Assembly: GCA_037142555.1 (NCBI GenBank)
Contig: JBAXAJ010000001.1
Span: forward strand, 14,835-78,834
DNA length: 64,000 nucleotides
Source of the DNA: Candidatus Shapirobacteria bacterium
GTDB taxonomy: Bacteria > Patescibacteriota > Microgenomatia > UBA12405
Direction: 5' to 3'
In this document: positions 1 through 64,000 of the stretch, piece after piece
How positions within the stretch are numbered: the stretch's first letter is position 1
Layout of the letters: every line of letters begins with the position of its first letter
The notes under the pieces: model-generated
What the model saw: the letters and a program-made list of their open reading frames with translations, nothing else
Databases searched by the model: none
Told to the model about the DNA's origin: nothing
Position numbers and translations under genes: made by a program

Positions 1-306
1 ATTAGTGTCCAAAGCGGTGTTTATATTATTTTTTTTAGCTCTAGAAAAAAGTTTAATCATTTCTTCAACTTGCAAAGTTGGCTCACCACCAGAAACAGTT
101 ATTCCACCTTTTTCACCAAAATATTCTTTTTGGTTTAAAGCTGTTTTAATAATTTCATCAACACTCATTTCCTTGCCACCATTAATTTCAAAAGTATCTG
201 GATTATGACAATAACTACAGCGAAAGTTGCAACCTTGAGTAAAAACTAACAGACGAATTCCTGGTCCCTCACCAGTCCCAAATGTTTCAATTGAGTGTAT
301 TTTCAT
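1..306 (-). CDS. pflA: Pyruvate formate-lyase activating enzyme (glycyl-radical activase), N-terminal 102 codons; the gene continues beyond the window start
   Basis: Reverse-complement translation by hand from the ATG at complement 304-306 gives MKIHSIETFGTGEGPGIRLLVFTQGCNFRCSYCHNPDTFEINGGKEM...GGITVSGGEPTLQVEEMIKLF. This has the radical-SAM CxxxCxxC motif and the GGEP motif typical of PflA. It lies 4 nt downstream of the pflB stop on the same strand (classic pflB-pflA order). It is absent from the ORF track because no stop falls inside the window. Confidence 0.8.
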   Translation of the reverse strand, partial: MKIHSIETFGTGEGPGIRLLVFTQGCNFRCSYCHNPDTFEINGGKEMSVDEIIKTALNQKEYFGEKGGITVSGGEPTLQVEEMIKLFSRAKKNNINTALDTN

Positions 307-310
307 AAAA

Positions 311-2506
311 CTACATGCTTTCAAAAAATGTTCTAGCCAAAACTTCCATTTGTTGTTCTCGATTCAATTTCACAAAGTTAACCGCATAACCAGAGACTCT
401 GATAGTTAATTGAGGATAAAGTTCAGGACTTTCCATGGCTTTAAGCAAAGTTTCTTTATTTAAAATATTCACATTAATATGGTGAGCTCTTTTTTTGAAA
501 TATCCATCCAATAAGGTAGTCAAATTATCTATTTGTTCTTCTAGACTACTACCTAAACTTTTTGGGGTAACAGTAAAAGTATTTGAGACTCCATCTCTAG
601 CATTTTTATAACTAATTTTAGCTACTGAATTTAAAGAAGCAATTGCGCCAGAAGTGTCTCGTCCATGCATCGGATTTGCCCCCGGAGCGAACGGCATTCC
701 GACTTTTCGGGAATCTGGTGTAGTTCCTGTCTTTTTTCCATAAACGACGTTAGAAGTGATTGTCAAAATTGAAAGTGTTGGCATCGCATTTCGATAGATA
801 TGGTGTTTATGTAGTTCTTTATCAAAATTCTCGACTATCCATTTAGCTAAAGAATCAACTTTATCATCATCATTCCCATATTTAGGGAAGTTTCCATCGA
901 TTTCAAAATCAGTTGTGACTCCTAATTCATTTCTTATTGTTTTAACTTTAGCAAATTTAATAGCTGACAAAGAATCTGCTGCCACTGATAAGCCAGCTAA
1001 TCCAAAAGCCATCACTCGATTAACATCAGTGTCCAAAAGGGCCATTTGTGATCGTTCATAATAATATTTATCATGCATGTAATGAATCACATTCATTGTG
1101 TTGACATAATTTTCAGCCAAAAATGTCATTGTTTTTTTAAAATTTTTCGATACTTCTTGGTAGTTCAAAAATTGGCCTTTGACTGGGTCAATTCCTTCAA
1201 TAATCTTAATTCCGGTTAGTTCATCAACACCACCATTTATTGCTAAAAGTAGAGCTTTAGCGATGTTACATCTGGCTCCAAAAAATTGCATTTGTTTACC
1301 AGAATTTAAAAGTGACACACAACAACTGATTCCATAATCATCAACCTTAGCCACATCTCTCATCAAATCATCATTTTCATATTGAATAGATGAAGTGTCA
1401 ATCGACACTTTGGCACAAAATTCTTTAAAAGCTTTAGGTAGTTTTTCTGACCATAAAACAGTCAAATTTGGTTCTGGAGAGGCACCTAAATTATATAGAG
1501 TTTGTAAAAATCGGTAACTAGTTTTAGTAACTTTATGCTGACCATTTTGCCACATACCACCTAAAGATTCAGTAATCCAAGTTGGGTCACCAGCAAAAAG
1601 TAAATTATATTCGTCAGTCCTTAAATGTCTAACTAATCTCAATTTTATAATTAATTGATCAATCAATTCTTGAGCCTGACTTTCGTTTATTAATCCGCTT
1701 TTAAGATCTTTTTCAATATAAATATCCAAAAAATTACTAACATTTCCAAGGCTCATTGCTGCTCCATCTTGTTCCTTAACTGCTGATAAATAGGCAAAAT
1801 ATGTCCATTGAACTGCTTCTTTTGCACTGACTGCTGGGACACTTATATCAAAGCCATATCTTTCAGCCATTTTTTTCATCAATTCCAAAGCATTAATTTG
1901 TTCACTAATTTCTTCTCGAAGTCTAATTTTTTCATCAGTCATCGAACCTAACAAATTTTCTTTATCTTGTTTCTTGTCAGCAATTAATTTATCTATTCCA
2001 TAAAGAGCCACTCTTCGATAATCACCAATAATTCGACCTCGAGCATAAGCATCAGGCAAACCAGTTAAAACTCCAGTTTTTCTTAACTTCAACATTTCAT
2101 CAGTGTAAGCGTCAAAGACCCCATGATTATGAGTTTTTCTGTATTTGGTAAAAGTTTCTAAAACATGTTTATCAATTTCTTTACCATTTTCTTCACAAGC
2201 ATGTTTAATCGCTCTAATTCCTCCAAAAGGTTTAATAGCTCTTTTTAATGGAGCATCAGTTTGTAATCCAACAATAATTTCCAATTTTTTATCAATATAA
2301 CCAGCTTTATGGCTATCAATAGTTGAAATTGTTTCAGTATCAATGTCTAAAACTCCACCAGCATCGGCTTCTTTTTTTAATAATTTTTGGCACTCAGTCC
2401 ATAGTTTTTTTGTTTTTGAAGTTGCTCCACTTAAGAAAGAAGCATCTCCATCATAGGCTTTTATATTTTTAAACACAAAATCCCTTACGTTTATATTCAT
2501 ATTCAT
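311..2506 (-). CDS. pflB: Pyruvate formate-lyase (formate C-acetyltransferase), glycyl radical enzyme
   Basis: 731 aa. C-terminal glycine-radical motif RVSGYAV. Active-site Cys-Cys in GISCCVS. Overall PFL-like length. Confidence 0.9.
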
Positions 2507-2552
2507 AGATTGTTTATTATAGTTTACAACTTAAAAATTACCAGTTCCAATA

Positions 2553-3350
2553 TCAAATTGCTTTTTTTCTTTTTTCCCAAGCCATTTTTGCTTCATCAAA
2601 CATCAATTTTCTTTTTTCTTTTTCCTCTTTAGTATCATATTTATCAAAAGTGTTATTTGGGGTTTCATTAAAAATTTCAGAAATATTTTCTTCCCAACTA
2701 TTTAGTTGCCAATCAATCATTGGATATTTTTTAGAATTTTCAATTAGTTTTGGGATTTGGTTGGATGAAACATTTTCCGCTAACCATTGTAAATTACTTT
2801 TTAAAGCACTATCCATTCCTACACTTTTTGATCTTTTCCAAGCTTTAACAGCAGTTCTCATATAGCCAATTCTTTCAACCATATTAAAAGCTTCACCTAA
2901 TTTAGATTCTGGGTCAAAAATAATTTCATCAATCGCAATATTAATTTTTTCTGCCAATTTATCACCATGTTTTCCATATAACTCTTCAGTTATTTTTTTC
3001 AAAACATCTTTTTCTTCTTTCTCATCATTTTCAGTTTTAAAATCATAATTTATATCATCATTAATTGCTTCACCATGGTCATGAATTATTGCCGCCAAAA
3101 GAATTAATTCTTTTTCATCTTCATTAAAATCACAATTTCTGACAAATAAATTAGCTATCCCGTAAGTAAATAAAATATGATCTAGATTATTAATGTCACA
3201 TTTACCTAATAATTTTTCCCAATTCTGGTTATCGATTTCTGGTAGTTTATATCTATCAAATCTAATTTTTCTCGATAATATTTCACCATATTGACTCTGG
3301 GCAAATTCAGAGTGAACCTCTCGCATATTTATTCGACCACTTTCTTTCAT
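2553..3350 (-). CDS. HD-domain phosphohydrolase family protein
   Basis: 265 aa with the motif LLAAIIHDHGEA, consistent with the H..HD metal-binding signature. No finer assignment is possible. Confidence 0.5.
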   Translation of the reverse strand: MKESGRINMREVHSEFAQSQYGEILSRKIRFDRYKLPEIDNQNWEKLLGKCDINNLDHILFTYGIANLFVRNCDFNEDEKELILLAAIIHDHGEAINDDINYDFKTENDEKEEKDVLKKITEELYGKHGDKLAEKINIAIDEIIFDPESKLGEAFNMVERIGYMRTAVKAWKRSKSVGMDSALKSNLQWLAENVSSNQIPKLIENSKKYPMIDWQLNSWEENISEIFNETPNNTFDKYDTKEEKEKRKLMFDEAKMAWEKRKKAI

Positions 3351-3444
3351 TTGAAATGGATTTTACCGCAAAATTTTAGTATAATCCAGCGGCACGTTAA
3401 AATAACAAAAAAAATCGAGAAAGAAGAGAGGAAAGGTGAGTTTT

Positions 3445-4839
3445 ATGAGTAAAGAGAGTACACAGTTAATGGCGATTAGTCCAATAGACGGTCGTTATGC
3501 AGAGAAGGTAGAGGAGTTATCACCAATCATGAGCGAAGGAGGATTGATTCAACGTCGAATTAAAGCAGAATGTGTTTACTTTTTAATGTTGTCAGATTAT
3601 GGCATCACTAGGAAATTAACATCTTTTGAAAGGAAACTTATAGAAAAAGTTATTTCTAAAGGGATAACTTTAAAGGACATGATGAGAATCAAAGAACTTG
3701 AGAAAGAAAAAAATCATGATGTTAAAGCAGTTGAATCTTGGCTAGTAGAGCATTTTAAAAGTACTTCTATTAGTGATTTAGTAGACTATTTTCATTTTTG
3801 TTTGACATCTGAGGACATTAATAATATTAGTTATAGGTTGCAACTTAAAGATGCAAAGGATGAAATTATTGTTCCTAAAATTGACGAAATCATTGATTCA
3901 CTTATGAAAATGGCAATAGAACTTTCAAGGATGCCAATGCTAGGGAGAACTCATGGTCAAGCTGCTGTTCCAACTACGGTTGGGAAAGAACTATCTAATT
4001 TTGCTGTTAGGTTAAATAAAGAAAATAGAAAATTAGAAAAATTCATGTTGACGGGTAAGATTAACGGAGCAGTAGGGAACTATAACGCTATTAATTTTAT
4101 CGCTCCAAATATTAATCTTTTTCCTTTTTCTGAAACTTATGTTTCAAGATTAGGTTTAGAGCTTAATTTATTTACAACCCAAATCAATGCGCCGGAAGAC
4201 ATTGTTGAATGTTTGCAAATTTTACAAAGAATCAACGGAATTTTAGTGGATTTATGTCAAGACATGTGGAGATATATCTCCGATGACTGGTTTAAACAAC
4301 AAAAGAAAGCTGGGGAAGTCGGATCATCAACAATGCCTCAAAAAGTAAATCCAATTGACTTCGAGAATGGAGAAGCAAACTTGCAAATGGCAAATTCAAT
4401 TATTTCTGGATTTGTTAACAAGTTACAAATTTCTCGTCTTCAAAGAGATTTGACTGACAGCTCAACATTGCGTAATCTCGGAACAATTTTAGCTCACATT
4501 TTAGTTGCTTGTAAAAGTACTATGAAAGGTTTAAGTAAAGTTTCACTGAATGAAGAAGCAACTTCAGCTGCTTTGGCTAAAAATTGGGCTATATTGTCTG
4601 AACCAGTTCAGTTAATTTTGAAAAAATATTCAAATGTTGAGGATGCCTACAGCCTTGTAAAAGACTTTTTCCGTGGTGAGTATATTTTCAAAAAAGAGTA
4701 TCAAGAATATATTGGAACTCTTCCATTAGAATCAGACATCAAAGAAAGACTGATGGGTTTGACTCCTGTAAACTATATTGGTATCGCACCAGAATTAGTT
4801 GAAGAAGCAGACTATCAAATCAAGAAATCTCGAAAGTAA
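3445..4839 (+). CDS. purB: Adenylosuccinate lyase
   Basis: GRYAEKVEEL, TSEDINN and GRTHGQAAVPTTVGKE motifs of the fumarate-lyase / PurB family. I place the start at the ATG at 3445, which is preceded by a GGAAAGGTGA Shine-Dalgarno sequence. The ORF track extends to a GTG at 3436. Confidence 0.9.
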   Translation: MSKESTQLMAISPIDGRYAEKVEELSPIMSEGGLIQRRIKAECVYFLMLSDYGITRKLTSFERKLIEKVISKGITLKDMMRIKELEKEKNHDVKAVESWLVEHFKSTSISDLVDYFHFCLTSEDINNISYRLQLKDAKDEIIVPKIDEIIDSLMKMAIELSRMPMLGRTHGQAAVPTTVGKELSNFAVRLNKENRKLEKFMLTGKINGAVGNYNAINFIAPNINLFPFSETYVSRLGLELNLFTTQINAPEDIVECLQILQRINGILVDLCQDMWRYISDDWFKQQKKAGEVGSSTMPQKVNPIDFENGEANLQMANSIISGFVNKLQISRLQRDLTDSSTLRNLGTILAHILVACKSTMKGLSKVSLNEEATSAALAKNWAILSEPVQLILKKYSNVEDAYSLVKDFFRGEYIFKKEYQEYIGTLPLESDIKERLMGLTPVNYIGIAPELVEEADYQIKKSRK

Positions 4840-4863
4840 AAAAAGTTGTTATTTTAAACGAAT

Positions 4864-4910
4864 CCCTTTTAAAAATGGTTTTATACCAAATTTCTAAGGG
4901 GTTTTTTTTG
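4864..4910 (+). terminator. Weak putative intrinsic terminator downstream of purB
   Basis: CCCTT ... AAGGG 5-bp stem with a long loop, followed by a T8 run. This is a weak call. Confidence 0.3.
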
Positions 4911-4913
4911 GCC

Positions 4914-4946
4914 AAAAAAAACGGGGTACTTTTTACAGTACCCCGT
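4914..4946 (-). terminator. Intrinsic terminator for the minus-strand RRM-protein gene
   Basis: Perfect 10-bp stem ACGGGGTACT / AGTACCCCGT (4921-4930 / 4937-4946) with a 6-nt loop. An A7 run on the plus strand gives a U-run on the minus-strand transcript. It sits 25 nt past the stop at 4971. Confidence 0.7.
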
Positions 4947-4970
4947 TATTCATTTATTAGTCGAGATTAA

Positions 4971-5306
4971 TTAGAATCTGGATCTATTACCGCCACCAAA
5001 ACCGCCTCGGCTGTCAGAACCACCTCTTGAGAAATTATCTCTTCGTGGAGGTCTGTCTTCCATAGGTCTAGCTTCATTGACTTTAACAGTTCGACCGTCT
5101 AATTCTTTGTCGTTCCACATTTGAATAGCTGCTTCAGCTTCTTCATCAGTGCTCATTTCTACGAATCCGAATCCTTTAGATCTTCCTGAGAACTTGTCTT
5201 TAATAACGATTGCAGAAACTACTGTTCCTGCTTGAGCAAATGCTGCTCCTAATGCTTCGTCGGTAGTATCAAAAGATAATCCTCCGACATACAATTTTTT
5301 AGCCAT
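4971..5306 (-). CDS. RNA-binding protein with an RRM domain and a C-terminal RGG/Gly-Arg tail
   Basis: RNP motifs KLYVGGL and KGFGFVEM. C-terminus RGGSDSRGGFGGGNRSRF. Confidence 0.8.
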   Translation of the reverse strand: MAKKLYVGGLSFDTTDEALGAAFAQAGTVVSAIVIKDKFSGRSKGFGFVEMSTDEEAEAAIQMWNDKELDGRTVKVNEARPMEDRPPRRDNFSRGGSDSRGGFGGGNRSRF

Positions 5307-5419
5307 TGTTTTTAAAATATTTAACTACTGTAGATCTTTTCTAAATATCTACAATGTATATTGTATCCTATTTTAGAAAAATTGCTTGACATAGAATCTT
5401 TATATTGCTTTAATTCATT

Positions 5420-5743
5420 ATGAAAGGTTTTTTACAATTCATTCGTGAACAAGGAGTAGTCGGTTTAGCAGTCGGTTTCATTATGGGTGGTTCCATCACC
5501 AAGATGGTCACTTCTCTAGTCAACGACATAGTCAATCCATCTCTTGGTATCCTAATCGGCAAGGCTGGCGACCTAAAATCAAATTTTTTCCAAATTGGTT
5601 CAGCCAAAATCATGTGGGGAACTTTCCTTAGTAGTGTCATTGATTTTGCCATTATTGCTTTGATTGTTTACTTTGGTGTCAAGGTTCTAGGCCTAGATAA
5701 ACTAGACAAAAAGAAAGAAAGTAAGCAAAAAAAAGTAAAATAA
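5420..5743 (+). CDS. mscL: Large-conductance mechanosensitive channel
   Basis: 107 aa. N-terminus MKGFLQFIREQGVVGLAVGFIMGGSITKMV is MscL-like. Two predicted TM helices and a Lys-rich C-tail. Confidence 0.85.
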   Translation: MKGFLQFIREQGVVGLAVGFIMGGSITKMVTSLVNDIVNPSLGILIGKAGDLKSNFFQIGSAKIMWGTFLSSVIDFAIIALIVYFGVKVLGLDKLDKKKESKQKKVK

Positions 5744-5746
5744 ATC

Positions 5747-7084
5747 ATGTTCAAATTCTTCGCAAGATTTTTTGTCACTCTAATATTTCTATCTCTAATA
5801 ACTTTAGTTATTTTTAATTTCTTTTTTAAAGAACAAATAGTTCCTATCTCTGGAACTGGTTCTATGTATCCAACTTTCCCAAAACATGAGTCAACCACTA
5901 AAATGATGGTCTATCCTAGTGGCGTTAAATTATTTGATAAAACATTTTTTGATTATAAAATTGGCCACGGAGACATTGTTGCTTTTGAAAATGAAGAAAC
6001 TAAAAAAAACACCAAAGAACTATATGGAAAGGAAAGTGGTTATATAAAAAGAGTAATTGCTCTTCCAGGCGACACTATTGAAATCAGAGATGCGCTCATA
6101 ATTTTAAATTCTTCACCTTTAAAAGAACCATACACTGCCCTAGCCAGATCAACTTTTGGCGGTAATTTTTTGTCAGATTGCCATTCCCTAAAAATTCCAG
6201 AAGGAAAATTATTTGTGATGGGGGACAATCGTAAAGGCAGCAGCGATTCTCGTTATGAGCTAGGTCTAATTGATTTCAAAGATATTAGCCATGTCATTCC
6301 ACTCTCAAAACAAATTGGGACTCTAGACAAAAATTGGCATGACACCACCAACGACTTCAAAAATTCTGCAAAAATTAAACTAGACCCACAAGAATATGTG
6401 GATCTCTTAAATCAAAAACGAAAAGAGGCTAATTTAAAAGAACTAAAATATAATCCAAAACTAAATAAATCAGCCGAACTTAGGGCACAAAACATCATAA
6501 AATTTGATGACTTTTCTTTTGAAGCCACCAGAAGTGGATACACAATAGAAAAGGCTGTAAGTGATGCTAATTATTCAAACATTGTCTATGGAGAAGTCCC
6601 AACCAGTGGTTATTATGATGCCCAAGAACTGGTCGATAACTATTTTCAATTTGCCTCTTCTAAAAAATTCATGCTTAATAAAGATTATCAGGACATTGGA
6701 ATTGCCACTGTCGAAGGCTCAATCAATGGTTGTCCAACCCAAGTTATTGTTCAACATCTAGCTGGTTATTTTCCTCCAAATTATAAAAAAGAAGATATTC
6801 AAGCTTGGCAAAATAATTTAAATAATTTAAAAGAAGTCCAAACAGGGTGGTCATCTCTAAAAGACAAAGTTGATTTTTATAATAACAATAAAAGTGATGT
6901 CGACCGACTTAATCAAATTATTAGCAATAGAATCACTAACATCAGCGCTATAGTTAAAAAAATGTCTTCAAATTTATGGTTGTCAAAACCAGAAACAGAT
7001 TATACCTATCAAGATAGAAAACTCTTTGAAGAACAACAATCTCTTTCAGATAAGATAAATAACCAAATCAAAAATATTCGATAA
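5747..7084 (+). CDS. lepB: Signal peptidase I (S26) with a ~250-aa C-terminal extension containing a degenerate CAP/SCP-like domain
   Basis: S26 boxes are present: GSMYPTF (catalytic Ser), GDIVAF, YIKRVIALPGDTIEI (catalytic Lys) and VMGDNRKGSSDSR. The C-terminal region (AELRAQNII...YGEV...ELVDNYFQF...YQDIGIATV) matches the CAP-domain pattern with His positions substituted. Confidence 0.75.
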   Translation: MFKFFARFFVTLIFLSLITLVIFNFFFKEQIVPISGTGSMYPTFPKHESTTKMMVYPSGVKLFDKTFFDYKIGHGDIVAFENEETKKNTKELYGKESGYIKRVIALPGDTIEIRDALIILNSSPLKEPYTALARSTFGGNFLSDCHSLKIPEGKLFVMGDNRKGSSDSRYELGLIDFKDISHVIPLSKQIGTLDKNWHDTTNDFKNSAKIKLDPQEYVDLLNQKRKEANLKELKYNPKLNKSAELRAQNIIKFDDFSFEATRSGYTIEKAVSDANYSNIVYGEVPTSGYYDAQELVDNYFQFASSKKFMLNKDYQDIGIATVEGSINGCPTQVIVQHLAGYFPPNYKKEDIQAWQNNLNNLKEVQTGWSSLKDKVDFYNNNKSDVDRLNQIISNRITNISAIVKKMSSNLWLSKPETDYTYQDRKLFEEQQSLSDKINNQIKNIR

Positions 7085-7088
7085 TAAT

Positions 7089-8780
7089 TTATTTCTTAGC
7101 CACAGCTTCCAAGAAAGCCATGAAAACTGGGTGTGGAGTCAATGGTCTAGCAATATATTCTGGATGAAATTGAGTAGCCACAAAAAATGGATGATTGTTT
7201 ATTTCAACCGCTTCAACTAATCTGCCATCAGGTGAAGTTCCAGAAATAACTAACCCAGCTTTTTCTAGTTGTTCTCTGAAATCATTATTCACTTCATATC
7301 GATGTCGATGTCTTTCGTAAATAATATTATCCATGCCAGTTGGAGCCACATTTAATCCATTGGAATTATTCCAAGGCATTTCTTCTCCTTTCCCAAACTT
7401 ATCATATGCCGCTGCTAATTTTGTCTTTTTAACTAACTTGCATGGCCAAGAACCTAAACGGATTGTGCCACCATATTGTTTTTTTTCTAAATACTTTTTT
7501 TGATCTGGCATTATATAGACAACTGGGAATTTAGTGTCTTTATTAACTTCAATTGAATTAGCATTCTTTAACCCAAGCACATTGCGAGCAAATTCAATTA
7601 CTGCCATTTGCATTCCAAAACATAAACCTAAATAAGGGATTTTATTTTCTCTAGCATATTTAACTGCTATGATTTTTCCCTCAGCTCCTCTGGTTCCCCA
7701 ACCTTGTGGAACTACAATTCCGTCATAACCTTTCAAACTTACTTTTTTATTTTCCACATCATCACTATTAATCCAAGCTAATTCTGGAACTAATTTTTGG
7801 GTCCAAGCCGCTTGTTTAATAGCTTCAATGACTGACACATAAGAATCAGTTAATTTATTATCACCAGTCACAAAATATTTTCCAACTAAAGCAATCTTAA
7901 CTTTTTTGACTGACTTCTCTTTATTTTCTACAAATTTATTCCATTCTTTTAATCCTGGAGCTGAAGCTTTAAGTTTTAAACTTAGTTTTTTTAATATTTT
8001 TTCTGCAAATTTTTGTTCTTCAAAATAAGCTGGTAATTTATAGACACTATCTAAGTCTGGGTTAAGGATTATTCCTTCTGGTTCGACATTGCAAAACATT
8101 GCTAATTTCTCTTTTCTCTTTAAATCAATCCCTTGTTCACTTCGAGCCACTAAAAAATCAGCTTGAATTCCCATAGCATTTAATAGATGAGTTGATTGTT
8201 GAGCTGGTTTGCTTTTAAGTTCACCAATATTTTTCAAAAATGGTAAGTAAGTTACATGGATTTGCAAAACATTTTTCGGTTCTTTAAATTTCAATATTCT
8301 ACTAGCTTCAAAAAATAGTCCATTTTGGTATTCACCAACAGTTCCACCTAGTTCAATAATAACTATATCTGCCTTGTTTATTTTTCCAGCTTTTTTAATT
8401 CGATTAATAATTTCATCAGTCACATGGGGGATTGCTTCAACATCTTCTCCCTCATAACCAAAAGCTCTTTCTCGATCTATTACTGCTTTATAAACTTGTC
8501 CAGTTGTGATGTAATTATCTTTTCTTAAAGTTGCTCCAATAAATCTTTCATAATTTCCTAAATCTTGGTCTGTCTCCATTCCATCTTCGGTCACAAACAC
8601 TTCACCATGTTCTTGTGGTCTAATGGTTCCAGCATCAACATTCAAATACATATCGATTTTAATGTTAGTAATTTTGAAACCTTTTGACTTAAGTAGTAGT
8701 CCAATAGTAGCGGCAGTAATTCCCTTTCCTAATCCACTAACAACTCCACCAGATACAAAAATATACTTCATGTTAACCAT
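7089..8780 (-). CDS. pyrG: CTP synthase
   Basis: N-terminus MKYIFVSGGVVSGLGKGITAA. Glutamine amidotransferase C-domain with GLCFGMQ. The real start may be the ATG at 8771 (MKYIF) rather than 8780. Confidence 0.9.
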   Translation of the reverse strand: MVNMKYIFVSGGVVSGLGKGITAATIGLLLKSKGFKITNIKIDMYLNVDAGTIRPQEHGEVFVTEDGMETDQDLGNYERFIGATLRKDNYITTGQVYKAVIDRERAFGYEGEDVEAIPHVTDEIINRIKKAGKINKADIVIIELGGTVGEYQNGLFFEASRILKFKEPKNVLQIHVTYLPFLKNIGELKSKPAQQSTHLLNAMGIQADFLVARSEQGIDLKRKEKLAMFCNVEPEGIILNPDLDSVYKLPAYFEEQKFAEKILKKLSLKLKASAPGLKEWNKFVENKEKSVKKVKIALVGKYFVTGDNKLTDSYVSVIEAIKQAAWTQKLVPELAWINSDDVENKKVSLKGYDGIVVPQGWGTRGAEGKIIAVKYARENKIPYLGLCFGMQMAVIEFARNVLGLKNANSIEVNKDTKFPVVYIMPDQKKYLEKKQYGGTIRLGSWPCKLVKKTKLAAAYDKFGKGEEMPWNNSNGLNVAPTGMDNIIYERHRHRYEVNNDFREQLEKAGLVISGTSPDGRLVEAVEINNHPFFVATQFHPEYIARPLTPHPVFMAFLEAVAKK

Positions 8781-8810
8781 TATAATTTAAAATTTTTTAA
8801 AAAACAGGCC

Positions 8811-10127
8811 TTAATTTTTCCAAGTTTCCAAAGTCACTTCTCTGTAATTTTCTTCACCTATTTTTGTGTAACCAAAACTTTTTAATGAAGCCACATGATC
8901 AAATCCATGGATTGCTTCAGCATAAGAAACTACTTTAATTTCATTTTCATTTGGTTTTCTAGTTTTCAAATCTTTAATGATCACATCTGGTCGGTAATAT
9001 TTAATTGGGTCTGAAACTGATTCTATAATATATAAGGCTTTAGTATTATCTAGATTATTAGCCAAACTTTTCCAGTCTTCACGATGGAAAGCTGGATTTA
9101 ATAAATAAACAAAAGTCCAAACTCCAAAGCCTAAAATCAAGAATATCTTTTGCCAATTTTTATTAACAGCAAATGCTAAAGCTAAACTTAAAATTGGTAA
9201 TAAATATATAAATCTAAAATATTGCATTAATGGTGAGAAAAACGAAAAACCAAACCCTAAGATTATTGGAACTATAAATAAAAATCCAAATATTTTATTT
9301 TTCAAAAATCCTTTAAAGGTAAAAATAAAAACTATCAAGGTCCACAACCCAGCCACTAAATAATACAAATTCTTTGGGAAAAAACTAATTTTTCCAACAC
9401 TAAATTTCAAAGGTATTAATAAAACATCTTTCAAATTTGGCAGACCTAGAACCAAATGCCAATTTACTACTTGAGCCAACATCGATCTAGAATTTTTAAT
9501 TTGAGTAAATAATAATGGAGACAAAAGTCCGATTGCCAAAACTATTCCAATATTAGTTATAAAAAATAATTTGAATTTTCTTTTAACTAATAAATAAATT
9601 GCCAAAGCTGCTAATAAAAATATTGATCCATAAAAACAACTAAAACTCAAAAAAGCAAACAAATTAAAGCCAATAATATTTCCTATTTTTATTTTCTTAT
9701 CTTTAATTATTTTAATAAAGTTATACAAAACTATAGTCAAAAACATTACCGCCATTGAATACATTCTTAAATCTTGAGAAAAATAAACAAAGAGGGGATT
9801 TATTGATAATAATAGTGCAGCCAATAATCCTATCTTTTTATCCTTAATTTTTTTACCAATTAAATAAGTAAAAAATATAGTTATTAATGAAAATAAAACT
9901 GAAGACAATCTTAATGTGAATATTTCAGTTCCAAAAACTTTTGCCCACAAATTTAAAAACATATAATATAAAGGTGGATGAAAATCTGAAATTGAGAATA
10001 GTCTAGGAATGTCTAAAAAGAAATAATGACTGGCCACACTAATTGAAACTGCTTCGTCTAACCAAATCGATTGATTCAATGCCAATATTCTTAATAATAG
10101 GCTGACAGCTAATAAAATAAATATCAT
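8811..10127 (-). CDS. GT-C fold membrane glycosyltransferase, GT39/GT83 (PMT / ArnT-like) family
   Basis: Polytopic. N-terminal pattern IWLDEAVSISVASHYF...FHPPLYYMFLNLW...TLRLSSVLFSLITIFFTYLIGKK matches the ArnT/PMT loop-1 DE...PPL motif. Confidence 0.65.
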   Translation of the reverse strand: MIFILLAVSLLLRILALNQSIWLDEAVSISVASHYFFLDIPRLFSISDFHPPLYYMFLNLWAKVFGTEIFTLRLSSVLFSLITIFFTYLIGKKIKDKKIGLLAALLLSINPLFVYFSQDLRMYSMAVMFLTIVLYNFIKIIKDKKIKIGNIIGFNLFAFLSFSCFYGSIFLLAALAIYLLVKRKFKLFFITNIGIVLAIGLLSPLLFTQIKNSRSMLAQVVNWHLVLGLPNLKDVLLIPLKFSVGKISFFPKNLYYLVAGLWTLIVFIFTFKGFLKNKIFGFLFIVPIILGFGFSFFSPLMQYFRFIYLLPILSLALAFAVNKNWQKIFLILGFGVWTFVYLLNPAFHREDWKSLANNLDNTKALYIIESVSDPIKYYRPDVIIKDLKTRKPNENEIKVVSYAEAIHGFDHVASLKSFGYTKIGEENYREVTLETWKN

Positions 10128-10136
10128 TCTTTCAAA

Positions 10137-10985
10137 TTATAAACCATATGAACTCAATGGAGCATTACCAACTCTAATTCGAGACAACTCCAATGCTTTA
10201 CCTCTACACAAAATATTACCGTGTTTAGTGGTGAAAGCTATGTTATATTTTTTTTCTTTTAAGACATTAATTGCTTCCAAACTTGGGTTACCATAAGGAT
10301 AAGCAAATATTTTTTCTGGGTTGAATCCATTTTCAGATAGTTGCAAGTCAGCTGTCCCAATTTCTTTATCTAAAACTTCTTTAGTCCCAGCTGAACTATG
10401 ATGTGACCAAGTGTGGTTTGCAAAATAAACCGAATCTTTCATTTCTTTCATTTGATCCAAACTTAAATAATCAGGGTTATTAACTAATCCAGTTGGAGTA
10501 AAAATTGTCGCTTTATATCCGAATTCTTTTAAGATAGGATACATTTTTGAATAATTATCACTGTAAGCATCGTCTAAGGTAATCATTGCTAATTTCCCAC
10601 CTATTTTTTGACTTCCATTTAGAATAGCAATCAAATCTTTTGGTTCAATCACTCGATAGCCTTTATCTCTTAAATATTCTAGATGTTTTCTAAAAAAATC
10701 TGGACTCACATTCAAACTACTTTGTTTTTTTGCCTTAGCGTCAACATCTTCTTCAATATGATGATACATCAAAACACTAATCTTAAAACATGGTCCATAG
10801 AGTTTGTTAACATCTTCAACACTTTTAGTAGGCAAAACAGTCGGATTAGACAAAATCTTTTCTGGAATATTTTTTTCTATTTTATTAACGATCTTCTTTT
10901 TAATAGGATGTCTAAAAACCAAAACAGCCCCAATAAAAGCGAAAACAACTATAAAGATTAGTATTAAAATTCTTAGCTTAGGCAT
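10137..10985 (-). CDS. Polysaccharide deacetylase (NodB-homology, CE4) with an N-terminal membrane anchor
   Basis: MITLDDAYSDNY (the TFDDG-like motif) and HTWSHH. Signal-anchor at the N-terminus. Confidence 0.7.
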   Translation of the reverse strand: MPKLRILILIFIVVFAFIGAVLVFRHPIKKKIVNKIEKNIPEKILSNPTVLPTKSVEDVNKLYGPCFKISVLMYHHIEEDVDAKAKKQSSLNVSPDFFRKHLEYLRDKGYRVIEPKDLIAILNGSQKIGGKLAMITLDDAYSDNYSKMYPILKEFGYKATIFTPTGLVNNPDYLSLDQMKEMKDSVYFANHTWSHHSSAGTKEVLDKEIGTADLQLSENGFNPEKIFAYPYGNPSLEAINVLKEKKYNIAFTTKHGNILCRGKALELSRIRVGNAPLSSYGL

Positions 10986-11005
10986 TATTAGATTATATCA
11001 ACGAT

Positions 11006-11034
11006 TTGACTTTGTTTTTCATAAAAGTTATAAC
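11006..11034 (+). promoter_or_regulatory. Putative sigma70 promoter for the rarA-HAD-ATL-alkD operon
   Basis: TTGACT (11006-11011), 17-nt spacer, TATAAC (11029-11034). It lies ~30 nt upstream of the rarA ATG. Confidence 0.35.
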
Positions 11035-11062
11035 TATCTAGTTAACCAAATAAAACCCAAAC

Positions 11063-12220
11063 ATGTTTACTCAACAACCACTAGCCGCTCTGATCCGTCC
11101 AAAAAATTTAGATGAATTTATTGGTCAATCTCATTTAGTTGGTAAAGACAAACCTCTTCGTCTAGCCATTGAATCTAAACAAATTTTTTCCATGATTTTT
11201 TGGGGTCCTCCAGGGGTAGGGAAAACAACTCTGGCTAAAATTTTAGCTAAAGAAATTGATGCTCAACTTTTTGAACTATCAGCTGTTTCTTCTGGTAAAG
11301 ACGAAATCAGAAAAATTATTAAATCAGCTCTTCCACTTCAAAAAACTATTTTATTTTTAGATGAAATTCATCGTTTTAATAAAGCCCAACAAGATTTTTT
11401 ATTACCATATGTTGAATCAGGAGTTCTGACTCTAATCGGTGCCACCACCGAAAACCCTAGTTTTGAAATTATTTCGCCACTTCTTTCTCGATGTCGAGTT
11501 TTCACCTTAAAAGAACTTTCAGAAACTGAAATGGTTGAAATTATTAATCGAGCTGTCAAAACTCTAGAAACTACAATCAAAAAAGATGCCAGAGATTGGT
11601 TGATTCAAATGGCCAATGGTGATGCTCGCCAGGCTTTGACCATGATTGATAATGCCTACACTCTATACAAAAAACTAGACAAAGAAAGCCTTAAATCAAC
11701 CCTCCAAAATAGTTTTCTAAGGTTTGATAAAAAAGGGGATGAACACCACAACACCATTTCTGCTTTCATTAAATCAATGCGGGCCAGCAACCCTGATGCC
11801 GCTCTCTATTATCTAGCCAGAATGATTAGTGCTGGTGAAGATCCAAAATTCATTGCCAGAAGAATGGTTATTTTTGCTAGTGAAGACATCGGCATTGCCA
11901 ATTCCTCAGCATTAATATTAGCTAATGAAGTTTTCAGAGCAGTGGAAATAATTGGCTATCCAGAATGTCGGATTAATCTTTCCCATGGAGTTATTTATCT
12001 TGCCAAATCACCTAAAAACAGGAGTTGTTATGATGCCATTGGCCTAGCTCAAAAAGAAGTTGAAATAAGTGGAAATCTTCCAATCCCACTAAATCTTCGC
12101 AACGCTCCAACCAAATTAATGGAAGAATTAAATTATGGCAAAGGTTATGAAATGTATTCCAAAGAAGATTTATTACCTGATAAACTAAAAGGTAAAAAAT
12201 ATTTTAAAGATAAAAAATGA
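11063..12220 (+). CDS. rarA: Replication-associated recombination protein A (AAA+ ATPase), short form
   Basis: Walker [19 protein letters not shown] motif. MgsA/RarA C-terminal domain. 385 aa. Confidence 0.8.
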
Positions 12221-12810
12221 AAAACATCGACGCCATAATTTTTGATTTAAATGGAGTTTTTTTATTTAGTCAGCAACCATTAAGTCAACTAGTTGCAAAC
12301 AAATTTAATGTTGACAAAGATTTATTTTGGAACAAGTTTAAAGAGACTCTCAAAATTGCCAGAACTTCTAAAGAAATGCCAGAAAATTTGTGGGATCCAA
12401 TTACTGATCTTTTAAAGATAAATAAAGACGAGTTTTTTAACCTTTGGTTTTCAATGGACATAATTGATTCAAAAATGTTGCAGTTTGCCAAAGATTTAAA
12501 AAATAAAAATTATAAAATTTTTATTTTATCTAATAGTCTAAAAGAAAGAGTTCAATATTATCGTCAAAAATTTCCAGAATTATTTAGCCAATTTGACGGA
12601 GTCTACTTTTCATCCGAAACCGGTTTTGTTAAGCCAGATCCATTAGCTTTTGAAAATATTTTAAAATTAAATAATTTAGATCCAAAAAAATGTATTTATT
12701 TTGATGATTCTCAAGATAACGTTGATGCCGCTGCCGCTCTTGGGATACAAGCCAAACTTTTTGAAAATCTCGAGAATTCAAAAGAGTTTATAGGGGAAAA
12801 TAATTTATGA
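12217..12810 (+). CDS. HAD-superfamily hydrolase
   Basis: N-terminal IIFDLNGV (DxD-type motif I). Motif IV-like FDDS. Its start overlaps the rarA stop (ATGA). Confidence 0.6.
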   Translation: MKNIDAIIFDLNGVFLFSQQPLSQLVANKFNVDKDLFWNKFKETLKIARTSKEMPENLWDPITDLLKINKDEFFNLWFSMDIIDSKMLQFAKDLKNKNYKIFILSNSLKERVQYYRQKFPELFSQFDGVYFSSETGFVKPDPLAFENILKLNNLDPKKCIYFDDSQDNVDAAAALGIQAKLFENLENSKEFIGENNL

Positions 12811-13124
12811 AAAAACCAGGTGGATTTTCTAAAAAAGTAGTTGAATTAGCCCTTACTATTCCACCAGGCCGAGTCACCACTTATGGTCTTTTAGCTGCCG
12901 CCGCCGGCGGCCATCCCATGCTTTCTCGCATGATTACTAAAATTCTTGGCAAATCTAGCGAAGTTGATGAAATTCCTTTTCATCGAATTGTCTATTCCAA
13001 TGGCAAAATCTGGAACGATCCAAAATATAATCAATGGCGGGCCAAACTCTACAAAAAAGAAGGAATTAAAGTTGATAAAAATAATAAAATCATAAATTTT
13101 GAAAAAATAATTTATTCTTTTTAA
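12807..13124 (+). CDS. Alkyltransferase-like (ATL) protein: an O6-alkylguanine-DNA alkyltransferase DNA-binding domain lacking the acceptor cysteine
   Basis: The protein aligns to the MGMT C-terminal domain (TIPPGRVTTYGLLAAAAGGHPMLSRM...EIPFHRIVYSNGKIW), but the PCHRV active site reads PFHRIV. Its start overlaps the HAD stop (ATGA). Confidence 0.65.
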   Translation: MKKPGGFSKKVVELALTIPPGRVTTYGLLAAAAGGHPMLSRMITKILGKSSEVDEIPFHRIVYSNGKIWNDPKYNQWRAKLYKKEGIKVDKNNKIINFEKIIYSF

Positions 13125-13129
13125 CTAAA

Positions 13130-13867
13130 ATGGTCAAAAATAATTTTCATCAAGAAATTTTAAAAGAAATTAAAAAATATTCTGGCAATGAAGTTCCTAA
13201 TAGGGAAGGTTTTGGTCTCAAATATGTTGGTACCGACAAAGTTTCCTATCATCTCAACACCAAAGATACTCGTCAAATCGCCAAAGGTTTTACTAAGGTC
13301 AATCAATTCGATTTAGATCAATATGTGGAATTAATAGATTCACTTTATAGAGGAGAATCCCACGACGAAATTAATATTGCCGCCAAAATTATTGAATTTT
13401 CACCTGAATTTAGAAAACAGTTTGATGTTAACTATCTTGATTCTTGGTTAGAAAATGTCCATGGTTGGGCTGAAACTGACACTCTTTGTCAAATGGCTTT
13501 CACAGACATTGATCTTTTGTCTAATTGGCCAAATTGGCAAAAATTAATTAAAAAATTATCAACTGATAAAAATGTTCACAAACGTCGTGCGAGTTTAGTT
13601 TTATTAACAAAACCAGTTCGTTTATCTGCTGATTCAAAACTTTCTTTTTTGGCTTTTGAAAATATTGATAAATTAAAATCAGAAAAAGACATTTTAATCA
13701 CCAAAGCTGTTTCTTGGATTTTAAGGTCTTTAATTAAAAATCATCAACAAGAAGTTGCCAAATATTTAGACAAAAATCTTGAGATTCTTCCTAAAATTGC
13801 CGTTCGTGAGGTCACTACAAAACTTTTAACCGGCAAAAAATATATTAAAAACAAGCCTATAAAATAA
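13130..13867 (+). CDS. DNA alkylation repair protein, AlkD/AlkC-like HEAT-repeat family (tentative)
   Basis: 245 aa all-helical protein. Its length and motifs (WAETDTLCQMAF, KRRASLVLL, ITKAVSWILRSL) resemble pfam DNA_alkylation. It sits directly downstream of the ATL. Confidence 0.45.
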   Translation: MVKNNFHQEILKEIKKYSGNEVPNREGFGLKYVGTDKVSYHLNTKDTRQIAKGFTKVNQFDLDQYVELIDSLYRGESHDEINIAAKIIEFSPEFRKQFDVNYLDSWLENVHGWAETDTLCQMAFTDIDLLSNWPNWQKLIKKLSTDKNVHKRRASLVLLTKPVRLSADSKLSFLAFENIDKLKSEKDILITKAVSWILRSLIKNHQQEVAKYLDKNLEILPKIAVREVTTKLLTGKKYIKNKPIK

Positions 13868-13872
13868 CTTAG

Positions 13873-13899
13873 TTGACAGGTCGTAAAAAGGTGTATAAT
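13873..13899 (+). promoter_or_regulatory. Strong sigma70-like promoter with an imperfect palindrome over the -10
   Basis: TTGACA (13873-13878) and TATAAT (13894-13899) with a 15-16 nt spacer. An alternative reading is an extended TGnATAATA -10. GGTGTATaATACACC is a near-palindrome covering the -10. Confidence 0.45.
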
Positions 13900-13947
13900 A
13901 CACCCATTATTAGTTTTTTAAATTAATTTATTAATTTTTATAAAAAT

Positions 13948-15060
13948 ATGATTAAAGTAAAAACAATTTTATTAAGCACTCTCGCATTATTCTTAATGTC
14001 AGTTGCTCCAACTTTCGCAAGAGGTAGTTTCGTAACAGTCAATCCAGCTACTCTAGAAAACTGTTCAATGGTTTATCCAACCGCCGCTCCTAACGTTACC
14101 TGTTTCAACAAAATCCAAACCACAGTCAACATGATGGGTATCGGTGATACTCTTTGGGTTGCTCCAGGAACATACAATGAAAAAGTCGTAATCAACAAAA
14201 AGATTATTATGAAGGGTGGGATTAAAATGGCTCAAAAACTTGGTACTAGTACTATTGATGGCCAAGACACCAATAATTTTAATTTCCCACTTAAATCAGT
14301 AGTTACAGTCACCGGTGCTGGCACTGTTATCGATGGTTTCACTATTCAAGGTGCTGGTTTTGGTAAAGCCGGAATCACCCTAACTTCTGCTTATAACACT
14401 ATTAAAAGAAGCACTCTTACAAACAATTTTTACGGTATAGAATTACGTGATAGTGATTATAACGTTATTGATTCCAACATCATAACTAACAGTGGTTGGT
14501 ATGGAATTTTGATTCAAAACAACGAATATTTCACCACCGGCGGTACCAAAGACCAAGCTTCAACTAATAACACTATCAAAAACAACACTATAACTAATGT
14601 CAGTGATGCTGTTGGTGCTATTGAAAACTGTGATAATAACCAATTCACAGGTAACACCATTATCTCAACTAAAGGTATGGCTCTAAATCTTTTTGGATCA
14701 GATAATAATACAGTCAGCGGTAACACTATAAAAAATTCAAAGAAAGCTATAACTTTCTATGGGTCTTTTAATAATAATGTTACTAATAACAAGATATTAA
14801 ACAATGCTCAAGCTTTCCAAGTTGATGCTATGTGGATGGCTACCCCATCTGAAAACAACACAGTTAATTGGAACAACATTGTTGGTAATGCTGACATTGT
14901 TAAACAAGGGTTTGGTAATTCAAACACAACTTTTAATATTATGAACAACTGGTGGGGAACTGCAGTTAGATCAGAAATTCTATCTAAAATAGTAGTATCA
15001 AATCCTGCAACTATAGTTTTCGACCCATTCCTTGCTCAAGAAATCCCAATGATGTTCTAA
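13948..15060 (+). CDS. Secreted right-handed parallel beta-helix repeat protein (pectate-lyase-like fold)
   Basis: N-terminal signal peptide MIKVKTILLSTLALFLMSVAPTFA. Reiterated NxxIxNN / GNTI repeats characteristic of pbH1 beta-helix. Confidence 0.55.
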   Translation: MIKVKTILLSTLALFLMSVAPTFARGSFVTVNPATLENCSMVYPTAAPNVTCFNKIQTTVNMMGIGDTLWVAPGTYNEKVVINKKIIMKGGIKMAQKLGTSTIDGQDTNNFNFPLKSVVTVTGAGTVIDGFTIQGAGFGKAGITLTSAYNTIKRSTLTNNFYGIELRDSDYNVIDSNIITNSGWYGILIQNNEYFTTGGTKDQASTNNTIKNNTITNVSDAVGAIENCDNNQFTGNTIISTKGMALNLFGSDNNTVSGNTIKNSKKAITFYGSFNNNVTNNKILNNAQAFQVDAMWMATPSENNTVNWNNIVGNADIVKQGFGNSNTTFNIMNNWWGTAVRSEILSKIVVSNPATIVFDPFLAQEIPMMF

Positions 15061-15086
15061 GCAAATCAATAAAGAATCAAAAAAAA

Positions 15087-15113
15087 CCCTCTCCACATTC
15101 GGAGAGGGTTTTT
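15087..15113 (+). terminator. Intrinsic terminator after the beta-helix protein gene
   Basis: Perfect 8-bp stem CCCTCTCC / GGAGAGGG with a 6-nt loop and a T5 run. Confidence 0.75.
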
Positions 15114-15169
15114 AGTTATGTCACAAAAACTATATAATATAGATAATATAAATTTAAAATAAAAATAAA

Positions 15170-15643
15170 ATGACAGATCAAGATTTCATGAAAATAGTTA
15201 TTAACAAAGGAAAGCAAAGATTAGAAAAGAATATCTCCCCAAATATTTCAATTATTGTTAAAGCCAATCTTATAATTTCTGAAGGTCATAGTTCGGTCGG
15301 GGAATATGAATTATCAGGACATAATGATCTTAATTGCATTAATGAAGCCGCTAAAAAACTAAAGACTTTTGATCTTTCTGGTTGCACCATGTATTCAACT
15401 GTTGAGCCATGCTCTATGTGTCTTGCTTGCGCTGCTTGGGCTGGTTTAACTCGAATTGTTTTTGGAGCCTATCAAGAAGATATCCCTCAAAACAAATATG
15501 AAATTTCAGACTATCATGCCATCGACCATGCCAAAAGATTAATATTGCCTAATAACCAAAAAATGGAAATAGCTGGTGGTATTTTACAAGCCGAATGTGC
15601 TGAATTGATGAAAGATGTTAAAGACTGGATACTTTCTAAATAA
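15170..15643 (+). CDS. Cytidine/deoxycytidylate (CDA-fold) nucleoside/nucleotide deaminase family protein
   Basis: Zinc-binding HxE ... PCxxC pattern (EGHSSVGE ... VEPCSMCLACAAWAG). 157 aa. Confidence 0.7.
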   Translation: MTDQDFMKIVINKGKQRLEKNISPNISIIVKANLIISEGHSSVGEYELSGHNDLNCINEAAKKLKTFDLSGCTMYSTVEPCSMCLACAAWAGLTRIVFGAYQEDIPQNKYEISDYHAIDHAKRLILPNNQKMEIAGGILQAECAELMKDVKDWILSK

Positions 15644-15648
15644 AGTCT

Positions 15649-16917
15649 TTAATATTGGCTTTCGACAAAAGTCAAAGCAAAACCTTTTGAATCACCTCGT
15701 CCAGTTCTTCCAATACGATGAATATAATCATCATAGTTAGCAGGTTGGTCATAATTGATTACGTGGCTAATATCGGCGATATCAAGACCTCTAGCGGCCA
15801 CATCAGTAGCTACCAAGATTTTAATTTCACTTGATTTGAATGCTTGAAGCACTCTTTGTCTTTTATTTTGTGGTTTATCACCATGGATAGAAGCAGCGTT
15901 GAAACCTCTGTTAACTAAATTAACAGAAACTTTTTCCACCATCATTTTTGTAGCTCCGAAAATCAAAACTTTCTTGAATTGAGGTTGGGCTAATAATTGG
16001 TGTAAAGCTTCTTCTTTATTCGCTCTAGCGACTCTAACGACATCTTGTTCAACGTGTGAAGAAGTGTCTTGAGTTTTAACGGAAACTCTGGCTGGATTGT
16101 TTAAAAAAGTATTAATTAAAAGTTCAATTCTTGGAGTTGTAGTTGCAGAGAAGAACAATGTTTGTCGAGTTTTTGGAATTTGATCAACAATTGATCTGAT
16201 ATCATCAATGAAACCCATGTCTAACATTCGGTCAACTTCATCTAAAACTAGAGTATCTAGAGTAGAGAAATTAATCACTCTTCTTTGTCCTAAATCTTTG
16301 ATTCTTCCAGGAGTACCAATAATAATATGTGGTCCTCTTCGGATATCAATAATTTGTTCTCTAATAAAAGATCCACCAATAGCCAAAGCTATATAGACTC
16401 TTAAACCAGGAGTGAATGATCTAATTTCTTGTTTAATTTGTTGGGCCAACTCACGAGTTGGAGCCAAAATAATTATTCTTCGATTAGGATTGTTTAAAAT
16501 TTTGTGGATTAAAGGCAACACGAAAGCAGCAGTTTTACCTGTTCCAGTGTTAGCGATTCCCAAAACATCTCGGTCTTCCATAATTAATGGAATAACTTGG
16601 TCTTGGATTGGGGTTGGTTTAATATAACCCTTAGTAACGACATTAGCCATTAAAGATGGGTTTAATTTAAAATCGGCAAAAGTATTAACTGTTTGAGTTT
16701 CTTCGATTGTAGTAATCTCAGTTGCTTTATTAACGAATAAAGCCGGATTAATGGCTTTACCACCAAATCTTCCTCTTCCACCGCCATTACCACCTCTTCG
16801 TGGACCATTACTTCTAGATCCGCCAAAACGGCTGAATCCACCACCATGTGATTGAGAATTGTTATTGTTATTTCGTCCAAATCGAGACGAGCTATTTCTA
16901 TTACTGTTGTTGTACAT
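15649..16917 (-). CDS. DEAD-box ATP-dependent RNA helicase with an N-terminal N/G/R-rich (RGG) low-complexity region
   Basis: Q-motif, GTGKTAAF, DEVD, SAT and HRIGRTGR motifs. First ~60 aa: NNSNRNSSSRFGRNNNNNSQSHGGGFSRFGGSRSNGPRRGGNGGGRGRFGG. Confidence 0.9.
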   Translation of the reverse strand: MYNNSNRNSSSRFGRNNNNNSQSHGGGFSRFGGSRSNGPRRGGNGGGRGRFGGKAINPALFVNKATEITTIEETQTVNTFADFKLNPSLMANVVTKGYIKPTPIQDQVIPLIMEDRDVLGIANTGTGKTAAFVLPLIHKILNNPNRRIIILAPTRELAQQIKQEIRSFTPGLRVYIALAIGGSFIREQIIDIRRGPHIIIGTPGRIKDLGQRRVINFSTLDTLVLDEVDRMLDMGFIDDIRSIVDQIPKTRQTLFFSATTTPRIELLINTFLNNPARVSVKTQDTSSHVEQDVVRVARANKEEALHQLLAQPQFKKVLIFGATKMMVEKVSVNLVNRGFNAASIHGDKPQNKRQRVLQAFKSSEIKILVATDVAARGLDIADISHVINYDQPANYDDYIHRIGRTGRGDSKGFALTFVESQY

Positions 16918-17095
16918 AAATAATTTTTAGATAATGGACCAAATCCTAAGGCCGCAACCCGGATTCAATATGGCCCTAAATTATTTATTAATACACAACT
17001 TATCGTGTGTTTCTTAGGGCAACCAAATCAGCTTGTAGTCTATCATAAGTAAAAATAAAAGCAAATTAAAGCTTTTTTTATAGTACAATATAAAG

Positions 17096-18784
17096 ATGTT
17101 TGAAAAAACTTTTACTTTAAAAATCGCTGGTCTGGCTGGATTCGGAATTAAATCAGGTGGTCAATTAATCTCAAAAATACTCATTGATTCTGGCTATTTT
17201 GTCACTGACTATAATGAATATCCCTCTCTAGTTCGAGGTGGCCACAATGCTTATCAAATCACTTTTTCTCGAGAAAAAGTTTTTGCCCCACACTACAATG
17301 TCGATTTTTTCTTTTCCATTAACCCAAACCACTGGCAAACTCACACCGATGAATTCACCAAAGATTCACTTATTTTTGTTGATGAAGATTTAAAAGAAAT
17401 AACCGAAAAGAAGGGTAATTTTTTATATCTGCCTCTCAAAGAATTAGCTAATGAAGTTGGAAGTTTAGTTGTTTCTAACACTATTTGTGTCGGTGTCGTC
17501 AGCTATCTTCTCAATTTAGATTCTAATTTATCCAAAAAATTAATAGATAAATCCTATCAAAAGTTTAGTGAAATAAATTTGTTAGCTTTTGATGCTGGTT
17601 ATAAATATGCCAAAGATAATTTTTCTAAATACAAACAAAATATTACTTCTGTAAAAACAAAACAAAAAAACACTGGTTTTTATGATGGTAACGAAGCTTT
17701 CGGTTGGGGATTAATCAAAGCCGGAATCAATTTTTATGCCGCTTATCCAATGACTCCAGCCACTGGTACTCTCCACTTTTTAGCCACTAAACAGGAAGAA
17801 TTTAACATTAAAGTGATTCATCCAGAAGATGAAATTTCTGCTGCCAACATGACTGCTGGTGCTGCTTTTGCTGGTGCCAGAGCTGCCACCGGAAGTTCAG
17901 GTGGTGGTTTTGCCTTAATGAATGAAGCTATCAGCTATTGTGGTGTTGCCGAAATTGGCATGGTCTATTATCTAGTTTCTCGACCTGGCCCAGCCACTGG
18001 TCTTCCAACTTGGACTGCTCAAGCTGATCTTCTCCACGCCATTTATTCCGGTCATGGTGAATTTCCAAAAGTTGTCATTGCCCCAGGAGATCTTGATGAA
18101 TCTTTTGGAATGGGAATTGAATCTCTAAATTTAGCCGCCGAACTCCAAACTCCAATTATTGTTGTTAGTGATAAATTTCTAGGTGAATCAAGTTCTAACA
18201 CTAAAGATTTATCTAAAGAAAAAGAAAACATTAAAAGTGGCGAAATTTCTAAAAAACCAATCCAAAATTTTAAAAGATATGATTTAAACACTAAAACTGG
18301 AGTTTCTCCTCTAACAATTCCAGGAACTATCGGTGGTGAATTTTTAGCCAACAGTTACGAACATAATGAAGTTGGTTTTTCAACCGAAGATCCAATTTTA
18401 GCTAGTGAAATGCATCAAAAAAGAATGCAAAAACTTAAAACTGCTTTAAAATTAACTCCAAAACCAACCTTTTTTGGCAGCGATAAAGCCAAAAAATTAA
18501 TCATCAGCTGGGGTTCAACTAAAGGTGTGATTCTAGAAGCTCTTAAATCAATCAAAAATAAAGATGAATATGCTTTCCTACAAATTAAAACTCTCTGGCC
18601 AATCAATCCAGATTTAAAAGTCATCACTAATTCTTTTAAAGAAATTATCGTCATCGAGAATAATGGCACTAGCCAATTAACCACTTTGCTTAAATCTCAA
18701 TTTGATTTTAATCCTACTCAAATTATTACTAAAGATAATGGTCGTCCATTCTTCCCGGAGGAAATATATGCCAAACTTAAATAA
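17096..18784 (+). CDS. korA: 2-oxoacid:ferredoxin oxidoreductase, fused gamma-alpha subunit
   Basis: An N-terminal gamma-like domain is followed by an alpha domain (GNEAFGWGLIKAGINFYAAYPMTPATG). 562 aa. Confidence 0.8.
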   Translation: MFEKTFTLKIAGLAGFGIKSGGQLISKILIDSGYFVTDYNEYPSLVRGGHNAYQITFSREKVFAPHYNVDFFFSINPNHWQTHTDEFTKDSLIFVDEDLKEITEKKGNFLYLPLKELANEVGSLVVSNTICVGVVSYLLNLDSNLSKKLIDKSYQKFSEINLLAFDAGYKYAKDNFSKYKQNITSVKTKQKNTGFYDGNEAFGWGLIKAGINFYAAYPMTPATGTLHFLATKQEEFNIKVIHPEDEISAANMTAGAAFAGARAATGSSGGGFALMNEAISYCGVAEIGMVYYLVSRPGPATGLPTWTAQADLLHAIYSGHGEFPKVVIAPGDLDESFGMGIESLNLAAELQTPIIVVSDKFLGESSSNTKDLSKEKENIKSGEISKKPIQNFKRYDLNTKTGVSPLTIPGTIGGEFLANSYEHNEVGFSTEDPILASEMHQKRMQKLKTALKLTPKPTFFGSDKAKKLIISWGSTKGVILEALKSIKNKDEYAFLQIKTLWPINPDLKVITNSFKEIIVIENNGTSQLTTLLKSQFDFNPTQIITKDNGRPFFPEEIYAKLK

Positions 18785-19397
18785 TTACAGATCTAATGTC
18801 GCTCCAACTTGGTGTCCAGGTTGTAATAACTACATTCTCTACGCCAGTTTGCAATCTGCTTTTTCAGCTCTGAATATTCCAAATCATAAATTAGTCATTA
18901 ATTATGACATTGGTTGTGCTGGAAACATGGCTGATTTTCTAAATGTTTATGGAGCTCACACTCTTCATGGTCGTTCAATTGCCATGGCTATGGGTGAAAA
19001 ATTAGTTAATCCTAATTTAACTGTTTGTGTCATTGGTGGTGATGGTGGCATCTACGGTGAAGGTTTAAATCATTTAATTGCTGCCGCCAGAGCAAATTCT
19101 GACATTAAAGTTTTTGTTTCCAATAATTTTCTATACAGCTTAACCACTGGCCAAACTAGTCCAACTACTCCACAAGGTTCTAAAACCAAATCAACTCCAA
19201 CCGGAAATATTAATATCCCAATTGAGCCTATTTCTCTTCTTAAAGCTATTAATCCAAATGTTCTAGTTGAGTCAGCTAATTCTACAAATCCAGTTGAATT
19301 AAGTAAAAAAATTCAAAAAGTTTTACAACACAAAGGTTTTGCTCTGCTTGATATTAAACAAGAGTGCATTGCTTTTGGAAAACAATTAAAATCATAA
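18768..19397 (+). CDS. korB: 2-oxoacid:ferredoxin oxidoreductase beta subunit (TPP-binding), short
   Basis: WCPGCNNY and DIGCAGNM Cys motifs. TPP motif CVIGGDGG. The start ATG at 18768 overlaps the korA 3' end by 17 nt. The longer track ORF from 18702 is an artefactual extension. Confidence 0.75.
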   Translation: MPNLNNYRSNVAPTWCPGCNNYILYASLQSAFSALNIPNHKLVINYDIGCAGNMADFLNVYGAHTLHGRSIAMAMGEKLVNPNLTVCVIGGDGGIYGEGLNHLIAAARANSDIKVFVSNNFLYSLTTGQTSPTTPQGSKTKSTPTGNINIPIEPISLLKAINPNVLVESANSTNPVELSKKIQKVLQHKGFALLDIKQECIAFGKQLKS

Positions 19398-19817
19398 ATG
19401 GATTTAATCGATAAAATAGTTCTCCCTAAAAACTGGCAAGAATTAGTTGCCATTAAAGATATAATTCCTTTTTGTATTAATAAGGTCACTCGCTTCCCAA
19501 AAGATAACCAAAAATATGACGATTATCGAGACAGCACTACTCGCGAAAAACATCTTCAAAAAATAATTGACGACATTGGTGATAATGATTTCAAAATCAC
19601 TCCTAATAAATTTCCATATTCTCGAATAATTAAAAACATTCCAGAAGTTAGACACTATCTTTTATGGAGTAAAAATGGCGAATTACCAACTAAAACTATC
19701 GAATCAGAAATTGAGCGAGTTTTTCCAAACTGCGATTATTTTTATTTCGTTAATCCGCCAAATAACAAATCGATTCCCGAAATCTGGCATTGTCAAATCT
19801 TTGTTAAGTTAAAATAA
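19398..19817 (+). CDS. Hypothetical protein
   Basis: 139 aa. It starts 1 nt after the korB stop. It has a C-terminal WHCQIFV (HxQ-like) that weakly recalls the HIT/GalT-type HxHxQ. No confident family. Confidence 0.4.
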   Translation: MDLIDKIVLPKNWQELVAIKDIIPFCINKVTRFPKDNQKYDDYRDSTTREKHLQKIIDDIGDNDFKITPNKFPYSRIIKNIPEVRHYLLWSKNGELPTKTIESEIERVFPNCDYFYFVNPPNNKSIPEIWHCQIFVKLK

Positions 19818-19818
19818 T

Positions 19819-20571
19819 CTAATTTTTCTTAGCTAAAATTGCCATAAACATTGGGAATTCTTTTCTAGCCTTATTTTCCATCTCTGCAGCTCCACCAGTG
19901 CTGATTTTGTCAGAAACCCATTCTTCAATTTTTTCAATCATAAAACCATTATCAAAAAGCATCTCAGAATAAGCCGAAATTGGGTAATGGAAAGACCAAG
20001 TTTCTTCAGATTTTTCTCCTTTACCTGGGTTTGTCAAAATTGGAATTTCAATTGGCTTCATATATTTGTCAACTCTTCGATATTGAACTTTTTGAGATTG
20101 ATCAATTTCCCAATGACAAAATTTTGGAATTCTAAAAGCTGGATGATTTAAAATAATCAAAAGTTTACCGCCACTTTTTAAATGATCCTTAGCATTTCTG
20201 ACCACTCCAAAAGCTTTTCTAATATTTTGCAGGGCCAAAATTATAGCTGCATGAGAAAAATCTTTTTTATCAATTGGCAAAACTTTACTCACATCAGCCA
20301 CTCCAAAGATATGTTTTGCTTTATTGCTTTTAAGTCGGGCTTCTTCAATTAAAGTAGGGGATAAATCAATTCCCACATAATCAATTTCTTCTCCAATTTG
20401 TCTCTCTAAAACTCCCTGTCCACAGGCTAAATCTAATAAAGAATTACCTTTTTCAAGTTTTAATAATCTCAAACTGTTTGGTAAAACTATTTTTTGATGA
20501 TAGTAATGGCCCTCATCCCCAACGATGTTCTTATACCACTTACCTGATTTTTCCCATGATGTGTCTTGCAT
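19819..20571 (-). CDS. Class I SAM-dependent methyltransferase
   Basis: Motif I LDLACGQGVLERQI. 250 aa. Confidence 0.7.
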   Translation of the reverse strand: MQDTSWEKSGKWYKNIVGDEGHYYHQKIVLPNSLRLLKLEKGNSLLDLACGQGVLERQIGEEIDYVGIDLSPTLIEEARLKSNKAKHIFGVADVSKVLPIDKKDFSHAAIILALQNIRKAFGVVRNAKDHLKSGGKLLIILNHPAFRIPKFCHWEIDQSQKVQYRRVDKYMKPIEIPILTNPGKGEKSEETWSFHYPISAYSEMLFDNGFMIEKIEEWVSDKISTGGAAEMENKARKEFPMFMAILAKKN

Positions 20572-20594
20572 AATTTCAGTAGTATACTAGAAAT

Positions 20595-21236
20595 ATGAAG
20601 TTTAATAAAATAAAAATAATTTTTCCTGTCTTTTTAATTTTAATTTCTTTTGTTCTAGCAACTTATTTTTACCAAATTTTCCCAGACACTCTAGCCACTC
20701 ACTGGGGAATCAATGGTGAAGTCAATGGTTATTCCAGTAAAGCTTTTGGACTATTTTTCATGCCTATTATGTCAGTTTTTCTATTAGCTTTATTTATTTT
20801 TCTACCTCATATTGATCCATACAAAAAGAATTTTTCTGAATTTAAAAAATATTTTGAAAATTTTGTTAATTTAATCTTAGGGTTTTTATTTTATATTTAT
20901 ATCTTAACTTTAGTTTGGAATTCTGGTCATCAAATCAACATTACCCAGCTAATAGCACCAGCTATTGGTGTAATTTTTTATTATGCTGGAGTTTTGATGC
21001 AACATGCCAAAAGAAATTGGTTTGTCGGCATTCGTACTCCTTGGACTATGTCTAGTGTTGTTGTCTGGGAAAAAACTCATGCCCTTGGTGCTAAATTATT
21101 CAAAATTGCTGGTCTCCTATCACTTTTTGGGATTATTTTGCCTCAATATTCACTATTTTTTATCATCATTCCTATTTTAGCTATTACTATTTTTATTTTT
21201 GTTTATTCTTATTGGGAATATAGAAAACTAGCCTAA
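20595..21236 (+). CDS. SdpI/YhfL-family membrane protein (DUF1648 + SdpI-like)
   Basis: HWGINGEVNGYSSKAFGLFFMPIM and RNWFVGIRTPWTMSS..VW motifs. 5-6 TM helices. Confidence 0.5.
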   Translation: MKFNKIKIIFPVFLILISFVLATYFYQIFPDTLATHWGINGEVNGYSSKAFGLFFMPIMSVFLLALFIFLPHIDPYKKNFSEFKKYFENFVNLILGFLFYIYILTLVWNSGHQINITQLIAPAIGVIFYYAGVLMQHAKRNWFVGIRTPWTMSSVVVWEKTHALGAKLFKIAGLLSLFGIILPQYSLFFIIIPILAITIFIFVYSYWEYRKLA

Positions 21237-21274
21237 ATATAGGATTAATAACCAATTTAGGATATAATATCGAA

Positions 21275-22033
21275 GTGATTATTATAAAAACACCGCAACA
21301 AATTGAAGGCATTCGAAAATCGTCCAAACTGGCCGCGGCAACTTTAAATTATATTTCTAAATTCGTCAAAGCCGGAGTCTCTACTGAAAAATTAAATCAA
21401 CTTGCTCACAAATTCATAATTGATAATGATGCCATTCCAGGCCCTTTAAACTACAGTGGTTTCCCAAAAAGCATTTGCACTTCAATTAATAATGTTGTTT
21501 GTCATGGAATTCCATCAGAACAACAAATTCTTAAAGAAGGGGACATCATTAATCTCGATGTCACCACTATTTTAGACGCTTTTTACGGCGACACCTCAGC
21601 CACTTTCCCAGTTGGTGAAATAAGTCCTGAAGCCAAAAAACTAATTGAAACTACTAAAAAAGCACTTGATATGTCAATAAAATCCCTAAAACCAGGGAAA
21701 TATCTAAACGATTGTGTTGGTAAGATTATTCAACCTTTTGTCGAAAAAGAAGGCTACAGTGTGGTCCGAGAACTTGGTGGCCATGGTATTGGACTTAAAT
21801 TTCATGAAGATCCTTTTGTTTTTCATTTCGACAGTAATCAAGAAAAAGTTCTTCTAAAAGAAGGCATGATTTTCACTATTGAACCAATGATCAACATTTC
21901 CTCTAATCCAGAAATAAATCTGGACAAAAAAGATGGCTGGACAATCAGAACCTTTGATGGCTCATTATCAGCCCAATTTGAACATACTATTTTAATTACT
22001 AAGACCAGTTATGAGATACTAACTAAACTATGA
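21275..22033 (+). CDS. map: Methionine aminopeptidase type I
   Basis: MIIIKTPQQIEGIRKSSKLAA. Metal ligand pattern of the M24A family. GTG start. Confidence 0.9.
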   Translation: MIIIKTPQQIEGIRKSSKLAAATLNYISKFVKAGVSTEKLNQLAHKFIIDNDAIPGPLNYSGFPKSICTSINNVVCHGIPSEQQILKEGDIINLDVTTILDAFYGDTSATFPVGEISPEAKKLIETTKKALDMSIKSLKPGKYLNDCVGKIIQPFVEKEGYSVVRELGGHGIGLKFHEDPFVFHFDSNQEKVLLKEGMIFTIEPMINISSNPEINLDKKDGWTIRTFDGSLSAQFEHTILITKTSYEILTKL

Positions 22034-22893
22034 TTATTTTAGATGGCAAAAATACAGCTCAAAAAATTGTTAATAATCTAAAAATTGAATTGGAGAAATA
22101 CCCATCAAAACCTCGATTAGACATAATCTTAGTGGGGGATGACCCAGCTAGTCTTCAATATGATGAAATGAAGCAACGAAAAGCCGCTGAAATCGGAATT
22201 AACGGTGAAATTCATCACTTAGCTCAAGATTCAACAACCACCCAAGTTATATCTCTAGTTGAAAGATTAAACAATGACAATCAAGTCACTGCTTTTATGA
22301 TTCAACTTCCACTTCCACCCCAAATTGACACTTCAATAGTATTAAACACTATTGACCCAAAAAAGGATGCTGATGGTTTAACTTCCACTAATCTAGGTCT
22401 GCTCTTCCAAAAAAAACCAGAAGCCATTGCTTCTGCCACTCCACTCGGTGTCGTAAAACTATTAGAAGAATATAATATTGATGTTAGCGGTAAAAATACG
22501 GTAATTATTGGTCGAAGCCATTTCATTGGCTTGCCACTTTTGGCCCTACTATTAGGCAAAAATTCCACTGTAACTATTTGTCACAGCTACACAAAAGATC
22601 TGCAAAACATTTGTAAAAATGCTGACATTTTAATCACTTCTGCTGGAAAATCAAAATTAATTACCAAAGATTTTGTTAAAAATGGAGCCATTGTCATTGA
22701 CGTTGGTCTAAGTTCCGATCTAGAAAGTGGCAAATTAGTTGGTGATGTTGACTTTGAAGCAGTTTCCCAAGTTGCTAGTTTCATCACTCCAGTTCCAGGT
22801 GGTGTTGGCCCTATGACCATCGCTGCTTTAATTTCAAACACTGTTGAAATTTTTAAAAAAAATAATATTACTACAACAAAATATGAACAATAA
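22030..22893 (+). CDS. folD: Bifunctional methylenetetrahydrofolate dehydrogenase/cyclohydrolase
   Basis: MIILDGKNTAQKI. GRSHFIGLP. PVPGGVGPMTIA. Its start overlaps the map TGA stop (ATGA). Confidence 0.9.
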   Translation: MIILDGKNTAQKIVNNLKIELEKYPSKPRLDIILVGDDPASLQYDEMKQRKAAEIGINGEIHHLAQDSTTTQVISLVERLNNDNQVTAFMIQLPLPPQIDTSIVLNTIDPKKDADGLTSTNLGLLFQKKPEAIASATPLGVVKLLEEYNIDVSGKNTVIIGRSHFIGLPLLALLLGKNSTVTICHSYTKDLQNICKNADILITSAGKSKLITKDFVKNGAIVIDVGLSSDLESGKLVGDVDFEAVSQVASFITPVPGGVGPMTIAALISNTVEIFKKNNITTTKYEQ

Positions 22894-23020
22894 CTTTAGA
22901 ATTAAATGGGTTTTAAAAGTAATTATAACTTTTATGTTTTTTATGATTATATTTATGTTTTTATTAATTATTTCAAACTCTCTTTTTGGACAATGGTTAT
23001 TTAAATTATAAATAATAAAT

Positions 23021-23401
23021 ATGAAGAAAAAAATATTAATTAGTTTTTTATTTATTTTTATTTTTAATTTATTTATATTTTTAATACCGGTTATCCCTCA
23101 AAAATATTTTTCTACCGGAATTTTGAGAATTGGATTTTATTCAAGTATTTTGTTTGTTTTAATAATAACTATTAAATTTTTGTTTGTGGATTATAGTGAT
23201 GATATTAAAAAAAATTGGTTTGGGGAAATATTTACCAAAGTAGGATTGATATTTTTATTTTTTTTACCATCTTTAATTGATACCTATCAAAAGGATATAA
23301 ATGGGATAGGGATGGCTTTATTAATCCTTTTTATAATAATTTTTTTATTCATTACAATTTTGATAACTAGTTTAAAAATAATTTTCAAAAAAGACAATTA
23401 A
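23021..23401 (+). CDS. Hypothetical small membrane protein in a very AT-rich segment
   Basis: 126 aa with 3-4 predicted TM helices. It is preceded by a 127-nt AT-rich spacer. Confidence 0.4.
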   Translation: MKKKILISFLFIFIFNLFIFLIPVIPQKYFSTGILRIGFYSSILFVLIITIKFLFVDYSDDIKKNWFGEIFTKVGLIFLFFLPSLIDTYQKDINGIGMALLILFIIIFLFITILITSLKIIFKKDN

Positions 23402-23563
23402 ATTGCTATAATAGGCCATGTCAGAAATACCTCAAAAAATTAAAGAAATTAACCAACAATTAAATAATAATAGAGAAATATTTGAGCCAATTGAAGGGAT
23501 AGATGTCGAGACTTTAGATGAATTCATCCCTAGAGAAGGTGAAAATAAGGATATTAAATAAAT

Positions 23564-23806
23564 ATGAAAATCCAACTTTATGATCGAGGTAGTCCGCAAG
23601 GAAAACAATTATTTGCCAACATTGAATCCATCTGCAAACGTCTCCAAATTGATTACGATCCAGAATATGTCAAAGATATGAACCGAGTCTATTCTATGGG
23701 CATCCAAGGTTCTAGTGTCTTAATGATCGACAACGAAATCGCTCTAGTTGACAAATACCCATCTCTAAAAGATCTTGAAACCATTATTTCAGATTACTTA
23801 AAATAA
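23564..23806 (+). CDS. Thioredoxin-fold (Thioredoxin_3 / MTH895-like) small protein lacking the CxxC motif
   Basis: 80 aa. It aligns to small redox-active thioredoxin-like proteins (MKIxV.G.GCPxC...), but the CxxC position reads SPQG. Confidence 0.5.
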   Translation: MKIQLYDRGSPQGKQLFANIESICKRLQIDYDPEYVKDMNRVYSMGIQGSSVLMIDNEIALVDKYPSLKDLETIISDYLK

Positions 23807-23811
23807 ATATT

Positions 23812-24024
23812 ATGATCAAAAACATTAGAAAATATTTATCAAAAAGAAAAAATTTAAGAATTATTATAGATTTCTTAGGGGCTATTGCTATTTGGTGGGG
23901 TATTTGGGGAATTTTAGATCTTTTTGTTTTCCCTGAAAATCAACTATTAAGCTACATTGTTTCAATTGTCTTTGGTTTTATTTTATTAATAATCGATGGC
24001 AACGGTCTAGACGAACTTAAATAG
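23812..24024 (+). CDS. Hypothetical small membrane protein
   Basis: 70 aa. Basic N-terminus followed by two TM helices. It overlaps the tatD 3' end by 18 nt in convergent orientation. Confidence 0.3.
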   Translation: MIKNIRKYLSKRKNLRIIIDFLGAIAIWWGIWGILDLFVFPENQLLSYIVSIVFGFILLIIDGNGLDELK

Positions 24025-24795
24025 TCGCTTCGCATTTTCGTCGATAATCTTTTCTGTTTCTTCAAAACTTTTGCCCCAAATTCCCGCCACTTTTTTATAA
24101 ATATATTTCACATTTATTGGATTATTCTCCTGTCCTCGAAATGGTTCTGGTGTCAGGTAAGGGGAATCAGTTTCTAGTATTAATCTATCTTTAGGAATAT
24201 TTTTAATAACTTCAATAAGTCCATCTTCATAAGTTAAATTTCCATCAATTCCAAAATACCAATTTTCACCTAAATCCAAAATTTTTTGGATTCTTTTTTT
24301 ACCACCAGCATAACAATGGAAAACTCCACTTAAATTTTTATATTCTTTTAAAATCTCAATAGTTTCATCAACTGCTTTTCTAGCATGAATAATTAAAGGT
24401 AATTTATATTTCAAAGCTATCTCAATTTGACCCTTGAATAATATTTCTTGTTCTTTTTTATCCCTATCTTTTTCGCCCGGAGGCGCAGGGGAGTAATCCA
24501 GCCCACATTCACCAACAGCCACAACTATATCACTATTATTTTTAGCCAAACTATCCAATAAATTTATCTGTTCGTCTAAAGACATTTTAATATCCGGATC
24601 AGTATCTTGAGGGTGGATTCCAATCGCAGCAAAAAGGATTCCTTTATTTTCCTTAACTAACTCAATATTTTCTTTTGAATCTTCAATATTTGACGCCGCC
24701 AAAACAACTTTCATTTTTTCTTCTTTTATTTTTCCAATTGATCCTTGGACAGTGTCGCAAAATGTTTTAGACAAATGAGCATGTGTATCAATCAT
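24007..24795 (-). CDS. tatD: TatD-family metal-dependent hydrolase (DNase)
   Basis: N-terminal MIDTHAHL. GIHPQD. FHCYAG. Confidence 0.85.
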   Translation of the reverse strand: MIDTHAHLSKTFCDTVQGSIGKIKEEKMKVVLAASNIEDSKENIELVKENKGILFAAIGIHPQDTDPDIKMSLDEQINLLDSLAKNNSDIVVAVGECGLDYSPAPPGEKDRDKKEQEILFKGQIEIALKYKLPLIIHARKAVDETIEILKEYKNLSGVFHCYAGGKKRIQKILDLGENWYFGIDGNLTYEDGLIEVIKNIPKDRLILETDSPYLTPEPFRGQENNPINVKYIYKKVAGIWGKSFEETEKIIDENAKRLFKFV

Positions 24796-24796
24796 C

Positions 24797-26203
24797 TTAT
24801 TTTATTCTTGGAAATAAAGATTCATTCAAAGCTTTAACTTCATTTTCGAAACAATTTTCAATTTTTTTAGCCACTTCTGGCATCACAATTTGCAAATGGA
24901 AGGCAGCTTGTCGGATATTACTGATACATTCATTTAAAACAGCAATTCTTTTTGGATCATCTTTTTCTAATTTCCATGGACTACTTTGATTTAGTTTTAA
25001 ATTTGAAATATCAACCCATTTATCAAAAACCAATTGGAAAGCCTCATCTAATTTCAAATCATTAATCAATTTTCCAAACTCGCTATCAAATTCATATTTT
25101 TCGTCTAAAACTTTTTGACCTTCAGCCAATTTGGCTACTCTTGAAACTAAATTTCCAAAATTATTAGCTAAATCAGCATTATATTTTTCTTTAAATCTAG
25201 TGGTTCCAACATCAGAATCATTATCAGATGGGAAAGATCGAGCAATTAGATATTTACTTCCTTCAACTCCAAAAAGGTCAACTAGTTGTTGTGGTGAAAT
25301 AACATTTCCTAATGATTTAGACATTTTTTGTCCATCAATCATATAAAAACTATGAGTGTAAGTTTTTTTAGGTAATTCAATTTTTGCTGATAATAAAATT
25401 GCTTGCCAAATGACAGTGTGAAACCACAAAATTTCTTTTCCTAATAAATGCAAATCAGCTGGCCAAAAATCTTTTTTACCTTCAACAAATTGAGTCGCAC
25501 TATAATAGTTTATTAAAGCATCAATCCAAACATAAACAGTTTGTTTAGAATCCCAAGGAGTCACAATTCCCCATTCAACATTTTCTCGAGAGATTGAAAC
25601 ATCTCGAACCCCAGCCTTAAGTTTAGCCAATATTTCTAATCTTTTGCCTTCTGGGAATATATAATTACTTTCTTTATTTTCAATTAATTTAATAATCTCT
25701 GGGACATATTTACTCAATTTAAAAAACCAATTTTCTTCACTTTTGGAAACAGTTTTTTCTGGTGGGTGAAGGGCACAATGATTATCTTCTAATTCCGCTT
25801 CATTCAAAAATTTTTCACAACCAATGCAATATAAACCCTCATATTTATCTTTATAAACATCTCCATTGTCATAAATTTTTTGCAAAATTTCACTGACAAC
25901 TTTTTCGTGTTTTGGATCAGTAGTCCTGATAAAAAAATCAAAACTAATATCTAATTTTTCCCAAGCTTCTTTAAATCTTGGTGAAATCTTATCGCAATAT
26001 TCCTTAACTTCGAGTCCTTCTTCTTCAGCACTTTCAGCCACTTTTTGTCCATGTTCATCAGTTCCAGTTAAAAAGAAAACGTCTTCCCTTTTCGCTCGAT
26101 GGAGTCGGGCCACAATATCAGCCGCCACAGTAGTGCAGGTGTGTCCAATATGAGGCACATCGTTGATGTAATATATGGGAGTCGTTATAAAGAACTTGTC
26201 CAT
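24797..26203 (-). CDS. metG: Methionyl-tRNA synthetase, short form without the C-terminal tRNA-binding extension
   Basis: HIGH motif PHIGH. KMSKS motif KMSKSLGN. Zinc knuckle CIGCEKF...C. Confidence 0.9.
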   Translation of the reverse strand: MDKFFITTPIYYINDVPHIGHTCTTVAADIVARLHRAKREDVFFLTGTDEHGQKVAESAEEEGLEVKEYCDKISPRFKEAWEKLDISFDFFIRTTDPKHEKVVSEILQKIYDNGDVYKDKYEGLYCIGCEKFLNEAELEDNHCALHPPEKTVSKSEENWFFKLSKYVPEIIKLIENKESNYIFPEGKRLEILAKLKAGVRDVSISRENVEWGIVTPWDSKQTVYVWIDALINYYSATQFVEGKKDFWPADLHLLGKEILWFHTVIWQAILLSAKIELPKKTYTHSFYMIDGQKMSKSLGNVISPQQLVDLFGVEGSKYLIARSFPSDNDSDVGTTRFKEKYNADLANNFGNLVSRVAKLAEGQKVLDEKYEFDSEFGKLINDLKLDEAFQLVFDKWVDISNLKLNQSSPWKLEKDDPKRIAVLNECISNIRQAAFHLQIVMPEVAKKIENCFENEVKALNESLFPRIK

Positions 26204-26206
26204 TCC

Positions 26207-26545
26207 TTATTTTACCATTTTACTATTAGCTTTTTTGATTGCTTTTTTAGTATTTTTCTTAGCGACTTTCTTAACTGTTTTCTTTTTAGTGTCAACTACC
26301 TTAGCTAAACCAGACTTAGCTGATCTAGAAAATTTAGCTTTTAATCTAGAAACCTTGTTAGGATGATAAATATTATTTTTAATTGCTTTATCTAAAACAG
26401 AATAAACATCTTTCAAAGCACTTTCAGTTGGTTTTGCTGAAAACTTTTTAAGGATTGCTTTAAGCTTAATTTTAAACGAAACATTCACCTTATTATTTTT
26501 TAAGGCTTTTCTTAGTGATTTTTTTGCGGATTGACTGATTGGCAT
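26207..26545 (-). CDS. rpsT: 30S ribosomal protein S20 with a Lys-rich C-terminal extension
   Basis: MPISQSAKKSLRKALKNNKVN... pattern of S20. The track ORF begins 3 codons earlier (MLIM). Confidence 0.7.
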   Translation of the reverse strand: MPISQSAKKSLRKALKNNKVNVSFKIKLKAILKKFSAKPTESALKDVYSVLDKAIKNNIYHPNKVSRLKAKFSRSAKSGLAKVVDTKKKTVKKVAKKNTKKAIKKANSKMVK

Positions 26546-26604
26546 GATAAGCATTTTAACTTATATCCTAACTATTTACAATAATTTATTATAAAATCAT
26601 AATC

Positions 26605-28227
26605 ATGAGCTCTTTTCTTCTCGAAAAAATAAAAAATTTTACCCAAAGAAAGCAGAGTACCATCCTCTCAGCTTCGCTAGTTTTAGCGGTAACTTTTGGG
26701 ATTTCTGCTCTTCTAGGCTTTTTAAGAAGCCGATTTTTATACGCTCACTTTTTTAATTGTTGTGTTGCCGATCTTGATGTTTATAATGCTGCTTTTCGTC
26801 TTCCTGATCTAATTTTCAAACTTTTAGTCACTGGTGCTCTCTCAGCTTCTTTCATTCCAGTCTATTCTTCTTATCTTCATAAAAACAAAAAAACTGCTGA
26901 CAGAATGGCTTCAAGTGTCATTAATCTTCTTTTAATCATTTTTTCTGTTGCTTCAATCATCGTCATAATTTTTGCTCACCCACTTTCCCAATTTATTGCC
27001 CATGGTTTCACCCCATCACAAGTTGATTTAATGGCTAATTTAACCAGAATTCTTTTAATAGCCCAAATATTTTTCCTAGTTAGTAACTTTTTAACCGGGA
27101 TTCTTCAAGTTAATCAAATATTTATAGTTTCAGCCATTTCACCTATTGTTTACAATATTTTTATAATTCTTGGTATTTTCACTCTAGCTCCAATTTTTGG
27201 AATCTATGGAGTTGTCTATGGTGCAGTAGTTGGTGCCTTTTTCCATTTAGCTATTCAAATTCCATCTATTCGTCGTCAGGGATTTAAATTTTCCTTCATT
27301 ATTAAAACAAAACTAAAAGGAGTTAGAGAAGTTTTCAAATTAATGGTTCCTCGAAGTTTAGCCCTAGGACTAGGTGAAATTGAAAATACTGTCACTCTAT
27401 TTTTTGCCACCACTCTTGCCGCTGGGTCTCTTTCTTTACTTAATCTAGCTGTCCAATTTATGTATTTGCCAAGTCGTATTTTTGGCACCACTATTGGACA
27501 AGCATCTTTACCAATTTTATCGAGTAATATCGCTAAAAACGAACTAGAATCTTTCAAAAAAACTGTCAGTAAAATTATTCTTCAAAGTCTTTATATTGCT
27601 CTTCCTATAACTGTTTTAATTCTAGTCAATCGTCTAGCTATTGTTCGTATCCTTTTTGGTTCTAAAGAATTTCCTTGGGCTGCTACCTTATTAACCGCCA
27701 AAATTTTAGCTTATTTAACTCCAGCCATCGCTTGTCAGGCAGTAATTCAAATTCTAATTCGTGCTTTCTATGCTCTTCATAACACTAAAACTCCATTCAA
27801 AATTTCCTTTATATCTCTTTTTGCGACTGTTGCCACCAGCTATTACTTCATAAATTTCACTAATCTAGGAGTTGTTAGTTTAGCCATTAGTGCTTCAATA
27901 GGTAATTTAGTCCAAATGTTTGGTCTTCTATATTTATTTATTAAAACCGTCCATGGTTTTGACTGGGCCCAAATGTTCAGTAAATTTAATCGAATTTTTC
28001 TTTCTACTTTAATTATGGGTTTTGTTTCTTGGCTAAGCATCAGATTTTTTGATCTTTTTATCCTAGATACCACCAAAACTATTTATCTTATGATTCTTTT
28101 TATTCTTTCCAGTTTAATCGGAATCATAACCTACATTGCCTCATCAAAGCTTCTAAATGTTGACGAATATAAAGATTATTTAAAGTACGGTGTTAAGATA
28201 AAAAACTTTTTCAACAAAAAGAAATAA
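26605..28227 (+). CDS. murJ: Lipid II flippase MurJ (MviN)
   Basis: 540 aa with ~14 TM helices. AFRLPDLIFKLLVTGALSASFIPVYS motif. Confidence 0.85.
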   Translation: MSSFLLEKIKNFTQRKQSTILSASLVLAVTFGISALLGFLRSRFLYAHFFNCCVADLDVYNAAFRLPDLIFKLLVTGALSASFIPVYSSYLHKNKKTADRMASSVINLLLIIFSVASIIVIIFAHPLSQFIAHGFTPSQVDLMANLTRILLIAQIFFLVSNFLTGILQVNQIFIVSAISPIVYNIFIILGIFTLAPIFGIYGVVYGAVVGAFFHLAIQIPSIRRQGFKFSFIIKTKLKGVREVFKLMVPRSLALGLGEIENTVTLFFATTLAAGSLSLLNLAVQFMYLPSRIFGTTIGQASLPILSSNIAKNELESFKKTVSKIILQSLYIALPITVLILVNRLAIVRILFGSKEFPWAATLLTAKILAYLTPAIACQAVIQILIRAFYALHNTKTPFKISFISLFATVATSYYFINFTNLGVVSLAISASIGNLVQMFGLLYLFIKTVHGFDWAQMFSKFNRIFLSTLIMGFVSWLSIRFFDLFILDTTKTIYLMILFILSSLIGIITYIASSKLLNVDEYKDYLKYGVKIKNFFNKKK

Positions 28228-28260
28228 AGATGTTCCAGATAGTGCTATTTTTTTTCTATA

Positions 28261-28291
28261 GATAGTCATATATACTGAATGTATGACTATC
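28261..28291. repeat. Perfect 10-bp inverted repeat GATAGTCATA-N11-TATGACTATC overlapping the start codon of the downstream gene
   Basis: 28261-28270 and 28282-28291 are exact reverse complements. The right arm contains the ATG at 28283. Candidate operator or start-sequestering hairpin. Confidence 0.5.
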
Positions 28292-28855
28292 AAAAAAGAG
28301 GTCTCTCTTTTGCCGGAATCAGAGAATCCTAATTCACTCAATTCCAGAGTAATCAAATGGCTCACGACTGTGGGTCGAGTAGTCATCATTTTTACCGAAC
28401 TAATCGTTGTCACTGCTTTTGCTTCTCGTTTTTGGTTAGACAGAAGAAATGCCGATTTATCTGAAATTATTCGTCAACAACAAGCAATTTTAAACACTAC
28501 TAAAGATTTTGAAAATCAATATTCTTTTCTTCAACAGAAACTAAAAATTATTAGAGATTTTTACAGCAATGACCCTGCTTATAACACTAAAATTACTTCT
28601 CTAATTTCCAGCACTCCAGATAACATTGTCTATGACAATTTATCTCTTTCTAAAGATGAAACTTTAAATAAAACCGTTGCCTCTATTTCTTTGACAGCTT
28701 ACAAAGAAGATTCCATCGTTGATTTCATAACTAATTTAATGCTTAATCCTGATATCCAAACCGTTAATATTAATAAAATTGAAAAAAAAGCTCAAGAAAA
28801 TAAATATTCAATCAATATTAGTTTAGTGTTCAAAACACCTACTCCAAAGACATGA
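28283..28855 (+). CDS. PilN-like type IV pilus / fimbrial assembly protein (tentative)
   Basis: 190 aa. N-terminal EVSLLPESEN resembles the PilN INLLP motif. It is followed by a single TM helix and an extracytoplasmic domain. Confidence 0.45.
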   Translation: MTIKKEVSLLPESENPNSLNSRVIKWLTTVGRVVIIFTELIVVTAFASRFWLDRRNADLSEIIRQQQAILNTTKDFENQYSFLQQKLKIIRDFYSNDPAYNTKITSLISSTPDNIVYDNLSLSKDETLNKTVASISLTAYKEDSIVDFITNLMLNPDIQTVNINKIEKKAQENKYSINISLVFKTPTPKT

Positions 28856-29487
28856 TCGAATTAAATTCATTCATCCAGATTCAGCAAATCTACAAATACG
28901 TCAGAAAACAAAGAGAAAACCAAAAGTTTTTAAAATATATTGAAATTGCTGCCACTTTTATTTTAATTTCTGTTTTCCTATTTCTTGCGATTAAACCGAC
29001 TGCCACTACAATTTTTTCACTTTTAGGAGACATCAAATCAAAAGAGCTACAAACTAAACAAATGAAAGCAAAAATTGTCAGCATTGTTGCCGCTCAAGAT
29101 TTATATTCTCAAGTCGAAGAAAAATATGATGTGATTGAATCAAGTCTTCCAGACAAACCAAAATATTATCAATCAGCTCTAAATTTTTCTTCTCTTTCTC
29201 AAAAATCAAACACTTCTCTTGACCAGGTAAACTTTAATTTAAGCACTGATGATAATAAAAAATTATCAACTAACATTGACAGTTATTCAGTCAACATAAT
29301 TAGTCAAAGCAACTATAATTCTGCTCTAGAGTTTATTAAAAATATTCTAAGCAACAGAAGACTAGTTGATCTAAAAACTATTCAATTATCAAAACCAGAT
29401 GACAAAATAAGCACTTCTTCAGGTAATCTTAAGCTAAACATTACTGCCAAATTATTTTATTTAAAAGATCAAAATGAAAAGAAATAA
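28852..29487 (+). CDS. PilO-like assembly protein (tentative)
   Basis: 211 aa. Short cytoplasmic N-terminus, one TM helix (IAATFILISVFLFLAI), a coiled-coil and a C-terminal domain. 4-nt overlap with the upstream gene. Confidence 0.4.
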   Translation: MIELNSFIQIQQIYKYVRKQRENQKFLKYIEIAATFILISVFLFLAIKPTATTIFSLLGDIKSKELQTKQMKAKIVSIVAAQDLYSQVEEKYDVIESSLPDKPKYYQSALNFSSLSQKSNTSLDQVNFNLSTDDNKKLSTNIDSYSVNIISQSNYNSALEFIKNILSNRRLVDLKTIQLSKPDDKISTSSGNLKLNITAKLFYLKDQNEKK

Positions 29488-29734
29488 TTTTTCCCTATAT
29501 TTTATATTTATTGCTTTCTTTTCTTTCTTAGCTATTTTTATATCAATTGTCCAAAATAGTTATAAAAATTTAGTTAAACCAGTCGATAAAATTAAAAGTG
29601 AAAAAATAGAACCCCTTAATCTTAATTTAGACACTGAAATTATTTCTCAGATAGAATCCAGAGAGGAAATTTTTGTTGCTCCAACTCCAGAACCAACAGT
29701 CGAACCATTATTAGAAGAAGTTGTCTCACCATGA
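29474..29734 (+). CDS. Small single-pass membrane protein with a Pro/Glu-rich C-terminus
   Basis: 86 aa. One TM helix, then APTPEPTVEPLLEE. Translationally coupled on both sides. Confidence 0.35.
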   Translation: MKRNNFSLYFIFIAFFSFLAIFISIVQNSYKNLVKPVDKIKSEKIEPLNLNLDTEIISQIESREEIFVAPTPEPTVEPLLEEVVSP

Positions 29735-31074
29735 AAAAAGAAAAAAGAATACCAACTATTCTAGGTCTATTTTTACTTTTAGGGAGTATTCTTAGTGGAG
29801 TAGTTTTAAGTAACCAAAAAACTAGCTTTAAATCTAGCGCCAGTGGTGATTGTAATCCAATAAATCCTCAAGTGACTAACATCACCAATACTTCTTTTAA
29901 TGTTTCTTTTATAACTACAGCTAATTGTTTATCTAACATCAACATTGATAATAAAACGATTTCTGATCTTAGATTTATAAATACTGGTCGAAAAGAAAGT
30001 GCCACTAAAGTTCATTATTTTGAAGTTAATAACCTTAAAGAAGACACTAATTATCAATTTTCTTTAATAAATAACGGTCAAAAATTTGAGAGTCAAAACT
30101 ACAAAGGTCAAACCGCTAGAAAACCATCTAATTCTGTTCCAACTTCAAATTTAGCTTGGGGCCGAGTTTTTACTCCAGATCTCAAACCAGCAACTGACGC
30201 AATCGTTTATTTAAACACTGTTGGAGCTTCTCCACTTTCTGCTGTTGTCACTTCAAAAGGTTATTGGAACATTTCTCTTGCTACCAGTTTTAATGAAGCT
30301 AAAAATAATTGGTTCACTCCATCATCAGCCCAAAATGAGGATTTCATTGTTCTTTCTACTGAAAGTGATGCTACTCAAATAACTGGAAACACCTCTAACA
30401 ACAACCCAGTTCCAGACATAATTCTTGGTAAAAATGAGTTTTCTCCAAAACCAGTCACTGATTATGGAAATGAACAATCAGGTTATCTAAATTCAGTTCC
30501 TTCTTTCACCAACTCTGACAAAAGTCTAACTATTAGTAACCCTAAAGAAAATGAAGCTATTTTCACTCTAAAACCAGATTTCTTTGGTTCAGCTCCAGTT
30601 TCAGCAACTCTTGATATCCAGGTCGAATCAGAAAATGTCATTAAAGACCAGGTTAAATCTCAACCAGATGGTTCATGGAATTGGTCTCCACCTAAATCTC
30701 TAGTTCCAGGTGAACACACTATCACTATTACTGCTCTAAACCCAAAAACCAATATTCTAGAAAAAATTACTCGAAAATTTATTGTTGTTGCTGCTGATAA
30801 TAGTAAACCAGCTTTCAGTGCTTCTCAATCTGCTAAGATAACTACCATTCCAACTCCTACAATCACTATGGTTCCAACCATAATCCCAACAACAGCTCCA
30901 ACTCTAGTGCCAACTCTAAAAGCGACTCCAACTATAGAAGAAGAAATTCCGACTTTAAAACCAACAAAAATAAGCACCGCTTCATCTATGCCAGCCACTG
31001 GAGTTGGTTTCCCAACTTTCATTTTGATTGGATTCTCGGCTATCCTGCTGGTTATTTCATATTTTGTATTATAA
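29731..31074 (+). CDS. Cell-surface protein: signal peptide, Fn3-like and Ig/CarbopepD-like domains, Thr/Pro-rich stalk and a C-terminal sorting-signal-like anchor
   Basis: N-terminal signal/TM helix. The C-terminus has a PT-rich linker, then SMPATG followed by a hydrophobic helix (VGFPTFILIGFSAILLVISYFVL), which is LPxTG-like or PGF-CTERM-like. Confidence 0.55.
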   Translation: MKKEKRIPTILGLFLLLGSILSGVVLSNQKTSFKSSASGDCNPINPQVTNITNTSFNVSFITTANCLSNINIDNKTISDLRFINTGRKESATKVHYFEVNNLKEDTNYQFSLINNGQKFESQNYKGQTARKPSNSVPTSNLAWGRVFTPDLKPATDAIVYLNTVGASPLSAVVTSKGYWNISLATSFNEAKNNWFTPSSAQNEDFIVLSTESDATQITGNTSNNNPVPDIILGKNEFSPKPVTDYGNEQSGYLNSVPSFTNSDKSLTISNPKENEAIFTLKPDFFGSAPVSATLDIQVESENVIKDQVKSQPDGSWNWSPPKSLVPGEHTITITALNPKTNILEKITRKFIVVAADNSKPAFSASQSAKITTIPTPTITMVPTIIPTTAPTLVPTLKATPTIEEEIPTLKPTKISTASSMPATGVGFPTFILIGFSAILLVISYFVL

Positions 31075-31080
31075 TAGGTT

Positions 31081-32013
31081 GTGATAAAAATGAGTAAAAA
31101 AATTAAGAGTTACATCCAATCTTTGCGTCCTGTTCAATGGATTAAAAATTTAAATCTATTTGCAGCCGCAATTTTAAACGGTCAATTAACTAATTTTGAA
31201 GTTTTTTCCAAAAGCATTTTTGCTTTCATAGTTTTTTGTCTACTTTCTTCCGCTTCTTATTTAATTAATGACTTAATTGACATTAATAAAGATCGACTCC
31301 ATCCAACTAAAAAGAACAGACCTCTTGCTCATGGTGACATTTCTGAATCAAGTGCAGTTTTTCTAGCCATAACTCTAATTTTCATTGGCCTATCACTATC
31401 AATTTTCATTAATTTTGGCTTCTTTCTTATTTCCATATTATTTATAGTTCTTCAGCTAACCTATTCTTTCCTACTTAAAAAGAAAGCCATTCTCGACATT
31501 ATAACTATTGCTGCCTCATTTATTTTAAGAGCTTATGCCGGTGAAATCGCCACTGGTTACCATCTTCCAGTTTGGATAATGTTAACAGTTATCTTTTTAT
31601 CTCTATTCATTGCTAGTGGTAAAAGAAGAAGTGAACTTTTCAACACTGGTGTCACCACTCGCAGTGCTCTTAAAGGCTATCGTAAAAGCTTACTAAGTTT
31701 TTATACCACCATGTTCGCTGTTTGTACTCTAATCACCTACGCCATGTTTACTTTCTTTGAAGAGTCAGTCACTTTCGCTGGATCTGGTTTTTTACATCAA
31801 TTTATTATAGATAATTTTCCTAATGCTATAAATCGAAAATGGTATATGGTCACTCTTCTCCCAGTGATTTTTGGAATAATGCGTTATGGTCAAGTTATTT
31901 TTGAAATGCAAGAAGGTGAGAGACCTGAGAGGGTTGTTTCTACTGACATTCCACTATTGTTTTCAGTTCTAATTTGGGGCTTAATGATGATAACTATCAT
32001 TTATGTCATCTAA
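31081..32013 (+). CDS. UbiA-family prenyl-phosphate phosphoribosyltransferase, decaprenyl-phosphate 5-phosphoribosyltransferase (DPPR synthase)-like
   Basis: N-terminal LRPVQWIKNLNLFAA, which resembles the RPxQWxKN start of DPPR synthases (Rv3806c type). Asp-rich NDLIDINKDRLHPTKKNRPLA. ~8 TM helices. Confidence 0.65.
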   Translation: MIKMSKKIKSYIQSLRPVQWIKNLNLFAAAILNGQLTNFEVFSKSIFAFIVFCLLSSASYLINDLIDINKDRLHPTKKNRPLAHGDISESSAVFLAITLIFIGLSLSIFINFGFFLISILFIVLQLTYSFLLKKKAILDIITIAASFILRAYAGEIATGYHLPVWIMLTVIFLSLFIASGKRRSELFNTGVTTRSALKGYRKSLLSFYTTMFAVCTLITYAMFTFFEESVTFAGSGFLHQFIIDNFPNAINRKWYMVTLLPVIFGIMRYGQVIFEMQEGERPERVVSTDIPLLFSVLIWGLMMITIIYVI

Positions 32014-33508
32014 AATTTTCAATCTAAAAGTAATCACTTTCAGTCTTCTCGTTTTTCTAATAATTTTCACTCGTTTTATAAAATTAGATTGGGGGAATTC
32101 CTTCTTTTTTAATCCTGATGAGAACAACATGGCTTCTTCCATTTTCCAAATGACTTCTTCTAATTTAAATCCCAATTTTTTTGCCTATGGCCAATTTCCT
32201 TTATATTTAACTTTTTTTACTACTCCAAAACATGATTTTCAAAACATTATTTTAACTCTTCGTTTTTGGTCAGCCACTTTTTCTTGTCTTTCTATTTTAT
32301 TTTTATATTTAATTTCCAAAAATATTTTTAAAGACATTTTTTCTAGACTAGCTTTTATTATTTTATTAATTTTTAATCCAGGTCTAATTCAACTTTCTCA
32401 TTTTGGGACTACTGAATCAATTTTGATATTTGTTTTTATTTTAAATATTTATCTGTCTCAAAAATTTTTAAAAAATAGAAAAATTATTTATATAATTTTA
32501 GCTGCCGTAGTCAGTGGGATAGGTCTAGCTTCTAAAATATCAGCTCTGATTTTAACTGTTCCAATATTTTTAACTTTATTATTTACTTTAATTAAAAATA
32601 AAAAAATAATAAATTTTTTATTAAATACAGTTATATTTGTTGCTTTAACTTTATTTGTTATAACTCTTTTTTCACCATTTAATTTTTTAAACAGTGGGGA
32701 ATTCATTTCTTCAATGAATTATGAAATTTCTGTTGCCACTGGAAACATTAAAGTTTTTTATACTAATCAATTTTTAAATTCTCTCCCATATATTTTCCAA
32801 ATTAAAAATATATTCCCATATACTAATGGGATTTTTGTTTTCATTTTCTCTGGACTTGGTTTAATTTATTTTATTAAAAATAAAAATTATAAAGAATTAA
32901 AGTGGCTTTTAATTTTAATTCCATGTTTAATTTATTTTCTTTATAACGGTCAACTCTATACAAAATGGACTCGTTTTATGTCACCAATTTTTTTCCTTTT
33001 CCCACTTTTAACTGTTTATTTTATTAATCAATTTAAAACTAAATTTATAAAATATTTATTAGTTTTTATTTCTATAATCCCTGGGGTTGTTTTTCTTAAT
33101 CTATATTTCCAACCAGACATCAGGTTAACTGCTTCTAATTGGATTAATAAAAATATTTCTCAAGATTCAAAGATATTAAGTGAAAGTGGCAATGTCATAA
33201 ATATACCTCTAAAAAATAATAATCTTCAAGTTAATAATTTTGATTTTTATAAAAGTGAAAATATAAATAATTTATCAACAGAAATAAATAATAGTAATTA
33301 TATTTTTGTGCCTTCTCGTCGTGTTTTTAAAAATAATTTTCCAGAAACTAAAAAATATTATCAAGATTTGTTTTCCGGTTCTCTAGGCTTTTCCAAAATC
33401 CAAGAATTCAAAACAAACATTGATTTTTTATTAAATTCAGAAAATGCTGAAGAAACTTGGAGTGTTTTCGATCATCCAACTATTAGAATTTTTAAAAAAA
33501 ATGTTTAA
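32003..33508 (+). CDS. GT-C fold membrane glycosyltransferase (GT39/GT83 PMT/ArnT-like)
   Basis: Loop-1 pattern NPDENNMASSIF...GQFPLYLTFF...TLRFWSATFSCLSILFLYLISK. Polytopic with a C-terminal soluble domain. Confidence 0.6.
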   Translation: MSSKIFNLKVITFSLLVFLIIFTRFIKLDWGNSFFFNPDENNMASSIFQMTSSNLNPNFFAYGQFPLYLTFFTTPKHDFQNIILTLRFWSATFSCLSILFLYLISKNIFKDIFSRLAFIILLIFNPGLIQLSHFGTTESILIFVFILNIYLSQKFLKNRKIIYIILAAVVSGIGLASKISALILTVPIFLTLLFTLIKNKKIINFLLNTVIFVALTLFVITLFSPFNFLNSGEFISSMNYEISVATGNIKVFYTNQFLNSLPYIFQIKNIFPYTNGIFVFIFSGLGLIYFIKNKNYKELKWLLILIPCLIYFLYNGQLYTKWTRFMSPIFFLFPLLTVYFINQFKTKFIKYLLVFISIIPGVVFLNLYFQPDIRLTASNWINKNISQDSKILSESGNVINIPLKNNNLQVNNFDFYKSENINNLSTEINNSNYIFVPSRRVFKNNFPETKKYYQDLFSGSLGFSKIQEFKTNIDFLLNSENAEETWSVFDHPTIRIFKKNV

Positions 33509-35231
33509 GAAATTTTGGGACATTAATAAAGAAAAATTTTTACTTCTGTTATTTTTAGTGACAGCCTTCAGTTTGAGGATTTTTAATATTAATTGGGATC
33601 AAGGTCAGCATCTCCACCCAGACGAAAGGTTCATGACCATGGTCTCTTCAGACATCAGATTGCCTCAAAATATTATTCAATATTTTGATACCAACACTTC
33701 ATCTCTAAACCCCACTAACAAAAAATATGACTTTTATGTTTATGGGACAGTTCCTCTTATTGTGACTCGTTTTGTTGCTCAAGTTCTTAATATGACAGAC
33801 TATAATAATATTTTTATAGTCGGTCGAGTCTTGTCTGCAATTTTTGATACCTTAATTATTTTTATTCTCTACAAGATTGGTAAACTTTTAAAACTACAAA
33901 AACGAATCATTTTTATTTCTCTATTTTTCTATTCTTTCGCAATTCTCCCAATTCAACTTTCACACTTTTTCACAGTAGACACTTTCACTGTCTTTTTTTC
34001 TACCCTTAGTGTCTATCTTTTCCTAAGCTTTTTAGAAAAAAGAAAATGGTGGAGGCTAGCTCTTTGTGGTCTAATTTTTGGAATAGCCCTAGCCAGCAAA
34101 ATTTCTATAATTATTACTTTGCCACTATTTTTAATTTATTTAATAATTATTAATTTAAAGAATTTTAGAAAAATACTTTTATATGGATCAATATTTTTAC
34201 TATCAATATTTTTATCTTTCAGAATTTTCCAACCATATGCTTTCAATGGTGTAGTCAATTTTTCTCCAACTTTCATTAAATCAACTTCTATTGCTCACCA
34301 AATGGTCACTGGGGAATATAAATATCCACCAAATATCCAATGGCAAAACACAATTCCAATTATTAATCCATTAATAGACATTTTTATTTTTGCTCTAGGG
34401 CCGATAATTACTCTTTTGAGTTTTTATGGATTTTATATCGCGTTTTTTAAATTTAAATCTAAGAAAAAGTTTCTAGCTTTATTCATAATTCTTTTTTGTG
34501 ATTTTGTTTTTTTCTACCAAGGAATTCAACTAGCTAAATACCTAAGATACTTCTATCCAATTTTTCCATTTTTAGTTTTGTTTGCTGCAATTGGATTTAA
34601 CGCTTTAATAAAATTTAAAAAAATCCAATTAATTTTATTAATTTTGATTGTTCTAAATACTCTATTTTTTATTAATATTTATCTTCAAACCAATTCTCGA
34701 ATTTCTGCTTCTAATTGGATTTGTGAAAATTTTAAAAAAGGGTCAACAATTACCAGTGAGACTTGGGACGATTCTTTGCCTTTAAATTTAAACTCTGGAT
34801 GTAACTCAATAAACTATAAATCTCTGCCTTTAGATCTATATGCTTCTGATAAACCTCAAAAATGGCAGAAACTAGATCAACAATTTAAAGATGCTAATTA
34901 TCTAATTTTATCTTCAAATCGCCTCTGGGCTTCAATCCCTAATTCATCTCAACAATATCCAATAACTGCTCAATTTTATAAAGATTTATTTGACAATAAA
35001 CTAGCTTTTTCTAAAATTAAAACTTTTTATTCTTATCCAGGTCTAAGTCTTCCAATCAACGGTTGTTTTTTAATTGGTCTAAAAAACTATCCTTCTAATC
35101 AAAATAATAGTTCATTTTTTGAATTTGATAAAAATTGTCAAAATCCAGGTTTCTATTTTCGTGATGACATTTCTCAAGAGTCATTCACTGTTTATGATCA
35201 TCCTCAAGTTATAATTTTCAGTCGTAATTAA
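33501..35231 (+). CDS. GT-C fold membrane glycosyltransferase-like protein
   Basis: HPDERFMTMV...GTVPLIVTRF...GRVLSAIFDTLIIFILYKIG. ~12 TM helices and a C-terminal domain. The start ATG at 33501 overlaps the upstream stop (ATGTTTAA). The track ORF from 33444 is an extension. Confidence 0.55.
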   Translation: MFKKFWDINKEKFLLLLFLVTAFSLRIFNINWDQGQHLHPDERFMTMVSSDIRLPQNIIQYFDTNTSSLNPTNKKYDFYVYGTVPLIVTRFVAQVLNMTDYNNIFIVGRVLSAIFDTLIIFILYKIGKLLKLQKRIIFISLFFYSFAILPIQLSHFFTVDTFTVFFSTLSVYLFLSFLEKRKWWRLALCGLIFGIALASKISIIITLPLFLIYLIIINLKNFRKILLYGSIFLLSIFLSFRIFQPYAFNGVVNFSPTFIKSTSIAHQMVTGEYKYPPNIQWQNTIPIINPLIDIFIFALGPIITLLSFYGFYIAFFKFKSKKKFLALFIILFCDFVFFYQGIQLAKYLRYFYPIFPFLVLFAAIGFNALIKFKKIQLILLILIVLNTLFFINIYLQTNSRISASNWICENFKKGSTITSETWDDSLPLNLNSGCNSINYKSLPLDLYASDKPQKWQKLDQQFKDANYLILSSNRLWASIPNSSQQYPITAQFYKDLFDNKLAFSKIKTFYSYPGLSLPINGCFLIGLKNYPSNQNNSSFFEFDKNCQNPGFYFRDDISQESFTVYDHPQVIIFSRN

Positions 35232-35265
35232 TTAATTTGGCTAAATAATTGTTACAATATTTAAA

Positions 35266-35844
35266 ATGTTAGCTCACTTAAAAAAAACTTTTCTCTTTTG
35301 GCAACCACGCTTTGATTTTTTAAAATGGCTTGAATCAACCAAGGCAGGTCAATATGTAATGATTTTTTTGAACTATATTATTTGGTTCTTTTTTATTTTT
35401 ATTTCTTTTATTTTAGTTCATAAAAACAGCAACATTTTTTGGTCACTTTTAGTTATTACTGTAATAGCCGAACTCATTGAAAGATATATCAAAACCAATT
35501 TTTTTTGGTGTCGTCCAATGTTCATTAAAAAAGATGAAGTCCCAAAAGGTTTAGTAAAAAGTTGGTACAAAACAGGCAGTTTTCCTTCTGGTCACACCAT
35601 GAAATCTGCTTATTTTCTTTTATTTTTAATTCAGAATCAAGTTTTTTCTCCGACTGTTTTCTTAATTATTGTAGTTCCATTATTATTTTTTAGAGTCTTA
35701 GTTGGTTTCCATTATCCAATTGATATTTTAGGCGGTATTTTAATTGGTTTTATTCTTTGGTTTTTTATTAAAGATATAGTTTTCCCTGATTTCATGGTTA
35801 ATTCTATTAAGGTAATTTTTGATTATATTTATTCAATTTTTTAG
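35266..35844 (+). CDS. PAP2-superfamily lipid phosphate phosphatase
   Basis: KxxxxxxRP (KTNFFWCRPMF), PSGH (SFPSGHTM) and a downstream HxxxD-region (FHYPIDILGG). 6 TM helices. Confidence 0.7.
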   Translation: MLAHLKKTFLFWQPRFDFLKWLESTKAGQYVMIFLNYIIWFFFIFISFILVHKNSNIFWSLLVITVIAELIERYIKTNFFWCRPMFIKKDEVPKGLVKSWYKTGSFPSGHTMKSAYFLLFLIQNQVFSPTVFLIIVVPLLFFRVLVGFHYPIDILGGILIGFILWFFIKDIVFPDFMVNSIKVIFDYIYSIF

Positions 35845-35846
35845 AA

Positions 35847-37901
35847 ATGTTTTCCGATTTAAAGTTCATCATTTTTTGGTGGTTAATTATATTTCTATTA
35901 GGAACTATTTCTTTACCTCTAATTTTTGCTTTGTTTAAAAAATTTTGGGACAAAGGATACATTTTTTCTAAGATAATTTCCATATCACTAATAACTTATT
36001 TAATTTTTATTTTAGGGGTAATTAAACTTTTACCTTTCACTAATCTTTCTCTATTTATCATAATTCTATTTTTAATATTAATTAATGTTTTTTACTTTAT
36101 TAAATTTAAAAAGTTAGCCGAATTTCTAGAAGTTATCAAATCAAAATATAAAGTATTTATTTTTCAAGAATTATTATTTTTAGTTATTTTAGTCAGTTGG
36201 TCTCTAGTTCGTGGCTTTAACCCAGACATTGAAGGTCTAGAAAAATTTATGGATTGGGGATTCATAAATTCAGCTCTAAGGAGTACTTACATGCCGCCAA
36301 TTGATATGTGGTTTTCTGGATCTCCAATAAATTATTATTATTTTGGTCATCTAATTTTTGCTGTTTTAACAAAACTTTCTTCAATCACTTCTGCCATAAC
36401 TTACAATCTTTCTATTGCCACAGTTTGTGCCCTGACTTTTGTTAGTGCTTTTTCTCTTTCTTCAAATTTAGTCTATATTTTTTCTAAAAAAACTTCCAAA
36501 CTAAAAACAATAATTTTTTGTGGCCTAATTTCCGCTCTGCTTTTAACTTTTGGCGGGAACCTTCACCCACTTTATAAAGCTATCACCAAACCAGAACCTC
36601 TTCCTAAATTTGTTTCAACTTATTGGTATCCAGACGCCACTCGTTTTATCGGTTTTGACCCTGATACTCAAGACAAAACTATTCATGAATTCCCAAGTTA
36701 TAGTTTTGTGGTCGCTGATCTTCATGGTCATATGAACGACATCCCTGTAATTTTATTTTTTTGCGCCATGATTTTTTCTCTAAGTCTTTCTATTTTTAAG
36801 AAAATTTTTAATTGGAAATTAATCATTAGTTCAGGTCTAGTTCTATCAATTGCCTACATGACCAATGCTTGGGATTTTGCTATTTATGGGATTCTATTCG
36901 CTATTTTTATTTTCATTTCGAATCTTTCTAAAACTAATTTTTTAGAAGCTTTCAATAAAACTGTTTTAAATGGTCTTCTGGTAATAATTTTTTGGTATCT
37001 CTTTTCACTCCCTTTTTCTCTTAACTTTACACCCATGGCTCAAGGCCTTCGTTTCTCAGATGTCCACACGCCTTTCTATCAATTATCTATTTTATATGGT
37101 GGTTTTTGGTTAATTTGTCTACCTTTCCTTTTATATTTAATTTATTCAATAGTTAAAAAACTAAAAATTAAAAACTCAGATTTTTTTGTTTTAAGTTTAA
37201 TAGTCACAGCTACTATTCTAGTTATCATTCCAGAAATTTTCTACATTAAAGACATTTACATAAATGAATATCGTCGAGCTAACACTATGTTCAAGTTAGT
37301 TTATGAGGCTTTCATTATGTATTCAATTTCGGCTGGATATATTTTATTCCGACTGACTCGATCAAAGAATTTAATTTTTCCTAATCTCTATAAATTAATC
37401 TTTTTCCTTATTTTTATAGTTCACATGAGCTATCCATATTTTTCTATTAAATCTTTTTATACTTTTAAATCTTATAAAGGTCTATGGGGTCTAAACTATT
37501 TGAAAGAATCATATCCAGACAATTTAAAAGCTATCAATTGGATTAATCAAAATATTAAAGGGCAACCAGTTATGTTAGAAGCAACAGGTGATAGTTACAC
37601 CACTTTTAATCAGATATCTGTTGCCACAGGTCTGCCAACCATAGAAGGCTGGTTAGTCCATGAATGGTTGTGGCGTGGTGGTTATGATAAACCTGGTGCT
37701 CGCCAAGAAGAAGTCAAAAAAGTTTATGAAGACGAAAATTTAGATGAAGTCAAAACTATTCTTCAAAAACATAAAGTTGAATATATCTTTGTCGGTGCCA
37801 AAGAACATGAAAAATACCCAAATTTAGACGATAAAAGATTTCAAAAAATTGGTGGCGAAATTATCTTTCAATCAAGTAATACTAAAATCTATAAAATTTA
37901 A
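35847..37901 (+). CDS. YYY-domain membrane protein (Chlor_Arch_YYY / DUF2298), putative GT-C-like glycosyltransferase
   Basis: 684 aa. Many TM helices. SPINYYYFGHLIFAVL motif. C-terminal ~150-aa soluble domain. Confidence 0.5.
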   Translation: MFSDLKFIIFWWLIIFLLGTISLPLIFALFKKFWDKGYIFSKIISISLITYLIFILGVIKLLPFTNLSLFIIILFLILINVFYFIKFKKLAEFLEVIKSKYKVFIFQELLFLVILVSWSLVRGFNPDIEGLEKFMDWGFINSALRSTYMPPIDMWFSGSPINYYYFGHLIFAVLTKLSSITSAITYNLSIATVCALTFVSAFSLSSNLVYIFSKKTSKLKTIIFCGLISALLLTFGGNLHPLYKAITKPEPLPKFVSTYWYPDATRFIGFDPDTQDKTIHEFPSYSFVVADLHGHMNDIPVILFFCAMIFSLSLSIFKKIFNWKLIISSGLVLSIAYMTNAWDFAIYGILFAIFIFISNLSKTNFLEAFNKTVLNGLLVIIFWYLFSLPFSLNFTPMAQGLRFSDVHTPFYQLSILYGGFWLICLPFLLYLIYSIVKKLKIKNSDFFVLSLIVTATILVIIPEIFYIKDIYINEYRRANTMFKLVYEAFIMYSISAGYILFRLTRSKNLIFPNLYKLIFFLIFIVHMSYPYFSIKSFYTFKSYKGLWGLNYLKESYPDNLKAINWINQNIKGQPVMLEATGDSYTTFNQISVATGLPTIEGWLVHEWLWRGGYDKPGARQEEVKKVYEDENLDEVKTILQKHKVEYIFVGAKEHEKYPNLDDKRFQKIGGEIIFQSSNTKIYKI

Positions 37902-37919
37902 GTATAGTTAATTTTACTC

Positions 37920-39824
37920 ATGACGAATATTCTAGAAGGACTAAACCCGCAACAACTTGAGGCCGTGACCTACACTGGCTCACCACTCCTACTATTAGCC
38001 GGAGCTGGTTCTGGAAAAACTCGAGTCTTAACTCATCGAGCGGCATATTTTATTGAAAAAAAATTAGCCAAACCTTCTGAAATTCTATTACTGACTTTTA
38101 CTAACAAAGCCGCTGAGGAAATGAAGAAACGAATGCAAAAATTATTATCAAATGTACAGGCAATTAATGAATCGCCCCTCCAAAAAAATAATATTTTTGC
38201 TGGGACTTTTCATTCTTTTTGTTGTCGAGTTTTAAGAGCCGATGGTCAAAATATTGGCGTTTCCCCTAATTTTGCAATTTATGACTCCAACGATCAGGAA
38301 AACATGGTTAAAAGAATTTTAATTGATATGGGCTTAACAGCTAAAGAATTTAAACCATCAAGTTTGCTCTACTACATTGAAGGAGCCAAAAATACTTTTC
38401 AAACTCCAAAAGACATGCAACTTCAAAGCCATGGTTTTTGGCAAGAATATGCCGCCAAAGTTTATGCTAATTATCAAAAAAAATTAGCTGAATTTCATGC
38501 TCTAGATTTCAATGATCTTCTTTTTAAAACAGTTGAACTTTTCATGGAGAATCCAGAAGTTTTAGCTAAATATCAAGAAATCTATAAATTCATTATGGTT
38601 GATGAGTATCAAGACACTAACCAAATTCAATATCTTCTAACCAAATTATTAGCCAATAAATATAAACAAATAACTGCTGTCGGTGATGCTGCTCAAGCTA
38701 TTTATGGTTGGCGAGGAGCTGATTATCGTAATTTAATTAGTTTCACTACTGATTTCAAAAATGTAAAAGTAATTAATCTTGAAGAAAACTATCGTTCCAC
38801 CAACATTATTCTAGATGCAGCTAATTCAATTATTTCTAAAAATAATTCTCATCCAGTTTTAAAACTATTCACTAAAAAAGTTTCTGAAGATAAAATAAAA
38901 ATTTTTGAGGCCGAATCAGAAGTTTCAGAAGCCGATTATGTCACCGATAAAATAAAATTTATTAATGATAATTTAAGAATTCCTTTAAGAAATATAGCCG
39001 TTCTTTATAGGATGAACGCTCAATCTCGAGTTATTGAAGAAGCCTTTTTAAGACAATCATTGCCATATGTTCTACTAGGGGGAACTCGTTTTTATGAAAG
39101 AGCTGAAATCAAAGATATTCTAGCCATGCTTCGTTTCACCAATGACCAAGCCGATAAATTATCAGAAGAACGAGTTGGTAAAGCAATCGGTAAGAGGCGG
39201 CTAGTCACTTTTAAAGAACATCTCAATAATCTCGATATTAAAGACATGACTTCTCTAGAAATTTTAGAATCATTAGTCGTTAATTCTGATTATTTAAAGA
39301 AATTCGATCCTAAAGATGAAGAAGACCAAAAACGAATTGAAAACATTAAAGAGTTAAAATCAGTTGCCACTGCTTATCCAAAGCTAAGTGATTTTCTAGA
39401 AAATATTGCTCTCGTTCAACAAGAATATTCTCAACAAGAAAAAAATAAAAAGAAAGAAAATAAAGATGGAGTCAGATTAATGACTCTTCATGGAGCTAAA
39501 GGTCTAGAATTTGAAGTTGTCTTTTTAGTCGGTTTTGAAGAGGGAATTTTGCCTCATTCTCGAAGTCTAATTGAAGAATCTGAAATTGAAGAAGAGCGTC
39601 GTCTTTGTTATGTTGGTGTCACTCGAGCCAAAGATTATCTTCACATTTCTTATGCCAATAAACGCCTATTTTTTGGTAAAAGCAGTTTAAATGAGCCAAG
39701 CCGATTTTTAGCAGACATCCCATCAGAATTAGTTGAATTCGAAGAATCCATAACCAGAGACTACCGCCGACCAAAGAAATCAAAAGACGATGATGATTTT
39801 ATTTATGATTCAGATATATATTAA
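37920..39824 (+). CDS. pcrA: ATP-dependent DNA helicase PcrA/UvrD (SF1)
   Basis: GAGSGKT Walker A. DEYQDTN. motif III VGDAAQAIYGWRGA. YRS. GLEF. VGVTRA. Confidence 0.85.
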   Translation: MTNILEGLNPQQLEAVTYTGSPLLLLAGAGSGKTRVLTHRAAYFIEKKLAKPSEILLLTFTNKAAEEMKKRMQKLLSNVQAINESPLQKNNIFAGTFHSFCCRVLRADGQNIGVSPNFAIYDSNDQENMVKRILIDMGLTAKEFKPSSLLYYIEGAKNTFQTPKDMQLQSHGFWQEYAAKVYANYQKKLAEFHALDFNDLLFKTVELFMENPEVLAKYQEIYKFIMVDEYQDTNQIQYLLTKLLANKYKQITAVGDAAQAIYGWRGADYRNLISFTTDFKNVKVINLEENYRSTNIILDAANSIISKNNSHPVLKLFTKKVSEDKIKIFEAESEVSEADYVTDKIKFINDNLRIPLRNIAVLYRMNAQSRVIEEAFLRQSLPYVLLGGTRFYERAEIKDILAMLRFTNDQADKLSEERVGKAIGKRRLVTFKEHLNNLDIKDMTSLEILESLVVNSDYLKKFDPKDEEDQKRIENIKELKSVATAYPKLSDFLENIALVQQEYSQQEKNKKKENKDGVRLMTLHGAKGLEFEVVFLVGFEEGILPHSRSLIEESEIEEERRLCYVGVTRAKDYLHISYANKRLFFGKSSLNEPSRFLADIPSELVEFEESITRDYRRPKKSKDDDDFIYDSDIY

Positions 39825-39842
39825 TCTTGTTAAAATACAACT

Positions 39843-40847
39843 ATGATTACTCGCATTCTATACATCGAAGAAAAAGACCAATACAACGCTCTAGTTAAAC
39901 ATCCACTTCAAACATGGGAATGGGGTGACTTCCAAATAACTCAAGGGCACAAGGTCTATCGTCTCGGAGTTTTTGAAGAAAATAAAATGATTTCTGTTTA
40001 TTCTGTTTCTTTTCACAAAGTTCCTAAAGTCAACTATTCTATCGGAACTCTTTTTAGAGGCCCAAAAGTTGATGAAGAAATGATTACAAACATTAAAAAA
40101 ATAGCCCAAGACGAAAATGCTATTTTTGTTAAATTCGAACCAAATGTTTTTTATCCTAGTAATATGCAATTTCCTGGGATGAAAGTTTCCCCTAAAGTTG
40201 CTTTTTATCCATATAACTTCATTGTCGATTTAACTAAAAGTGAAAATAAACTTCTAGAAGATATGCATCCAAAAACTCGTTATAACATTCGCATTGCCAA
40301 TCGTTATGGAGTTGAAATTAAAGAACAAACTGATGACGAAGGTTTTGAAATTTATTTAAAACTTCTTTTTGACACTACTAAAAGACAAGGCTTCTATCTC
40401 CACACTGAAAACTATCACCGTACTCTTTGGAAAACTTTAAAAGACACTGGAATGGTGAAAATTATGTTGGCTTCTTACCAAGGCAAGGTCTTAAGCTCTT
40501 TTATGCTTTTTAAATTAAAGAAACAACTTTATTACCCTTTTGGAGCTTCACTTGATACCAACAGGGAAGTTATGGCTCCAACTCTTCTGATGTGGGAATC
40601 AATTAAATTAGGCCAAAAATTAAAATGTAAAAGTTTTGACATGTGGGGTTGTCTTGGTCCTAATGCTAAGGAAAGTGAACAAGGCTATGGATTCCATCGT
40701 TTTAAACAAGGATTTAATGGTGAATTAGTCCAATATGTCGGCACCTATGATTTTGTTATTAATGACAATTTATACAAAACCTACAAATTAGTTGATAAAT
40801 ATCGTTGGAAATTCCTCCGTCTCAAAGCCAAACTTTTGAGAAAATAA
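39843..40847 (+). CDS. FemAB-family aminoacyl-tRNA-dependent peptidoglycan peptide-bridge transferase (tentative)
   Basis: 334 aa. TWEWGDF, KTRYNIRIANRYGV and YPFGAS motifs reminiscent of FemX/FemAB. Confidence 0.55.
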   Translation: MITRILYIEEKDQYNALVKHPLQTWEWGDFQITQGHKVYRLGVFEENKMISVYSVSFHKVPKVNYSIGTLFRGPKVDEEMITNIKKIAQDENAIFVKFEPNVFYPSNMQFPGMKVSPKVAFYPYNFIVDLTKSENKLLEDMHPKTRYNIRIANRYGVEIKEQTDDEGFEIYLKLLFDTTKRQGFYLHTENYHRTLWKTLKDTGMVKIMLASYQGKVLSSFMLFKLKKQLYYPFGASLDTNREVMAPTLLMWESIKLGQKLKCKSFDMWGCLGPNAKESEQGYGFHRFKQGFNGELVQYVGTYDFVINDNLYKTYKLVDKYRWKFLRLKAKLLRK

Positions 40848-40860
40848 GGTAAAATACACT

Positions 40861-41160
40861 ATGTCTTCAAACAAAATTACTAGAGAAGAATTGGATCACA
40901 TTTCCAAGTTGGCTCGAATTGAATTAAGCGATCAAGAAAAAACTACTTTTTTGCCACAACTCGAATCTATTCTAGAATATCTAGACATTTTAAATCAAGT
41001 CAAAACTGACAACATCACTCCAACTTATCAAGTTAATGACCAAAAGAATGTTTTGAGACAAGATATTGTTAAAGAATCTTTTTCTCAAAAAGAGGCTCTT
41101 TCAACCGCTCCAAAAACTCAAGACGCTTATTTTGTTGTCCCAGGGACTATCAAAAAATAA
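40861..41160 (+). CDS. gatC: Asp/Glu-tRNA amidotransferase subunit C
   Basis: 99 aa. ELDHISKLARIELSDQEK. Precedes gatA and gatB. Confidence 0.8.
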   Translation: MSSNKITREELDHISKLARIELSDQEKTTFLPQLESILEYLDILNQVKTDNITPTYQVNDQKNVLRQDIVKESFSQKEALSTAPKTQDAYFVVPGTIKK

Positions 41161-41162
41161 CT

Positions 41163-42626
41163 ATGGATTTAAAATCTTTAACTATCAAACAAATCCAAGA
41201 ATTGCTTTTTTCTAAAAAAATAACTGCCACCCAAATCGTCAATTTTTATTTAAATCGGATTTCCGAAATTGATCCAAAAATAAAAGCCTTCATCACCATC
41301 ACCGACAAAGTAGCCTTAAAACAGGCAGAAATTCTAGATGCCAAAATCAAAAAAGGTGAATCAGTTGGAAAACTAGCTGGAGCTGTCATGGCAGTTAAAG
41401 ACATTTTTTTAACCAAAGACATTCAAACTACTTCTAGTTCCCAAGTTTTAAATGGCTACATTCCTCAATATTCTTCAACTATCTACCAAAAACTAATTGA
41501 CCAAGACGCCATCATCATTGGAAAAACAAACACCGATCCTTTTGCTTTTGGTGGTTCAACTGAAAATTCTGGTTATTTTACAACCAAGAACCCTTGGAAT
41601 CTCTCAAAAGTTCCAGGTGGTTCTTCTGGTGGTTCAGCTGCCGCTGTGGCTGCTGATCTATGTCAATTTGCCCTTGGCACCGACACTGGTGGTTCAATTC
41701 GCCAGCCAGCTTCTATGTGTGGAGTCAGTGGTTTAAAAACAACTTATGGTCTAAATTCTCGTTTTGGAATCACCGCCATGGCTTCATCTTTTGATTGCCC
41801 TGGAGTCTTTGCAAAAAACATTGAAGATCTAGCTCTAGTGACTCAAATCACTGCCGGTCTTGACGAAAAAGACGCCACCACAGTGGATCTTTCAGTCCCA
41901 GATTATTCTAAGCTTCTAGAAAGTGTTGATTTAAAAGGTCTAAAAATTGGTCTACCAAAAGAATATTTTTCTGATCCAATAAACCCAGAAGTTAAAGAAA
42001 AAGTCATGACAGCGGCTAAGGAATTTGAAAAGCGGGGGGCCATTCTAGTAGATATTTCTCTTCCTAGCACTAATCTTGGAATTGCAGTTTACTATGTCTT
42101 AGTTCCATCAGAAATTTCTGCCAACATGGCTCGTTATGATGGCATTCGTTTTGGTCAAAACACCACTGACAATAAAGACATAACTTCTTATTATATGAAC
42201 ACTCGTGGAAAATATATGGAAGCCGAAGTTAAACGACGAATCATAATTGGAACTTATGCTCTATCTTCTGGTTATTATGATGCTTACTACACTAAAGCTT
42301 CAAAAGTCCGAACTTTAATTAAAAAAGAATTCACCGAAGCTCTAAAAAATGTCGATATAATTCTAGCTCCAGTTTCTCCAACTACAGCTTGGGACATTGG
42401 TGCCAAAAGTAATGACCCACTTCAAATGTATTTAAGTGACGCTTTCACTGTTTGTGTCAATGTTGCTGGAATTCCATCAGTTGCTCTTCCTTGTGCTTTT
42501 GATTCTCAAAAACTTCCAATTGATTTTCAATTAATCGGCAACTTTTTTGAAGAATCAAAAATTCTTTCCGTCGCTCATCAATATCAACAATTTACTTCTT
42601 TCCATAAAGAGGAGCCAAAATTATGA
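41163..42626 (+). CDS. gatA: Glu-tRNA(Gln)/Asp-tRNA(Asn) amidotransferase subunit A
   Basis: Amidase signature GGSSGGSAAAVA...GTDTGGSIRQPA. Confidence 0.9.
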   Translation: MDLKSLTIKQIQELLFSKKITATQIVNFYLNRISEIDPKIKAFITITDKVALKQAEILDAKIKKGESVGKLAGAVMAVKDIFLTKDIQTTSSSQVLNGYIPQYSSTIYQKLIDQDAIIIGKTNTDPFAFGGSTENSGYFTTKNPWNLSKVPGGSSGGSAAAVAADLCQFALGTDTGGSIRQPASMCGVSGLKTTYGLNSRFGITAMASSFDCPGVFAKNIEDLALVTQITAGLDEKDATTVDLSVPDYSKLLESVDLKGLKIGLPKEYFSDPINPEVKEKVMTAAKEFEKRGAILVDISLPSTNLGIAVYYVLVPSEISANMARYDGIRFGQNTTDNKDITSYYMNTRGKYMEAEVKRRIIIGTYALSSGYYDAYYTKASKVRTLIKKEFTEALKNVDIILAPVSPTTAWDIGAKSNDPLQMYLSDAFTVCVNVAGIPSVALPCAFDSQKLPIDFQLIGNFFEESKILSVAHQYQQFTSFHKEEPKL

Positions 42627-44053
42627 AAATAACACCAATAATCGGACTTGAAGTTCATGTCGAATTAAAAACTAAATCAAAAATGTTTTGCAGTTGTGAC
42701 GCTGAGCATTTTCATGTCGATCCAAACACTCACACCTGTCCAACTTGTCTTGGCCTGCCAGGTGCCCTGCCAGTTCCAAACAAAACTGCTTGTGAATGGT
42801 GTATAAAACTTGGGCTAGCTCTTGGTTGCACCCCAAATGAATCTAGCTTTTTTGAAAGAAAAAATTATTTTTATCCAGATTTAGCCAAAGGCTATCAATT
42901 AACTCAATACGAAAAACCATTTGTTATAAATGGAAAAATTAAAATAGGTGATCAAGAAATCAGAATTAATCGAGCTCACATGGAAGAAGACACTGGTAAA
43001 TCAGTCCACATCATTAAAAATAATGAAGAACTAACTTTAATTGATTACAATCGTTGTGGAGTTCCACTTGTCGAAATAGTTTCTGAACCAGATCTCACTT
43101 CGGCTCAAATGGCCAAAGATTATCTTCTTAAAATTCAACAAATAATTCGCTATTTAGGAATTTCTGACGCCGACATTGAAAAAGGTTCAATGCGTTGTGA
43201 ACCAACCATCAATTTAAAAATTGAAGATGGCGATCAAACTTTCTACACTCCACTTGCTGAAATTAAAAATGTTGCCTCTTTGACAGGTGTTCTAAATGCA
43301 GTTGATTATGAAATAAACCGTCAAACTGAAGAATTCCAAAAAACAAAAGAAACAAAATCAAAAACTAATAAAACCACTCGTGGTTGGGATGCCCAAAAAA
43401 ACCAAACTTTCTTACAACGCGAAAAAGAAGGTTCCTCAGACTATCGTTATTTTCCAGAACCAGACATTCCTCACATTGAATTCACTAAAGCCGAAATCGA
43501 AGCCATCAGAGCCACCATTTCCGAGCTCCCAGATGAAAAAATTGCTCGCTATAAAACAGATTTTGGTCTTTCTGATTATGATGCTAATTTAATTGCCCAA
43601 GATATCCAACTCGCTCAAGTTTTTGAACATGTTATAGAAATATTTAAAAACAAAGAAGACATAAAGTTATTTGTAAATTTATTTAATGGTGAATTTAGAA
43701 ATGAAGATATTAATATTGACAAAATTAAACCAGAGAATTGTCTCAAAATAGTCACAGCTCAAAATGAGTCTTTATTATCTTCAACATCAGCAAAAATAGT
43801 ATTTACAGAATCATACAGAACAGGTGAAGATCCAATTGAAATCGCCAAAAAACAGGGTCTAATTCAAGTCTCCGATTCTAGTCAAATTGAAAAAATTGCC
43901 AAAGAGGTGATTGATAACAATCCAAAAGCTGTCCAAGATTATCTTAAAAATCCTAATTCTGTTGGCTTTTTAGTCGGTCAATTAATGAAAGCTTCAAATG
44001 GCTCTGCCAACCCTCAACTGGCCAAAGAAATTCTAGAAAAGTTGTTAAAATAA
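42623..44053 (+). CDS. gatB: Glu-tRNA(Gln)/Asp-tRNA(Asn) amidotransferase subunit B
   Basis: GLEVHVELKT and CPTCLGLPGALP GatB motifs. C-terminal GatB/YqeY domain. ATGA overlap with gatA. Confidence 0.9.
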   Translation: MKITPIIGLEVHVELKTKSKMFCSCDAEHFHVDPNTHTCPTCLGLPGALPVPNKTACEWCIKLGLALGCTPNESSFFERKNYFYPDLAKGYQLTQYEKPFVINGKIKIGDQEIRINRAHMEEDTGKSVHIIKNNEELTLIDYNRCGVPLVEIVSEPDLTSAQMAKDYLLKIQQIIRYLGISDADIEKGSMRCEPTINLKIEDGDQTFYTPLAEIKNVASLTGVLNAVDYEINRQTEEFQKTKETKSKTNKTTRGWDAQKNQTFLQREKEGSSDYRYFPEPDIPHIEFTKAEIEAIRATISELPDEKIARYKTDFGLSDYDANLIAQDIQLAQVFEHVIEIFKNKEDIKLFVNLFNGEFRNEDINIDKIKPENCLKIVTAQNESLLSSTSAKIVFTESYRTGEDPIEIAKKQGLIQVSDSSQIEKIAKEVIDNNPKAVQDYLKNPNSVGFLVGQLMKASNGSANPQLAKEILEKLLK

Positions 44054-44058
44054 CTTTT

Positions 44059-44685
44059 CTAAACAGCTCTTATTTTCACTAAATCAGTCAATTCATTTAA
44101 ATTTCTAATTGTTTTAATTCCATTAATTTCTTCATTTGTTATTCTATTAATCCAGATAATATTAAATCGGCCGTGAGTTTTTAATTCTTCAACAACTTTT
44201 CTTTTATCGTCAATTATTGTTACTCCATCTGGTATTTTTTTTATGAAATCAGAATGTAACTTATTCCTGTCTATATAGACAGAATTTTTATCAAAAAACT
44301 TTTCAGTCCCAGAAGATTCAATTTTTGTTTTTTGAAAATCATCAAATCCTTGTGAATATACTCCTAATTTAAATTCTTCTTTTAAGTGATTCAAAACAGG
44401 AATAGTTTCAGGAAACAAAGATTTAGAATAAATACCGAATCTGTCCGAAGTAAAATCGTTTAAATCAATTTTTTTATCAAACTTTTGTTCCAAATAAGTC
44501 ACAAAATCATCTATTCTAAAATCACCAGATCTATCTAAACTATCAATATACACTTTTTTTGTTTCTAACATCTCTTCATCACAAACACCATAAACATCTG
44601 CTAAATTATGACTTAGGTTTTTTATAAATTTTTCTTTACTAAATAAGGTATCGTCCCAATCGAACAAAATTAATTTTTCTTCCAT
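44059..44685 (-). CDS. HAD-like hydrolase
   Basis: N-terminal ILFDWDDTLF (DxDxT motif I). 208 aa. Confidence 0.5.
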   Translation of the reverse strand: MEEKLILFDWDDTLFSKEKFIKNLSHNLADVYGVCDEEMLETKKVYIDSLDRSGDFRIDDFVTYLEQKFDKKIDLNDFTSDRFGIYSKSLFPETIPVLNHLKEEFKLGVYSQGFDDFQKTKIESSGTEKFFDKNSVYIDRNKLHSDFIKKIPDGVTIIDDKRKVVEELKTHGRFNIIWINRITNEEINGIKTIRNLNELTDLVKIRAV

Positions 44686-44732
44686 TGATTGTATTTTACA
44701 ACGTCAATCAGTTTTTAGGTTAAAATAAGTCA

Positions 44733-45362
44733 ATGAAATCAATAACTAACTTAGATTTAAGTAAATATGAAAAAATGTATGATAATTTTGACGGTGGACA
44801 TGACAGAAAGCATTTTATATCAGTAAGAAAATTGGCTGTTTCCTTGGCCAAAAAATATGCCCCAGATAAAATTGAATTAGCCTACATTGCTGCCACTTTA
44901 CACGATATTGGTCTTTCTGTCAGCCGAAAAAATCACGAATTAAATGGTGAAAAATTAATTAAAAAAGATAAATATTTAAAAACTAATTTATCAAAAGATG
45001 ATTTCAAAGAACTTTGTCATGCCATCAGACAGCATCGAGCCTCGACAGGTAATCCCAAAACTATTGTAGCTAAAATAGTCAGCGATTCTGACCGTAATGG
45101 TGGTTCTAACAGTTCTCCTCAAGCTCTCATTCGATCTTATAACTATGGTTTAAAGGAATTTCCAGGACTAAGCCAAGATGAACAACTTTTGGAATCAGCT
45201 AAACATCAAATGGAAAAATTTTCTAAAGGGAGTTATGGTCGTCGCACCTATTTCCCAGAAACTGAAGAAAGATTAGACAGAATATGTGATCCTATTATCA
45301 GTGCCTATAAAAAACAAGATTTAAAATATCTCAGAAGTCTAGTTAAGTCCTTGGTAAAATAG
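44733..45362 (+). CDS. HD-domain phosphohydrolase
   Basis: H ... HD pattern (KHFISVRK ... ATLHDIGL). 209 aa. It lies immediately upstream of the helicase-nuclease (4-nt gap). Confidence 0.55.
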   Translation: MKSITNLDLSKYEKMYDNFDGGHDRKHFISVRKLAVSLAKKYAPDKIELAYIAATLHDIGLSVSRKNHELNGEKLIKKDKYLKTNLSKDDFKELCHAIRQHRASTGNPKTIVAKIVSDSDRNGGSNSSPQALIRSYNYGLKEFPGLSQDEQLLESAKHQMEKFSKGSYGRRTYFPETEERLDRICDPIISAYKKQDLKYLRSLVKSLVK

Positions 45363-45366
45363 TTTA

Positions 45367-48300
45367 GTGGATAATAAATCGTTTTTATCAGAATATCAAA
45401 AATTAAACCCAGAACAAAAACTTGCTGTCGACACTATCGAAGGTCCAGTCATGGTCATTGCTGGAGCTGGAACCGGTAAAACTCAAACCATCGCTCTTCG
45501 CATTGCCAACATTTTAATCCAAACTCAAACTCCACCACAAAACATTCTTTGTTTAACCTTCACCGACACTGGAACTATTGCCATGCGTGAACGTTTAATC
45601 AAAATAATTGGTTCCGAGGCCTACAAAGTCAGAATTCATACTTTCCATTCTTTTTGTAATGAAGTAATCCAAAATAATCCAGAATATTTCATCTTTGCTA
45701 AAAATATTAAAAGTATTGAAGAGGTTGAGCGAGTTGAATTAATTCAAAAATTAATTTCTTCTCTAAATAATGGCTCTCTTCTAAAACCTTGGGGTGATTC
45801 TTTTTTCTACCAACGCGACATAATCTCTGCAATTCAATCTTTGAAAAAAGAGGGAATTTCTTCAGAAAATTTATTAAGTCTGATTAATAATCAAATTAGT
45901 TTTCTAGACAAAAACAAAGATTTAATTTCAAAATTTTTATCTATTAAATTTAGTAAAAATATAGCAGCCGAACTTTTGCCAGTTTTTGAGGAAATTTTAA
46001 GTAACAGTCAAAAAGATTCTCAAGAAGTTTATAATCACCTTCTATCTCTAAAAATTCTTTTTGAAACTAGTGGCTTTGATGTTGGTGCTGCCAAAAATCC
46101 AATTGTAAATTTCAAGAACGAAATAAAAAACTTTTTTGAATCTTTAACTAAAGATTCTCAAAAACAACTTGAACTCCATTCTTTATATTCTCAATATCAA
46201 GAAGAATTAAAAACAAATGGCCTCTATGATTTTGAAGATATGATTCTTTTTGTTTTAAAAGCTTTCAAAAAAAACCCTGAGCTTCTTTTGGAATATCAAG
46301 AAAAATATCAATATATTTTAGTTGATGAATATCAAGACACCAATTCTGCTCAAAACGAAATAATTGATCTTCTTGGTAAATATTATGAAAATCCAAACCT
46401 CTTTGTTGTTGGTGATGACGACCAATCAATTTTCCGTTTCCAAGGTGCTTCAATCGAAAATGTCTACAGTTTTTATAAAAAATATAATCCACTTCTAGTT
46501 GTTCTAAAAAACAACTACCGTTCTCATCGTCTAATTTTAGCCTCTTCTGAGAGTGTCATTAAAAATAACAAAAACCGCATCACTAATTTCATTGATGAGA
46601 TTGATAAAAGTCTAGAATCTAAAGTTGATTTCGATGCCACTCCAATCAATCTTTTCAGATCACCTGGTCTGAATGAAGAAAACTATTTCATTGCCACCAA
46701 AATTAAATCATTATTAGAGAAGGGAATTGACCCTCAACAAATTGCCGTTCTCTATCGAAATAATAATGATGTTTTTGATCTTGTCGAACATCTAAAAAAT
46801 TTAAATATTAAATATCAATTAGGCATTGATAAAAATATTTTAGAAAATAAATATATTTCTCAATTAATATTTTTATTAGAATTCATCCTCAATTCTGAAA
46901 AAAATGATTTACTTTACAAAGTTTTAGCTTCAAATTTCCTAAAAATTCCTGCTTTTGATTTATTCAAATTAACTCATTTTGCTTATAAAGAAAAAATTAA
47001 ATTAGTTTCACTTGTCTTTGTTTCTAAAAACTTTTCTAAAATAGAAAAAGATCTGTCAGAAATTGGTGCCAAAAGAATCAGAAATTTTGTCAGACGAATC
47101 ACCTTCGCAAAAAAATGGTTAGAAAATTTAAGCACCGATCGTTTCTTCAATAAAGTCATCCGTCGTTTCAAATATCTTGATTTTGTTTTAACCAGCAATA
47201 ATTTGGAATTAATAAATTTCCTAAACACTTTCTATTCTGAATTCAAAAGATTAGCTCTAGAAAAAGATTTCTCACTTCGTGACTTTCTAAATTATTTACA
47301 AACAATTAAAGAAAATGATCTAACTTTAACTGCTCCAGAAATTAGTGGTGAATCAATTAAATCAATCAGGTTAATGACAGTTCACAAATCAAAAGGACTA
47401 GAATTTGAACATGTCTTTTTATATAAATGTGCCGACAAAAAATGGGGGAATGTCACTAATCAAAATAAATTAAAACTCCCACTTGGAATTCTAAAACTCC
47501 AATCTGCTCTTCTCGAAAATGAAAGAGCCAGTGAAGACGAACGCCGACTTTTCTATGTGGCTTTGACTCGGGCTAAAAAACAAATCTACATTTCCTATTC
47601 CACCAAATCAGAAAGTGGTCGCGATCAACTCCCATCAATGTTCATTTCTGAAATTGATCCAGAAATAATTGAAGAAGTTGTTGATTCTTCAATTAATAGT
47701 GAATCTGCTCTCAAAAATATTTTTCCAAAAACTTTGCCAAAACTTGATATAAAATCTGACTTCCAAGAATATCTGGTCGACTATCTAAAAAGTAAATATA
47801 AATTTAACATCACTCATCTTAACTCCTATCTTCGTTGTCCTTTTTGTTTCTATCACAAAACTATTCTAAGAATTCCTGGCGTTCGCGACAAACACTCAAG
47901 TCTTGGTTCAGCTGTTCACGATGCCCTATCTTTTTTGCTCGAAACTCTTCGACTTGAAAATCGTTTAATAAGTTCCAAAGATTTAATAAATCGTTTTGCC
48001 GAATTTATTAAAAAAGAAAAATTATCAAAAGAAGATGAATCTGAATCACTAAAAAAAGGTGAAGAAATATTGAATGAATATTATATTAATTATGAATCTT
48101 CATTTGACAAAAATAACCTGACTGATTTTGATTTTGCCCCAAATCATGTTTATCTAGATGAAATTCCTATCACTGGGAAAATTGATGAAATCAAAATTTC
48201 TGATCAAAAAATTAATGGTAAAGAAATTGCTGAGGTTATCGACTTTAAAACTGGAAATCCAGATGGGAAATATAAAGAGCTTTCAAAAGATGGTGATTAT

Positions 48301-48564
48301 TTTCGTCAATTAGTTTTTTACAAAATTCTTTCAGACCTCGACTTAACTTTTAAATATGTTATTAATAAAGGGACAATTGATTTTGTCCAAAAAAGTAAAA
48401 GTCGAAATAAGTTTATTCAAAACTCTTTTGAATTTTCCCAAACTGACATCGACTCTTTAAAAAATTTAATTAGAGAAATCTATAAAAAAATTATTAATTT
48501 AGAATTTAATCAAATAGGTGAAGACTGTCAAGATCGAGACCATCTTCATTCACTTTTTAAATAA
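45367..48564 (+). CDS. AddA-like ATP-dependent helicase-nuclease: UvrD-type SF1 helicase with a C-terminal RecB-family PD-(D/E)xK nuclease domain
   Basis: AGAGTGKT. DEYQDTN. VGDDDQSIFRFQGA. YRS. GLEF. C-terminal nuclease motifs GKIDEI, VIDFKTG and QLVFYK. GTG start. Confidence 0.75.
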   Translation: MDNKSFLSEYQKLNPEQKLAVDTIEGPVMVIAGAGTGKTQTIALRIANILIQTQTPPQNILCLTFTDTGTIAMRERLIKIIGSEAYKVRIHTFHSFCNEVIQNNPEYFIFAKNIKSIEEVERVELIQKLISSLNNGSLLKPWGDSFFYQRDIISAIQSLKKEGISSENLLSLINNQISFLDKNKDLISKFLSIKFSKNIAAELLPVFEEILSNSQKDSQEVYNHLLSLKILFETSGFDVGAAKNPIVNFKNEIKNFFESLTKDSQKQLELHSLYSQYQEELKTNGLYDFEDMILFVLKAFKKNPELLLEYQEKYQYILVDEYQDTNSAQNEIIDLLGKYYENPNLFVVGDDDQSIFRFQGASIENVYSFYKKYNPLLVVLKNNYRSHRLILASSESVIKNNKNRITNFIDEIDKSLESKVDFDATPINLFRSPGLNEENYFIATKIKSLLEKGIDPQQIAVLYRNNNDVFDLVEHLKNLNIKYQLGIDKNILENKYISQLIFLLEFILNSEKNDLLYKVLASNFLKIPAFDLFKLTHFAYKEKIKLVSLVFVSKNFSKIEKDLSEIGAKRIRNFVRRITFAKKWLENLSTDRFFNKVIRRFKYLDFVLTSNNLELINFLNTFYSEFKRLALEKDFSLRDFLNYLQTIKENDLTLTAPEISGESIKSIRLMTVHKSKGLEFEHVFLYKCADKKWGNVTNQNKLKLPLGILKLQSALLENERASEDERRLFYVALTRAKKQIYISYSTKSESGRDQLPSMFISEIDPEIIEEVVDSSINSESALKNIFPKTLPKLDIKSDFQEYLVDYLKSKYKFNITHLNSYLRCPFCFYHKTILRIPGVRDKHSSLGSAVHDALSFLLETLRLENRLISSKDLINRFAEFIKKEKLSKEDESESLKKGEEILNEYYINYESSFDKNNLTDFDFAPNHVYLDEIPITGKIDEIKISDQKINGKEIAEVIDFKTGNPDGKYKELSKDGDYFRQLVFYKILSDLDLTFKYVINKGTIDFVQKSKSRNKFIQNSFEFSQTDIDSLKNLIREIYKKIINLEFNQIGEDCQDRDHLHSLFK

Positions 48565-48566
48565 CC

Positions 48567-48998
48567 ATGAAAATCCAATTTAAACGTTTTGATAAAAATA
48601 TAGATCTACCGATGCACAAGACCAATGGGGCAGTTGCAGTTGATTTAAGTTCTCGAATTGAAGTCACAGTTAAACCAAAAGAAATTGTCTACATTCCAAT
48701 GAATGTTGCCATCAAAATTCCTGACGGTTATTTCATCATGCAAGCTCCTCGCAGTTCTACCCACAAACTTGGTTTAATGGGAATAAATGGTGTTGGCATT
48801 TTTGATCGAGATTATTGTGGCGACACTGATGAGTATCATTTTGCTGCTTATAACTACACTGATAAAGCAGTCACTATTGAAAAAGCCACTCGTCTTGTCC
48901 AACTTCTTTTAATCAAATGCGAAAATTTTGAAATTGACGAGGTTGATAAAATGGATGATGTATCTCGTGGCGGCTTCGGCACTACTGGGGTAAAATAA
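48567..48998 (+). CDS. dut: dUTP diphosphatase
   Basis: 143 aa beta-barrel dUTPase. C-terminal motif V RGGFGTTG. Confidence 0.75.
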   Translation: MKIQFKRFDKNIDLPMHKTNGAVAVDLSSRIEVTVKPKEIVYIPMNVAIKIPDGYFIMQAPRSSTHKLGLMGINGVGIFDRDYCGDTDEYHFAAYNYTDKAVTIEKATRLVQLLLIKCENFEIDEVDKMDDVSRGGFGTTGVK

Positions 48999-49002
48999 AT
49001 CA

Positions 49003-50067
49003 ATGACATTTGTTTACATTCTTCTACTTCTAATTTTAGTCGCGATTGTTTTTTTGATTCTCAAATCTAAAAAAGCCAATTCAGAGGATCTGTCAGACGC
49101 TGTTAATACTTTATTAAAAGTTTCTGAACAAAAATTTAACGATAAGACCCAACAAATTGATGTCAATCTAAATAACAAAAAGCAAGCCATCGAAGAATTA
49201 GTTAACAGGGCATTAACTGAAATAAATAAAAATAATGCCAAAATGGAGGAAGTTGAAAAAAATCGAATCGGTTCTTTTTCCACTCTCACTGAAAAATTAG
49301 AAGAACAAAAAACTCTAACCAACCAATTAAAAATCACCACCGAAGGCCTTAAAAATGTTTTGAGTAATAATCAAATGCGCGGTCAATTTGGTGAACAAGT
49401 TGCTGAAGATCTATTAAAAATGTCTGGTTTTGTTAGTGGAATCAGTTATGACAAACAAGTCAGTGGTGATGCTTCTCGCCCAGATTTCACTGTTTACATG
49501 CCAGACGGCATGAAGATTAATGTCGATTCTAAATTCCCATACCAAAATCTGGTCAAAATGAGTGAATCTGATAATAAAGAAGAAAAAGAAAGATTTAAAA
49601 AACTTTTTGAACAAGATATCAAAACTAAAATTAAAGAGGTGACTAGTCGAGAATATATCAATCCAGAAAAAAACACCGTCGATTTTGTCATTCTTTTCAT
49701 TCCAAATGAAATGATTTTTTCCTTCATTTATGATCGTTTTCCAGACCTTTGGCAAGATGCCATGAGTAAAAAAGTTATTCTAGCTGGGCCTTTTTCGTTC
49801 ACCGCGATTTTGAGAATGGTTCACCAAGCTTATGACAATTTCCGCTATCAAAAAAATGTTGCCAACATCATCGGTTACATCAAAAAATTTGCTGAAGAAT
49901 TCGATTCCTACAATAAAGGTTTTAAAGACATTGGTAGCAGCATTGAAAGTCTTCAAAAAAAATACACTGCTGTTGATTCAACCAGAACCAATAAATTAGT
50001 CAAAATTGTTAATAAAATTAAAACTGAAGAAACTGATCCTAGTTTAAAACTTCAAGAAAATGTTTAG
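49003..50067 (+). CDS. rmuC: DNA recombination protein RmuC
   Basis: N-terminal TM helix, coiled-coil, and a C-terminal RmuC domain (RPDFTVYMPDGMKINVDSKFP ... DFVILFIPNE). Confidence 0.65.
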   Translation: MTFVYILLLLILVAIVFLILKSKKANSEDLSDAVNTLLKVSEQKFNDKTQQIDVNLNNKKQAIEELVNRALTEINKNNAKMEEVEKNRIGSFSTLTEKLEEQKTLTNQLKITTEGLKNVLSNNQMRGQFGEQVAEDLLKMSGFVSGISYDKQVSGDASRPDFTVYMPDGMKINVDSKFPYQNLVKMSESDNKEEKERFKKLFEQDIKTKIKEVTSREYINPEKNTVDFVILFIPNEMIFSFIYDRFPDLWQDAMSKKVILAGPFSFTAILRMVHQAYDNFRYQKNVANIIGYIKKFAEEFDSYNKGFKDIGSSIESLQKKYTAVDSTRTNKLVKIVNKIKTEETDPSLKLQENV

Positions 50068-50362
50068 TTTCATTAAAAAATATTATTGGCCAATCATTGC
50101 CTCAGTTTTCTGGCTTTTGTTGATAATTTTTATTAACACCATTTCCCCAACTCTAGAATTTTCCAAAATTGCTTTTTTCTTTATTCTTTTTTTTGCGATT
50201 CTTTCAACTCTCTATATCTTTTTCAAAAAAACCAAATTCAATCTCTTGGTGTCCTTCTATATTTTTGCTCTAATTTTGTTGGCTTTTTTCCATTTCTTCA
50301 ACATTCTAAACAGTTTCCTCGTCACCGCTCTCTTTGTTGCTCTATTCTATATTTTTAAATAA
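50060..50362 (+). CDS. Hypothetical small membrane protein
   Basis: 100 aa with 3-4 TM helices. It overlaps the rmuC stop by 8 nt. Confidence 0.3.
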   Translation: MFSFIKKYYWPIIASVFWLLLIIFINTISPTLEFSKIAFFFILFFAILSTLYIFFKKTKFNLLVSFYIFALILLAFFHFFNILNSFLVTALFVALFYIFK

Positions 50363-51947
50363 AAGTTCCATCAACACAACTTCGAAGACCATTTTTAGCC
50401 ACACATCGTCCACAAATTCCAACTCCACACATGGTCAAAAGTTCTTCTGAAGAATGAATGTTTGGCAAAGAAATTCGACTATGAACAATTTCTATTCTCA
50501 GAACTGCTTCAAGCATTCCTTTTGGACCACAATTCATGACAGTGTCTATTTTGTTTTCTCTAATAATTTGTTTTAAATCATTAGTAAAAAAGCCTTGTTT
50601 ACCTAAACTTCCATCTTCAGTATAAATAATTATATTTTTAGTGTTCCAATCACTCATGTCTGGGATATGTGCACTATCTTTAGCGCCAATTAAAACTGTT
50701 GAATCTGGATTTTCTTTTGCAAAAAGTTTTAAAGCTGCTATTCCAGTTCCACCTCCAACTAATAATAATTTTCCTTCAACTTTTGGTGAATTTCCATATG
50801 GGCCTCGAACATACAACTCATTCCCAGGTTCTAAATTTGATAAATATTCTGTAAAACAACCTCTTGTTTGGAACAAAATTTCAAAAGGTTCATTATTGTA
50901 AACTGAAAATGGTTTTTCTCCTTCTCTTGGTGACCACAACATCACAAATTGGCCAGCTTTAGCTTCAAATGGTTCTTTAAATTTTAAAGAGAATAAATCA
51001 TCCGCTATTTGTTTTATTTCCTTAACTTTAATTTTTTCATATTCAGTATTTAATTCTGTTTTTATCAGAGCCTCTGCAAAATTTGTTCCATTTTCTACAT
51101 CTTTATTTAAAACTTTGAAATAAGTTCTAATTTCCTCAGTATTCATCCCTGGCAGGGCAGCTGATCCGACTCCAAAATAGTCAGCCCCAGCATCTCTATA
51201 ACGATAAACATCTTGAGCAGTAGAAATTCCACCAGAACCAATTATTGGCAAAGATGTTCTTTTTCTAATTTCTCTGACTGCTTCAATTCCTTTTTCTAAA
51301 ATTTGTTTTCCAGATAATCCTCCACCTATTGGACTTGTTAAAACTCGATGACCATCAACTTCAAAATGTTCTGGGCCCCAAGTGTTAATTGCCGCAATTC
51401 CATCAGCTCCACCTTTCAAAACTGCATTAATGCTTTCTTCATCATAAAACTTTGGAGAAAGTTTGCCGACAACTGGTTTCCCAAATCTTTTAACTCCTTT
51501 AAAAATTTTAGTAACCAATTCACGGTCTTGAGCAATTGTTTGGCCTTTATTTACACCATGAGGGCAAGAAATATTTATTTCAAGGCCATCTACATGTGGA
51601 GCTATAATTTCAGCAACTTTACAAAATTTTTCTTCATCTTTACCAACAATTGAAGCTAATACAAATCTATTTTCAGGTTTATTGAGTTTTGAAAGTCCTT
51701 CAGCAAATTTTTCAGCTCCAGGACTGGGCAATTTAACCGCATTAATCCAGTTCCCTGGACTCATATTGGCCAAAATTGGTTCCCTATTTCCTGCTGCATA
51801 ATCTAAACTAATACTTTTTGTCGTTAAAATTCCAATTTCAGGGATGTCATAAGCCATTCTTTCTAAAACAGGTAGTTGTGTCATCACAATCCCAGATGGG
51901 ATTGTATATATACCGCTTATTTTTTTACTAAAAATCTCATTTCTCAT
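50355..51947 (-). CDS. pyrD: Fused dihydroorotate dehydrogenase: class 1B catalytic domain (PyrD) plus C-terminal electron-transfer domain (PyrK-like FAD/NAD-binding and 2Fe-2S)
   Basis: The N-terminal ~300 aa is a TIM-barrel DHODH. From IKVKEIKQIADDLFSLKFK onward it is a ferredoxin-reductase-like domain ending in a Cys cluster CGVGICGRCV...C. Confidence 0.75.
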   Translation of the reverse strand: MRNEIFSKKISGIYTIPSGIVMTQLPVLERMAYDIPEIGILTTKSISLDYAAGNREPILANMSPGNWINAVKLPSPGAEKFAEGLSKLNKPENRFVLASIVGKDEEKFCKVAEIIAPHVDGLEINISCPHGVNKGQTIAQDRELVTKIFKGVKRFGKPVVGKLSPKFYDEESINAVLKGGADGIAAINTWGPEHFEVDGHRVLTSPIGGGLSGKQILEKGIEAVREIRKRTSLPIIGSGGISTAQDVYRYRDAGADYFGVGSAALPGMNTEEIRTYFKVLNKDVENGTNFAEALIKTELNTEYEKIKVKEIKQIADDLFSLKFKEPFEAKAGQFVMLWSPREGEKPFSVYNNEPFEILFQTRGCFTEYLSNLEPGNELYVRGPYGNSPKVEGKLLLVGGGTGIAALKLFAKENPDSTVLIGAKDSAHIPDMSDWNTKNIIIYTEDGSLGKQGFFTNDLKQIIRENKIDTVMNCGPKGMLEAVLRIEIVHSRISLPNIHSSEELLTMCGVGICGRCVAKNGLRSCVDGTFI

Positions 51948-52975
51948 AAATTTTTATTATTATAAATTATTTCCCCATTTTTTGTTGTTCTAACTATAAT
52001 GTCTTGCATTTTCATTCCTTCAAATGGAGTCCATTTACATTTAGTCTCCAAATTCTTACCTCTAAGTATCATTGAAGAACTTTGGTCTATCTCTACAAAA
52101 GAATTTTCTTCTTCTTTAATTCCAAAGATTTTTATAGGGTTAGAATGGGTTAATTCAATTATTTTTTTACGACGAATCATTTTATATCTTTCAGCTTTCA
52201 GCAATAATTGTAAGGTTGTTTCTAGTCCAGGAACTCCAAATGGGGGATTTGCTGAAGTCTTTTCTTCTATAGTATGAGGTGCATGATCAGAGCCAATAGT
52301 GTCGATTGTTCCATCATTTATAGCTATCCAAAGTGCCCTTTGATTATATTCATCTACTAGAGGGGGTTTCATTTGTTTAAAAGGATTCCCACTTTGGCTA
52401 GAATCTAAAAATAAATGGTGAGGGGTAACTTCAGCAAAAACTTTTCCTGGTCTTTTATCTTTAGCATTTTTGATTAAATCAATTTCACTTTTCAAACTGA
52501 CATGGCAAACATACAAAATTCGATCATATTTTTCTGCCAGTTCTATGGCTGTTTTTAAAGTATTGTCTTCAGAATGAACCAAAATTGGTTTTTCACAATC
52601 CCAACTTTTGAAAATGTGATCTAATTTGTCTTTGTCAGTGACAGTAAAACCTCCAGTTGTTTCGCTCATATAAACTTTAAGACCTAAAACTTCATCGTAA
52701 CATTCTTTAAAATTTTGCTTTTCATCTCCCAGAGTTCCTAAATAAAAGCCAAAATCAACTTTCAATCCTTCAACTTTTTCTTTCTTTATTAAAATTTTCT
52801 CTTTACTATCAGTCAGTTCACTATTATTTGGCATGTCCCCAACAAAACAAACTCCACCAGCTGCAGCTGCATCAGCTGCTGTTTTCAAAGTTTCCTTATG
52901 ACTTTGTCCAAAATCTCGACAATGTGCATGAAGATCAACTCCATATGGAATTTCTAAAATTTCTTTCATTGCCAA
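51944..52975 (-). CDS. pyrC: Dihydroorotase (amidohydrolase family)
   Basis: DLHAHCRD (HxH). 343 aa. Overlaps pyrD by 4 nt. Confidence 0.8.
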   Translation of the reverse strand: MAMKEILEIPYGVDLHAHCRDFGQSHKETLKTAADAAAAGGVCFVGDMPNNSELTDSKEKILIKKEKVEGLKVDFGFYLGTLGDEKQNFKECYDEVLGLKVYMSETTGGFTVTDKDKLDHIFKSWDCEKPILVHSEDNTLKTAIELAEKYDRILYVCHVSLKSEIDLIKNAKDKRPGKVFAEVTPHHLFLDSSQSGNPFKQMKPPLVDEYNQRALWIAINDGTIDTIGSDHAPHTIEEKTSANPPFGVPGLETTLQLLLKAERYKMIRRKKIIELTHSNPIKIFGIKEEENSFVEIDQSSSMILRGKNLETKCKWTPFEGMKMQDIIVRTTKNGEIIYNNKNL

Positions 52976-53134
52976 AGATTATAACTCATAATTATTTTTT
53001 TATGTCTTGGAAATTTGCCCTATATTGTATTACAATAGCGCACAACTAGATTTTTAACAAAAGCGTTAAAAAATTAGAGTGTGTTTTTTTAAGCACCTTT
53101 ACATATATATGAATTTAAATTGAAAGCGGAGTAA

Positions 53135-54037
53135 ATGGAACAGACAGTAATGAGAGAAAATAAATTAAGGGAAGAGAAAGGATGGTTGATCAGAATGGAA
53201 AGAAATTTTATCGAAATGTTAACAAAAAAATGGAGGGAGGACAAAGGGAAATTTGTGTGCGTTGGTTTAGACAGTGATTATGAAAAATTGCCAAAATGCA
53301 TGAAAACAAAAAGTGCAGGGAATTCAATTCTTGCTTTTAATAAAGTGATTATTGATCAGACGAAGGATTTGGTTTGTGCTTACAAACCTAATCGTTCTTT
53401 TTATGCTGCTCATGGACACCTTGGTATTAAAGCATTAAGAGACACTATTTCTTATATTAAAAAAGTTGCACCGGATGTCCCTGTTATTGTGGATTGTAAA
53501 GAAGGAGACATCGGTAACACCAATGATGGTTATGTTGGTGAAAACTTTGATTACTTCGGCGCTGATGCTGTCACACTCCATAATTATCTCGGGAAAGAAT
53601 CTTTGAGTCCATTTTTAAAAAAGGCGAACAAAGGGTGTATCGTTCTTTGTCGCACGTCAAACCCTGGCGCTGGCGAATTTCAAGATTTGATTGTCGGTGG
53701 AATGCCACTATATCAATATGTTGCTCAAAGAGTTAGCCGCGAATGGAACGAAAATGGCAACTGTTTACTTGTTGTTGGGGCTACTTATCCTGAAGAACTT
53801 GGTGAAGTCAGGAAGATAGTTGGTAATATGCCAATTCTTATTCCAGGAATAGGTGCTCAGGGTGGAGACATTGAAAAAGCGGTTTTAAATGGGCAAGACA
53901 GTAATGGGGAAGGGATGATTATCAATTCTTCTCGCGGCATAATTTTTGCTTCAAAAGATCGAAACTTTGGTGAAGTGGCTCGTCTCGAAACCAAAATCCT
54001 CAGTAATGAAATAAATAAGTATCGAATCCGTAGTTAA
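53135..54037 (+). CDS. pyrF: Orotidine-5'-phosphate decarboxylase, type 2 (long form)
   Basis: CVGLDSDYEKLP. 300 aa. Its codon style (ttg/ccg/gcg/cgc/agg rich) is distinct from surrounding genes. Confidence 0.8.
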   Translation: MEQTVMRENKLREEKGWLIRMERNFIEMLTKKWREDKGKFVCVGLDSDYEKLPKCMKTKSAGNSILAFNKVIIDQTKDLVCAYKPNRSFYAAHGHLGIKALRDTISYIKKVAPDVPVIVDCKEGDIGNTNDGYVGENFDYFGADAVTLHNYLGKESLSPFLKKANKGCIVLCRTSNPGAGEFQDLIVGGMPLYQYVAQRVSREWNENGNCLLVVGATYPEELGEVRKIVGNMPILIPGIGAQGGDIEKAVLNGQDSNGEGMIINSSRGIIFASKDRNFGEVARLETKILSNEINKYRIRS

Positions 54038-54050
54038 TGAAAAGGAGGAA

Positions 54051-54710
54051 ATGAAAATGAGTATGAATAAATTAAGTATTAAACAAATGACTTTATGTGA
54101 GCAATTGTTTGAAATTGGAGCCATCAAATTTGGTAACTACAGGTTGAAATTACATGATGATTATCCAGATGCCCCACTCTCACCAATATACTGCGATTTA
54201 CGGGCAGTACAGCATGAGCCACATACAGACAAGCTTGCAGTCGAAATCTATTATGATATGTTAAAAGATCTAGATTTTGATTTATTAGCTGGTATTCCTT
54301 TGGCTGCTGTCTCATTCACATCTTCACTCAAGAACAAGTTTTACAAAGGGATGATTACTCCAAGGACGGATAACAAAACTCATGGCAGCGGCGCGAAAAT
54401 TGACGGATTTTTCGAATCTGATGTAGGCAAAAAAGTCGTTTTAATTGACGATTTAATCACTAAAGCTAATTCAAAAATTGAAGCCGCGACCATTCTCAGG
54501 GATTCTGGAATTATTGTCACAGACGTTGTTGTCTTAATCGACAGAAACCAAGGAGGTCGTGAACAATTGGCCGAAATTGGTTTAGAATTGCATTCTGCTA
54601 TATTGTTAGATGATATGTTAGATTATTATCTAGAAACAGGAACAATCTCCAAAGAAACTTACGATGATACAGTCAAAAGACTGGAGGAATTGACTAAGTA
54701 TAGTAAGTAA
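54051..54710 (+). CDS. pyrE: Orotate phosphoribosyltransferase
   Basis: PRPP-binding motif VLIDDLITKANS. Preceded by AAGGAGG. Same atypical codon style as pyrF. Confidence 0.8.
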   Translation: MKMSMNKLSIKQMTLCEQLFEIGAIKFGNYRLKLHDDYPDAPLSPIYCDLRAVQHEPHTDKLAVEIYYDMLKDLDFDLLAGIPLAAVSFTSSLKNKFYKGMITPRTDNKTHGSGAKIDGFFESDVGKKVVLIDDLITKANSKIEAATILRDSGIIVTDVVVLIDRNQGGREQLAEIGLELHSAILLDDMLDYYLETGTISKETYDDTVKRLEELTKYSK

Positions 54711-54741
54711 TTTAAATTCAATATTATTGTGTAGAGGAAGA

Positions 54742-54787
54742 GCCGGCAGGTATTTGTGTTTATTCACAATTTATCAGCCGGTTTTTT
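54742..54787 (+). terminator. Putative intrinsic terminator after pyrE
   Basis: Two-tier hairpin: outer stem CCGGC/GCCGG plus inner stem TTGTG/CACAA, followed by a T6 run. Confidence 0.45.
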
Positions 54788-54806
54788 CTTGTCAAAAATT
54801 TGCCTC

Positions 54807-54835
54807 TTGACACTATTTAGCAGTCGGTCTATTAT
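54807..54835 (+). promoter_or_regulatory. Consensus sigma70 promoter of the hrcA-grpE-dnaK-dnaJ operon
   Basis: TTGACA (54807-54812), exact 17-nt spacer, TATTAT (54830-54835). Only ~9 nt lie between the -10 and the hrcA ATG, implying a leaderless or near-leaderless transcript. Confidence 0.6.
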
Positions 54836-54843
54836 ATTGCTAA
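54817..54843 (+). promoter_or_regulatory. CIRCE-like HrcA operator (degenerate)
   Basis: TTAGCAGTC-N9-TATTGCTAA, compared with the CIRCE consensus TTAGCACTC-N9-GAGTGCTAA. The left arm matches 8/9 and the right arm conserves TGCTAA. It overlaps the -10 and ends 1 nt before the hrcA ATG. Confidence 0.55.
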
Positions 54844-54844
54844 T

Positions 54845-55579
54845 ATGGCAGATTTAACTCAACGACAAATAAAAATACTTAAATGTATCGCAGAAGAGTT
54901 TATTGAAACAGCTTCTCCGGTAGGTTCCGAAACTTTAGAAAAAAAACATAATCTTGGCATTTCTTCGGCCACCATCCGAAACGAGATGTCAGCTCTGACT
55001 CAACTTGGTTTCCTTAAAAAAGGCCATTTATCAGCTGGTCGAGCCCCAACTTCTATGGGTTTGAAATATTATGTTCGCAATTTGATGGTTTCCAAAAACA
55101 TGTCAATTAGTGACGAAATCAGTGCTAAAGAAAACATTTGGGATTATCGAAATGAATTTGAAAAATTGATTAAAGAAACAACCAAAGCTCTAGCCATCAA
55201 AACTCGTTCTATGGCCATTGCCACTACCGACCAAGGTTCTATCTATTGCTATGGAGCTTCACATTTATTAGAAGAACCAGAATTCTATAACATCGATGTC
55301 ACCAAAACAGTTTTATCTTTAATCGATAACACCACTTTTTGGTTTGAAATCGTTAACAAAGCCGGCATAAGTTATGATTCTGAAGAAGTCATTCATCTTT
55401 TAATTGGTGAAGATTTAGGGATGGAACATCTAGAGCCATGTGCTTTTGTTTTCCAAACCTATGAATCTGGTCCTCACCGCGGAATTCTAGGAATAGTTGG
55501 CCCAGCTAGGTTTAAATATCAAACCGTCGTGCCAGTGGTCGATTATTTCGCTCAATTACTTTCAACAATTAGTCGTTAA
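54845..55579 (+). CDS. hrcA: Heat-inducible transcription repressor HrcA, short form
   Basis: N-terminal winged-helix domain QRQIKILKCIAEEFIETASPVGSETL. 244 aa. Confidence 0.8.
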   Translation: MADLTQRQIKILKCIAEEFIETASPVGSETLEKKHNLGISSATIRNEMSALTQLGFLKKGHLSAGRAPTSMGLKYYVRNLMVSKNMSISDEISAKENIWDYRNEFEKLIKETTKALAIKTRSMAIATTDQGSIYCYGASHLLEEPEFYNIDVTKTVLSLIDNTTFWFEIVNKAGISYDSEEVIHLLIGEDLGMEHLEPCAFVFQTYESGPHRGILGIVGPARFKYQTVVPVVDYFAQLLSTISR

Positions 55580-55586
55580 TATTTCT

Positions 55587-56048
55587 ATGCCAAAAGATCT
55601 AAAAGTCAAAAAAACAATTTCTGAGCTGGAAGAACAATTAGCTTTATCAACTGATAAACTAGCTCGTTCTTTGGCCGATTATTCAAATCTAGAGAGAAGA
55701 ATTGAATCACAAAGACAACTTTTTGTGACTCTCGCCACTACTTCAATTTTAAGTAAAATGGTTGAAGTTTTAGACGATTTTTATCTAGCCCAAAATCATT
55801 TAAACGATCCTGGTTTAAAGATGGCTATTGATAAATTTAATTCAGTTCTTAAAATAGAAGGATTGGAGGAGATTAATCCAAAAGATACTGAATTTGATCC
55901 GCAATTTATGGAATGTATCGAAGTTGTCGAAGGTAAGGAAAACTTTGTTATTGAAGTTAAAAAACTAGGTTATAAATTAAACGGTCATGTAATTCGACCG
56001 GCTCAAGTGTCAGTAGGCAAAACTTCTGACCAAACTATTATTAATTAA
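55587..56048 (+). CDS. grpE: Nucleotide exchange factor GrpE (short)
   Basis: The ATG at 55587 (MPKDLKVKK) lies 8 nt after the hrcA stop. Coiled-coil and a GrpE C-terminal beta domain. The track ORF from 55497 overlaps hrcA and is an extension. Confidence 0.8.
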   Translation: MPKDLKVKKTISELEEQLALSTDKLARSLADYSNLERRIESQRQLFVTLATTSILSKMVEVLDDFYLAQNHLNDPGLKMAIDKFNSVLKIEGLEEINPKDTEFDPQFMECIEVVEGKENFVIEVKKLGYKLNGHVIRPAQVSVGKTSDQTIIN

Positions 56049-56077
56049 TTAAAAGTTAATTTAAAGGAGACAAACAT

Positions 56078-57994
56078 ATGTCAAACAAAATAATCGGAAT
56101 CGATCTAGGTACTACCAACTCCTGCGTCGCTGTCATGGAAGGTGGTATCCCAAAAGTTATTATTACTGCAGAAGGTCGCAACACTATCCCTTCAGTAGTT
56201 GAACCAGTCAAGAAATTGGTTGGCGATTTAGCTAAACGTCAAATGGTTCTTAATTCCCAAAACACTATCTACAGTGTTAAGCGTCTAATGGGACGCCGAA
56301 TGGATGATCCAGAAGTCAAAAAAACTCAAGCTATTGCACCATACAAAATTGTCGCTGGTAAAGACAACATGGCTGCTGTTGAAGTTGGTGGAAAAGTTTA
56401 TACTCCACAAGAAATTTCAGCCATGATTTTACAAAAAGCCAAAGCTGATGCTGAAAAATATTTAGGTGAAAAAGTCACTGATGCTGTCATCACAGTTCCA
56501 GCTTATTTCGATGATTCTCAACGCCAAGCTACTAAACAAGCTGGAGAAATCGCTGGTCTTAATGTTCAAAGAATTGTTAATGAACCAACCGCTGCCGCTC
56601 TTGCCTATGGTCTAGACAAAAAAGGTAACGAATTAGTTGCTGTTTACGATTTAGGAGGTGGAACTTTTGATATTTCCATTCTCGAAATTGGTGGTGGAAT
56701 CTTTGAAGTTAAAGCTACAAATGGTGACACTTTCCTTGGTGGGGATGATTTTGATCAAAAAATCATTACTTGGATCATTGATGACTTCCAAAAACAAAAT
56801 GGAGTTGATTTAACCAAAGATCCTCAAGCTCTTCAAAGAGTCAGAGAAGCTGCTGAAAAAGCTAAGATTGAACTTAGTAGTGCTGCTGAAACTGAAATTA
56901 ACTTGCCATTCATCACTCAAAAAGACGGCAATCCTCTTCATTTAACTAAAAAACTAACTCGATCTGAACTAGAAAAATTAGTTGATGAATTAATTCAAAG
57001 AACCATTACTCCAGTTGAAAAAGCTCTTAAAGACGCTGGTGTCTCAAAAGCTGATATTAAAGAAATCATCATGGTAGGAGGAATGACTCGAATGCCAAAA
57101 GTCCAAGAAGTTGTCAAAAACTTCTTCGGTAAAGATTTAAACAACACCGTCAATCCTGACGAAGTTGTGGCAATCGGTGCTGCTGTTCAAGGAGCCGTTT
57201 TAACTGGTGAAGTTAAGGATGTGGTTCTTCTAGATGTCACTCCTTTAACTTTCGGAATTGAAACTGCTGGTGGTGTTCGCACTCCATTAATTGAAAGAAA
57301 CACCACAGTTCCAACCAAGAAATCTCAAATTTTCACTACTTATGCTGACAATCAACCTCAAGTGGAAATCAATGTTTTACAAGGTGAACGTCCAATGGCT
57401 ATTGATAACAAAACCCTTGGTCGCTTTGTCTTAGACGGCATCCCTCCAGCACCTCGAGGAACTCCTCAAATCGAAGTCACTTTTGACATCGATAGTAACG
57501 GGATTCTTTCTGTTTCTGCAAAAGATAAAGGCACTAACAAAGAACAAAGCATTACTATTCAAAACGCTACCAATTTGAAAGAAGAAGAAATTGAGCAAAT
57601 GAAGAAAGATGCTGAGGCTCATGCTAGGGAAGATGAAGAAAAGAAAGGTCTAGCTGAAGCTAAAAACAAGCTTGATGCCACCATTTTCTCCGGTGAAAAA
57701 ACCTTAAAAGATTTTGCTGATAAGGTCAAAGCCGAAGATAAAGAAAAAATTGAAGAAAAACTTAAAGAAGCTAGAGAAATCTTAGCTAAAACTGAAGCTA
57801 ATAAAGATGAATTAGACAAAGTTTCAGAAGAGTTAAATCAAATTCTTCAAACTGTCGGTGCTGCTATTTATCAACAACAAGCTCCACCAACTGGTGCTCC
57901 AGGTGAAGAAGCTGCTCCAGAAGCAGAAGATGCAAAAGCTGCTGCTCCAACTGATGATAAAAAAGAAGCTGAAGAAGGGGAAATCGTAAAATAA
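56078..57994 (+). CDS. dnaK: Chaperone DnaK (Hsp70)
   Basis: [18 protein letters not shown]. Full NBD plus SBD. GGAG RBS. Confidence 0.95.
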
Positions 57995-57995
57995 A

Positions 57996-58859
57996 ATGAA
58001 AAAAGATTTTTACGAAACTCTAGGTGTCACCAAAAGTGCCTCAAAAGATGAAATAAAAAGCGCCTATCGCAAGATGGCGCTTAAAAATCATCCTGATCGC
58101 AATAAATCTCCAGACGCTGAAGAAAAATTCAAAGAAATAAATGAGGCTTATGAAGTTCTAAGTAATGACCAAAAAAAGTCAGCTTATGATCAATATGGCC
58201 ATTCTGCTTTTGACCAATCTTCAGGCGGTTTTGGTGGTCACACCTACAGCCAACAAAATGGTCCATTCAGTTATACCTACACCAATTCTGCCAGCGGCAA
58301 TCCTTTTGGCAATTCTGGTTTTGATTTTGAAGGTTTCAATAATCCTTTTGATATTTTTGAACAATTCTTTGGTGGCAGTTTTGGTCAGCAACAACGAAAC
58401 ACCAAAAAACTTCATACTTATCGAGTCCAAATTTCCTTTTTAGAAGCTGCCAAAGGTGTCGAAAAAGAAGTTGAAATCGAGGGTAAAAGAAAGAAAATCA
58501 AAATTCCAGCTGGTGTTGATGATGGTCAAAGAATCCGTTTTAATGATTTCATTTTATACATCGATGTTAAGCCAGACAAAGTTTTTAAACGAGAAAATAA
58601 TGATGTTTTTGTCAACATAAACATCACTTTTGCTCAAGCTTCCATTGGTGATGACATTGAAGTCCCGACTCTCGATGGTTCTCTTAAAGTCAAAATTAAA
58701 GCGGGGACTCAACCAAACACTCTAATCCGTCTTCGTGATAAAGGTATTCAAGACGTCAACGGCTATGGTCGTGGTGATTTATATATCAGATTATTGGTCG
58801 TAGTTCCAAGTCACCTAAACTCCAGACAAAAACAACTATTAAAAGAATTAGGTCTATAA
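57996..58859 (+). CDS. dnaJ: DnaJ-family co-chaperone lacking the Cys-rich zinc-finger domain (type II / CbpA-like)
   Basis: J-domain with HPD (KNHPDRN). G/F-rich region. C-terminal CTD I/II. No CxxCxGxG repeats. Confidence 0.8.
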
Positions 58860-58909
58860 GTAAGCCTTTTTTCTGGTATAATATCCCTAGCTTATTTAGC
58901 TTTATTAAT

Positions 58910-59896
58910 ATGGACTTAAAAAAACTACCAAAAACAGAGTTTGCAGTCGCTGTAGCTCAAATTGCAGGAGAACGTAATATTGATGTTCAATCAATATTAG
59001 ATTCAATTGAATTTGGTCTAATTTCTGCCTACAAACGTGATCAAAAAGAACATGGTGTCATAATTTCTGAGACCGACGTTTTTGGTGTCGAACTTTCTCC
59101 AGAAAGTGGATCTTTCAAAGTCTATCTTATTGAAGATGATAAAAAAACTGATGTAACCCCTCCAGGTTTTGGTCGAATTGCCGCTCAAACAGCTAAACAA
59201 GTCATCGATCAAAAAATTCACGAAGCTGAAAAAGAATCAGTTGTTGTTGAATACGAAAAAAAACTTAACTCTCTAATCACTGGTATAGTCTTAAAAGTTG
59301 ATCCTTTTAAAGCTGTTATTGGCGTCGGCAAAACCGAAGCTATTTGTCCAAAAGATGAACAAATTCGTGGTGAAAACTTAATTTTAGGTTCAAAAAAAGT
59401 ATTTTTATTAAAAAACATCATCAGAAGTGAAGATGGTCGAAGCGAAATCATTCTTTCTAGAAGAGATCCTGAATTCGTTAAAGAAGTCTTCATCAGAGAA
59501 GTTCCAGAAGTTGGAAATGGCACTGTCAAAATTGAAAAAATTGCCAGAGCTGCTGGTGAAAGAACTAAAATTGCTGTTTCTTCAACTCAAGCTGGTGTTG
59601 ATCCAGTTGGATCTTGCATTGGTCAAAAAGGTTCTCGAATCCAATCAGTTTTAAGCGAACTACCAACTGAAGAAAAAGTTGATGTCGTTCTCTATTCAAA
59701 AAATCTTAATCAATTTATTATTCAATCTCTATCTCCAGCTCAAGACGTTAAGATTATCTCTGTTAATGAACAAGTTGCTGTTGTTTCTGTTCCTGAAAGC
59801 CAACTAGCCCTAGCTATTGGTGGCGGTGGTGAAAATGTCCGATTAGCTGGCCAATTGGTTGGTTTAGAGATCAAAATTACTCAAGAAACAGAATAA
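58910..59896 (+). CDS. nusA: Transcription termination/antitermination factor NusA (no C-terminal AR repeats)
   Basis: N-terminal domain, S1 and two KH domains (GxxG motifs). 328 aa. Confidence 0.85.
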   Translation: MDLKKLPKTEFAVAVAQIAGERNIDVQSILDSIEFGLISAYKRDQKEHGVIISETDVFGVELSPESGSFKVYLIEDDKKTDVTPPGFGRIAAQTAKQVIDQKIHEAEKESVVVEYEKKLNSLITGIVLKVDPFKAVIGVGKTEAICPKDEQIRGENLILGSKKVFLLKNIIRSEDGRSEIILSRRDPEFVKEVFIREVPEVGNGTVKIEKIARAAGERTKIAVSSTQAGVDPVGSCIGQKGSRIQSVLSELPTEEKVDVVLYSKNLNQFIIQSLSPAQDVKIISVNEQVAVVSVPESQLALAIGGGGENVRLAGQLVGLEIKITQETE

Positions 59897-59917
59897 TTTC
59901 TCTTTCTTAAAAAAACT

Positions 59918-61330
59918 ATGACTGATAATAAAAATTTTCAAGTCAGGCCTCCAATTGTCGCCGTGATGGGACACATTGATCATGGTAAAACTTCAATCCT
60001 AGACAAAATCCGATCGACAAATGTTTTCAAAAAAGAAGCTGGCGGCATTACTCAACATATTGGTGCCTATCAAGCTAATGGAATCACTTTCATCGACACT
60101 CCTGGACACGCTGCTTTCATAAACATGCGCACTTGTGGTGCTAAAGTCACTGACATGATTGTTCTAGTCATTTCTGCAGTTGAAGGCATAATGCCTCAAA
60201 CTAAAGAATGCATCGAACACATCAAAAAACTAGACATTCCTTTTATTGTTGCCATGAATAAAATGGATCTCGACAATGCTGCTCCAGACAAAGTTAAAGG
60301 TCAACTTGTCGAACTAGGCTACACTCCAGAAGAATATGGTGGTCAAATTGCTGTCATTCCAGTTTCAGCCAAAACCGGCAAAGGTCTTGAAGATTTAATG
60401 GAAATGATTCTTTTAAATGCTGAAATTTTAGAATTAAAAGCCGATCCTACCGGCCCTTTTGAAGCTGTGATTATCGAATCCAGACTCGATAAAAATCGTG
60501 GTCCAGTTGCTTCTCTAATTGTCAAAAGCGGCACTCTAAGAACTGGTGACATTGTCTATTCCGAAGACATTCTTTGTAAAGTTAAAGCTATGATTGACTG
60601 TAATGGTCAAAACTTAAAAGAAGCTGGCCCTAGCACTCCAATTGAAGTTCTTGGTTTTGAAAAAGTTCCTATGGTTAGCAGCCTAGTTCTTTCTCATAAA
60701 ACCGAATCTCTTCTAGAAAATAGAGAGCCAAAAGTTCTACTTGAATCCACTGAAGAAAATCCAAAATTAAAAGTAATTTTAAAAGCCGATGTCAAAGGCA
60801 CACTCGAAGCTCTAGAAAATAGCTTCAATGATGATGTTATCGTAATTTCTGCCGGAATTGGCTCAGTCAGTGACAATGATGTTTTCATGGCTGAAGCTTC
60901 AAAAGCTCAAATTTTTGCCTTCAACGTTCCTAGTCAAAAACATATCACTCAAATTGCTGAATCAGCTAAAGTCAGAATTTTTGAATCAAGAATTATCTAT
61001 GAAATCATCGAAGACATTCAAAACCAAGTTCTAAAACTATTAGAACCAACTATTGATGAAACTGTTCTTGGAGAAGCTTTGATTAAAGCTGAATTCAAGA
61101 TAGATAAAGTCAGAATTGCCGGTCTCCAAATAGTCAAAGGTGAAATCACAAAAGGGGATTTAATCCATCTTAAACGCGACGGTAAAATCATTAAAGATAC
61201 TAAGGTAGAAGGAATTCATCAAGAAAAAAGCATTATTGAAAAAATCAAATCAGGCGGAGAATGTGGCATGACTTTTAAGCCATATGTTGATTTTAAACTA
61301 AATGATGTTATAATAGCCTATAAGACTTAA
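59918..61330 (+). CDS. infB: Translation initiation factor IF-2, minimal form beginning at the G domain
   Basis: RPPIVAVMGHIDHGKTSILD G1 motif. DTPGH. NKMD. 470 aa, compared with the typical 700-900. Confidence 0.9.
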   Translation: MTDNKNFQVRPPIVAVMGHIDHGKTSILDKIRSTNVFKKEAGGITQHIGAYQANGITFIDTPGHAAFINMRTCGAKVTDMIVLVISAVEGIMPQTKECIEHIKKLDIPFIVAMNKMDLDNAAPDKVKGQLVELGYTPEEYGGQIAVIPVSAKTGKGLEDLMEMILLNAEILELKADPTGPFEAVIIESRLDKNRGPVASLIVKSGTLRTGDIVYSEDILCKVKAMIDCNGQNLKEAGPSTPIEVLGFEKVPMVSSLVLSHKTESLLENREPKVLLESTEENPKLKVILKADVKGTLEALENSFNDDVIVISAGIGSVSDNDVFMAEASKAQIFAFNVPSQKHITQIAESAKVRIFESRIIYEIIEDIQNQVLKLLEPTIDETVLGEALIKAEFKIDKVRIAGLQIVKGEITKGDLIHLKRDGKIIKDTKVEGIHQEKSIIEKIKSGGECGMTFKPYVDFKLNDVIIAYKT

Positions 61331-61358
61331 TTAAAGTCTAATAGTAAGCAGGACTATT

Positions 61359-62147
61359 ATGAAAAACTATAAAATAGATGAAGTCAAAAATTTATTGTCC
61401 AATGCAAAAACAGCCTTAATTGCCGTTCCTCAATTGAGTGTCGACAGTGCTGGTTCTGCTCTAGCTTTAGCTATAGCTCTTAAAAAAGCTAACATTGACG
61501 CTAAAGTTTATTGTCCTCAAATCCCAGATGCTAATTATTCTAAACTTAGTGGTCTAGAACTTATTTCCAACGTTTACGAACAAAATGACTTAGTTGTCAC
61601 TTTAAACTATCCTTTGGATAAAATCGATCAAGTTTCCTACAATGATGACGGTGGTCACCTAAATTTAGTTGTTAAAACTAAAGAAGGTTCTCCAAAAGTT
61701 GAAAATGATCAAATAATCGTCAATAATCAATCAGCTCTAGCTGATGTTAATTTCATGCTTGGTGATGAATCATCTCTTGGTCCTAACACTGCCATGGTTA
61801 ACAAAGGTAACTGGATTTTTGTTTCTCCAACTAACATTCCAAAAACTTGGGCTAAAGCTACAATTGTTGATCAAGATGCTCCTTTTTCTGAAATTTTCAC
61901 CTTTTTACTTCCAATGTTAGGTCTAAAATTAGACCAAGATTCAGGTAAAAACCTTTTAATTGCTCTAAGAGTTGCTACTCAATCTTTTTCAATCAATGTT
62001 TCTCCAGAAACTTTTGAAGCTGGTGCAATTTGTTTAAGAGCTACTCAACCATCTGAAGCTGCTCCTCAAGCTGTTCAAATAACCGAACCAGTTCAAGATA
62101 ACCAAGTAAATCAATCAACTCAATTTAATTCTGTTCCAACAGTTTAA
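61359..62147 (+). CDS. Hypothetical protein, possibly a degenerate DHH/NrnA-like phosphoesterase homolog
   Basis: The N-terminal LIAVPQLSVDSAGSALALAIALKKANIDAKVY resembles the NrnA DGDALGS...L.KLGK region but lacks the second Asp. No DHH triad was found. Its position after infB matches nrnA synteny in some lineages. Confidence 0.3.
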   Translation: MKNYKIDEVKNLLSNAKTALIAVPQLSVDSAGSALALAIALKKANIDAKVYCPQIPDANYSKLSGLELISNVYEQNDLVVTLNYPLDKIDQVSYNDDGGHLNLVVKTKEGSPKVENDQIIVNNQSALADVNFMLGDESSLGPNTAMVNKGNWIFVSPTNIPKTWAKATIVDQDAPFSEIFTFLLPMLGLKLDQDSGKNLLIALRVATQSFSINVSPETFEAGAICLRATQPSEAAPQAVQITEPVQDNQVNQSTQFNSVPTV

Positions 62148-62164
62148 AAAATAAAATTTCAAAA

Positions 62165-62188
62165 GCCTCCGAGTTTCGGGGGTTTTTT
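62165..62188 (+). terminator. Intrinsic terminator after the DHH-like gene
   Basis: GCCTCCGA gtt TCGGGGG stem (7 bp including one G-U) and a T6 run. Confidence 0.65.
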
Positions 62189-62229
62189 GTGCCTTTTTTC
62201 TATATGTTAAAATCACTTGTACGTTGAAA

Positions 62230-62722
62230 ATCAGGTGTGAGAAAGTAAAAAAGAAAAAGGAGGGAAAGGTTATGAGTAATGAAATAATTACTGTGAAGAA
62301 ACACCAAATCGTCGAAGGGATGAACAGAATAGGTAAAAAACTAAACAGCAACAAAGAGGTTACTCAAAAAGTTAGAGATTTAAATGATGCTGTTTATAAA
62401 ATTAATGAACATTTACTTCTAAGAGTGGAAGACAGTGAATTCATTGATTCTTTTTTAATTTTTGTAAAAAAAATTGAAGAAAAACTTGAAGGAGTAAAAG
62501 AGCAATCAGATAATAATGAAGATTTAATATCAGTTTATTTAAAAATATTTGAAGATAATTCCCATGTTATAACTCCAAAATTCTCTGATGCTTTGTCTGT
62601 ATTCTTAACAAGAGTTAATGAAATGATTGATTAAATTTTCACTGGTGGTGTTGGGGCAATTAATATTGCTTTTGTTGTTTCAACACTACCAAACTCTCTT
62701 TCTAAAACCCCTCACACCTGAT
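62230..62722. repeat. 12-bp perfect inverted repeat pair ATCAGGTGTGAG (62230-62241) / CTCACACCTGAT (62711-62722) bracketing a single small gene
   Basis: The two copies are exact reverse complements. The GC-balanced 12-mer is unusual for this AT-rich genome. The downstream copy is followed by a T9 run. Confidence 0.5.
62272..62634 (+). CDS. Hypothetical protein (120 aa, helical, acidic)
   Basis: The ATG at 62272 is preceded by AAAGGAGGG. The track ORF from 62224 is an upstream extension. No recognisable domain. Atypical codon usage (agg, ggg, gtg). Confidence 0.45.
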   Translation: MSNEIITVKKHQIVEGMNRIGKKLNSNKEVTQKVRDLNDAVYKINEHLLLRVEDSEFIDSFLIFVKKIEEKLEGVKEQSDNNEDLISVYLKIFEDNSHVITPKFSDALSVFLTRVNEMID

Positions 62723-62757
62723 ATTTTTTTTATATAACACTAGTTTATAATTTATAT

Positions 62758-63777
62758 ATGTCAGAAAATAAAAACAGTCAGCCACCTCAAGAATTGACAG
62801 TCTCAGAACCAAGAACCATAGAATATGACATTCCTTATATACAACTTCCTCAGGGTGATCAATCTGGAGAGATGGGCCACAACGAAGCATCAAGTGAACA
62901 ATTAAAAGAGTTTTTCACACCAGAAATGATTTCTAGATTAGTATATTGTCCTCAAATTAATGTCGATCAAACCGATAATTGGGGATCTTATGGATACGAA
63001 CCAGGATACATTTTTGTAAATAGCAGTAATTATAAAGGGGCTCAAACATTTAACGATGATGAAATGTTGCACGCTGAAACTTTTGACAGTTTCACCACTA
63101 AAAATGGTTTTAATGTTCTTAAATTAGTCAAAGATCATTATGATTTTTTCCCTCAAGCTAAATTTAATACGCAAATAATAACTGCTGAAAAATATCCCAA
63201 AACTTTTATTTTTTTAAGAAACTTATTAGATGGGGTTGAACCTAATGACATATCTACATATCCAATTGAAGATTTAAATTATATGTATGAAGATCTTTGG
63301 CATGGGAAACTTGGTATTGATGTTCGCGTTGAACAAACTGAAGAATATGCAGAGGAACAAAATAATTTAATAAACGATCCAATTAATAATTTTATCCCTA
63401 CATACATTGACCATCGAGGGATAGAAGTTCCAATGCCAGAATATAATGATGACAAGGAAAAAGCAAATTTACAGAAACGTATAGAAGAGATAGATGAATG
63501 GAAGCTAGAATCACCAGGAAGGACATTAAAACGTTTGCAACTGGTGGAAGAATTTCAAAAAAGAAATTTAATTCCTAATCACAAATTTTTCGCTTCATTT
63601 GAAGAAGAAAATGACTCAATAAAAAAAGATATAGAACAAGCTAAAATAAGCGGGAATAATGAGTTAGCTGAAGGAATTGAAAACACTTTTAATAAAACAA
63701 AATTTTATTTAGAGAATAATACCTATAAAAAATTAAATCAAAACCAAGAAGATATAAAATTATTAACAGATAAATAA
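62758..63777 (+). CDS. Hypothetical protein (339 aa, acidic, soluble)
   Basis: No TM helix and no recognisable motif. Codon style is similar to the preceding small gene and to pyrF/pyrE. Confidence 0.5.
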   Translation: MSENKNSQPPQELTVSEPRTIEYDIPYIQLPQGDQSGEMGHNEASSEQLKEFFTPEMISRLVYCPQINVDQTDNWGSYGYEPGYIFVNSSNYKGAQTFNDDEMLHAETFDSFTTKNGFNVLKLVKDHYDFFPQAKFNTQIITAEKYPKTFIFLRNLLDGVEPNDISTYPIEDLNYMYEDLWHGKLGIDVRVEQTEEYAEEQNNLINDPINNFIPTYIDHRGIEVPMPEYNDDKEKANLQKRIEEIDEWKLESPGRTLKRLQLVEEFQKRNLIPNHKFFASFEEENDSIKKDIEQAKISGNNELAEGIENTFNKTKFYLENNTYKKLNQNQEDIKLLTDK

Positions 63778-63868
63778 TTTTTCATGTTATAATCAAAGCT
63801 GACTATTCGTCGGTCTTTTGGTAGCCATTCCAAAACATTAAAAATTAACCGATAATAGCCAAATATCT

Positions 63869-64000
63869 ATGGCATTAACCAAAGAAGAAAAACAAGAAAT
63901 TATTACAAAACACGCTCAAGCTAAGGGTGACACTGGTTCTCCAGAAATCCAAATTGCTATTCTAAGTAAAGAAGTCGAAAAACTCCAAGGACATCTAGGT
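63869..64000 (+). CDS. rpsO: 30S ribosomal protein S15, N-terminal 44 codons (runs off window end)
   Basis: MALTKEEKQEIITKHAQAKGDTGSPEIQIAILSKEVEKLQGHLG matches the S15 DTGS.E.Q.A.L...I..L..H motif. Confidence 0.8.
   Translation, partial: MALTKEEKQEIITKHAQAKGDTGSPEIQIAILSKEVEKLQGHLG

Follow-up and report, generated by a model that had tools for sequence, protein, structure and literature searches.

The closest described counterparts of the locus analyzed here are the PilM-PilN-PilO systems of type IVa pili (T4aP) in Thermus thermophilus, Pseudomonas aeruginosa, and Myxococcus xanthus. In these systems the pilN and pilO genes are adjacent and specify bitopic proteins with a transmembrane (TM) helix, a coiled coil, and a ferredoxin-like ectodomain. 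The INLLP-type N-terminal peptide of characterized PilN proteins binds PilM. The pilMNOPQ gene order continues with PilP, which has a lipobox and a β-sandwich HR domain, and with PilQ, which has secretin and N0 domains. The type IV pili (T4P) of monoderm and CPR bacteria, including T4P-1 and T4P-2 of TM7x and the pili of Streptococcus sanguinis and Clostridium perfringens, operate without an outer membrane or secretin, as would the system considered here, and PilM, PilN, and PilO are alignment factors in these pili (PMC12206443; PMC6744442). The pilM, pilN, and pilO genes of the Saccharibacteria TM7x are located within each pilus locus beside pilB/pilC, whereas the pilN and pilO genes described below are detached and accompanied by two other genes. 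The closed Microgenomates genome Ch65 encodes a sortase and possesses a single T4P locus for which the authors list PilA, minor pilins, PilD, PilB, PilT, PilC, and PilM; PilN and PilO are not in the authors' list (PMC7143001). A precedent for PilN/PilO-type proteins away from pilus genes is provided by the PilMNO proteins of the flagellar cage of Campylobacterota, which retain a PilM homolog (PMC10823254). In contrast, PilM is not encoded adjacently in the present locus and flagellar genes are not present.

The DNA under study (the window) is a 64,000-nucleotide stretch of a Candidatus Shapirobacteria MAG. Four overlapping ORFs, all on the plus strand, span positions 28283-31074 and form a single operon, designated pilN, pilO, S, and B. 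The features of the operon and of its surroundings are as follows.

26207-26554, minus strand: rpsT, in the flank and outside the operon core
26605-28227, plus strand: murJ, in the flank and outside the operon core (Pfam MurJ, 4.3e-72)
28283-28855, plus strand: pilN, encoding a 190-aa bitopic PilN-family protein
28304-28315, plus strand: SLLP motif codons (S8-L9-L10-P11), the INLLP-type N-terminal motif of PilN
28852-29487, plus strand: pilO, encoding a 211-aa bitopic PilO-family protein
29474-29734, plus strand: S, encoding an 86-aa bitopic protein without a Pfam family
29731-31074, plus strand: B, encoding a 447-aa exported surface protein
30988-31071, plus strand: C-terminal signal of B, comprising M420-P-A-T-G424, V-G-F-P428-T429, and a hydrophobic helix to L447
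31081-37901, plus strand: polyprenyl-phosphate pentofuranose / GT-C glycosylation cluster, the downstream context
31081-32013, plus strand: decaprenyl-phosphate phosphoribosyltransferase of the glycosylation cluster
32003-33508 and 33444-35231, plus strand: two PMT_2 GT-C enzymes of the glycosylation cluster
35266-35844, plus strand: PAP2 phosphatase of the glycosylation cluster
35847-37901, plus strand: DUF2298/chlor_Arch_YYY protein of the glycosylation cluster

The pilN/pilO, pilO/S, and S/B overlaps in the window measure 4, 14, and 4 nt, respectively. The same overlaps are retained by many relatives: 4 nt between pilN and pilO in 58 of 85 loci, 14 nt between pilO and S in 41 of 85, and 4 nt between S and B in 36 of 83. 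An earlier first-pass annotation of the window had described this four-ORF layout and the presence of murJ upstream, both of which were correct. That annotation also had termed the PilN/PilO pair an orphan, a view that does not stand: a large CPR family comprising 1,091 clusters at 50% identity has these four genes as its usual arrangement, and that arrangement is deeply conserved. The N-O-S-B unit is fixed in ~90 loci, with short contigs and one locus that lacks a full B gene (L094) as the exceptions. The order MurJ-N-O-S-B is unvarying in all ~85 loci of the Shapirobacteria lineage that are long enough to show it, and N-O-S-B recurs at 24-31% identity with rearranged flanks in loci L088, L089/90, L092, L093, and L095/96. 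Locus L091 displays N-O followed by the contig edge, and L094 carries N-O-S followed by murJ. At least N-O-S was evident in all eight of the distant contexts that were sampled. Relatives at ~25% identity share with Shapirobacteria both the gene order and the overlapping stop and start codons, and the unit is conserved across Microgenomates, a group of ultra-small bacteria. Separately, an unrelated Cys-rich LPxSG surface-protein family is inserted directly after B in ~25 loci.

The 190-aa protein is a member of the PilN family and is the PilN of this organism, which goes beyond the PilN-like character noted in the first-pass annotation. The match to the Pfam PilN family (PF05137) is marginal at 23.0 bits (GA 22.8) and covers model positions 6-75 of 78. 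The protein has a cytoplasmic N-terminus, a single TM helix at residues ~27-50, and a coiled coil extending to residue ~95, after which an ectodomain at residues 100-183 adopts a ferredoxin-like α-β-β-α-β-β fold in the AF2 model (pLDDT 84). The top Foldseek matches of the model were periplasmic domains of GspL and PilN proteins, namely PulL/GspL (5hl8; TM-score 0.74), XcpY (0.72), EpsL (0.71), and Thermus PilN (4bhq; 0.59), and PilO (5uvr; 0.63) was found further down the list; the matches each had a probability of 0.96-1.0 with E-values of only ~2e-3. Although the best structural matches of the ectodomain thus are the periplasmic domains of the T2SS proteins PulL, EpsL, and XcpY, the PilN protein differs from GspL in that no cytoplasmic PilM-like domain is fused to it; like other PilN proteins, this 190-residue protein has only a short peptide at its N-terminus. 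A family profile yielded no match to PilN among PDB sequences. The protein has 1,819 matches to relatives; among the 120 matches listed, nearly all carry precomputed PF05137 assignments, and some distant relatives are named "PilN domain-containing protein" by NCBI. The SLLP motif, which had been noted together with the single TM helix at first reading, is unchanged in 27 of 27 Shapirobacteria homologs, and the canonical INLLP sequence is found in relatives at 25-31% identity.

The 211-aa protein is a PilO family member and is the PilO of this organism. The protein scores 26.5 bits against the Pfam PilO family (PF04350; GA 22) across model positions 14-143 of 145, and the same family was matched by 13 of 19 PilO orthologs. 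In comparisons with the PDB, the family profile matched PilO of M. xanthus (3jc8, E=1.2e-9) and PilO of P. aeruginosa (2rjz, E=0.09). The TM helix lies at residues ~29-50, within the single TM segment that hydropathy analysis located at residues ~25-59, and the PilO-like topology that had been assigned earlier is now backed by family membership. Overall, the pair resembles the T4aP proteins in gene adjacency, bitopic topology with TM helix, coiled coil, and ferredoxin-like ectodomain, the INLLP-type peptide of PilN, the Pfam and PDB-profile matches, and the PilN fold. In contrast to the T4aP loci, there is no pilM gene upstream, a PilP lipoprotein and a PilQ secretin are lacking with S and B occupying their operon positions, and the genes neighbor rpsT-murJ instead of pilB, pilC, and the pilin genes.

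The S protein possesses a basic N-terminus, a TM helix at residues ~7-28, and a conserved extracytoplasmic segment, L-[ND]-P-x-L-[DN]-x2-[VIL][LIF]-x2-[IL]-E-x-[RK]. It matched no Pfam family, and the gene sits between pilO and B in each locus long enough to show that region. The Pro/Glu-rich tail that had been described for this bitopic peptide is present in the window copy, but is not a conserved feature: alignments show that the tail is variable and that several orthologs stop after a 65-aa core. The B protein includes three β-sandwich domains, each with an AF2 pLDDT >90, and a Thr/Pro stalk of ~60 residues. On a heuristic reading, the N-terminus of B is an export signal composed of a basic N-terminus and a hydrophobic helix at residues 7-27, with a conserved SKA/ASA-like site ~10-15 residues past the helix. 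Matches of B to Pfam fn3 and Big_13 are weak. The family profile matched the BIg and Fn3 domains of SiiE in the PDB, and Foldseek retrieved tandem Fn3/Ig rods, e.g., SiiE, GbpA, and contactin Fn3 arrays, which are generic and among which there was no pilus-specific match. Orthologs of B carry the name "Ig-like domain-containing protein." The earlier description of B as a secreted multidomain Fn3 protein agrees with these Fn3 and Ig-like domains and with the export signal. Assignment of S as PilP and of B as PilQ was considered and rejected: S contains no Cys residue, no lipobox, and no domain past the 65-aa core, and B, which folds as Fn3/Ig, gave no Secretin or N0 match in Pfam.

Searches with Pfam, motif regular expressions, and sortase phmmer detected no pilM, pilB, pilC, prepilin, or sortase gene in the 64-kb window, in line with the first-pass observation that pilus genes are not adjacent to the pair. 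The Pfam scan encompassed the larger ORFs lying outside positions 37920-44053, and the motif and sortase searches covered all window ORFs of at least 40 aa. No pilM, pilB, pilC, or sortase gene was seen in the 64 kb and the few kb beyond one edge that were inspected for this genome. Among 96 loci (1.49 Mb in total) there was no GspE-type ATPase or prepilin gene within 10 kb of the module, and pilM was absent from all 96 loci as well as from the window, with pilN followed directly by pilO. Across the loci examined, the N-O-S-B unit never adjoins pilM, pilB, or pilC. The invariant N-terminus of PilN, which is of the PilM-binding type, argues that the PilM partner of this protein is encoded elsewhere in the genome.

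It is reasonably likely that the N-O-S-B unit specifies the pilus alignment subcomplex of this lineage, encoded apart and equipped with two lineage-specific envelope partners. The novelty is modest, consisting of genuine T4P alignment proteins that are detached from other pilus genes and accompanied by S and B. PilN and PilO would pair as a membrane heterodimer, as is usual in the T4P alignment subcomplex, and the SLLP/INLLP peptide of PilN would dock cytoplasmic PilM, the gene for which is expected at a main pilus locus with pilB, pilC, pilT, pilD, and the pilins. Via PilM, the PilN/PilO pair would couple the ATPase and platform to the extracytoplasmic side. The bitopic S protein, with its 65-aa core, and the B protein would be lineage-specific partners produced in step with PilN and PilO. 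B would be exported by Sec. Its C-terminus most probably would be cleaved by a sortase at [VIM]PxTG and joined to the wall, or otherwise B would be retained by the terminal helix alone, and the Thr/Pro stalk, possibly glycosylated, would carry the three β-sandwich domains outward. With no outer membrane or secretin, S and B may make up the outer portion of the pilus apparatus, serving either in positioning or passage through the wall/S-layer or as a surface contact point. By gene position and by this hypothesized role, S and B may be loosely analogous to PilP and PilQ of pilMNOPQ. The module also may serve in non-canonical surface anchoring or pilus-like assembly, as the first-pass annotation had suggested. 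Direct contact between B and PilN/PilO would be geometrically difficult, as the 60-residue stalk and the C-terminal anchor would place the domains of B far from the ectodomains. If the main pilus locus holds a second pilN/pilO pair, the pair described here would constitute a paralogous system.

The C-terminal tail of B probably is an LPXTG-like sortase signal. B is like Gram-positive LPXTG proteins in its export signal, β-sandwich domains, and Pro/Thr stalk, and in a pentapeptide ahead of a hydrophobic helix, to which most orthologs add a basic tail. The pentapeptide takes the form [VILM]Px[TS]G in ~51 of 76 unique B orthologs, approximately two-thirds, and K/R is present within the last eight residues in 66 of the 76. 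The first-pass annotation had reported the stalk, SMPATG, and a helix devoid of a basic tail, which is accurate for the window copy, but the missing basic tail is the minority state among orthologs. The [VI]PxTG motif of B tails resembles pilin-type sortase motifs. It also resembles the VPETG motif, with helix and basic tail, of two proteins in the related CPR locus L094 whose genes adjoin one that matches Pfam Sortase. A sortase family is reported to be near-ubiquitous in Microgenomates (PMC6744442), and the Cys-rich LPxSG neighbors of B score above the LPXTG model cut-off though they are without a basic tail. Alternatively, the C-terminal helix of B may be a permanent membrane anchor, with the [VIM]PxTG-like residues as an unprocessed juxtamembrane segment, an explanation that is somewhat disfavored but retains considerable weight. 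Sorting-signal HMMs, to which the first-pass annotation had pointed for this question, responded only with LPXTG-type models and below threshold: the B tail scored 11.9 bits against TIGR01167 LPXTG_anchor (cut-off 15.9), and relatives scored 13-14 against LPXTG_double (cut-off 48). The pentapeptide also is replaced by LYx[ST]G, with Tyr for Pro, in one sub-clade (11 of 76 orthologs) and by TLRPG, TPTSG, or VYDSG in distant orthologs. With this replacement and the sub-threshold score, processing by a sortase cannot be assumed for the whole family. The window copy has no K/R tail after the helix, and the most conserved element of the tail, G-x3-P-T at the helix start (G-x3-P is kept in 69 of 76 orthologs), lies outside known signals and is required by no sortase model. 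Moreover, phmmer detected no sortase in the window, nor any up to 10 kb from the module in the Shapirobacteria-lineage loci. No other sorting class matches the tail: PEP-CTERM, PGF-CTERM, and related models gave no match to any of 10 tails at E-values up to 10, and the possibility of an exosortase/archaeosortase substrate was rejected as no curated C-terminal model of that kind matched.

The membership of B in a pilus machine also can be questioned. PilN and PilO may be ordinary pilus parts to which S and B are functionally unlinked, with B a conserved wall-anchored protein, either an adhesin or a structural protein of the surface, and the gene order simply inherited in slowly rearranging genomes. 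The folds of B are those of generic adhesin and extender rods, and the protein may be a substrate of the neighboring glycosylation enzymes, as stalks of the Thr/Pro type are typically O-glycosylated and GT-C enzymes are encoded downstream (PMC11127046). The leader style and G-x3-P tail of B are common to the Cys-rich LPxSG family, and this likeness together with the insertion of that family after B suggests a local surface protein neighborhood. Furthermore, murJ-rpsT separates N-O-S from the nearest Fn3 protein in L094. Nevertheless, a B protein that is unlinked to PilN and PilO is unlikely in light of the conserved stop/start overlaps at both the O/S and S/B junctions and the retention of the four-gene order, despite changes in both flanks, down to ~25% PilN identity. 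The evolutionary rate of B also is like that of PilN and PilO and unlike that of a fast-evolving adhesin: median identities to the window orthologs are 56% for PilN, 51% for B, and 41% for PilO, and with a value between those of the other two proteins B behaves like a machine part.

The first-pass annotation had raised a divergent inner-membrane scaffold for envelope synthesis as an alternative. In an extended form, in which PilN and PilO have been co-opted for a role other than pili and form with S and B a membrane scaffold for envelope construction, connected with peptidoglycan export by MurJ and the glycosylation genes, this explanation is improbable and has been weakened by the comparative data. 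The rpsT-murJ pair always flanks the module, in three arrangements that differ by lineage in orientation relative to pilN, and in Shapirobacteria the murJ-pilN gap typically is 17 nt with both genes on the same strand. However, rpsT-murJ is an ancient pair in many bacteria, and the adjacency therefore says little about function. In most of the distant lineages murJ is on the opposite strand to the module; with this variable orientation, co-transcription with murJ is not conserved and the scaffold explanation loses force accordingly. The invariant PilM-binding-type N-terminus of PilN also speaks against a scaffold since PilM is the sole known partner of the INLLP-type peptide. A scaffold would accord with the separation of the module from pilus genes and with the co-option of PilMNO in the flagellar motor cage of Campylobacterota (PMC10823254). 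It also would accord with the decaprenyl-phosphate phosphoribosyltransferase, GT-C, PAP2, and DUF2298 genes that directly follow B with gaps of 17-45 nt and that are conserved in Shapirobacteria and partly in distant lineages. NCBIfam matches in this cluster include NF008978 (212.7 against a cut-off of 207) and TIGR03662 (482 bits). The clustering with pilus-related genes is like that of TfpW D-arabinofuranose pilin glycosylation and three-component pentofuranose systems (bioRxiv 10.1101/2020.04.19.049825; PMC11127046), with which the locus shares a decaprenyl-phosphate phosphoribosyltransferase, GT-C transferases, and a MOP-family flippase. In contrast to those systems, the link to PilN, PilO, S, and B here is by adjacency only and the flippase looks like housekeeping MurJ. 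Other genes replace the downstream glycosylation genes in L093 and L095, whereas N-O-S-B stays intact.

Four overlapping genes encoded on the plus strand of the low-GC (~30%) window DNA, which derives from a Candidatus Shapirobacteria MAG (CPR, Microgenomates), lie between rpsT-murJ and a cluster of glycosylation genes, in the following order:

26207-28227, rpsT (minus strand) and murJ (plus strand; Pfam match at 4.3e-72), upstream of N
28283-28855, plus strand, N, bitopic PilN-family protein of 190 aa
28852-29487, plus strand, O, bitopic PilO-family protein of 211 aa
29474-29734, plus strand, S, small bitopic protein of 86 aa
29731-31074, plus strand, B, exported stalk protein of 447 aa
31081-37901, glycosylation cluster with a UbiA-family phosphoribosyltransferase, two GT-C (PMT_2) genes, a PAP2 phosphatase and a DUF2298/chlor_Arch_YYY protein

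The four ORFs are present at exactly the positions assigned in the first-pass annotation, and its observation of a four-gene set was confirmed. In the window the N/O, O/S and S/B gene pairs overlap by 4, 14 and 4 nt, respectively. N and B are identical to NCBI entries WCG91_00265 and WCG91_00280, respectively, both located on a 206,782-bp contig and both annotated as 'hypothetical protein'. A promoter and terminator scan of the AT-rich DNA gave no interpretable signal.

The N protein matched the Pfam PilN family with 23.0 bits against a gathering score of 22.8, with nearly the full model covered. When the PilN profile was compared with PDB sequences, no PilN was matched and only a designed protein was retrieved at E=0.18, which shows that N is remote in sequence from characterised PilN proteins. 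As sequence similarity to the solved PilN structures was too low, fold comparison was required. The AlphaFold2 model of N, derived from 27 homologs with a mean pLDDT of 84, comprises a single long helix (residues 19-95; TM segment and coiled coil) followed by an alpha-beta-beta-alpha-beta-beta domain (residues 100-183). The top PDB matches were the periplasmic domains of PulL/GspL (5hl8, TM 0.74), Thermus PilN (4bhq), EpsL and XcpY, with PilO (5uvr) further down the list; E-values were modest (~2e-3) with probabilities of 0.96-1.0. An exhaustive profile search yielded full-length proteins of ~180-190 aa in 1,091 clusters at 50% identity, of which 716 had E<=1e-10, and a second search seeded with distant members yielded 1,819 proteins. 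A precomputed Pfam PilN domain is assigned to nearly all of the 120 matches listed among these 1,819, and certain relatives are named 'PilN domain-containing protein [Patescibacteria group bacterium]' at NCBI. The S8-L9-L10-P11 peptide near the N-terminus, which is of the PilM-binding type, is invariant among Shapirobacteria, and the canonical INLLP form occurs in relatives with 25-31% identity. The neighboring O protein matched Pfam PilO (26.5 versus a threshold of 22) over a near-complete model, and 13 of 19 orthologs individually matched this family. With the family profile, PilO of Myxococcus (3jc8) was retrieved at E=1.2e-9 and that of Pseudomonas (2rjz) at E=0.09. The initial reading of the pair as PilN-like and PilO-like was right, and both proteins can now be designated as members of these families.

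The murJ-N-O-S-B order was observed in every locus of the Shapirobacteria lineage that was long enough (~85 loci, 47-80% PilN identity). The overlaps that couple translation of the genes also are conserved: -4 nt for N/O in 58 of 85 loci, -14 nt for O/S in 41 of 85 and -4 nt for S/B in 36 of 83. The contig scan with the Shapirobacteria PilN alignment employed family-specific patterns and recovered that lineage only, with no distant relatives. The N-O-S-B set recurs at 24-31% PilN identity in loci from distant lineages (L088, L089/90, L092, L093 and L095/96), in which the counterpart of S is a bitopic protein of 65-121 aa and that of B is a protein of ~390-470 aa with Fn3-like (Pur_ac_phosph_N), CarboxypepD_reg and Big_13 matches. 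A further locus, L091, stops after N-O at a contig edge. In the distant lineages rpsT separates the module from murJ, which is encoded on the other strand, and the downstream genes differ, being either an FAD oxidoreductase with PMT_2 or unknowns. As the four genes recur in distant loci while the flanks differ, N-O-S-B is a conserved unit. The term 'orphan' applied earlier to the PilN/PilO pair is misleading, since the operon is a deeply conserved one in a large CPR family. The rpsT-murJ pair persistently adjoins the module, in variable orientation; as the orientation of murJ changes between lineages, the module shows no conserved co-transcription with murJ. Three arrangements were noted in the window and in L088-L096, namely rpsT(-) murJ(+) pilN, murJ(-) rpsT(+) pilN, and pilN-pilO-S murJ(-) rpsT(+), the adjacency having outlasted inversions. 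The last of these is found in the variant locus L094, where surface proteins follow rpsT(+). Among public MAG records with a Shapirobacteria-type locus (L010-L012, L014, L016-L018, L067 and others), many bear the title 'uncultured Gammaproteobacteria bacterium' and one that of 'Candidatus Methanoperedens sp.', taxonomic assignments that evidently are wrong.

The S protein matched no known family. Its conserved part is a 65-aa core consisting of a basic N-terminus, a TM helix, a short linker and a segment with the motif L-[ND]-P-x-L-[DN]-x2-[VIL][LIF]-x2-[IL]-E-x-[RK]. The tail is Pro/Glu- or Pro/Thr-rich, and as it is variable and missing from several orthologs, the Pro/Glu tail highlighted in the first-pass annotation is not a defining feature of S. 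Assignment of S to the PilP family was rejected due to the lack of both a lipobox and an HR domain.

The AlphaFold2 model of B (40 sequences, mean pLDDT 78) displays confident beta-sandwich domains at residues 41-130, 135-245 and 263-355, a disordered Thr/Pro stalk at 356-421 and a helix at both ends. The B profile matches Fn3 and SiiE-type BIg domains, and the Foldseek matches were all generic tandem Fn3/Ig rods and had low TM-scores (contactin, SiiE, GbpA, adhesin extender and S-layer protein). Across 70 loci the median identity to the window ortholog was 56% for PilN, 51% for B and 41% for PilO, with the central domain of B (59%) its most conserved part. Such a pattern is more in keeping with a part of a machine than with a fast-evolving adhesin. 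Assignment of B as a prepilin was rejected, as the protein lacks a class III signal of the form G/A-F-T-L-x-E. Both terminal helices of B start with Pro-Thr (P8-T9, 29752-29757; P428-T429, 31012-31017), and P8 does not vary even among orthologs with 30% identity.

Among 76 unique orthologs of B, ~51 possess a [VILM]Px[TS]G pentapeptide near the C-terminus (IPKTG, VPVTG, VPTTG, VPKTG or MPKTG, with MPATG in the window) and 11 have LYx[ST]G; G-x3-P is located at the start of the helix in 69, and K/R occurs within the last eight residues in 66, so that the window protein, which has no basic tail, represents the minority state. Distant orthologs bear TLRPG, TPTSG or VYDSG. The LPXTG-type models are the only NCBIfam sorting-signal models that respond to B, with a score below the cut-off (11.9 versus 15.9); PEP-CTERM, PGF-CTERM and other sorting classes were rejected as no such model responds. 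The surface protein and its sorting-like tail, as described in the first-pass annotation, are real, and processing of the tail is putative. With a score below the cut-off and no basic tail in the window protein, there is a considerable chance, short of even, that the tail is a plain C-terminal membrane anchor without a sortase signal. The G-x3-P-T element, located before the C-terminal helix of 69 of the 76 orthologs, is absent from all known sorting models; G-x3-P is found also in an unrelated LPxSG surface-protein family.

Genes of the latter family, which encode Cys-rich surface proteins, are situated directly after B and before the UbiA-family gene in ~25 Shapirobacteria loci and are absent from the window. 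They include the following, with ~20 more loci:

L067, 12636-13508, extra Cys-rich protein
L069, 12642-13676, extra Cys-rich protein
L041, 12747-13970, extra Cys-rich protein
L020, 3834-5213, extra Cys-rich protein

The proteins end with LPx[SA]G-[VF][ED]FP and a helix without a basic tail, and pass the cut-off of the LPXTG_anchor model (TIGR01167); tail-less LPXTG signals therefore exist in Shapirobacteria. At L094 (9337-14478), which belongs to a related CPR lineage, a Pfam Sortase gene (catalytic LFTC...R) is adjacent to genes for two proteins with VPETG, a helix and a basic tail, and this VPxTG form is the same as that which dominates in B. The tail-less LPXTG signals and the L094 sortase beside VPETG proteins support sortase processing of B, and sortase anchoring of B in Shapirobacteria is predicted from these sequence features with moderate confidence. 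The Cys-rich proteins also possess long PT repeats, and their terminus reads GPSPTRIVLPx[SA]G-[VF][ED]FP followed by a helix ending ...GFLILL. The L094 sortase additionally adjoins an Fn3 protein whose C-terminus is dockerin-like, and is near LytR_cpsA_psr, and the whole set is <7 kb from PilN-PilO-S and murJ-rpsT. Further large PT-rich, Cys-rich surface proteins of up to 651 aa follow B in L022 (12800-16249) and L082 (12892-15263), with three matches to the B model in L082. The site that follows B seems to act as a hotspot at which surface-protein genes are gained.

In the window, the gene that follows B scores 212.7, above the cut-off of 207 of the NCBIfam equivalog model for decaprenyl-phosphate phosphoribosyltransferase. 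With the MOP-family MurJ upstream, the cluster resembles the scheme of polyprenyl-phosphoribose synthase, flippase and GT-C enzyme for extracytoplasmic pentofuranosylation (PMC11127046), and also the arabinosylation of Pseudomonas pilins by the TfpW system (bioRxiv 10.1101/2020.04.19.049825). From adjacency, plausible glycan acceptors are the pilins or the Thr/Pro stalks, both those of B and those of the extra surface proteins.

No pilM, pilB/T, pilC, pilD, pilin or sortase gene was detected in the window by Pfam scanning of the larger ORFs, exclusive of 37920-44053 and several short ORFs, or by motif and phmmer searches of all ORFs >=40 aa. Only housekeeping genes (S15, PNPase, DprA-like) are located in the few kb past its right edge. 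In 96 loci (1.49 Mb), the DNA within 10 kb of the module contained neither a GspE-type ATPase nor a prepilin nor any pilM-like context, and regex and phmmer searches of ~6,200 ORFs from these loci for GspE-type ATPases, prepilins (GFTLIE-type) and sortases produced the L094 sortase only. The probable location of the other pilus genes is taken from published work on other genomes. [quoted passage not shown] In the closed Microgenomates genome Ch65, in which the authors also noted a sortase, the pilus components were described as all being at one locus, for which pilins, PilD, PilB, PilT, PilC and PilM were listed and PilN and PilO were not (PMC7143001). The supplements of these two studies hold no per-genome information on PilN, PilO or PilM. 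In contrast to the Microgenomates module, pilM/N/O are inside each pilus locus in Saccharibacteria TM7x (PMC12206443). In view of the published CPR pilus loci and the invariant peptide of PilM-binding type, the simplest reading is that in Microgenomates pilN and pilO have split from pilM into their own operon and that this pair serves the pilus machine. What is new is this detached PilN-PilO operon, apart from the other pilus genes, with two undescribed and unannotated envelope proteins, S and B, as fixed partners across Microgenomates; the 'hypothetical protein' annotations are corrected accordingly, with a possible link to sortase wall anchoring and pentofuranose glycosylation.

Type IV pili are regarded as key to host attachment and DNA uptake by CPR bacteria. 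To our knowledge, little has been described of how a pilus machine is organized in such cells, which have a wall but lack an outer membrane. In the mechanism proposed here, PilN and PilO would heterodimerize in the membrane, and the N-terminal peptide of PilN may recruit PilM encoded elsewhere, thereby providing a link to PilB/PilC. S and B would be produced stoichiometrically with PilN/PilO and act on the outer side, with the C-terminus of B fixed to wall or membrane and its stalk possibly glycosylated, and may replace the PilP/PilQ part of diderm machines. Tentatively, and with a rather low probability, PilN-PilO-S-B may constitute a trans-envelope pilus alignment complex of Microgenomates, suited to a wall-bearing cell without an outer membrane. 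S then would be a minimal adaptor on the PilN/PilO ectodomains, and B a wall-spanning stalk, sortase-attached and possibly pentofuranosylated, that marks or shapes the pilus crossing site in the wall or S-layer, the two proteins being functional replacements for PilP and PilQ. If correct, this would be an undescribed class of pilus machine component conserved in much of the Candidate Phyla Radiation.

A C-terminally anchored stalk would place the B domains far beyond the PilN/PilO ectodomains, and B therefore may act at the wall or surface without direct contact. S and B alternatively could be passengers that inherited synteny has kept in place, B then being a surface protein or a target of glycosylation; the retention of all four genes in distant loci with different flanks is set against this explanation, which is unlikely. 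In that case, the locus would hold an ordinary PilN/PilO pair at an unusual genomic address. Co-option of PilN/PilO for envelope construction, tied to murJ and the glycosylation genes, is improbable, the former varying in orientation and the latter in presence among the lineages. Returning to the pilus alignment complex, S and B are two concrete candidates for the missing outer parts of the pilus machine, and the significance of the module would be greater if they prove to be parts of it.

Elsewhere in the window, positions 5747-7084 encode a 445-aa protein that combines signal peptidase I (Peptidase_S26) and CAP (cysteine-rich secretory protein) domains, an unusual fusion. The GC skew is negative over ~1-52 kb though most genes in the 11-50 kb interval are on the plus strand, and the cumulative skew is lowest near 52 kb. 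A paper on a closed Microgenomates genome describes an unusual disparity of strand composition for this group.

Follow-up and report, generated by a model that had tools for sequence, protein, structure and literature searches.

Does a run of five genes in the genome of an ultra-small bacterium of Candidatus Shapirobacteria (Candidate Phyla Radiation, CPR) make and use a lipid-linked pentose for building glycans outside the cell? The genes lie at 31081-37901 of the window, by which we mean the whole 64-kb stretch of DNA that was analyzed, and from sequence comparison we think it probable that they form a Microgenomates (CPR) surface-glycan module built around a lipid-linked pentofuranose donor. 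An ORF check found them co-directional, all on the + strand, and at the coordinates originally predicted (Table 1), and each of the five family calls (UbiA, two PMT_2 GT-Cs, PAP2, and DUF2298/YYY) lies above curated thresholds. Two of the starts are probably internal to the ORFs as tabulated: the public annotations begin UbiA at M4 (P0001; position 31090, giving 307 aa) and GT-C2 at M20 (P0390; position 33501, giving 576 aa). The ORFs of UbiA and GT-C1 share 11 bp, and those of GT-C1 and GT-C2 share 8 bp if the latter starts at 33501; the gaps are 34 bp between GT-C2 and PAP2 and 2 bp between PAP2 and DUF2298.

Table 1. Features of the five-gene block and its upstream neighbor (window coordinates)
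Feature	Position	Strand	Remarks
fn3/Big_13 secreted surface protein, speculative acceptor	29731..31074	+	directly upstream of UbiA
UbiA-family polyprenyl-phosphate 5-phosphoribosyltransferase (PPPRS, Rv3806c type)	31081..32013	+	310 aa, GTG start
GT-C1, PMT_2-type GT-C glycosyltransferase	32003..33508	+	501 aa
GT-C2, PMT_2-type GT-C glycosyltransferase, C-terminal alpha/beta domain	33444..35231	+	595 aa
GT-C2/PAP2 junction	35232..35265	.	empty here; variable cargo site in relatives
PAP2 lipid phosphatase, short, five to six helices	35266..35844	+	192 aa
DUF2298 / chlor_Arch_YYY protein	35847..37901	+	684 aa

As judged from its sequence, the UbiA ORF (PF01040, 96.5 bits in the profile search) encodes a polyprenyl-phosphate phosphoribosyltransferase of the DPPR-synthase type and not a MenA, UbiA, or heme-O prenyltransferase; NCBI names the protein DPPR synthase. 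The suspected resemblance to Rv3806c of M. tuberculosis was confirmed by profile, structure, and active-site residues. NCBIfam model NF008978 (“decaprenyl-phosphate phosphoribosyltransferase”) scored 212.7 bits against a curated cutoff of 207 and prevailed over generic UbiA models, which gave at most 60 bits. The best solved relative is Rv3806c itself (PDB 8j8j, E=3.7e-41, versus 4.9e-10 for the UbiA structure 4tq3), with 36% identity across 220 aa, and 10 of the 12 PRPP-contact residues taken from its cryo-EM structure are kept (R16, K22, Y60, N63, D67, K77, R80, Q125, Y128, and K133). These include the counterparts of K28, Y70, and Q135, which, according to the Rv3806c cryo-EM paper, are absent as conserved positions from ordinary UbiA enzymes. 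The motifs quoted in the original prediction are likewise present, LRPVQWIKNL at aa 15-24 and the Asp-rich motif as N63-D64-x2-D67-x3-D71. An aromatic or heme prenyltransferase (MenA, UbiA, or CtaB type) with no glycan role would also belong to Pfam UbiA, and some public pipelines label relatives “4-hydroxybenzoate polyprenyltransferase”; however, models of these types scored 27-43 bits against cutoffs of 180-390, the phosphoribose-specific residues are kept, and no quinone or heme genes were found near the ORF, so that we give this identity almost no chance and regard it as effectively refuted. PRPP use in the cell is indicated by pyrF and a pyrE-like PRTase. With strong support from homology, the enzyme would move ribose-5-phosphate from cytoplasmic PRPP to polyprenyl phosphate, yielding polyprenyl-P-beta-D-ribofuranose-5-phosphate; PPPRS-based donor pathways have precedents (PMC11127046, PMC10994848).

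The PAP2 ORF (54.7 bits; cutoff 27.2) has intact C1/C2/C3 catalytic motifs, kept in 70 orthologues: the expected KxxxxxxRP and PSGH appear as K76-x6-R83-P84 and P107-S-G-H110, and are followed by R143-x5-H149-x3-D153. What did not stand was a specific affinity for Rv3807c, as the Rv3807c-type profile matched just the catalytic motifs, at 29.7 bits, and models of PgpB, undecaprenyl-diphosphatase, and SepP scored about as high (27-29 bits). Lysine and arginine residues number 12 on the active-site face and 1 on the opposite face, a bias from which we infer that the active site faces the cytoplasm; this charge heuristic predicts the same orientation in 70/70 orthologues. On the basis of gene context and predicted topology, we propose that PAP2 is a polyprenyl-P-ribose-5-phosphate 5′-phosphatase filling the functional slot of Rv3807c or the HAD PRP domain, which would strip the 5′-phosphate to leave polyprenyl-P-ribofuranose. 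As a separate observation, PAP2 is coupled most tightly to DUF2298, not to UbiA: in 63 of 64 relatives it is the gene directly before DUF2298.

GT-C1 and GT-C2 are paralogues (PMT_2 scores of 43.3 and 50.0 bits; cutoff 26.1), GT-C1 also scoring 31.5 bits with the PMT model. Both have a conserved acidic DE motif after TM1, which in GT-C1 (D39-E40) lies in a nearly invariant acidic column of alignment A4, and H-P-D-E-R is invariant in GT-C2. With the AF2 model of GT-C2 (pLDDT 90.7, pTM 0.91), all 28 Foldseek PDB matches at E<=1e-3 were GT-C enzymes (STT3/PglB/AglB, ArnT, ALG9, DPY19, Pmt4, and AftD). The DUF2298 protein (DUF2298 model, 323.5 bits; TIGR03662 chlor_Arch_YYY, 481.9 bits against a cutoff of 300.25) carries the YYY motif at Y163-Y164-Y165 and belongs to a family of which we know of no characterized member or described function. 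Structure prediction and profile comparison indicate that it has a GT-C fold, in line with its earlier grouping among the GT-Cs: hhalign matched it to PMT_2-type GT-Cs (probability 94.3%, E=1e-7), and 9/9 Foldseek matches of its AF2 model (pLDDT 81, pTM 0.87) at E<=2.3e-4 were GT-Cs, the top TM-score being to AftA (0.46-0.52). D35, in the first loop after TM1, is invariant. All three membrane proteins thus have the GT-C fold, and their presumed role would be pentofuranosyl transfer at the outer face, with either a wall polymer or Ser/Thr-rich proteins, surface-borne or associated with pili, as acceptor. One speculative acceptor is the secreted protein encoded just upstream, which has weak fn3 and Big_13 matches, a Ser/Thr/Pro-rich stalk (45-53% S/T/P across aa 351-410), and a C-terminal “MPATG” plus hydrophobic anchor, and which is syntenic with the cluster in 27 relatives.

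Which pentose is transferred depends on whether an epimerase acts. No match to DprE1, DprE2, SDR epimerase, or PRP-type HAD came up when local HMMs were run on the window with a limit as loose as E<=10, and the cluster neighborhoods (+/-10 kb) of 80 relatives contained no DprE1, in keeping with the claim that DprE1/DprE2 would be missing. Given the lack of an epimerase in the cluster and window, the simplest prediction is that ribose is retained and that polyprenyl-P-ribofuranose is the donor; epimerase-free systems that use ribofuranose were established in 2024 (PMC11127046). Alternatively, DprE1/DprE2 or an SDR like Citrobacter ORF13 might be encoded beyond the window and convert the lipid-linked sugar to polyprenyl-P-arabinofuranose or -xylofuranose before transfer. 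Our view of this genome is 64 kb, so that an epimerase, a flippase, or prs may lie elsewhere in it, and an epimerase does occur within the 8-kb block at 42 of 120 UbiA loci among the matches listed (33 DprE1-like, 27 DprE2-like, and 15 SDR types among these 120). SDR epimerases also occur inside the cluster in 8 Microgenomates relatives, but there they sit at the GT-C2/PAP2 junction, which is empty here. In CPR bacteria, whose genomes are small, the genes of a pathway tend to lie together; along with the negative searches, this makes a different sugar distinctly unlikely. In about 50 relatives with both junction flanks in view, the junction is empty (<=56 bp) in about 13, carries a − strand GT4 gene in about 25 and the SDR epimerase in those 8, and otherwise holds FkbM or SAM methyltransferases, DUF362, or extra PMT_2 GT-Cs; all cargo inserted in the block belongs to glycan chemistry. 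Relatives with the SDR are predicted to convert ribose to another pentose, as Citrobacter youngae O2 does in comparison with O1. In 4 of them a type-A SDR adjoins PAP2, with 60-65% identity to the epimerase that in a Clostridia genome (L080) neighbors UbiA and a HAD phosphatase, and 51-54% to a Rhodobacterales epimerase (L069).

The donor would then be flipped outward, candidates for this step being one of the GT-C-fold proteins and the MurJ/MOP-family protein encoded 3 kb upstream. Profile searches recognized no GtrA/SMR-type or dedicated MATE flippase in the cluster; Agl23 (archaeal, PMT-like) flips lipid-linked sugars in vitro (PMC11182771), and TfpW has been proposed to act both as transferase and as flippase (bioRxiv 10.1101/2020.04.19.049825). 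The pentose flippase might be one of the GT-C-fold proteins, most plausibly DUF2298 or GT-C1, which would then not be a transferase. We consider this unlikely, as the matches to the Agl23 model TIGR03663 (18-21 bits for GT-C1 and GT-C2, 33 bits for a fourth GT-C) fall well short of its cutoff of 126, the catalytic DE dipeptide and the first-loop Asp of DUF2298 are kept, and the MurJ/MOP-family protein could serve, though it scores above the MurJ equivalog cutoff. A broader doubt is whether the five genes form one pathway at all. They occur together, as had been proposed, in every relative with enough sequence: at 36/36 related loci with at least 6 kb upstream of DUF2298 as anchor, UbiA is present and the order UbiA-GTC-GTC-PAP2-DUF2298 is kept. 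However, the flanks (MurJ, PilN/O-like, surface protein, UvrD, FemAB, and GatCAB) are equally syntenic in all sampled relatives, so that conserved order within Microgenomates is weak evidence taken alone, and spacing carries little information in a region so tightly packed from MurJ to GatCAB. The genes could be neighbors by inherited order, the GT-Cs and DUF2298 using other lipid-linked donors, the UbiA product feeding something else, and PAP2 acting as an outward-facing undecaprenyl-diphosphate phosphatase (BcrC/PgpB-type) that recycles carrier lipid from an OST-like or ligase-like DUF2298. The indiscriminate PAP2 profile scores would fit, as would the fixed PAP2-DUF2298 pair with cargo always inserted upstream of PAP2, the AglB/STT3 matches of the DUF2298 fold (users of pyrophosphate-linked donors), and the absence of BacA/UppP from the window. 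We nevertheless find mere inheritance of order rather doubtful. PPPRS-associated epimerases are inserted within the block, directly beside PAP2, whose active site is predicted to be cytoplasmic, and UbiA homologues in five other phyla (Acidobacteriota, Anaerolineae, Desulfobacterota, Gammaproteobacteria, and Saccharibacteria) have PMT_2 GT-Cs akin to GT-C1 and GT-C2 as neighbors, DprE1/DprE2 also being present at 2 of these non-Microgenomates loci. Moreover, UbiA is the sole polyprenyl-P-sugar synthase detected in the window, where no GtrB/DPM-like GT2 was found, and the PPPRS product has no known use besides that of glycosyl donor precursor (PMC10994848, PMC11127046). Median identity across relatives falls from UbiA (70%) through DUF2298 (60%), PAP2 (53%), and GT-C1 (52%) to GT-C2 (39%), which varies most within the block; such a gradient agrees with a donor synthase that is conserved and transferases that diversify. 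The mechanism of the original prediction is thus largely supported in its UbiA identity, GT-C folds, epimerase-free window, and gene linkage, whereas a specific sequence similarity of PAP2 to Rv3807c found no support.

The notion that such an enzyme is unusual outside Actinobacteria also has to be dropped. A motif scan recovered at least 120 loci with true members of this enzyme family, those listed coming from Chloroflexota, Proteobacteria, Bacteroidota, Planctomycetota, Acidobacteriota, Clostridia, archaea, and several CPR groups; the family comprises 1261 50%-identity clusters at E<=1e-30, and NCBI already applies the DPPR synthase name. Pilin arabinosylation in Pseudomonas PA7/Pa5196 involves UbiA, an Rv3807c homologue, and a GT-C (bioRxiv 10.1101/2020.04.19.049825), so UbiA, PAP2, and GT-C were already paired there as in the Shapirobacteria block. 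With this trio and epimerase-free ribofuranose (PMC11127046) both known, the claim of novelty is not supported; our literature search found no description of this five-gene cluster in CPR, and while the pathway type is known elsewhere, its CPR lineage and its DUF2298 partner are without described function. Two further observations speak against the pathway reading: none of 116 8-kb blocks from outside Microgenomates showed DUF2298 next to UbiA, and in other Microgenomates a UbiA paralogue of greater distance occurs in a different setting, either beside a WecA/MraY-like gene (L035 and L048) or alone (L067).

Sequence comparison argues strongly that the UbiA protein of the five-gene block would be a PRPP-dependent polyprenyl-phosphate phosphoribosyltransferase (PPPRS), because generic family models score low against it, the closest solved structure is that of Mycobacterium tuberculosis Rv3806c, and 10 of 12 PRPP contacts, including most of those specific to phosphoribose, are conserved. 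The protein passes the curated equivalog cutoff of NF008978 but falls under those of the sister models NF008977 (183 versus 234 bits) and NF008976 (174 versus 474 bits), and the generic UbiA, MenA, heme-O and chlorophyll-synthase models give only 15 to 60 bits against cutoffs of 180 to 470. The match to the Rv3806c structure (8j8j) has an E value of 3.7e-41, with 36% identity over 220 residues, versus 4.9e-10 for ordinary UbiA prenyltransferases in the PDB. The PRPP-contact residues of Rv3806c are listed in the cryo-EM paper (PMC10994848), which notes that ordinary UbiA enzymes do not conserve the phosphoribose contacts K28, Y70 and Q135. In our alignment, R22, K28, Y70, N73, D77, K87, R90, Q135, Y138 and K143 of Rv3806c correspond to R16, K22, Y60, N63, D67, K77, R80, Q125, Y128 and K133 of the window protein. 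The Mg2+/pyrophosphate motif N-D-x2-D-x3-D also is present (N63, D64, D67 and D71, equivalent to N73, D74, D77 and D81), and R16, K22, Y60, N63, D64, D67, D71 and R80 are invariant among 70 diverse homologues. Two positions depart from Rv3806c: Y157 is replaced by F147, a change also reported in some mycobacteria (PMC10994848), and K208 pairs with S195 in a gapped region. The NF008978 score, the Rv3806c match and the PRPP-contact residues thus uphold the original prediction of a DPPR-synthase type enzyme; UbiA does not group with menaquinone or heme-O enzymes, whose models lie far below their cutoffs.

The run of five co-directional genes likewise was confirmed by the ORF listing and curated family libraries; the genes overlap or lie no more than 34 bp apart. 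NCBI names for the block proteins include "decaprenyl-phosphate phosphoribosyltransferase," "glycosyltransferase family 39 protein" and "DUF2298 domain-containing protein." The GC content of the window is 25 to 35%, and an Rfam search of it gave no match. Promoter-like sites (82 observed versus 67.5 ± 7.4 expected from shuffled sequence, in AT-rich DNA) and terminator-like sites (12 versus 6.1 ± 2.4) were near the shuffled expectation in the window, and these scans do not delimit transcription units.

Features of the window discussed in the text (bit scores with model cutoffs where available)
Feature	Position	Strand	Assignment and remarks
Glycyl radical enzyme	311-2506	-	pyruvate formate-lyase-like, 673 bits; no activase gene noticed among ORFs scanned
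Signal peptidase fusion	5747-7084		signal peptidase I (Peptidase_S26) fused to CAP/cysteine-rich secretory protein domain in one 445-aa ORF
Fourth GT-C	8811-10127	-	PMT_2 type
Polysaccharide deacetylase	10137-10985		adjoins fourth GT-C, also on the minus strand
HAD protein	12217-12810		generic
ORF	23021-23401		no Pfam match
MOP-superfamily protein	26605-28227		MurJ equivalog, 251.6 bits (cutoff 235.55)
Flanking set	28283-31074		PilN-like, PilO-like, 86-aa single-TM protein of no family, surface protein
Surface protein	29731-31074		447 aa, secreted, fn3/Big_13; directly upstream of UbiA
UbiA	31081-32013	+	PF01040, 96.5 bits; NF008978, 212.7 bits (cutoff 207)
GT-C1	32003-33508	+	PMT_2, 43.3 bits (cutoff 26.1)
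GT-C2	33444-35231	+	PMT_2, 50.0 bits (cutoff 26.1)
Promoter-like site	34990-35017		highest scoring, just upstream of PAP2; given no weight
PAP2	35266-35844	+	PAP2 family, 54.7 bits (cutoff 27.2)
DUF2298	35847-37901	+	TIGR03662 (chlor_Arch_YYY), 481.9 bits (cutoff 300.25)
UvrD-family helicase	37920-39824		
HAD protein	44059-44685		generic
UvrD-family helicase	45367-48564		fused to PD-(D/E)XK nuclease domain (AddA-like); within 10 kb of the other
ORF	61359-62147		no Pfam or NCBIfam match
ORF	62224-62634		no Pfam match
ORF	62758-63777		no Pfam or NCBIfam match

The close relatives L001 to L005 share the gene order MurJ, PilN-like, PilO-like, small protein, surface protein, UbiA, GT-C1, GT-C2, PAP2, DUF2298, UvrD, FemAB, GatCAB. 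This order says little by itself because the flanks are equally syntenic, and linkage therefore was assessed in a set of 80 metagenomic loci anchored on DUF2298 (52 to 74% identity). UbiA was present in all 36 anchored loci with at least 6 kb upstream of DUF2298, and PAP2 lay directly upstream of DUF2298 in 63 of 64 relatives. PAP2 is 3.2 kb downstream of UbiA in the same co-directional block, and the two occur together in every relative with enough sequence (36/36). The sole relative with no PAP2 detected upstream of DUF2298, L146, has a GT4 gene there instead (L146 3584), which could reflect loss or a failure of detection. Median identity to the window among relatives was 70% for UbiA, 70% for UvrD and 68% for MurJ, followed by DUF2298 (60%), PAP2 (53%), GT-C1 (52%) and GT-C2 (39%). 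Judged by these values, the donor synthase is conserved to the same degree as the housekeeping genes, and the transferases diversify; in Shapirobacteria and Woesebacteria alike, conservation of the locus matches that of housekeeping genes.

The strongest argument for a lipid-linked pentose as the sugar handled by the block comes from a PPPRS-associated epimerase that has landed inside it in some relatives, beside PAP2. The GT-C2/PAP2 junction, which spans 34 bp in the window, is a variable cargo site in the relatives: it is empty in ca. 13 loci, ca. 25 have a GT4 glycosyltransferase gene there in opposite orientation, and 8 have an SDR epimerase of one of two kinds; FkbM or SAM methyltransferases, DUF362 and extra PMT_2 GT-Cs also are found there. 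No cargo was seen between PAP2 and DUF2298 in the relatives, where the gap is at most 74 bp. The type A epimerase (L142, L157, L162 and L186) is 60 to 65% identical to the epimerase of the Clostridia locus L080 (gene order GT4, UbiA, HAD phosphatase, epimerase), 51 to 54% identical to the UbiA-adjacent enzyme of Rhodobacterales L069, and ca. 40% identical to its actinobacterial counterparts. Among curated families it comes closest to the lipid-associated HpnA branch, not to GalE. The type B SDR (L153, L158, L163 and L200), which accompanies GT4, resembles a dehydratase or epimerase of nucleotide sugars. The presence or absence of an epimerase at this junction exactly parallels the dichotomy between Citrobacter youngae O1 and O2, the latter differing only by the SDR epimerase ORF13, with a consequent change of the sugar to xylofuranose (PMC11127046).

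Which phosphatase role PAP2 would fill is less direct. Its motifs are intact (C1, K76-R83-P84; C2, P107-H110; C3, R143-H149-D153) and conserved in 70 orthologues, with C3 starting FR rather than SR. Its alignment with the short PAP2 proteins adjoining actinobacterial UbiA covers the full length, and it shares their length and helix layout. However, a profile of 12 such actinobacterial proteins gave 29.7 bits, confined to C2-C3, which is no better than the scores of the PgpB (28.8 bits), undecaprenyl-diphosphatase (27.2 bits) and SepP (27.0 bits) models, and PgpB structures matched no worse. Specific orthology to Rv3807c therefore was not demonstrated, and of the predicted Rv3807c-like phosphatase what stands is a protein with intact PAP2 motifs in the same locus as UbiA. 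Two indirect arguments favor our proposal that PAP2 is a lipid-P-ribose-5-P phosphatase. In CPR clusters it takes the slot that in L080 is held by an HAD phosphatase beside the same epimerase. In addition, a charge heuristic applied to the 70 orthologues gave a median of 12 Lys plus Arg residues on the N terminus, C1 motif and C1-C2 loop versus 1 on the opposite loops; by the positive-inside rule, the active site therefore is predicted to face the cytoplasm. The active site of carrier-lipid phosphatases of the PgpB/BcrC type is not cytoplasm facing.

The original prediction also held that no DprE1 or DprE2 epimerase is encoded, and this proved correct within the 64-kb window by profile search. 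Profiles for DprE1 and DprE2 (built from 34 and 26 UbiA-adjacent homologues, respectively), SDR epimerase and PRP-HAD matched no ORF of the window, even at an E value of ≤10, and Pfam annotation of its remaining ORFs revealed no epimerase either. Among the 80 related neighborhoods there was no DprE1 homologue and one weak DprE2-like SDR match. The two generic HAD proteins of the window resemble nucleotidase or sugar-phosphatase families. As for the substrate, PRPP is used by the cell, since pyrF (above its cutoff) and a pyrE-like phosphoribosyltransferase are present; prs is not in view within the window.

No PDB sequence match was found with DUF2298 or GT-C2, and structure prediction therefore was used for these two. 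The GT-C2 model (pLDDT, 90.7) matched 28 PDB entries at an E value of ≤1e-3, all of them GT-C enzymes (STT3/PglB/AglB at ca. 1e-8, ArnT, ALG9, DPY19, Pmt4 and AftD), and these matches favored no particular class of donor. DUF2298 was aligned to the PMT_2-type GT-C profile by hhalign with 94.3% probability, and Foldseek searches with its model (pLDDT, 81; pTM, 0.87) returned DPY19 (5.6e-6), AglB (7.2e-6), STT3 (9.6e-6), AftA (1.6e-5) and ArnT (1.4e-4). The top TM-scores, 0.46 to 0.52, belonged to mycobacterial AftA, and no protein outside the GT-C class matched below an E value of 0.19. An acidic motif follows TM1 in GT-C1 (NPD39E40N) and GT-C2 (HPD60E61R), the Asp-Glu dipeptide being kept in the fourth PMT_2 protein as well, and D35 in the first loop after TM1 of DUF2298 is invariant. 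The modeling thus supports a GT-C fold for DUF2298, and the three GT-C transferases of the original prediction hold at the level of fold; their catalytic role and donor are what we infer. According to the TIGRFAMs descriptions, Archaea and Chloroflexi encode DUF2298 (TIGR03662) beside members of a PMT-like partner family, TIGR03663 (Agl23). The window likewise places DUF2298 beside PMT-like GT-C-fold proteins, but these are not TIGR03663 members (18.0 bits for GT-C1, 20.8 for GT-C2 and 33.2 for the fourth GT-C versus a cutoff of 126.25), and association with PPPRS and PAP2 is absent from that description. We found no published function for DUF2298/TIGR03662/PF10060 in the literature.

Taken together, these data suggest a route in which UbiA would make a lipid-linked ribofuranose donor from PRPP, the donor would then be dephosphorylated, and the GT-C enzymes would use it. 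Of the predicted mechanism, the synthase is well supported and the pathway as a whole reasonably so. The claim that such a combination is undescribed outside Actinobacteria, on the other hand, did not survive, since precedents exist in Pseudomonas PA7 and Citrobacter. The central concept of the original prediction was already established by Kelly et al. 2024 (PMC11127046) and by the work on Pseudomonas PA7/Pa5196. In C. youngae O1, a UbiA-type synthase fused to an HAD phosphatase converts PRPP to undecaprenyl-P-ribofuranose, the flippase is predicted to be a MATE protein, and alpha-ribofuranose is attached in the periplasm by a GT-C of family GT136. The components across O1 and O2 are ORF15 (PPPRS-PRP), ORF14 (MATE) and ORF12 (GT136 GT-C), with ORF13 (SDR epimerase) present or absent; arabinofuranose systems are accompanied by DprE1/E2 homologues (PMC11127046). 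In Pseudomonas PA7/Pa5196, type IV pilin is arabinosylated with the help of homologues of Rv3807c, Rv3806c, DprE1 and DprE2 along with a GtrA-like protein and TfpW, a GT-C; the first two and the GtrA-like protein are PsPA7_6245, 6246 and 6247 of P. aeruginosa/paraeruginosa (bioRxiv 10.1101/2020.04.19.049825).

The window shares with mycobacteria (Rv3806c, Rv3807c, DprE1/DprE2, Rv3789, Emb/Aft) a UbiA-type synthase that is predicted to depend on PRPP and keeps the catalytic residues, a small PAP2 of the same helix and motif layout in the same locus, and several putative GT-C consumers, AftA giving the best TM-score to DUF2298. Unlike mycobacteria, it has no DprE1/DprE2, and arabinose therefore is not predicted; the block has no GtrA-like Rv3789, its PAP2 shows no specific orthology signal, its putative consumers are PMT_2 GT-Cs and DUF2298 instead of the GT53/GT85/GT89 Emb/Aft enzymes, and the CPR host has no mycolic-acid or arabinogalactan genes in view. 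With Citrobacter it would share a polyprenyl-P-ribofuranose donor from PRPP that is used directly without an epimerase, diversification of the pentose through an SDR epimerase that some close relatives have and others lack, and extracytoplasmic GT-C transfer. However, Citrobacter has an HAD PRP phosphatase domain, fused or separate, where the block has a membrane PAP2; it has a dedicated MATE flippase and one GT-C, where the block has no such flippase and three GT-C-fold proteins; and its system is a serotype-specific add-on, whereas the window locus is a conserved lineage core in a monoderm-type host without O antigen. With Pseudomonas PA7 it shares the trio of UbiA, PAP2-type phosphatase and GT-C outside Actinobacteria but lacks DprE1/E2, the GtrA-like protein and an adjacent pilin or PilM. 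Within a known type of pathway, the combination is a new one: its PAP2 recalls mycobacteria and Pseudomonas, the absence of an epimerase recalls Citrobacter O1, the putative consumers are two PMT_2 proteins and DUF2298, and no flippase is recognizable. Neither the Citrobacter nor the Pseudomonas paper mentions CPR, PMT_2-type consumers or DUF2298 (PMC11127046; bioRxiv 10.1101/2020.04.19.049825). We found no paper on this cluster in CPR, and within the searchable literature the predicted novelty for that group appears to be real.

How the donor would cross the membrane admits more than one answer. The five-gene block encodes neither a GtrA/SMR protein nor a dedicated MATE flippase; 3 kb upstream, the closest member of the MOP superfamily passes the MurJ equivalog cutoff. 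Candidates for the flippase are this MurJ-family protein and the GT-C-fold proteins of the block. Flipping of lipid-linked sugars in vitro is documented for the PMT-like Agl23 (PMC11182771), and TfpW has been proposed to flip its own donor (bioRxiv 10.1101/2020.04.19.049825). The acceptor also invites comparison with Pseudomonas PA7, where it is a Ser/Thr-rich protein; the block lies directly downstream of PilN/PilO-like genes and a Ser/Thr/Pro-rich surface protein, a likeness of position only. A TfpW-like system for pilin glycosylation would fit this positional hint. However, PilN and PilO exceed their Pfam thresholds by very little and no PilM or pilin gene adjoins the block, and we do not favor this assignment. 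The set of genes following MurJ is syntenic with the glycan block in 25 to 27 relatives. The stalk of the surface protein is Thr/Pro rich (45 to 53% Ser/Thr/Pro), and we speculate that the protein is a plausible target of O glycosylation. It ends in "SSMPATG" and a hydrophobic segment without a basic tail, a C terminus that resembles a sortase-type sorting signal.

To our knowledge, almost nothing is known experimentally of CPR/Patescibacteria envelope glycans, although these episymbionts depend on surface contact with their hosts. The locus offers a testable prediction, namely, a ribofuranose-containing surface glycan made from PRPP via a lipid carrier, along with a first functional context and GT-C fold assignment for the uncharacterized DUF2298/YYY family, and it points to a single hot spot of glycan diversification. 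Lipid-linked pentofuranose donors were already an established concept from work on mycobacteria, Pseudomonas and Citrobacter, and the locus does not alter it. One broader and, taken as a whole, rather unlikely possibility is that this core Microgenomates locus builds an unknown ribofuranose envelope glycan (either a wall polymer, or "ribofuranan," or a dense O-pentosylation that covers stalked surface proteins or pilus proteins), polymerized or attached by the three GT-Cs. DUF2298 then would found a new family of pentofuranosyltransferases (or transferase/flippases), PAP2 would represent an inward-facing clade for lipid-P-ribose-5-P, and the exchange of epimerase and GT4 cargo at a single junction would make the surface differ from strain to strain in these host-attached organisms.

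The UbiA family itself is widespread, and its occurrence outside Actinobacteria therefore is ordinary: an exhaustive search of 50%-identity representatives returned 1,261 clusters at an E value of ≤1e-30 and 8,758 at ≤1e-10. For a broad sample, one genome per GTDB species was scanned with a hand-made degenerate back-translation of Y-x2-N-D-x2-D-x3-D-x2-H-x2-K-x2-R-P, yielding at least 120 loci; all 120 listed are true family members. They fall in Actinobacteria, Chloroflexota, Alpha-, Beta-, Gamma- and Deltaproteobacteria, Bacteroidota, Planctomycetota, Acidobacteriota, Clostridia, Negativicutes and Melainabacteria-like cyanobacteria; in the archaeal Methanosarcinales, Woesearchaeota and Iainarchaeum; and in Shapiro-, Woese-, Gottesman-, Roizman-, Sacchari-, Peri- and Andersenbacteria of the CPR. 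Neighboring ORFs were clustered into families within fixed 8-kb blocks, so that all counts are lower bounds: DprE1-like proteins occur in the neighborhood of UbiA in at least 33 loci, DprE2-like proteins in at least 27, GalE-like SDR epimerases in at least 15, PAP2 in at least 12 (mostly in Actinobacteria [Mycobacteriales and Streptomyces], with L077 labeled Clostridia), and PRP-type HAD phosphatases and LPG-synthase-like "flippase" domain proteins in at least 11 each. Iterative profiles showed that PMT_2-type GT-Cs related to those of the window directly adjoin UbiA in other phyla, namely, in Pyrinomonadaceae (L031), Anaerolineaceae (L041), Desulfonema (L039, with DprE1) and Thioalkalivibrio (L019, with DprE1, DprE2 and HAD), as well as in Saccharibacteria (L109) and Gottesmanbacteria (L035).

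Several smaller observations deserve mention. The L077 locus has a GlfT2, PAP2 and UbiA arrangement typical of Actinobacteria, and L084, labeled an uncultured gammaproteobacterial MAG, has a CPR-like UbiA (E = 8e-73); both contigs probably are misbinned. In Roizmanbacteria (L067), the UbiA gene stands alone, adjoining recA and recX. Within the window, the four ORFs lacking a Pfam match encode 126 to 339 aa, and the fourth GT-C and its neighboring deacetylase, 20 kb from the block, may constitute a second envelope-glycan module. Finally, a more distant UbiA paralogue (E values of ca. 1e-62 to 1e-71 to the window protein) occurs in Gottesmanbacteria (L035, 3-5938) and Woesebacteria (L048, 4971-8000) beside a WecA/MraY-like polyprenyl-phosphate sugar-phosphate transferase, a small protein with two or three TM segments, a PMT_2-like GT-C and GT2 genes, and this is a second, differently organized pentose-linked glycan locus in Microgenomates.

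Follow-up and report, generated by a model that had tools for sequence, protein, structure and literature searches.

A small-protein cassette with putatively pairing mRNA ends and an unrelated gene occupy a variable islet beside rpsO in a Candidatus Shapirobacteria genome

Introduction

In a metagenome-assembled Candidatus Shapirobacteria genome, 1.7 kb of DNA carrying two genes, ORF1 and ORF2, separates a DHH/NrnA-like gene (p262) from rpsO, and an inverted repeat brackets the first of them. This raises the question of how the two genes came to lie there, whether they belong together and what the repeat does. A preliminary description of the stretch analyzed here (64 kb, referred to as the window) had proposed a small acquired cassette, i.e., a toxin/antitoxin (TA)-like or defence-like pair or a MITE-like passenger, and had listed as its last alternative a transcript with pairing 5' and 3' ends. 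To our knowledge, the pairing of both ends of a whole mRNA has been documented in bacteria almost only for type I toxin mRNAs, and post-transcriptional control is essentially unstudied in the Candidate Phyla Radiation lineage concerned.

Results

The gap between p262 and rpsO is, by comparison of loci, a hypervariable gene-turnover hotspot in Shapirobacteria, a group of bacteria not yet cultured. Over about 76 related loci (given here as L numbers), its length ranges from 91 to 2546 nt, and unrelated, patchily distributed content lies between conserved flanks, as in other variable genomic hotspots. Among the genes that relatives carry there are PemK/MazF toxins, an RHH+PIN pair and membrane proteins. 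The ~92-nt rpsO leader is the sole content of the gap in 18 loci, the p262-rpsO spacers of the genomes without insert being near-identical (91-93 nt), and the nearest relatives of the window also lack the insert (gaps of 102 nt in L036 and 133 nt in L011). The site is not marked by an integrase, a tRNA gene or direct repeats, and no recombinase lies near it.

The transcript of nusA-infB-p262 is closed by an intrinsic terminator (62161-62192, + strand) with a 12-pair stem, which had already been noticed and which we place at 62161-62187 plus the T-run. Terminators after p262 are present in the window and in L003, L004, L006, L008 and L009, and absent from the no-insert loci L005, L010, L013 and L016; in other genomes, too, the terminator goes with the cassette, and it is missing where rpsO directly follows p262. 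The right-hand edge of the variable region is the native rpsO promoter TGTTATAAT (63785-63793) with the conserved ~76-nt rpsO leader (together 63785-63869, + strand), where weak Rfam matches to the S15 leader were found.

The codon usage of both genes, previously regarded as atypical, resembles that of the rest of the window. Per 1000 codons, ORF1 contains 33 and ORF2 29.5 of AGG, GGG, TTG and GTG taken together, against a mean of 25.9 (sd 19.1) for the other 51 ORFs, and the leave-one-out codon log-likelihoods (-0.83 and -0.84, respectively) lie close to the window mean of -0.889 (sd 0.074). Their GC3 and G3 are typical of the window as well. It is the flanking housekeeping genes that are biased (3-16 per 1000 for the same four codons), and the codon bias of these highly expressed neighbours had been mistaken for foreignness of the insert. 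A foreign origin on codon or GC evidence was therefore rejected, the usage being native. Thus, of the acquired cassette initially proposed, the extra DNA with respect to the nearest relatives (L036 and L011) and the 18 leader-only loci stands, and the foreign codon usage does not.

As already described, neither gene has a recognisable domain: no Pfam, NCBIfam, PADLOC or PHROG family scored above noise, and the pair gave no sequence or fold match in the PDB. ORF2 (62758-63777, + strand) encodes an acidic protein of 339 aa (pI 4.6) with an N-terminal alpha/beta domain (about residues 45-160) and a long helical C-terminal half. With 4 sequences, AlphaFold initially gave a poor model (pLDDT 67), and with 51 sequences a good one (pLDDT 90.4). 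Conserved residues are C64, D70, D73, G76, G79 and, in most cases, H127-Y-D129; to see a Cys-His-Asp hydrolase in C64, H127 and D129 would be a guess that we do not claim. Foldseek against the PDB and viral structures returned helical noise only and a PDB sequence-profile search nothing, so that neither structure nor sequence links ORF2 to a protein of known function; in ten relatives, no Pfam domain accompanies its N-terminal domain. A phage or plasmid origin of ORF2 was rejected, as no matches were found.

A TATAAT box (62746-62751, + strand) lies 6 nt before the ATG of ORF2, which has no Shine-Dalgarno (SD) sequence, and a -10 box is also located 6-10 nt before the ATG of its homologues in L060, L001, L120, L122, L035 and L119; the ORF2 mRNA is probably leaderless. 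As to the presence of the two genes at this site in relatives, divergent cassettes of the ORF1 family do occur there, together with one ORF2 homologue (L060, 41% identity), and no relative has both. The homologues in L060, L001, L120 and L122 lack ORF1 and have their own promoters, and ORF1-type cassettes lack ORF2 at every other cassette-bearing locus, the two coinciding in the window only. ORF2 is an unrelated neighbour of ORF1, not its partner. The best explanation for the 1.7 kb is a lineage-specific variable islet with two independent transcription units, the second being an independent gene, gained separately at the same hotspot, whose family is uncharacterised and occurs at various loci.

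The first unit is best explained as a putative self-contained small-protein cassette (about 62205-62731, ~510 nt). Every cassette shows the same layout, i.e., terminator, extended -10 promoter, left arm, SD, small helical ORF(s), covarying 3' hairpin, C/U-rich spacer, right arm and U-tract. Thirteen distinct cassettes share its 12-nt inverted repeat in the same position, and their ORFs have diverged almost beyond recognition; in the first set of loci the leader element was found in 16 and the 3' element in 11, to which L116-L118 are added. The window contains a single copy, and a search of about 100 related genomes (1.1 Mb) found it at the p262|rpsO site only, once per genome and on the + strand. 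Conservation includes the promoter and terminator module, 35 nt or more beyond the left arm, and no flanking direct repeat was reported around the cassette. The cassette is an ancient, locus-bound cargo type and not a mobile one. Rfam gave nothing at gathering threshold over the cassette, only terminator-like noise; the best match in the region, Phe_leader (30.6 bits vs a threshold of 55), falls over the p262 terminator.

The promoter, the transcript start and the 3' end of the cassette were all assigned from sequence only. An extended -10 promoter TGTTAAAAT (62205-62213, + strand) would start the transcript at about 62220, and a TGnTAnAAT-type box keeps a constant position relative to the left-arm core (-26 to -32 nt) in 13/13 cassettes. 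A minus-strand sequence scan for antisense promoters, confined to those with -10-like boxes, found no conserved box across cassettes and none at all in that of the window. As a separate observation, a conserved element (CACCAGTT, CCAGAT or CCTGTT) could form a putative local 5' hairpin with the left arm; this hairpin covaries with arm position 2, but part of it probably falls before the start of transcription.

ORF1 (62272-62634, + strand) encodes a soluble, acidic, helical protein of 120 aa (GRAVY -0.37, maximum 19-residue hydropathy 0.93, pI 5.2), which does not correspond to a small (<60 aa) hydrophobic membrane-active toxin. The L008 cassette is the only one to begin with a hydrophobic peptide (37 aa). 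A search with the single ORF1 sequence retrieved ORF1 itself only, and a profile of the cassette ORFs retrieved just 11 proteins among 5.8 billion, all of them unnamed. ORF1 and the L063 protein are reciprocal best matches (E = 1.3e-3, decoys at least 0.03), and ORF1 is a divergent member of a tiny helical family of ~70 aa known only from the cassette. The alignment of this family is nearly gapless, with dN/dS values of 0.09-0.13 among its members; comparison shows the cargo to be a fast-evolving family of predicted helical proteins under purifying selection.

The 12-bp perfect inverted repeat around ORF1 is real, with its coordinates shifted by one from those first implied. The left arm ATCAGGTGTGAG (62230-62241, + strand) is located in the 5' UTR, 30 nt from the ATG, and its exact reverse complement and pairing partner, the right arm CTCACACCTGAT (62711-62722, + strand), in the 3' UTR, 76 nt from the stop codon, both distances being 1 nt shorter than previously given; it is followed by a T8 (62724-62731, + strand) and not a T9 tract. 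The distance between the arms is 469 nt in the window and about 340-880 nt in the other cassettes. Within the window, perfect 12-nt inverted repeats separated by 20-600 nt are as frequent as expected (17 observed vs 15.6), and what is unusual is the G+C content (1 observed vs 0.125 expected with at least 6 G/C). The 12-mer is therefore not significant from the window alone, and the evidence that the arms are real comes from other genomes, where they are conserved and covary.

In this respect, the arm core CAGGTGTG/CAC(A/G)CCTG is found in 13/13 cassettes, and both arms change together at three positions, i.e., column pairs 14-166 (AU:5, UA:4), 24-156 (AU:9, GC:2) and 12-168, with one U.G pair in the L008 cassette and one mismatch each in those of L003, L068 and L063. 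For the whole structure, 84% of the cells are paired, compared with 42-53% after sliding of the partners, the covariation score reaches 0.191 vs 0.123 for shuffles (0/500 as high) and double changes occur at twelve pairs (4/500 shuffles), figures whose significance the shuffle controls overstate, since the 13 cassettes are related by descent, and which include only 3 covarying arm positions. The arm core belongs to the MFE structure, with a base-pair probability of about 1.0, in 13/13 full-length model transcripts (377-921 nt), the fold of the window transcript having z = -6.2. The duplexes between 5' UTR and 3' UTR have dG values of -22.7 to -35.3 kcal/mol (z -2.1 to -9). The arm helix has 12-16 bp, and flanking A/U pairs extend the 12-nt arms. 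The long-distance 5'-3' closure that characterizes type I toxin mRNAs has thus a conserved and covarying counterpart in the arm helix. A U-rich tract follows the right arm in 13/13 cassettes and pairs in part with the A-run preceding the left arm (columns 9-13 with 167-171), and it is weak (3-4 U of 8) in L003, L006, L076 and L049. No canonical local terminator was found between the cassette ORF and the next promoter.

The 3' UTR also contains a conserved hairpin (62643-62691, + strand) with a conserved apical sequence, GCAATTAATATTGC..TTG. An 11-bp imperfect hairpin had been reported at 62644-62692; the hairpin exists and is stronger than described, with an 18-pair stem that includes G.U pairs (62643-62660 with 62674-62691). 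The region has a dG of -26.5 kcal/mol (z = -3.6, 0/200 shuffles as good), compensatory changes affect 9/17 stem pairs over 12 cassettes, and the G.U pairs are valid on the + strand only. Comparison of the cassettes shows that the arm helix and this hairpin are conserved as predicted RNA-level structures, always at the p262|rpsO locus. An integron attC-like reading of the hairpin was rejected by inspection because the order of the core sites does not fit.

Between hairpin and right arm lies a C/U-rich, G-poor spacer CTCTCTTTCT (62694-62703, + strand), whose CUCUCU is predicted by duplex fold and MFE to pair with the SD, GGAGGG (62259-62264, + strand; as read from the sequence, 7 nt before the ATG of ORF1). 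This complementarity with a purine-rich SD is generic: cognate SD x spacer duplexes showed no advantage over non-cognate pairs (-9.7 vs -10.6 kcal/mol, permutation 17923/20000), so specific co-variation was not detected, and any spacer pairs with any SD among the cassettes, the anti-SD pairing being compositional only. The unpaired probability of the ribosome-binding site was 0.35 in full-length vs 0.43 in 3'-truncated transcripts, a difference that is not significant (Wilcoxon p = 0.15). For the window the values are 0.62 and 0.71, i.e., a marginal occlusion. In these models, burial of the ribosome-binding site is clear in one cassette lineage only (L070/L092/L117; 0.06-0.13 vs 0.34-0.39 unpaired, the AUG included) and not in the window.

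Discussion

The comparative evidence favours the alternative that the preliminary description had listed last, and the ORF1 cassette is, by a modest balance of probability, a closed-loop small-protein mRNA with pairing ends. Twelve nucleotides in the 5' UTR would pair with twelve at the 3' end, closing the mRNA on itself, with the C/U-rich spacer and the stable conserved hairpin placed just inside the 3' arm. Such an end-to-end helix would make the finished transcript compact and could shield both termini from exonucleases (RNase J at the 5' end, PNPase at the 3' end), and together with the U-tract it may determine where the transcript ends, before the rpsO promoter is reached. Were the right arm lost by 3' trimming, the hairpin might take over the protection of the 3' end in an open mRNA that is easier to translate, following by analogy the logic of hok and aapA.

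Two other readings of the same helix seem unlikely, to a similar degree. One is a split intrinsic terminator, in which the arms with the A-run and the U-tract would be the halves of the stem and the ORF its loop, the main role being to stop cassette transcripts before the rpsO promoter; termination might depend on ribosome occupancy of the 5' UTR. The order A-run, GC-rich stem, stem, U-rich tract in 13/13 cassettes and the missing canonical local terminator suit this idea, as does the use of canonical terminators elsewhere in the organism, e.g., after p262. However, the loops of known intrinsic terminators measure a few nucleotides, and a helix that spans 350-890 nt should fold too slowly to affect the polymerase; the separation of the arms (469 nt in the window) and the weak U-tracts of L003, L006, L076 and L049 speak against it. 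The other is a full fold-back of the hok/aapA type, i.e., a closed and translationally inert mRNA activated by 3' trimming down to the hairpin (e.g., by the neighbouring PNPase), with a harmful product checked by an antisense RNA that escaped detection. Its layout is indeed matched by the 5'-3' pairing, the pyrimidine-rich anti-SD-like spacer and the protective hairpin just upstream, and the buried ribosome-binding site and AUG of L070/L092/L117, the hydrophobic peptide opening the L008 cassette and the TA toxins of the same hotspot are consistent with it. Against this reading, ORF1 of the window is a soluble acidic protein of low maximum hydropathy, the sequence scan showed no conserved minus-strand promoter, SD occlusion is marginal in the window and the cognate-pairing test was negative. 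A slightly less probable combination is a gene nested in a long-range terminator/stabiliser helix, where ribosome traffic at the start site would set the 5'-3' pairing and so decide the fate of the mRNA and the read-through into rpsO-pnp, while trimming by PNPase to the hairpin would reopen the mRNA. If this were true, a hok-like conformational switch would have been recruited for a non-toxin protein in an ultra-small CPR bacterium and coupled to the adjoining RNA-decay operon.

That the repeats act in DNA, as protein-binding or recombination sites (inversion, cassette exchange) or as operators of an autoregulator, we regard as improbable. Identical inverted sequences do flank a genome-variable segment at a gene-turnover hotspot, and gene conversion, or co-evolution with a protein that binds the arms, could likewise explain their concerted change, but all the cassettes have the same orientation, there is no recombinase nearby, the U.G pair of L008 and the G.U pairs of the hairpin are valid only in the + strand RNA, and the left arm lies inside the predicted transcribed leader at a fixed distance from the promoter. 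The recently acquired TA or defence pair, or MITE-like passenger with terminal inverted repeats, is very improbable and already largely refuted. It could appeal to the absence of the stretch from the nearest relatives and to the real TA toxins that other genomes carry in the hotspot. Nevertheless, the pair is contradicted by the native codon usage and by genes that occur apart in relatives and are never paired elsewhere, and neither a TA or defence model nor any such homology was found; the MITE does not agree with a single copy per genome, always at the same locus and in the same orientation over 1.1 Mb, with conservation beyond the left arm and the repeats, or with the lack of phage or plasmid relatives.

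A conserved, covarying closed mRNA around a soluble small protein, with no antisense partner detected, would widen the principle of 5'-3' pairing, and this in a lineage of the Candidate Phyla Radiation; the cassette is short and self-contained. The analysis also documents a sharply defined hotspot beside rpsO, a tiny locus-bound ORF1 family and a confidently modelled, unclassified ORF2 family.

Among known systems, the locus resembles chromosomal turnover hotspots (islets, often with TA modules) in its conserved flanks, p262 and the rpsO leader, and in its variable content, which includes PemK/MazF and PIN toxins in relatives; unlike typical islets, it has no integrase, tRNA gene or direct repeats, and the cassette is ancient and locus-bound. 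With Rho-independent terminators the cassette shares the A-run, the GC-rich stem and the U-tract, but its loop of 350-890 nt contains a gene. In rRNA processing stems, the 5' and 3' flanks pair across more than 1 kb and are cut by RNase III; here too, a conserved pairing of sequences hundreds of nucleotides apart brackets a functional unit, although the helix has only 12-16 bp and the unit is an mRNA.

The closest known analogue would be the 5'-3' pairing of the hok and aapA toxin mRNAs. As in hok/Sok, a long-distance helix would join the extreme 5' UTR to the 3' end, closing the whole mRNA, and the 3' pairing segment is closely preceded by a stable stem-loop that could become a protective 3' end after trimming; in hok, the tac/fbi stem strongly stabilises the closed mRNA and the 3' stem-loop protects the truncated form (PMC9841398). 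Unlike hok/Sok, the window has neither a small hydrophobic toxin nor a mok-like overlapping reading frame, the sequence scan detected no antisense gene, the cognate SD test was negative in the cassettes, there is no sequence or Rfam relationship, and the cargo is a soluble helical protein of 70-120 aa. The same differences apply to aapA/IsoA of Helicobacter, and the anti-SD pairing of the cassette is, in addition, compositional only; in aapA, the 5'-3' pairing is removed by 3' truncation, which has been proposed as the activating step (PMC6733600), and the likeness lies in an end-to-end pairing located beside a pyrimidine-rich sequence complementary to the SD.

Gene content of the infB-rpsO region

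The gene order in this part of the window is hrcA-grpE-dnaK-dnaJ-nusA-infB-p262-[ORF1-ORF2]-rpsO-pnp. In the records of a Candidatus Shapirobacteria metagenome-assembled genome, ORF1 (62272-62634; 120 aa) and ORF2 (62758-63777; 339 aa) are the hypothetical proteins WCG91_00420 and WCG91_00425, and neither protein has a recognizable domain, as the preliminary description had stated. The p262 gene (61359-62147; 262 aa) is degenerate DHH/NrnA-like, and its window copy itself has no Pfam match. The label nrnA-like given to it is reasonable, though weakly supported: when 13 p262 orthologues were combined in a profile, this matched the NrnA structure 5jju (Rv2837c) at E = 0.018, and 9 of these 13 matched Pfam DHH (best E-value 1e-4). 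The C-terminal tail of p262 differs in length among relatives (protein of 231 to 262 aa). The rpsO promoter (TGTTATAAT) and its leader of ~76 nt are nearly invariant across Shapirobacteria (L004, 10745-10862), and the leader is unbroken in the window (63785-63869). It may be a divergent S15 autoregulatory leader, since it matches the Rfam model RF00114 below the threshold of 39.5 bits, at 24.5 bits in L004 (E = 0.0022) and 14.1 bits in the window.

ORF1 and ORF2 had been described as atypical in codon usage. This was not borne out: the four codons named (agg, ggg, ttg, gtg) amount to 33 per 1000 in ORF1 and 29.5 per 1000 in ORF2, against 25.9 ± 19.1 on average in the other 51 window ORFs. Both are ordinary, too, in leave-one-out codon likelihood, GC3 and G3. 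It is the neighbouring housekeeping genes that are oddly biased, with 3-16 per 1000.

The terminator (62161-62187), the 12-mer and its reverse complement (the arms; 62230-62241 and 62711-62722) and the hairpin 3' of ORF1 (62643-62691; 18-pair stem, region z = -3.6) are all present, and the T-run behind the right arm is T8 rather than T9. The window contains 17 perfect 12-nt inverted repeats 20-600 nt apart, where ~16 are expected, and the arm repeat is uncommon solely in its G+C richness (1 seen vs 0.125 expected). Judged on the window alone, it is evidence of nothing. The 9-mer CAGGTGTGA has one more exact copy in the window (42730-42738, minus strand) and, with up to one mismatch, 12 matches vs 5.8 expected, a number reached by 2/100 shuffles.

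A conserved cassette downstream of p262

The arm repeat is kept beyond the window, which changes its meaning from a chance-level to a conserved element. We have compared 14 related genome loci fetched via infB and 80 metagenome loci fetched via a p262 profile. The module of the window was found 3' of p262 in L003, L004, L006 and L008, and profiles revealed more loci, giving 13 distinct complete cassettes. All 13 share one layout, i.e., terminator, extended -10 box (always between -26 and -32 nt relative to the arm), A-run and left arm, SD, one to three small ORFs, hairpin, a C/U-rich and G-poor spacer, right arm and U-rich tract. Between the arms, the ORFs have diverged beyond any tblastn match. 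The arm core CAGGTGTG/CAC(A/G)CCTG is kept in 13/13, within arm pairs that differ: ATCAGGTGTGAG/CTCACACCTGAT in the window, AACAGGTGTGAA/TTCACACCTGTT in L004 and L006, and AAATCAGGTGTGAA/TTCACACCTGATTT in L070 and L092; in L076 the arms pair over 16 nt.

Covariation was analyzed on a MAFFT alignment of 12 cassettes (A5). The structure has 84% of its cells paired, vs 42-53% after sliding of the 3' partners; both sides are altered in 12 pairs (4/500 shuffles reach this), and the covariation score is 0.191 vs 0.123 in shuffles (0/500 reach it). Because the cassettes have common ancestry, the shuffle statistics overstate independence; more trust can be placed in the slid-partner control and in the variety of pair types. 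The arm helix contains three pairs altered on both sides and one U·G pair, and in the 3' hairpin 9/17 pairs are compensatory. When model transcripts of full length (377-921 nt) are folded thermodynamically, the arm core appears in the MFE structure of 13/13, with a pair probability of ~1.0. Thus, the fallback idea of the preliminary description, that the transcript ends pair, is supported by the conserved core, the covariation and the predicted folds.

The apex of the hairpin (62657-62679; A5 columns 97-118) keeps the sequence GCAATTAATATTGC-ATTTTTT-GC and could fold instead into a small hairpin with a U-run behind it. A further element after the -10 box (CACCAGTT, CCAGAT or CCTGTT; window 62214-62229, L006 5770-5789, L070 1723-1745) shows complementarity to the left arm, and the two change together (CCAGAT with ATCAGG, CCAGTT with AACAGG). 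A competing 5' hairpin may result, but part of the element probably lies 5' of the transcript start.

ORF1 and ORF2 families

ORF1 is not a true orphan. ORF1 and the ORF of L063 are reciprocal best phmmer matches (E = 1.3e-3; best decoys 0.03), and the latter links on to L070b, L092b, L085b and L076. Seven sequences align nearly gapless over ~75 residues with the pattern helix-loop-helix-(D/E)ET..L..F..I..IL, to which ORF1 adds a 45-residue C-terminal extension. Only 11 members, all unnamed, emerged when 5.8 billion proteins were searched with a profile, and the new ones with fetched contigs lie again between p262 and rpsO. The dN/dS of 0.09-0.13 among three close members indicates that these are real genes.

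A word-indexed search gave three relatives of ORF2, and an exhaustive profile search 67 representative clusters, many of them consisting of the N-terminal domain of ~120-140 residues alone. The AlphaFold model (51 sequences; pLDDT 90.4) predicts an α/β domain (~residues 45-160) followed by long helical hairpins. Residues F52, R60, C64, D70, D73, G76, G79, G83 and P132 of this domain are kept, and H127-Y-D129 usually is; neither fold nor sequence resembles anything of known function. In most of the ORF2 homologues examined, a TATAAT box precedes the ATG by 6-10 nt and an SD is missing (window 62746-62760; L060 ~4770-4788; L001, L120, L122, L035, L119), so the ORF2 mRNA is probably leaderless. 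Full-length homologues occur at unrelated loci, and one (41% identity) is at the same site in L060 without the ORF1 cassette. These distributions, together with the TATAAT box of ORF2, argue that ORF1 and ORF2 are independent neighbours and not the toxin/antitoxin pair that had been proposed.

Turnover at the p262-rpsO site

The blocks nusA-infB-p262 and rpsO-pnp are kept in all loci fetched, and the spacer between them ranges from 91 to 2546 nt, being just the ~92-nt rpsO promoter and leader in 18 loci. Elsewhere this hotspot carries membrane-anchored proteins (11 loci) or Cys-rich small proteins. The p262 tree has a second major clade, in which the latter, as families of 75-120 aa with CxxC-like motifs, take the place of the cassette (L044, L057, L064, L097, L114; L073, L077, L078, L086, L087, L110; L042, L051). 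PemK/MazF-like toxin genes are found in L008 (11148-11495, minus strand), L055 (4867-5295, minus) and L063 (1732-2208, minus); of these, the L008 protein was scanned against Pfam and scored 26.9 bits (cut-off 23.1), and the genes of L008 and L063 run convergent with the cassette. An RHH-like and PIN-like pair is present in L109 (2671-3310) and L110 (5538-6177). The gap of L082 holds an ORF2-like remnant (5872-5964; promoter and first ~27 codons, frame broken), directly upstream of an unrelated membrane-protein gene; it is a scar left by cargo replacement. Seven public genome records with infB 68-83% identical to the window gene and the same synteny are titled 'uncultured Gammaproteobacteria bacterium' (L005, L007, L008, L009, L013, L015, L016), and these taxonomic labels look wrong.

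The closest relatives of the window in the p262 tree, L036 and L011, lack the insert. The stretch is therefore accessory DNA, as had been supposed, at a site of continual turnover and not a one-off insertion. The cassette is limited to one major clade of the tree, where it alternates with empty sites (L006/L107 beside L010/L083), a pattern that points to recurrent loss of the cassette, or to its exchange through homologous recombination, and not to transposition. In 1.1 Mb (whole window included), the profiles of leader and 3' element match once per genome, on the plus strand and at this site only, which speaks against a MITE. Overall, the early observation holds in part, and its reading as an insertion, toxin/antitoxin pair or MITE was mostly wrong.

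Possible function of the end-to-end helix

Duplex folds of each 5' UTR with its 3' UTR contain the arm helix and another one, in which the SD region pairs with the pyrimidine-rich spacer (GGAGGG with CUCUCU in the window), suggesting occlusion of the ribosome-binding site in the style of the type I toxin mRNAs hok and aapA. This was tested in two ways. Cognate SD/spacer pairs (-9.7 kcal/mol) are no stabler than non-cognate pairs (-10.6 kcal/mol), so the complementarity is compositional. The predicted unpaired probability of the ribosome-binding site is 0.35 in full-length vs 0.43 in hairpin-truncated transcripts (p = 0.15; window 0.62 vs 0.71); only L061 and the L070/L092/L117 lineage, in which AUG and arm adjoin, show a clear predicted effect. 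Neither test supported occlusion as a general property of the cassette. The predicted helix that joins the two ends and closes the mRNA remains solid, with the conserved hairpin immediately on the inner side of its 3' strand.

In hok, the tac/fbi stem strongly stabilises the closed full-length mRNA, the SD is occluded by a separate local element, and the truncated active form is shielded from 3' exonucleases by a 3' stem-loop (PMC9841398). In aapA, 3' truncation strips the 5'-3' pairing, switching translation on (PMC6733600). Given these precedents and the lack of support for occlusion, our preferred reading by analogy is a closed-loop mRNA whose helix would protect both ends and would place the 3' terminus before the rpsO promoter; an opened form might end at the conserved hairpin. 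A pure long-range terminator, which would suit the U-rich tract behind the right arm, is an unlikely rival. A full toxin-type switch, against which the two occlusion tests weigh, is about as unlikely. Less likely still, the inverted repeat could be a DNA-level site; G·U pairs, acceptable on the plus strand only, point to arm helix and hairpin acting as RNA rather than duplex DNA.

Our literature search found no paper tying Patescibacteria to long-distance mRNA interactions. The cassette, known here from sequence and folds, resembles the hok and aapA mRNAs in the 5'-3' helix that would close it. It differs from type I systems in its window product, a soluble acidic 120-aa helical protein, and a sequence scan found no minus-strand promoter conserved across cassettes and none in the window cassette. 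On these features, the window cassette falls outside the type I toxin/antitoxin class. The first ORF of the L008 cassette (10364-10477) is closer to type I toxins, encoding a hydrophobic peptide of 37 aa (MKNFNLLKQLIIDLLFFGLTIGSLIIMFKTMNDITYK; maximum hydropathy 2.42), and L070-type cassettes open with an ORF carrying a hydrophobic N-terminus. The element thus appears to be a known RNA architecture in a new form, with good structural support from sequence comparison, in a little-studied lineage.
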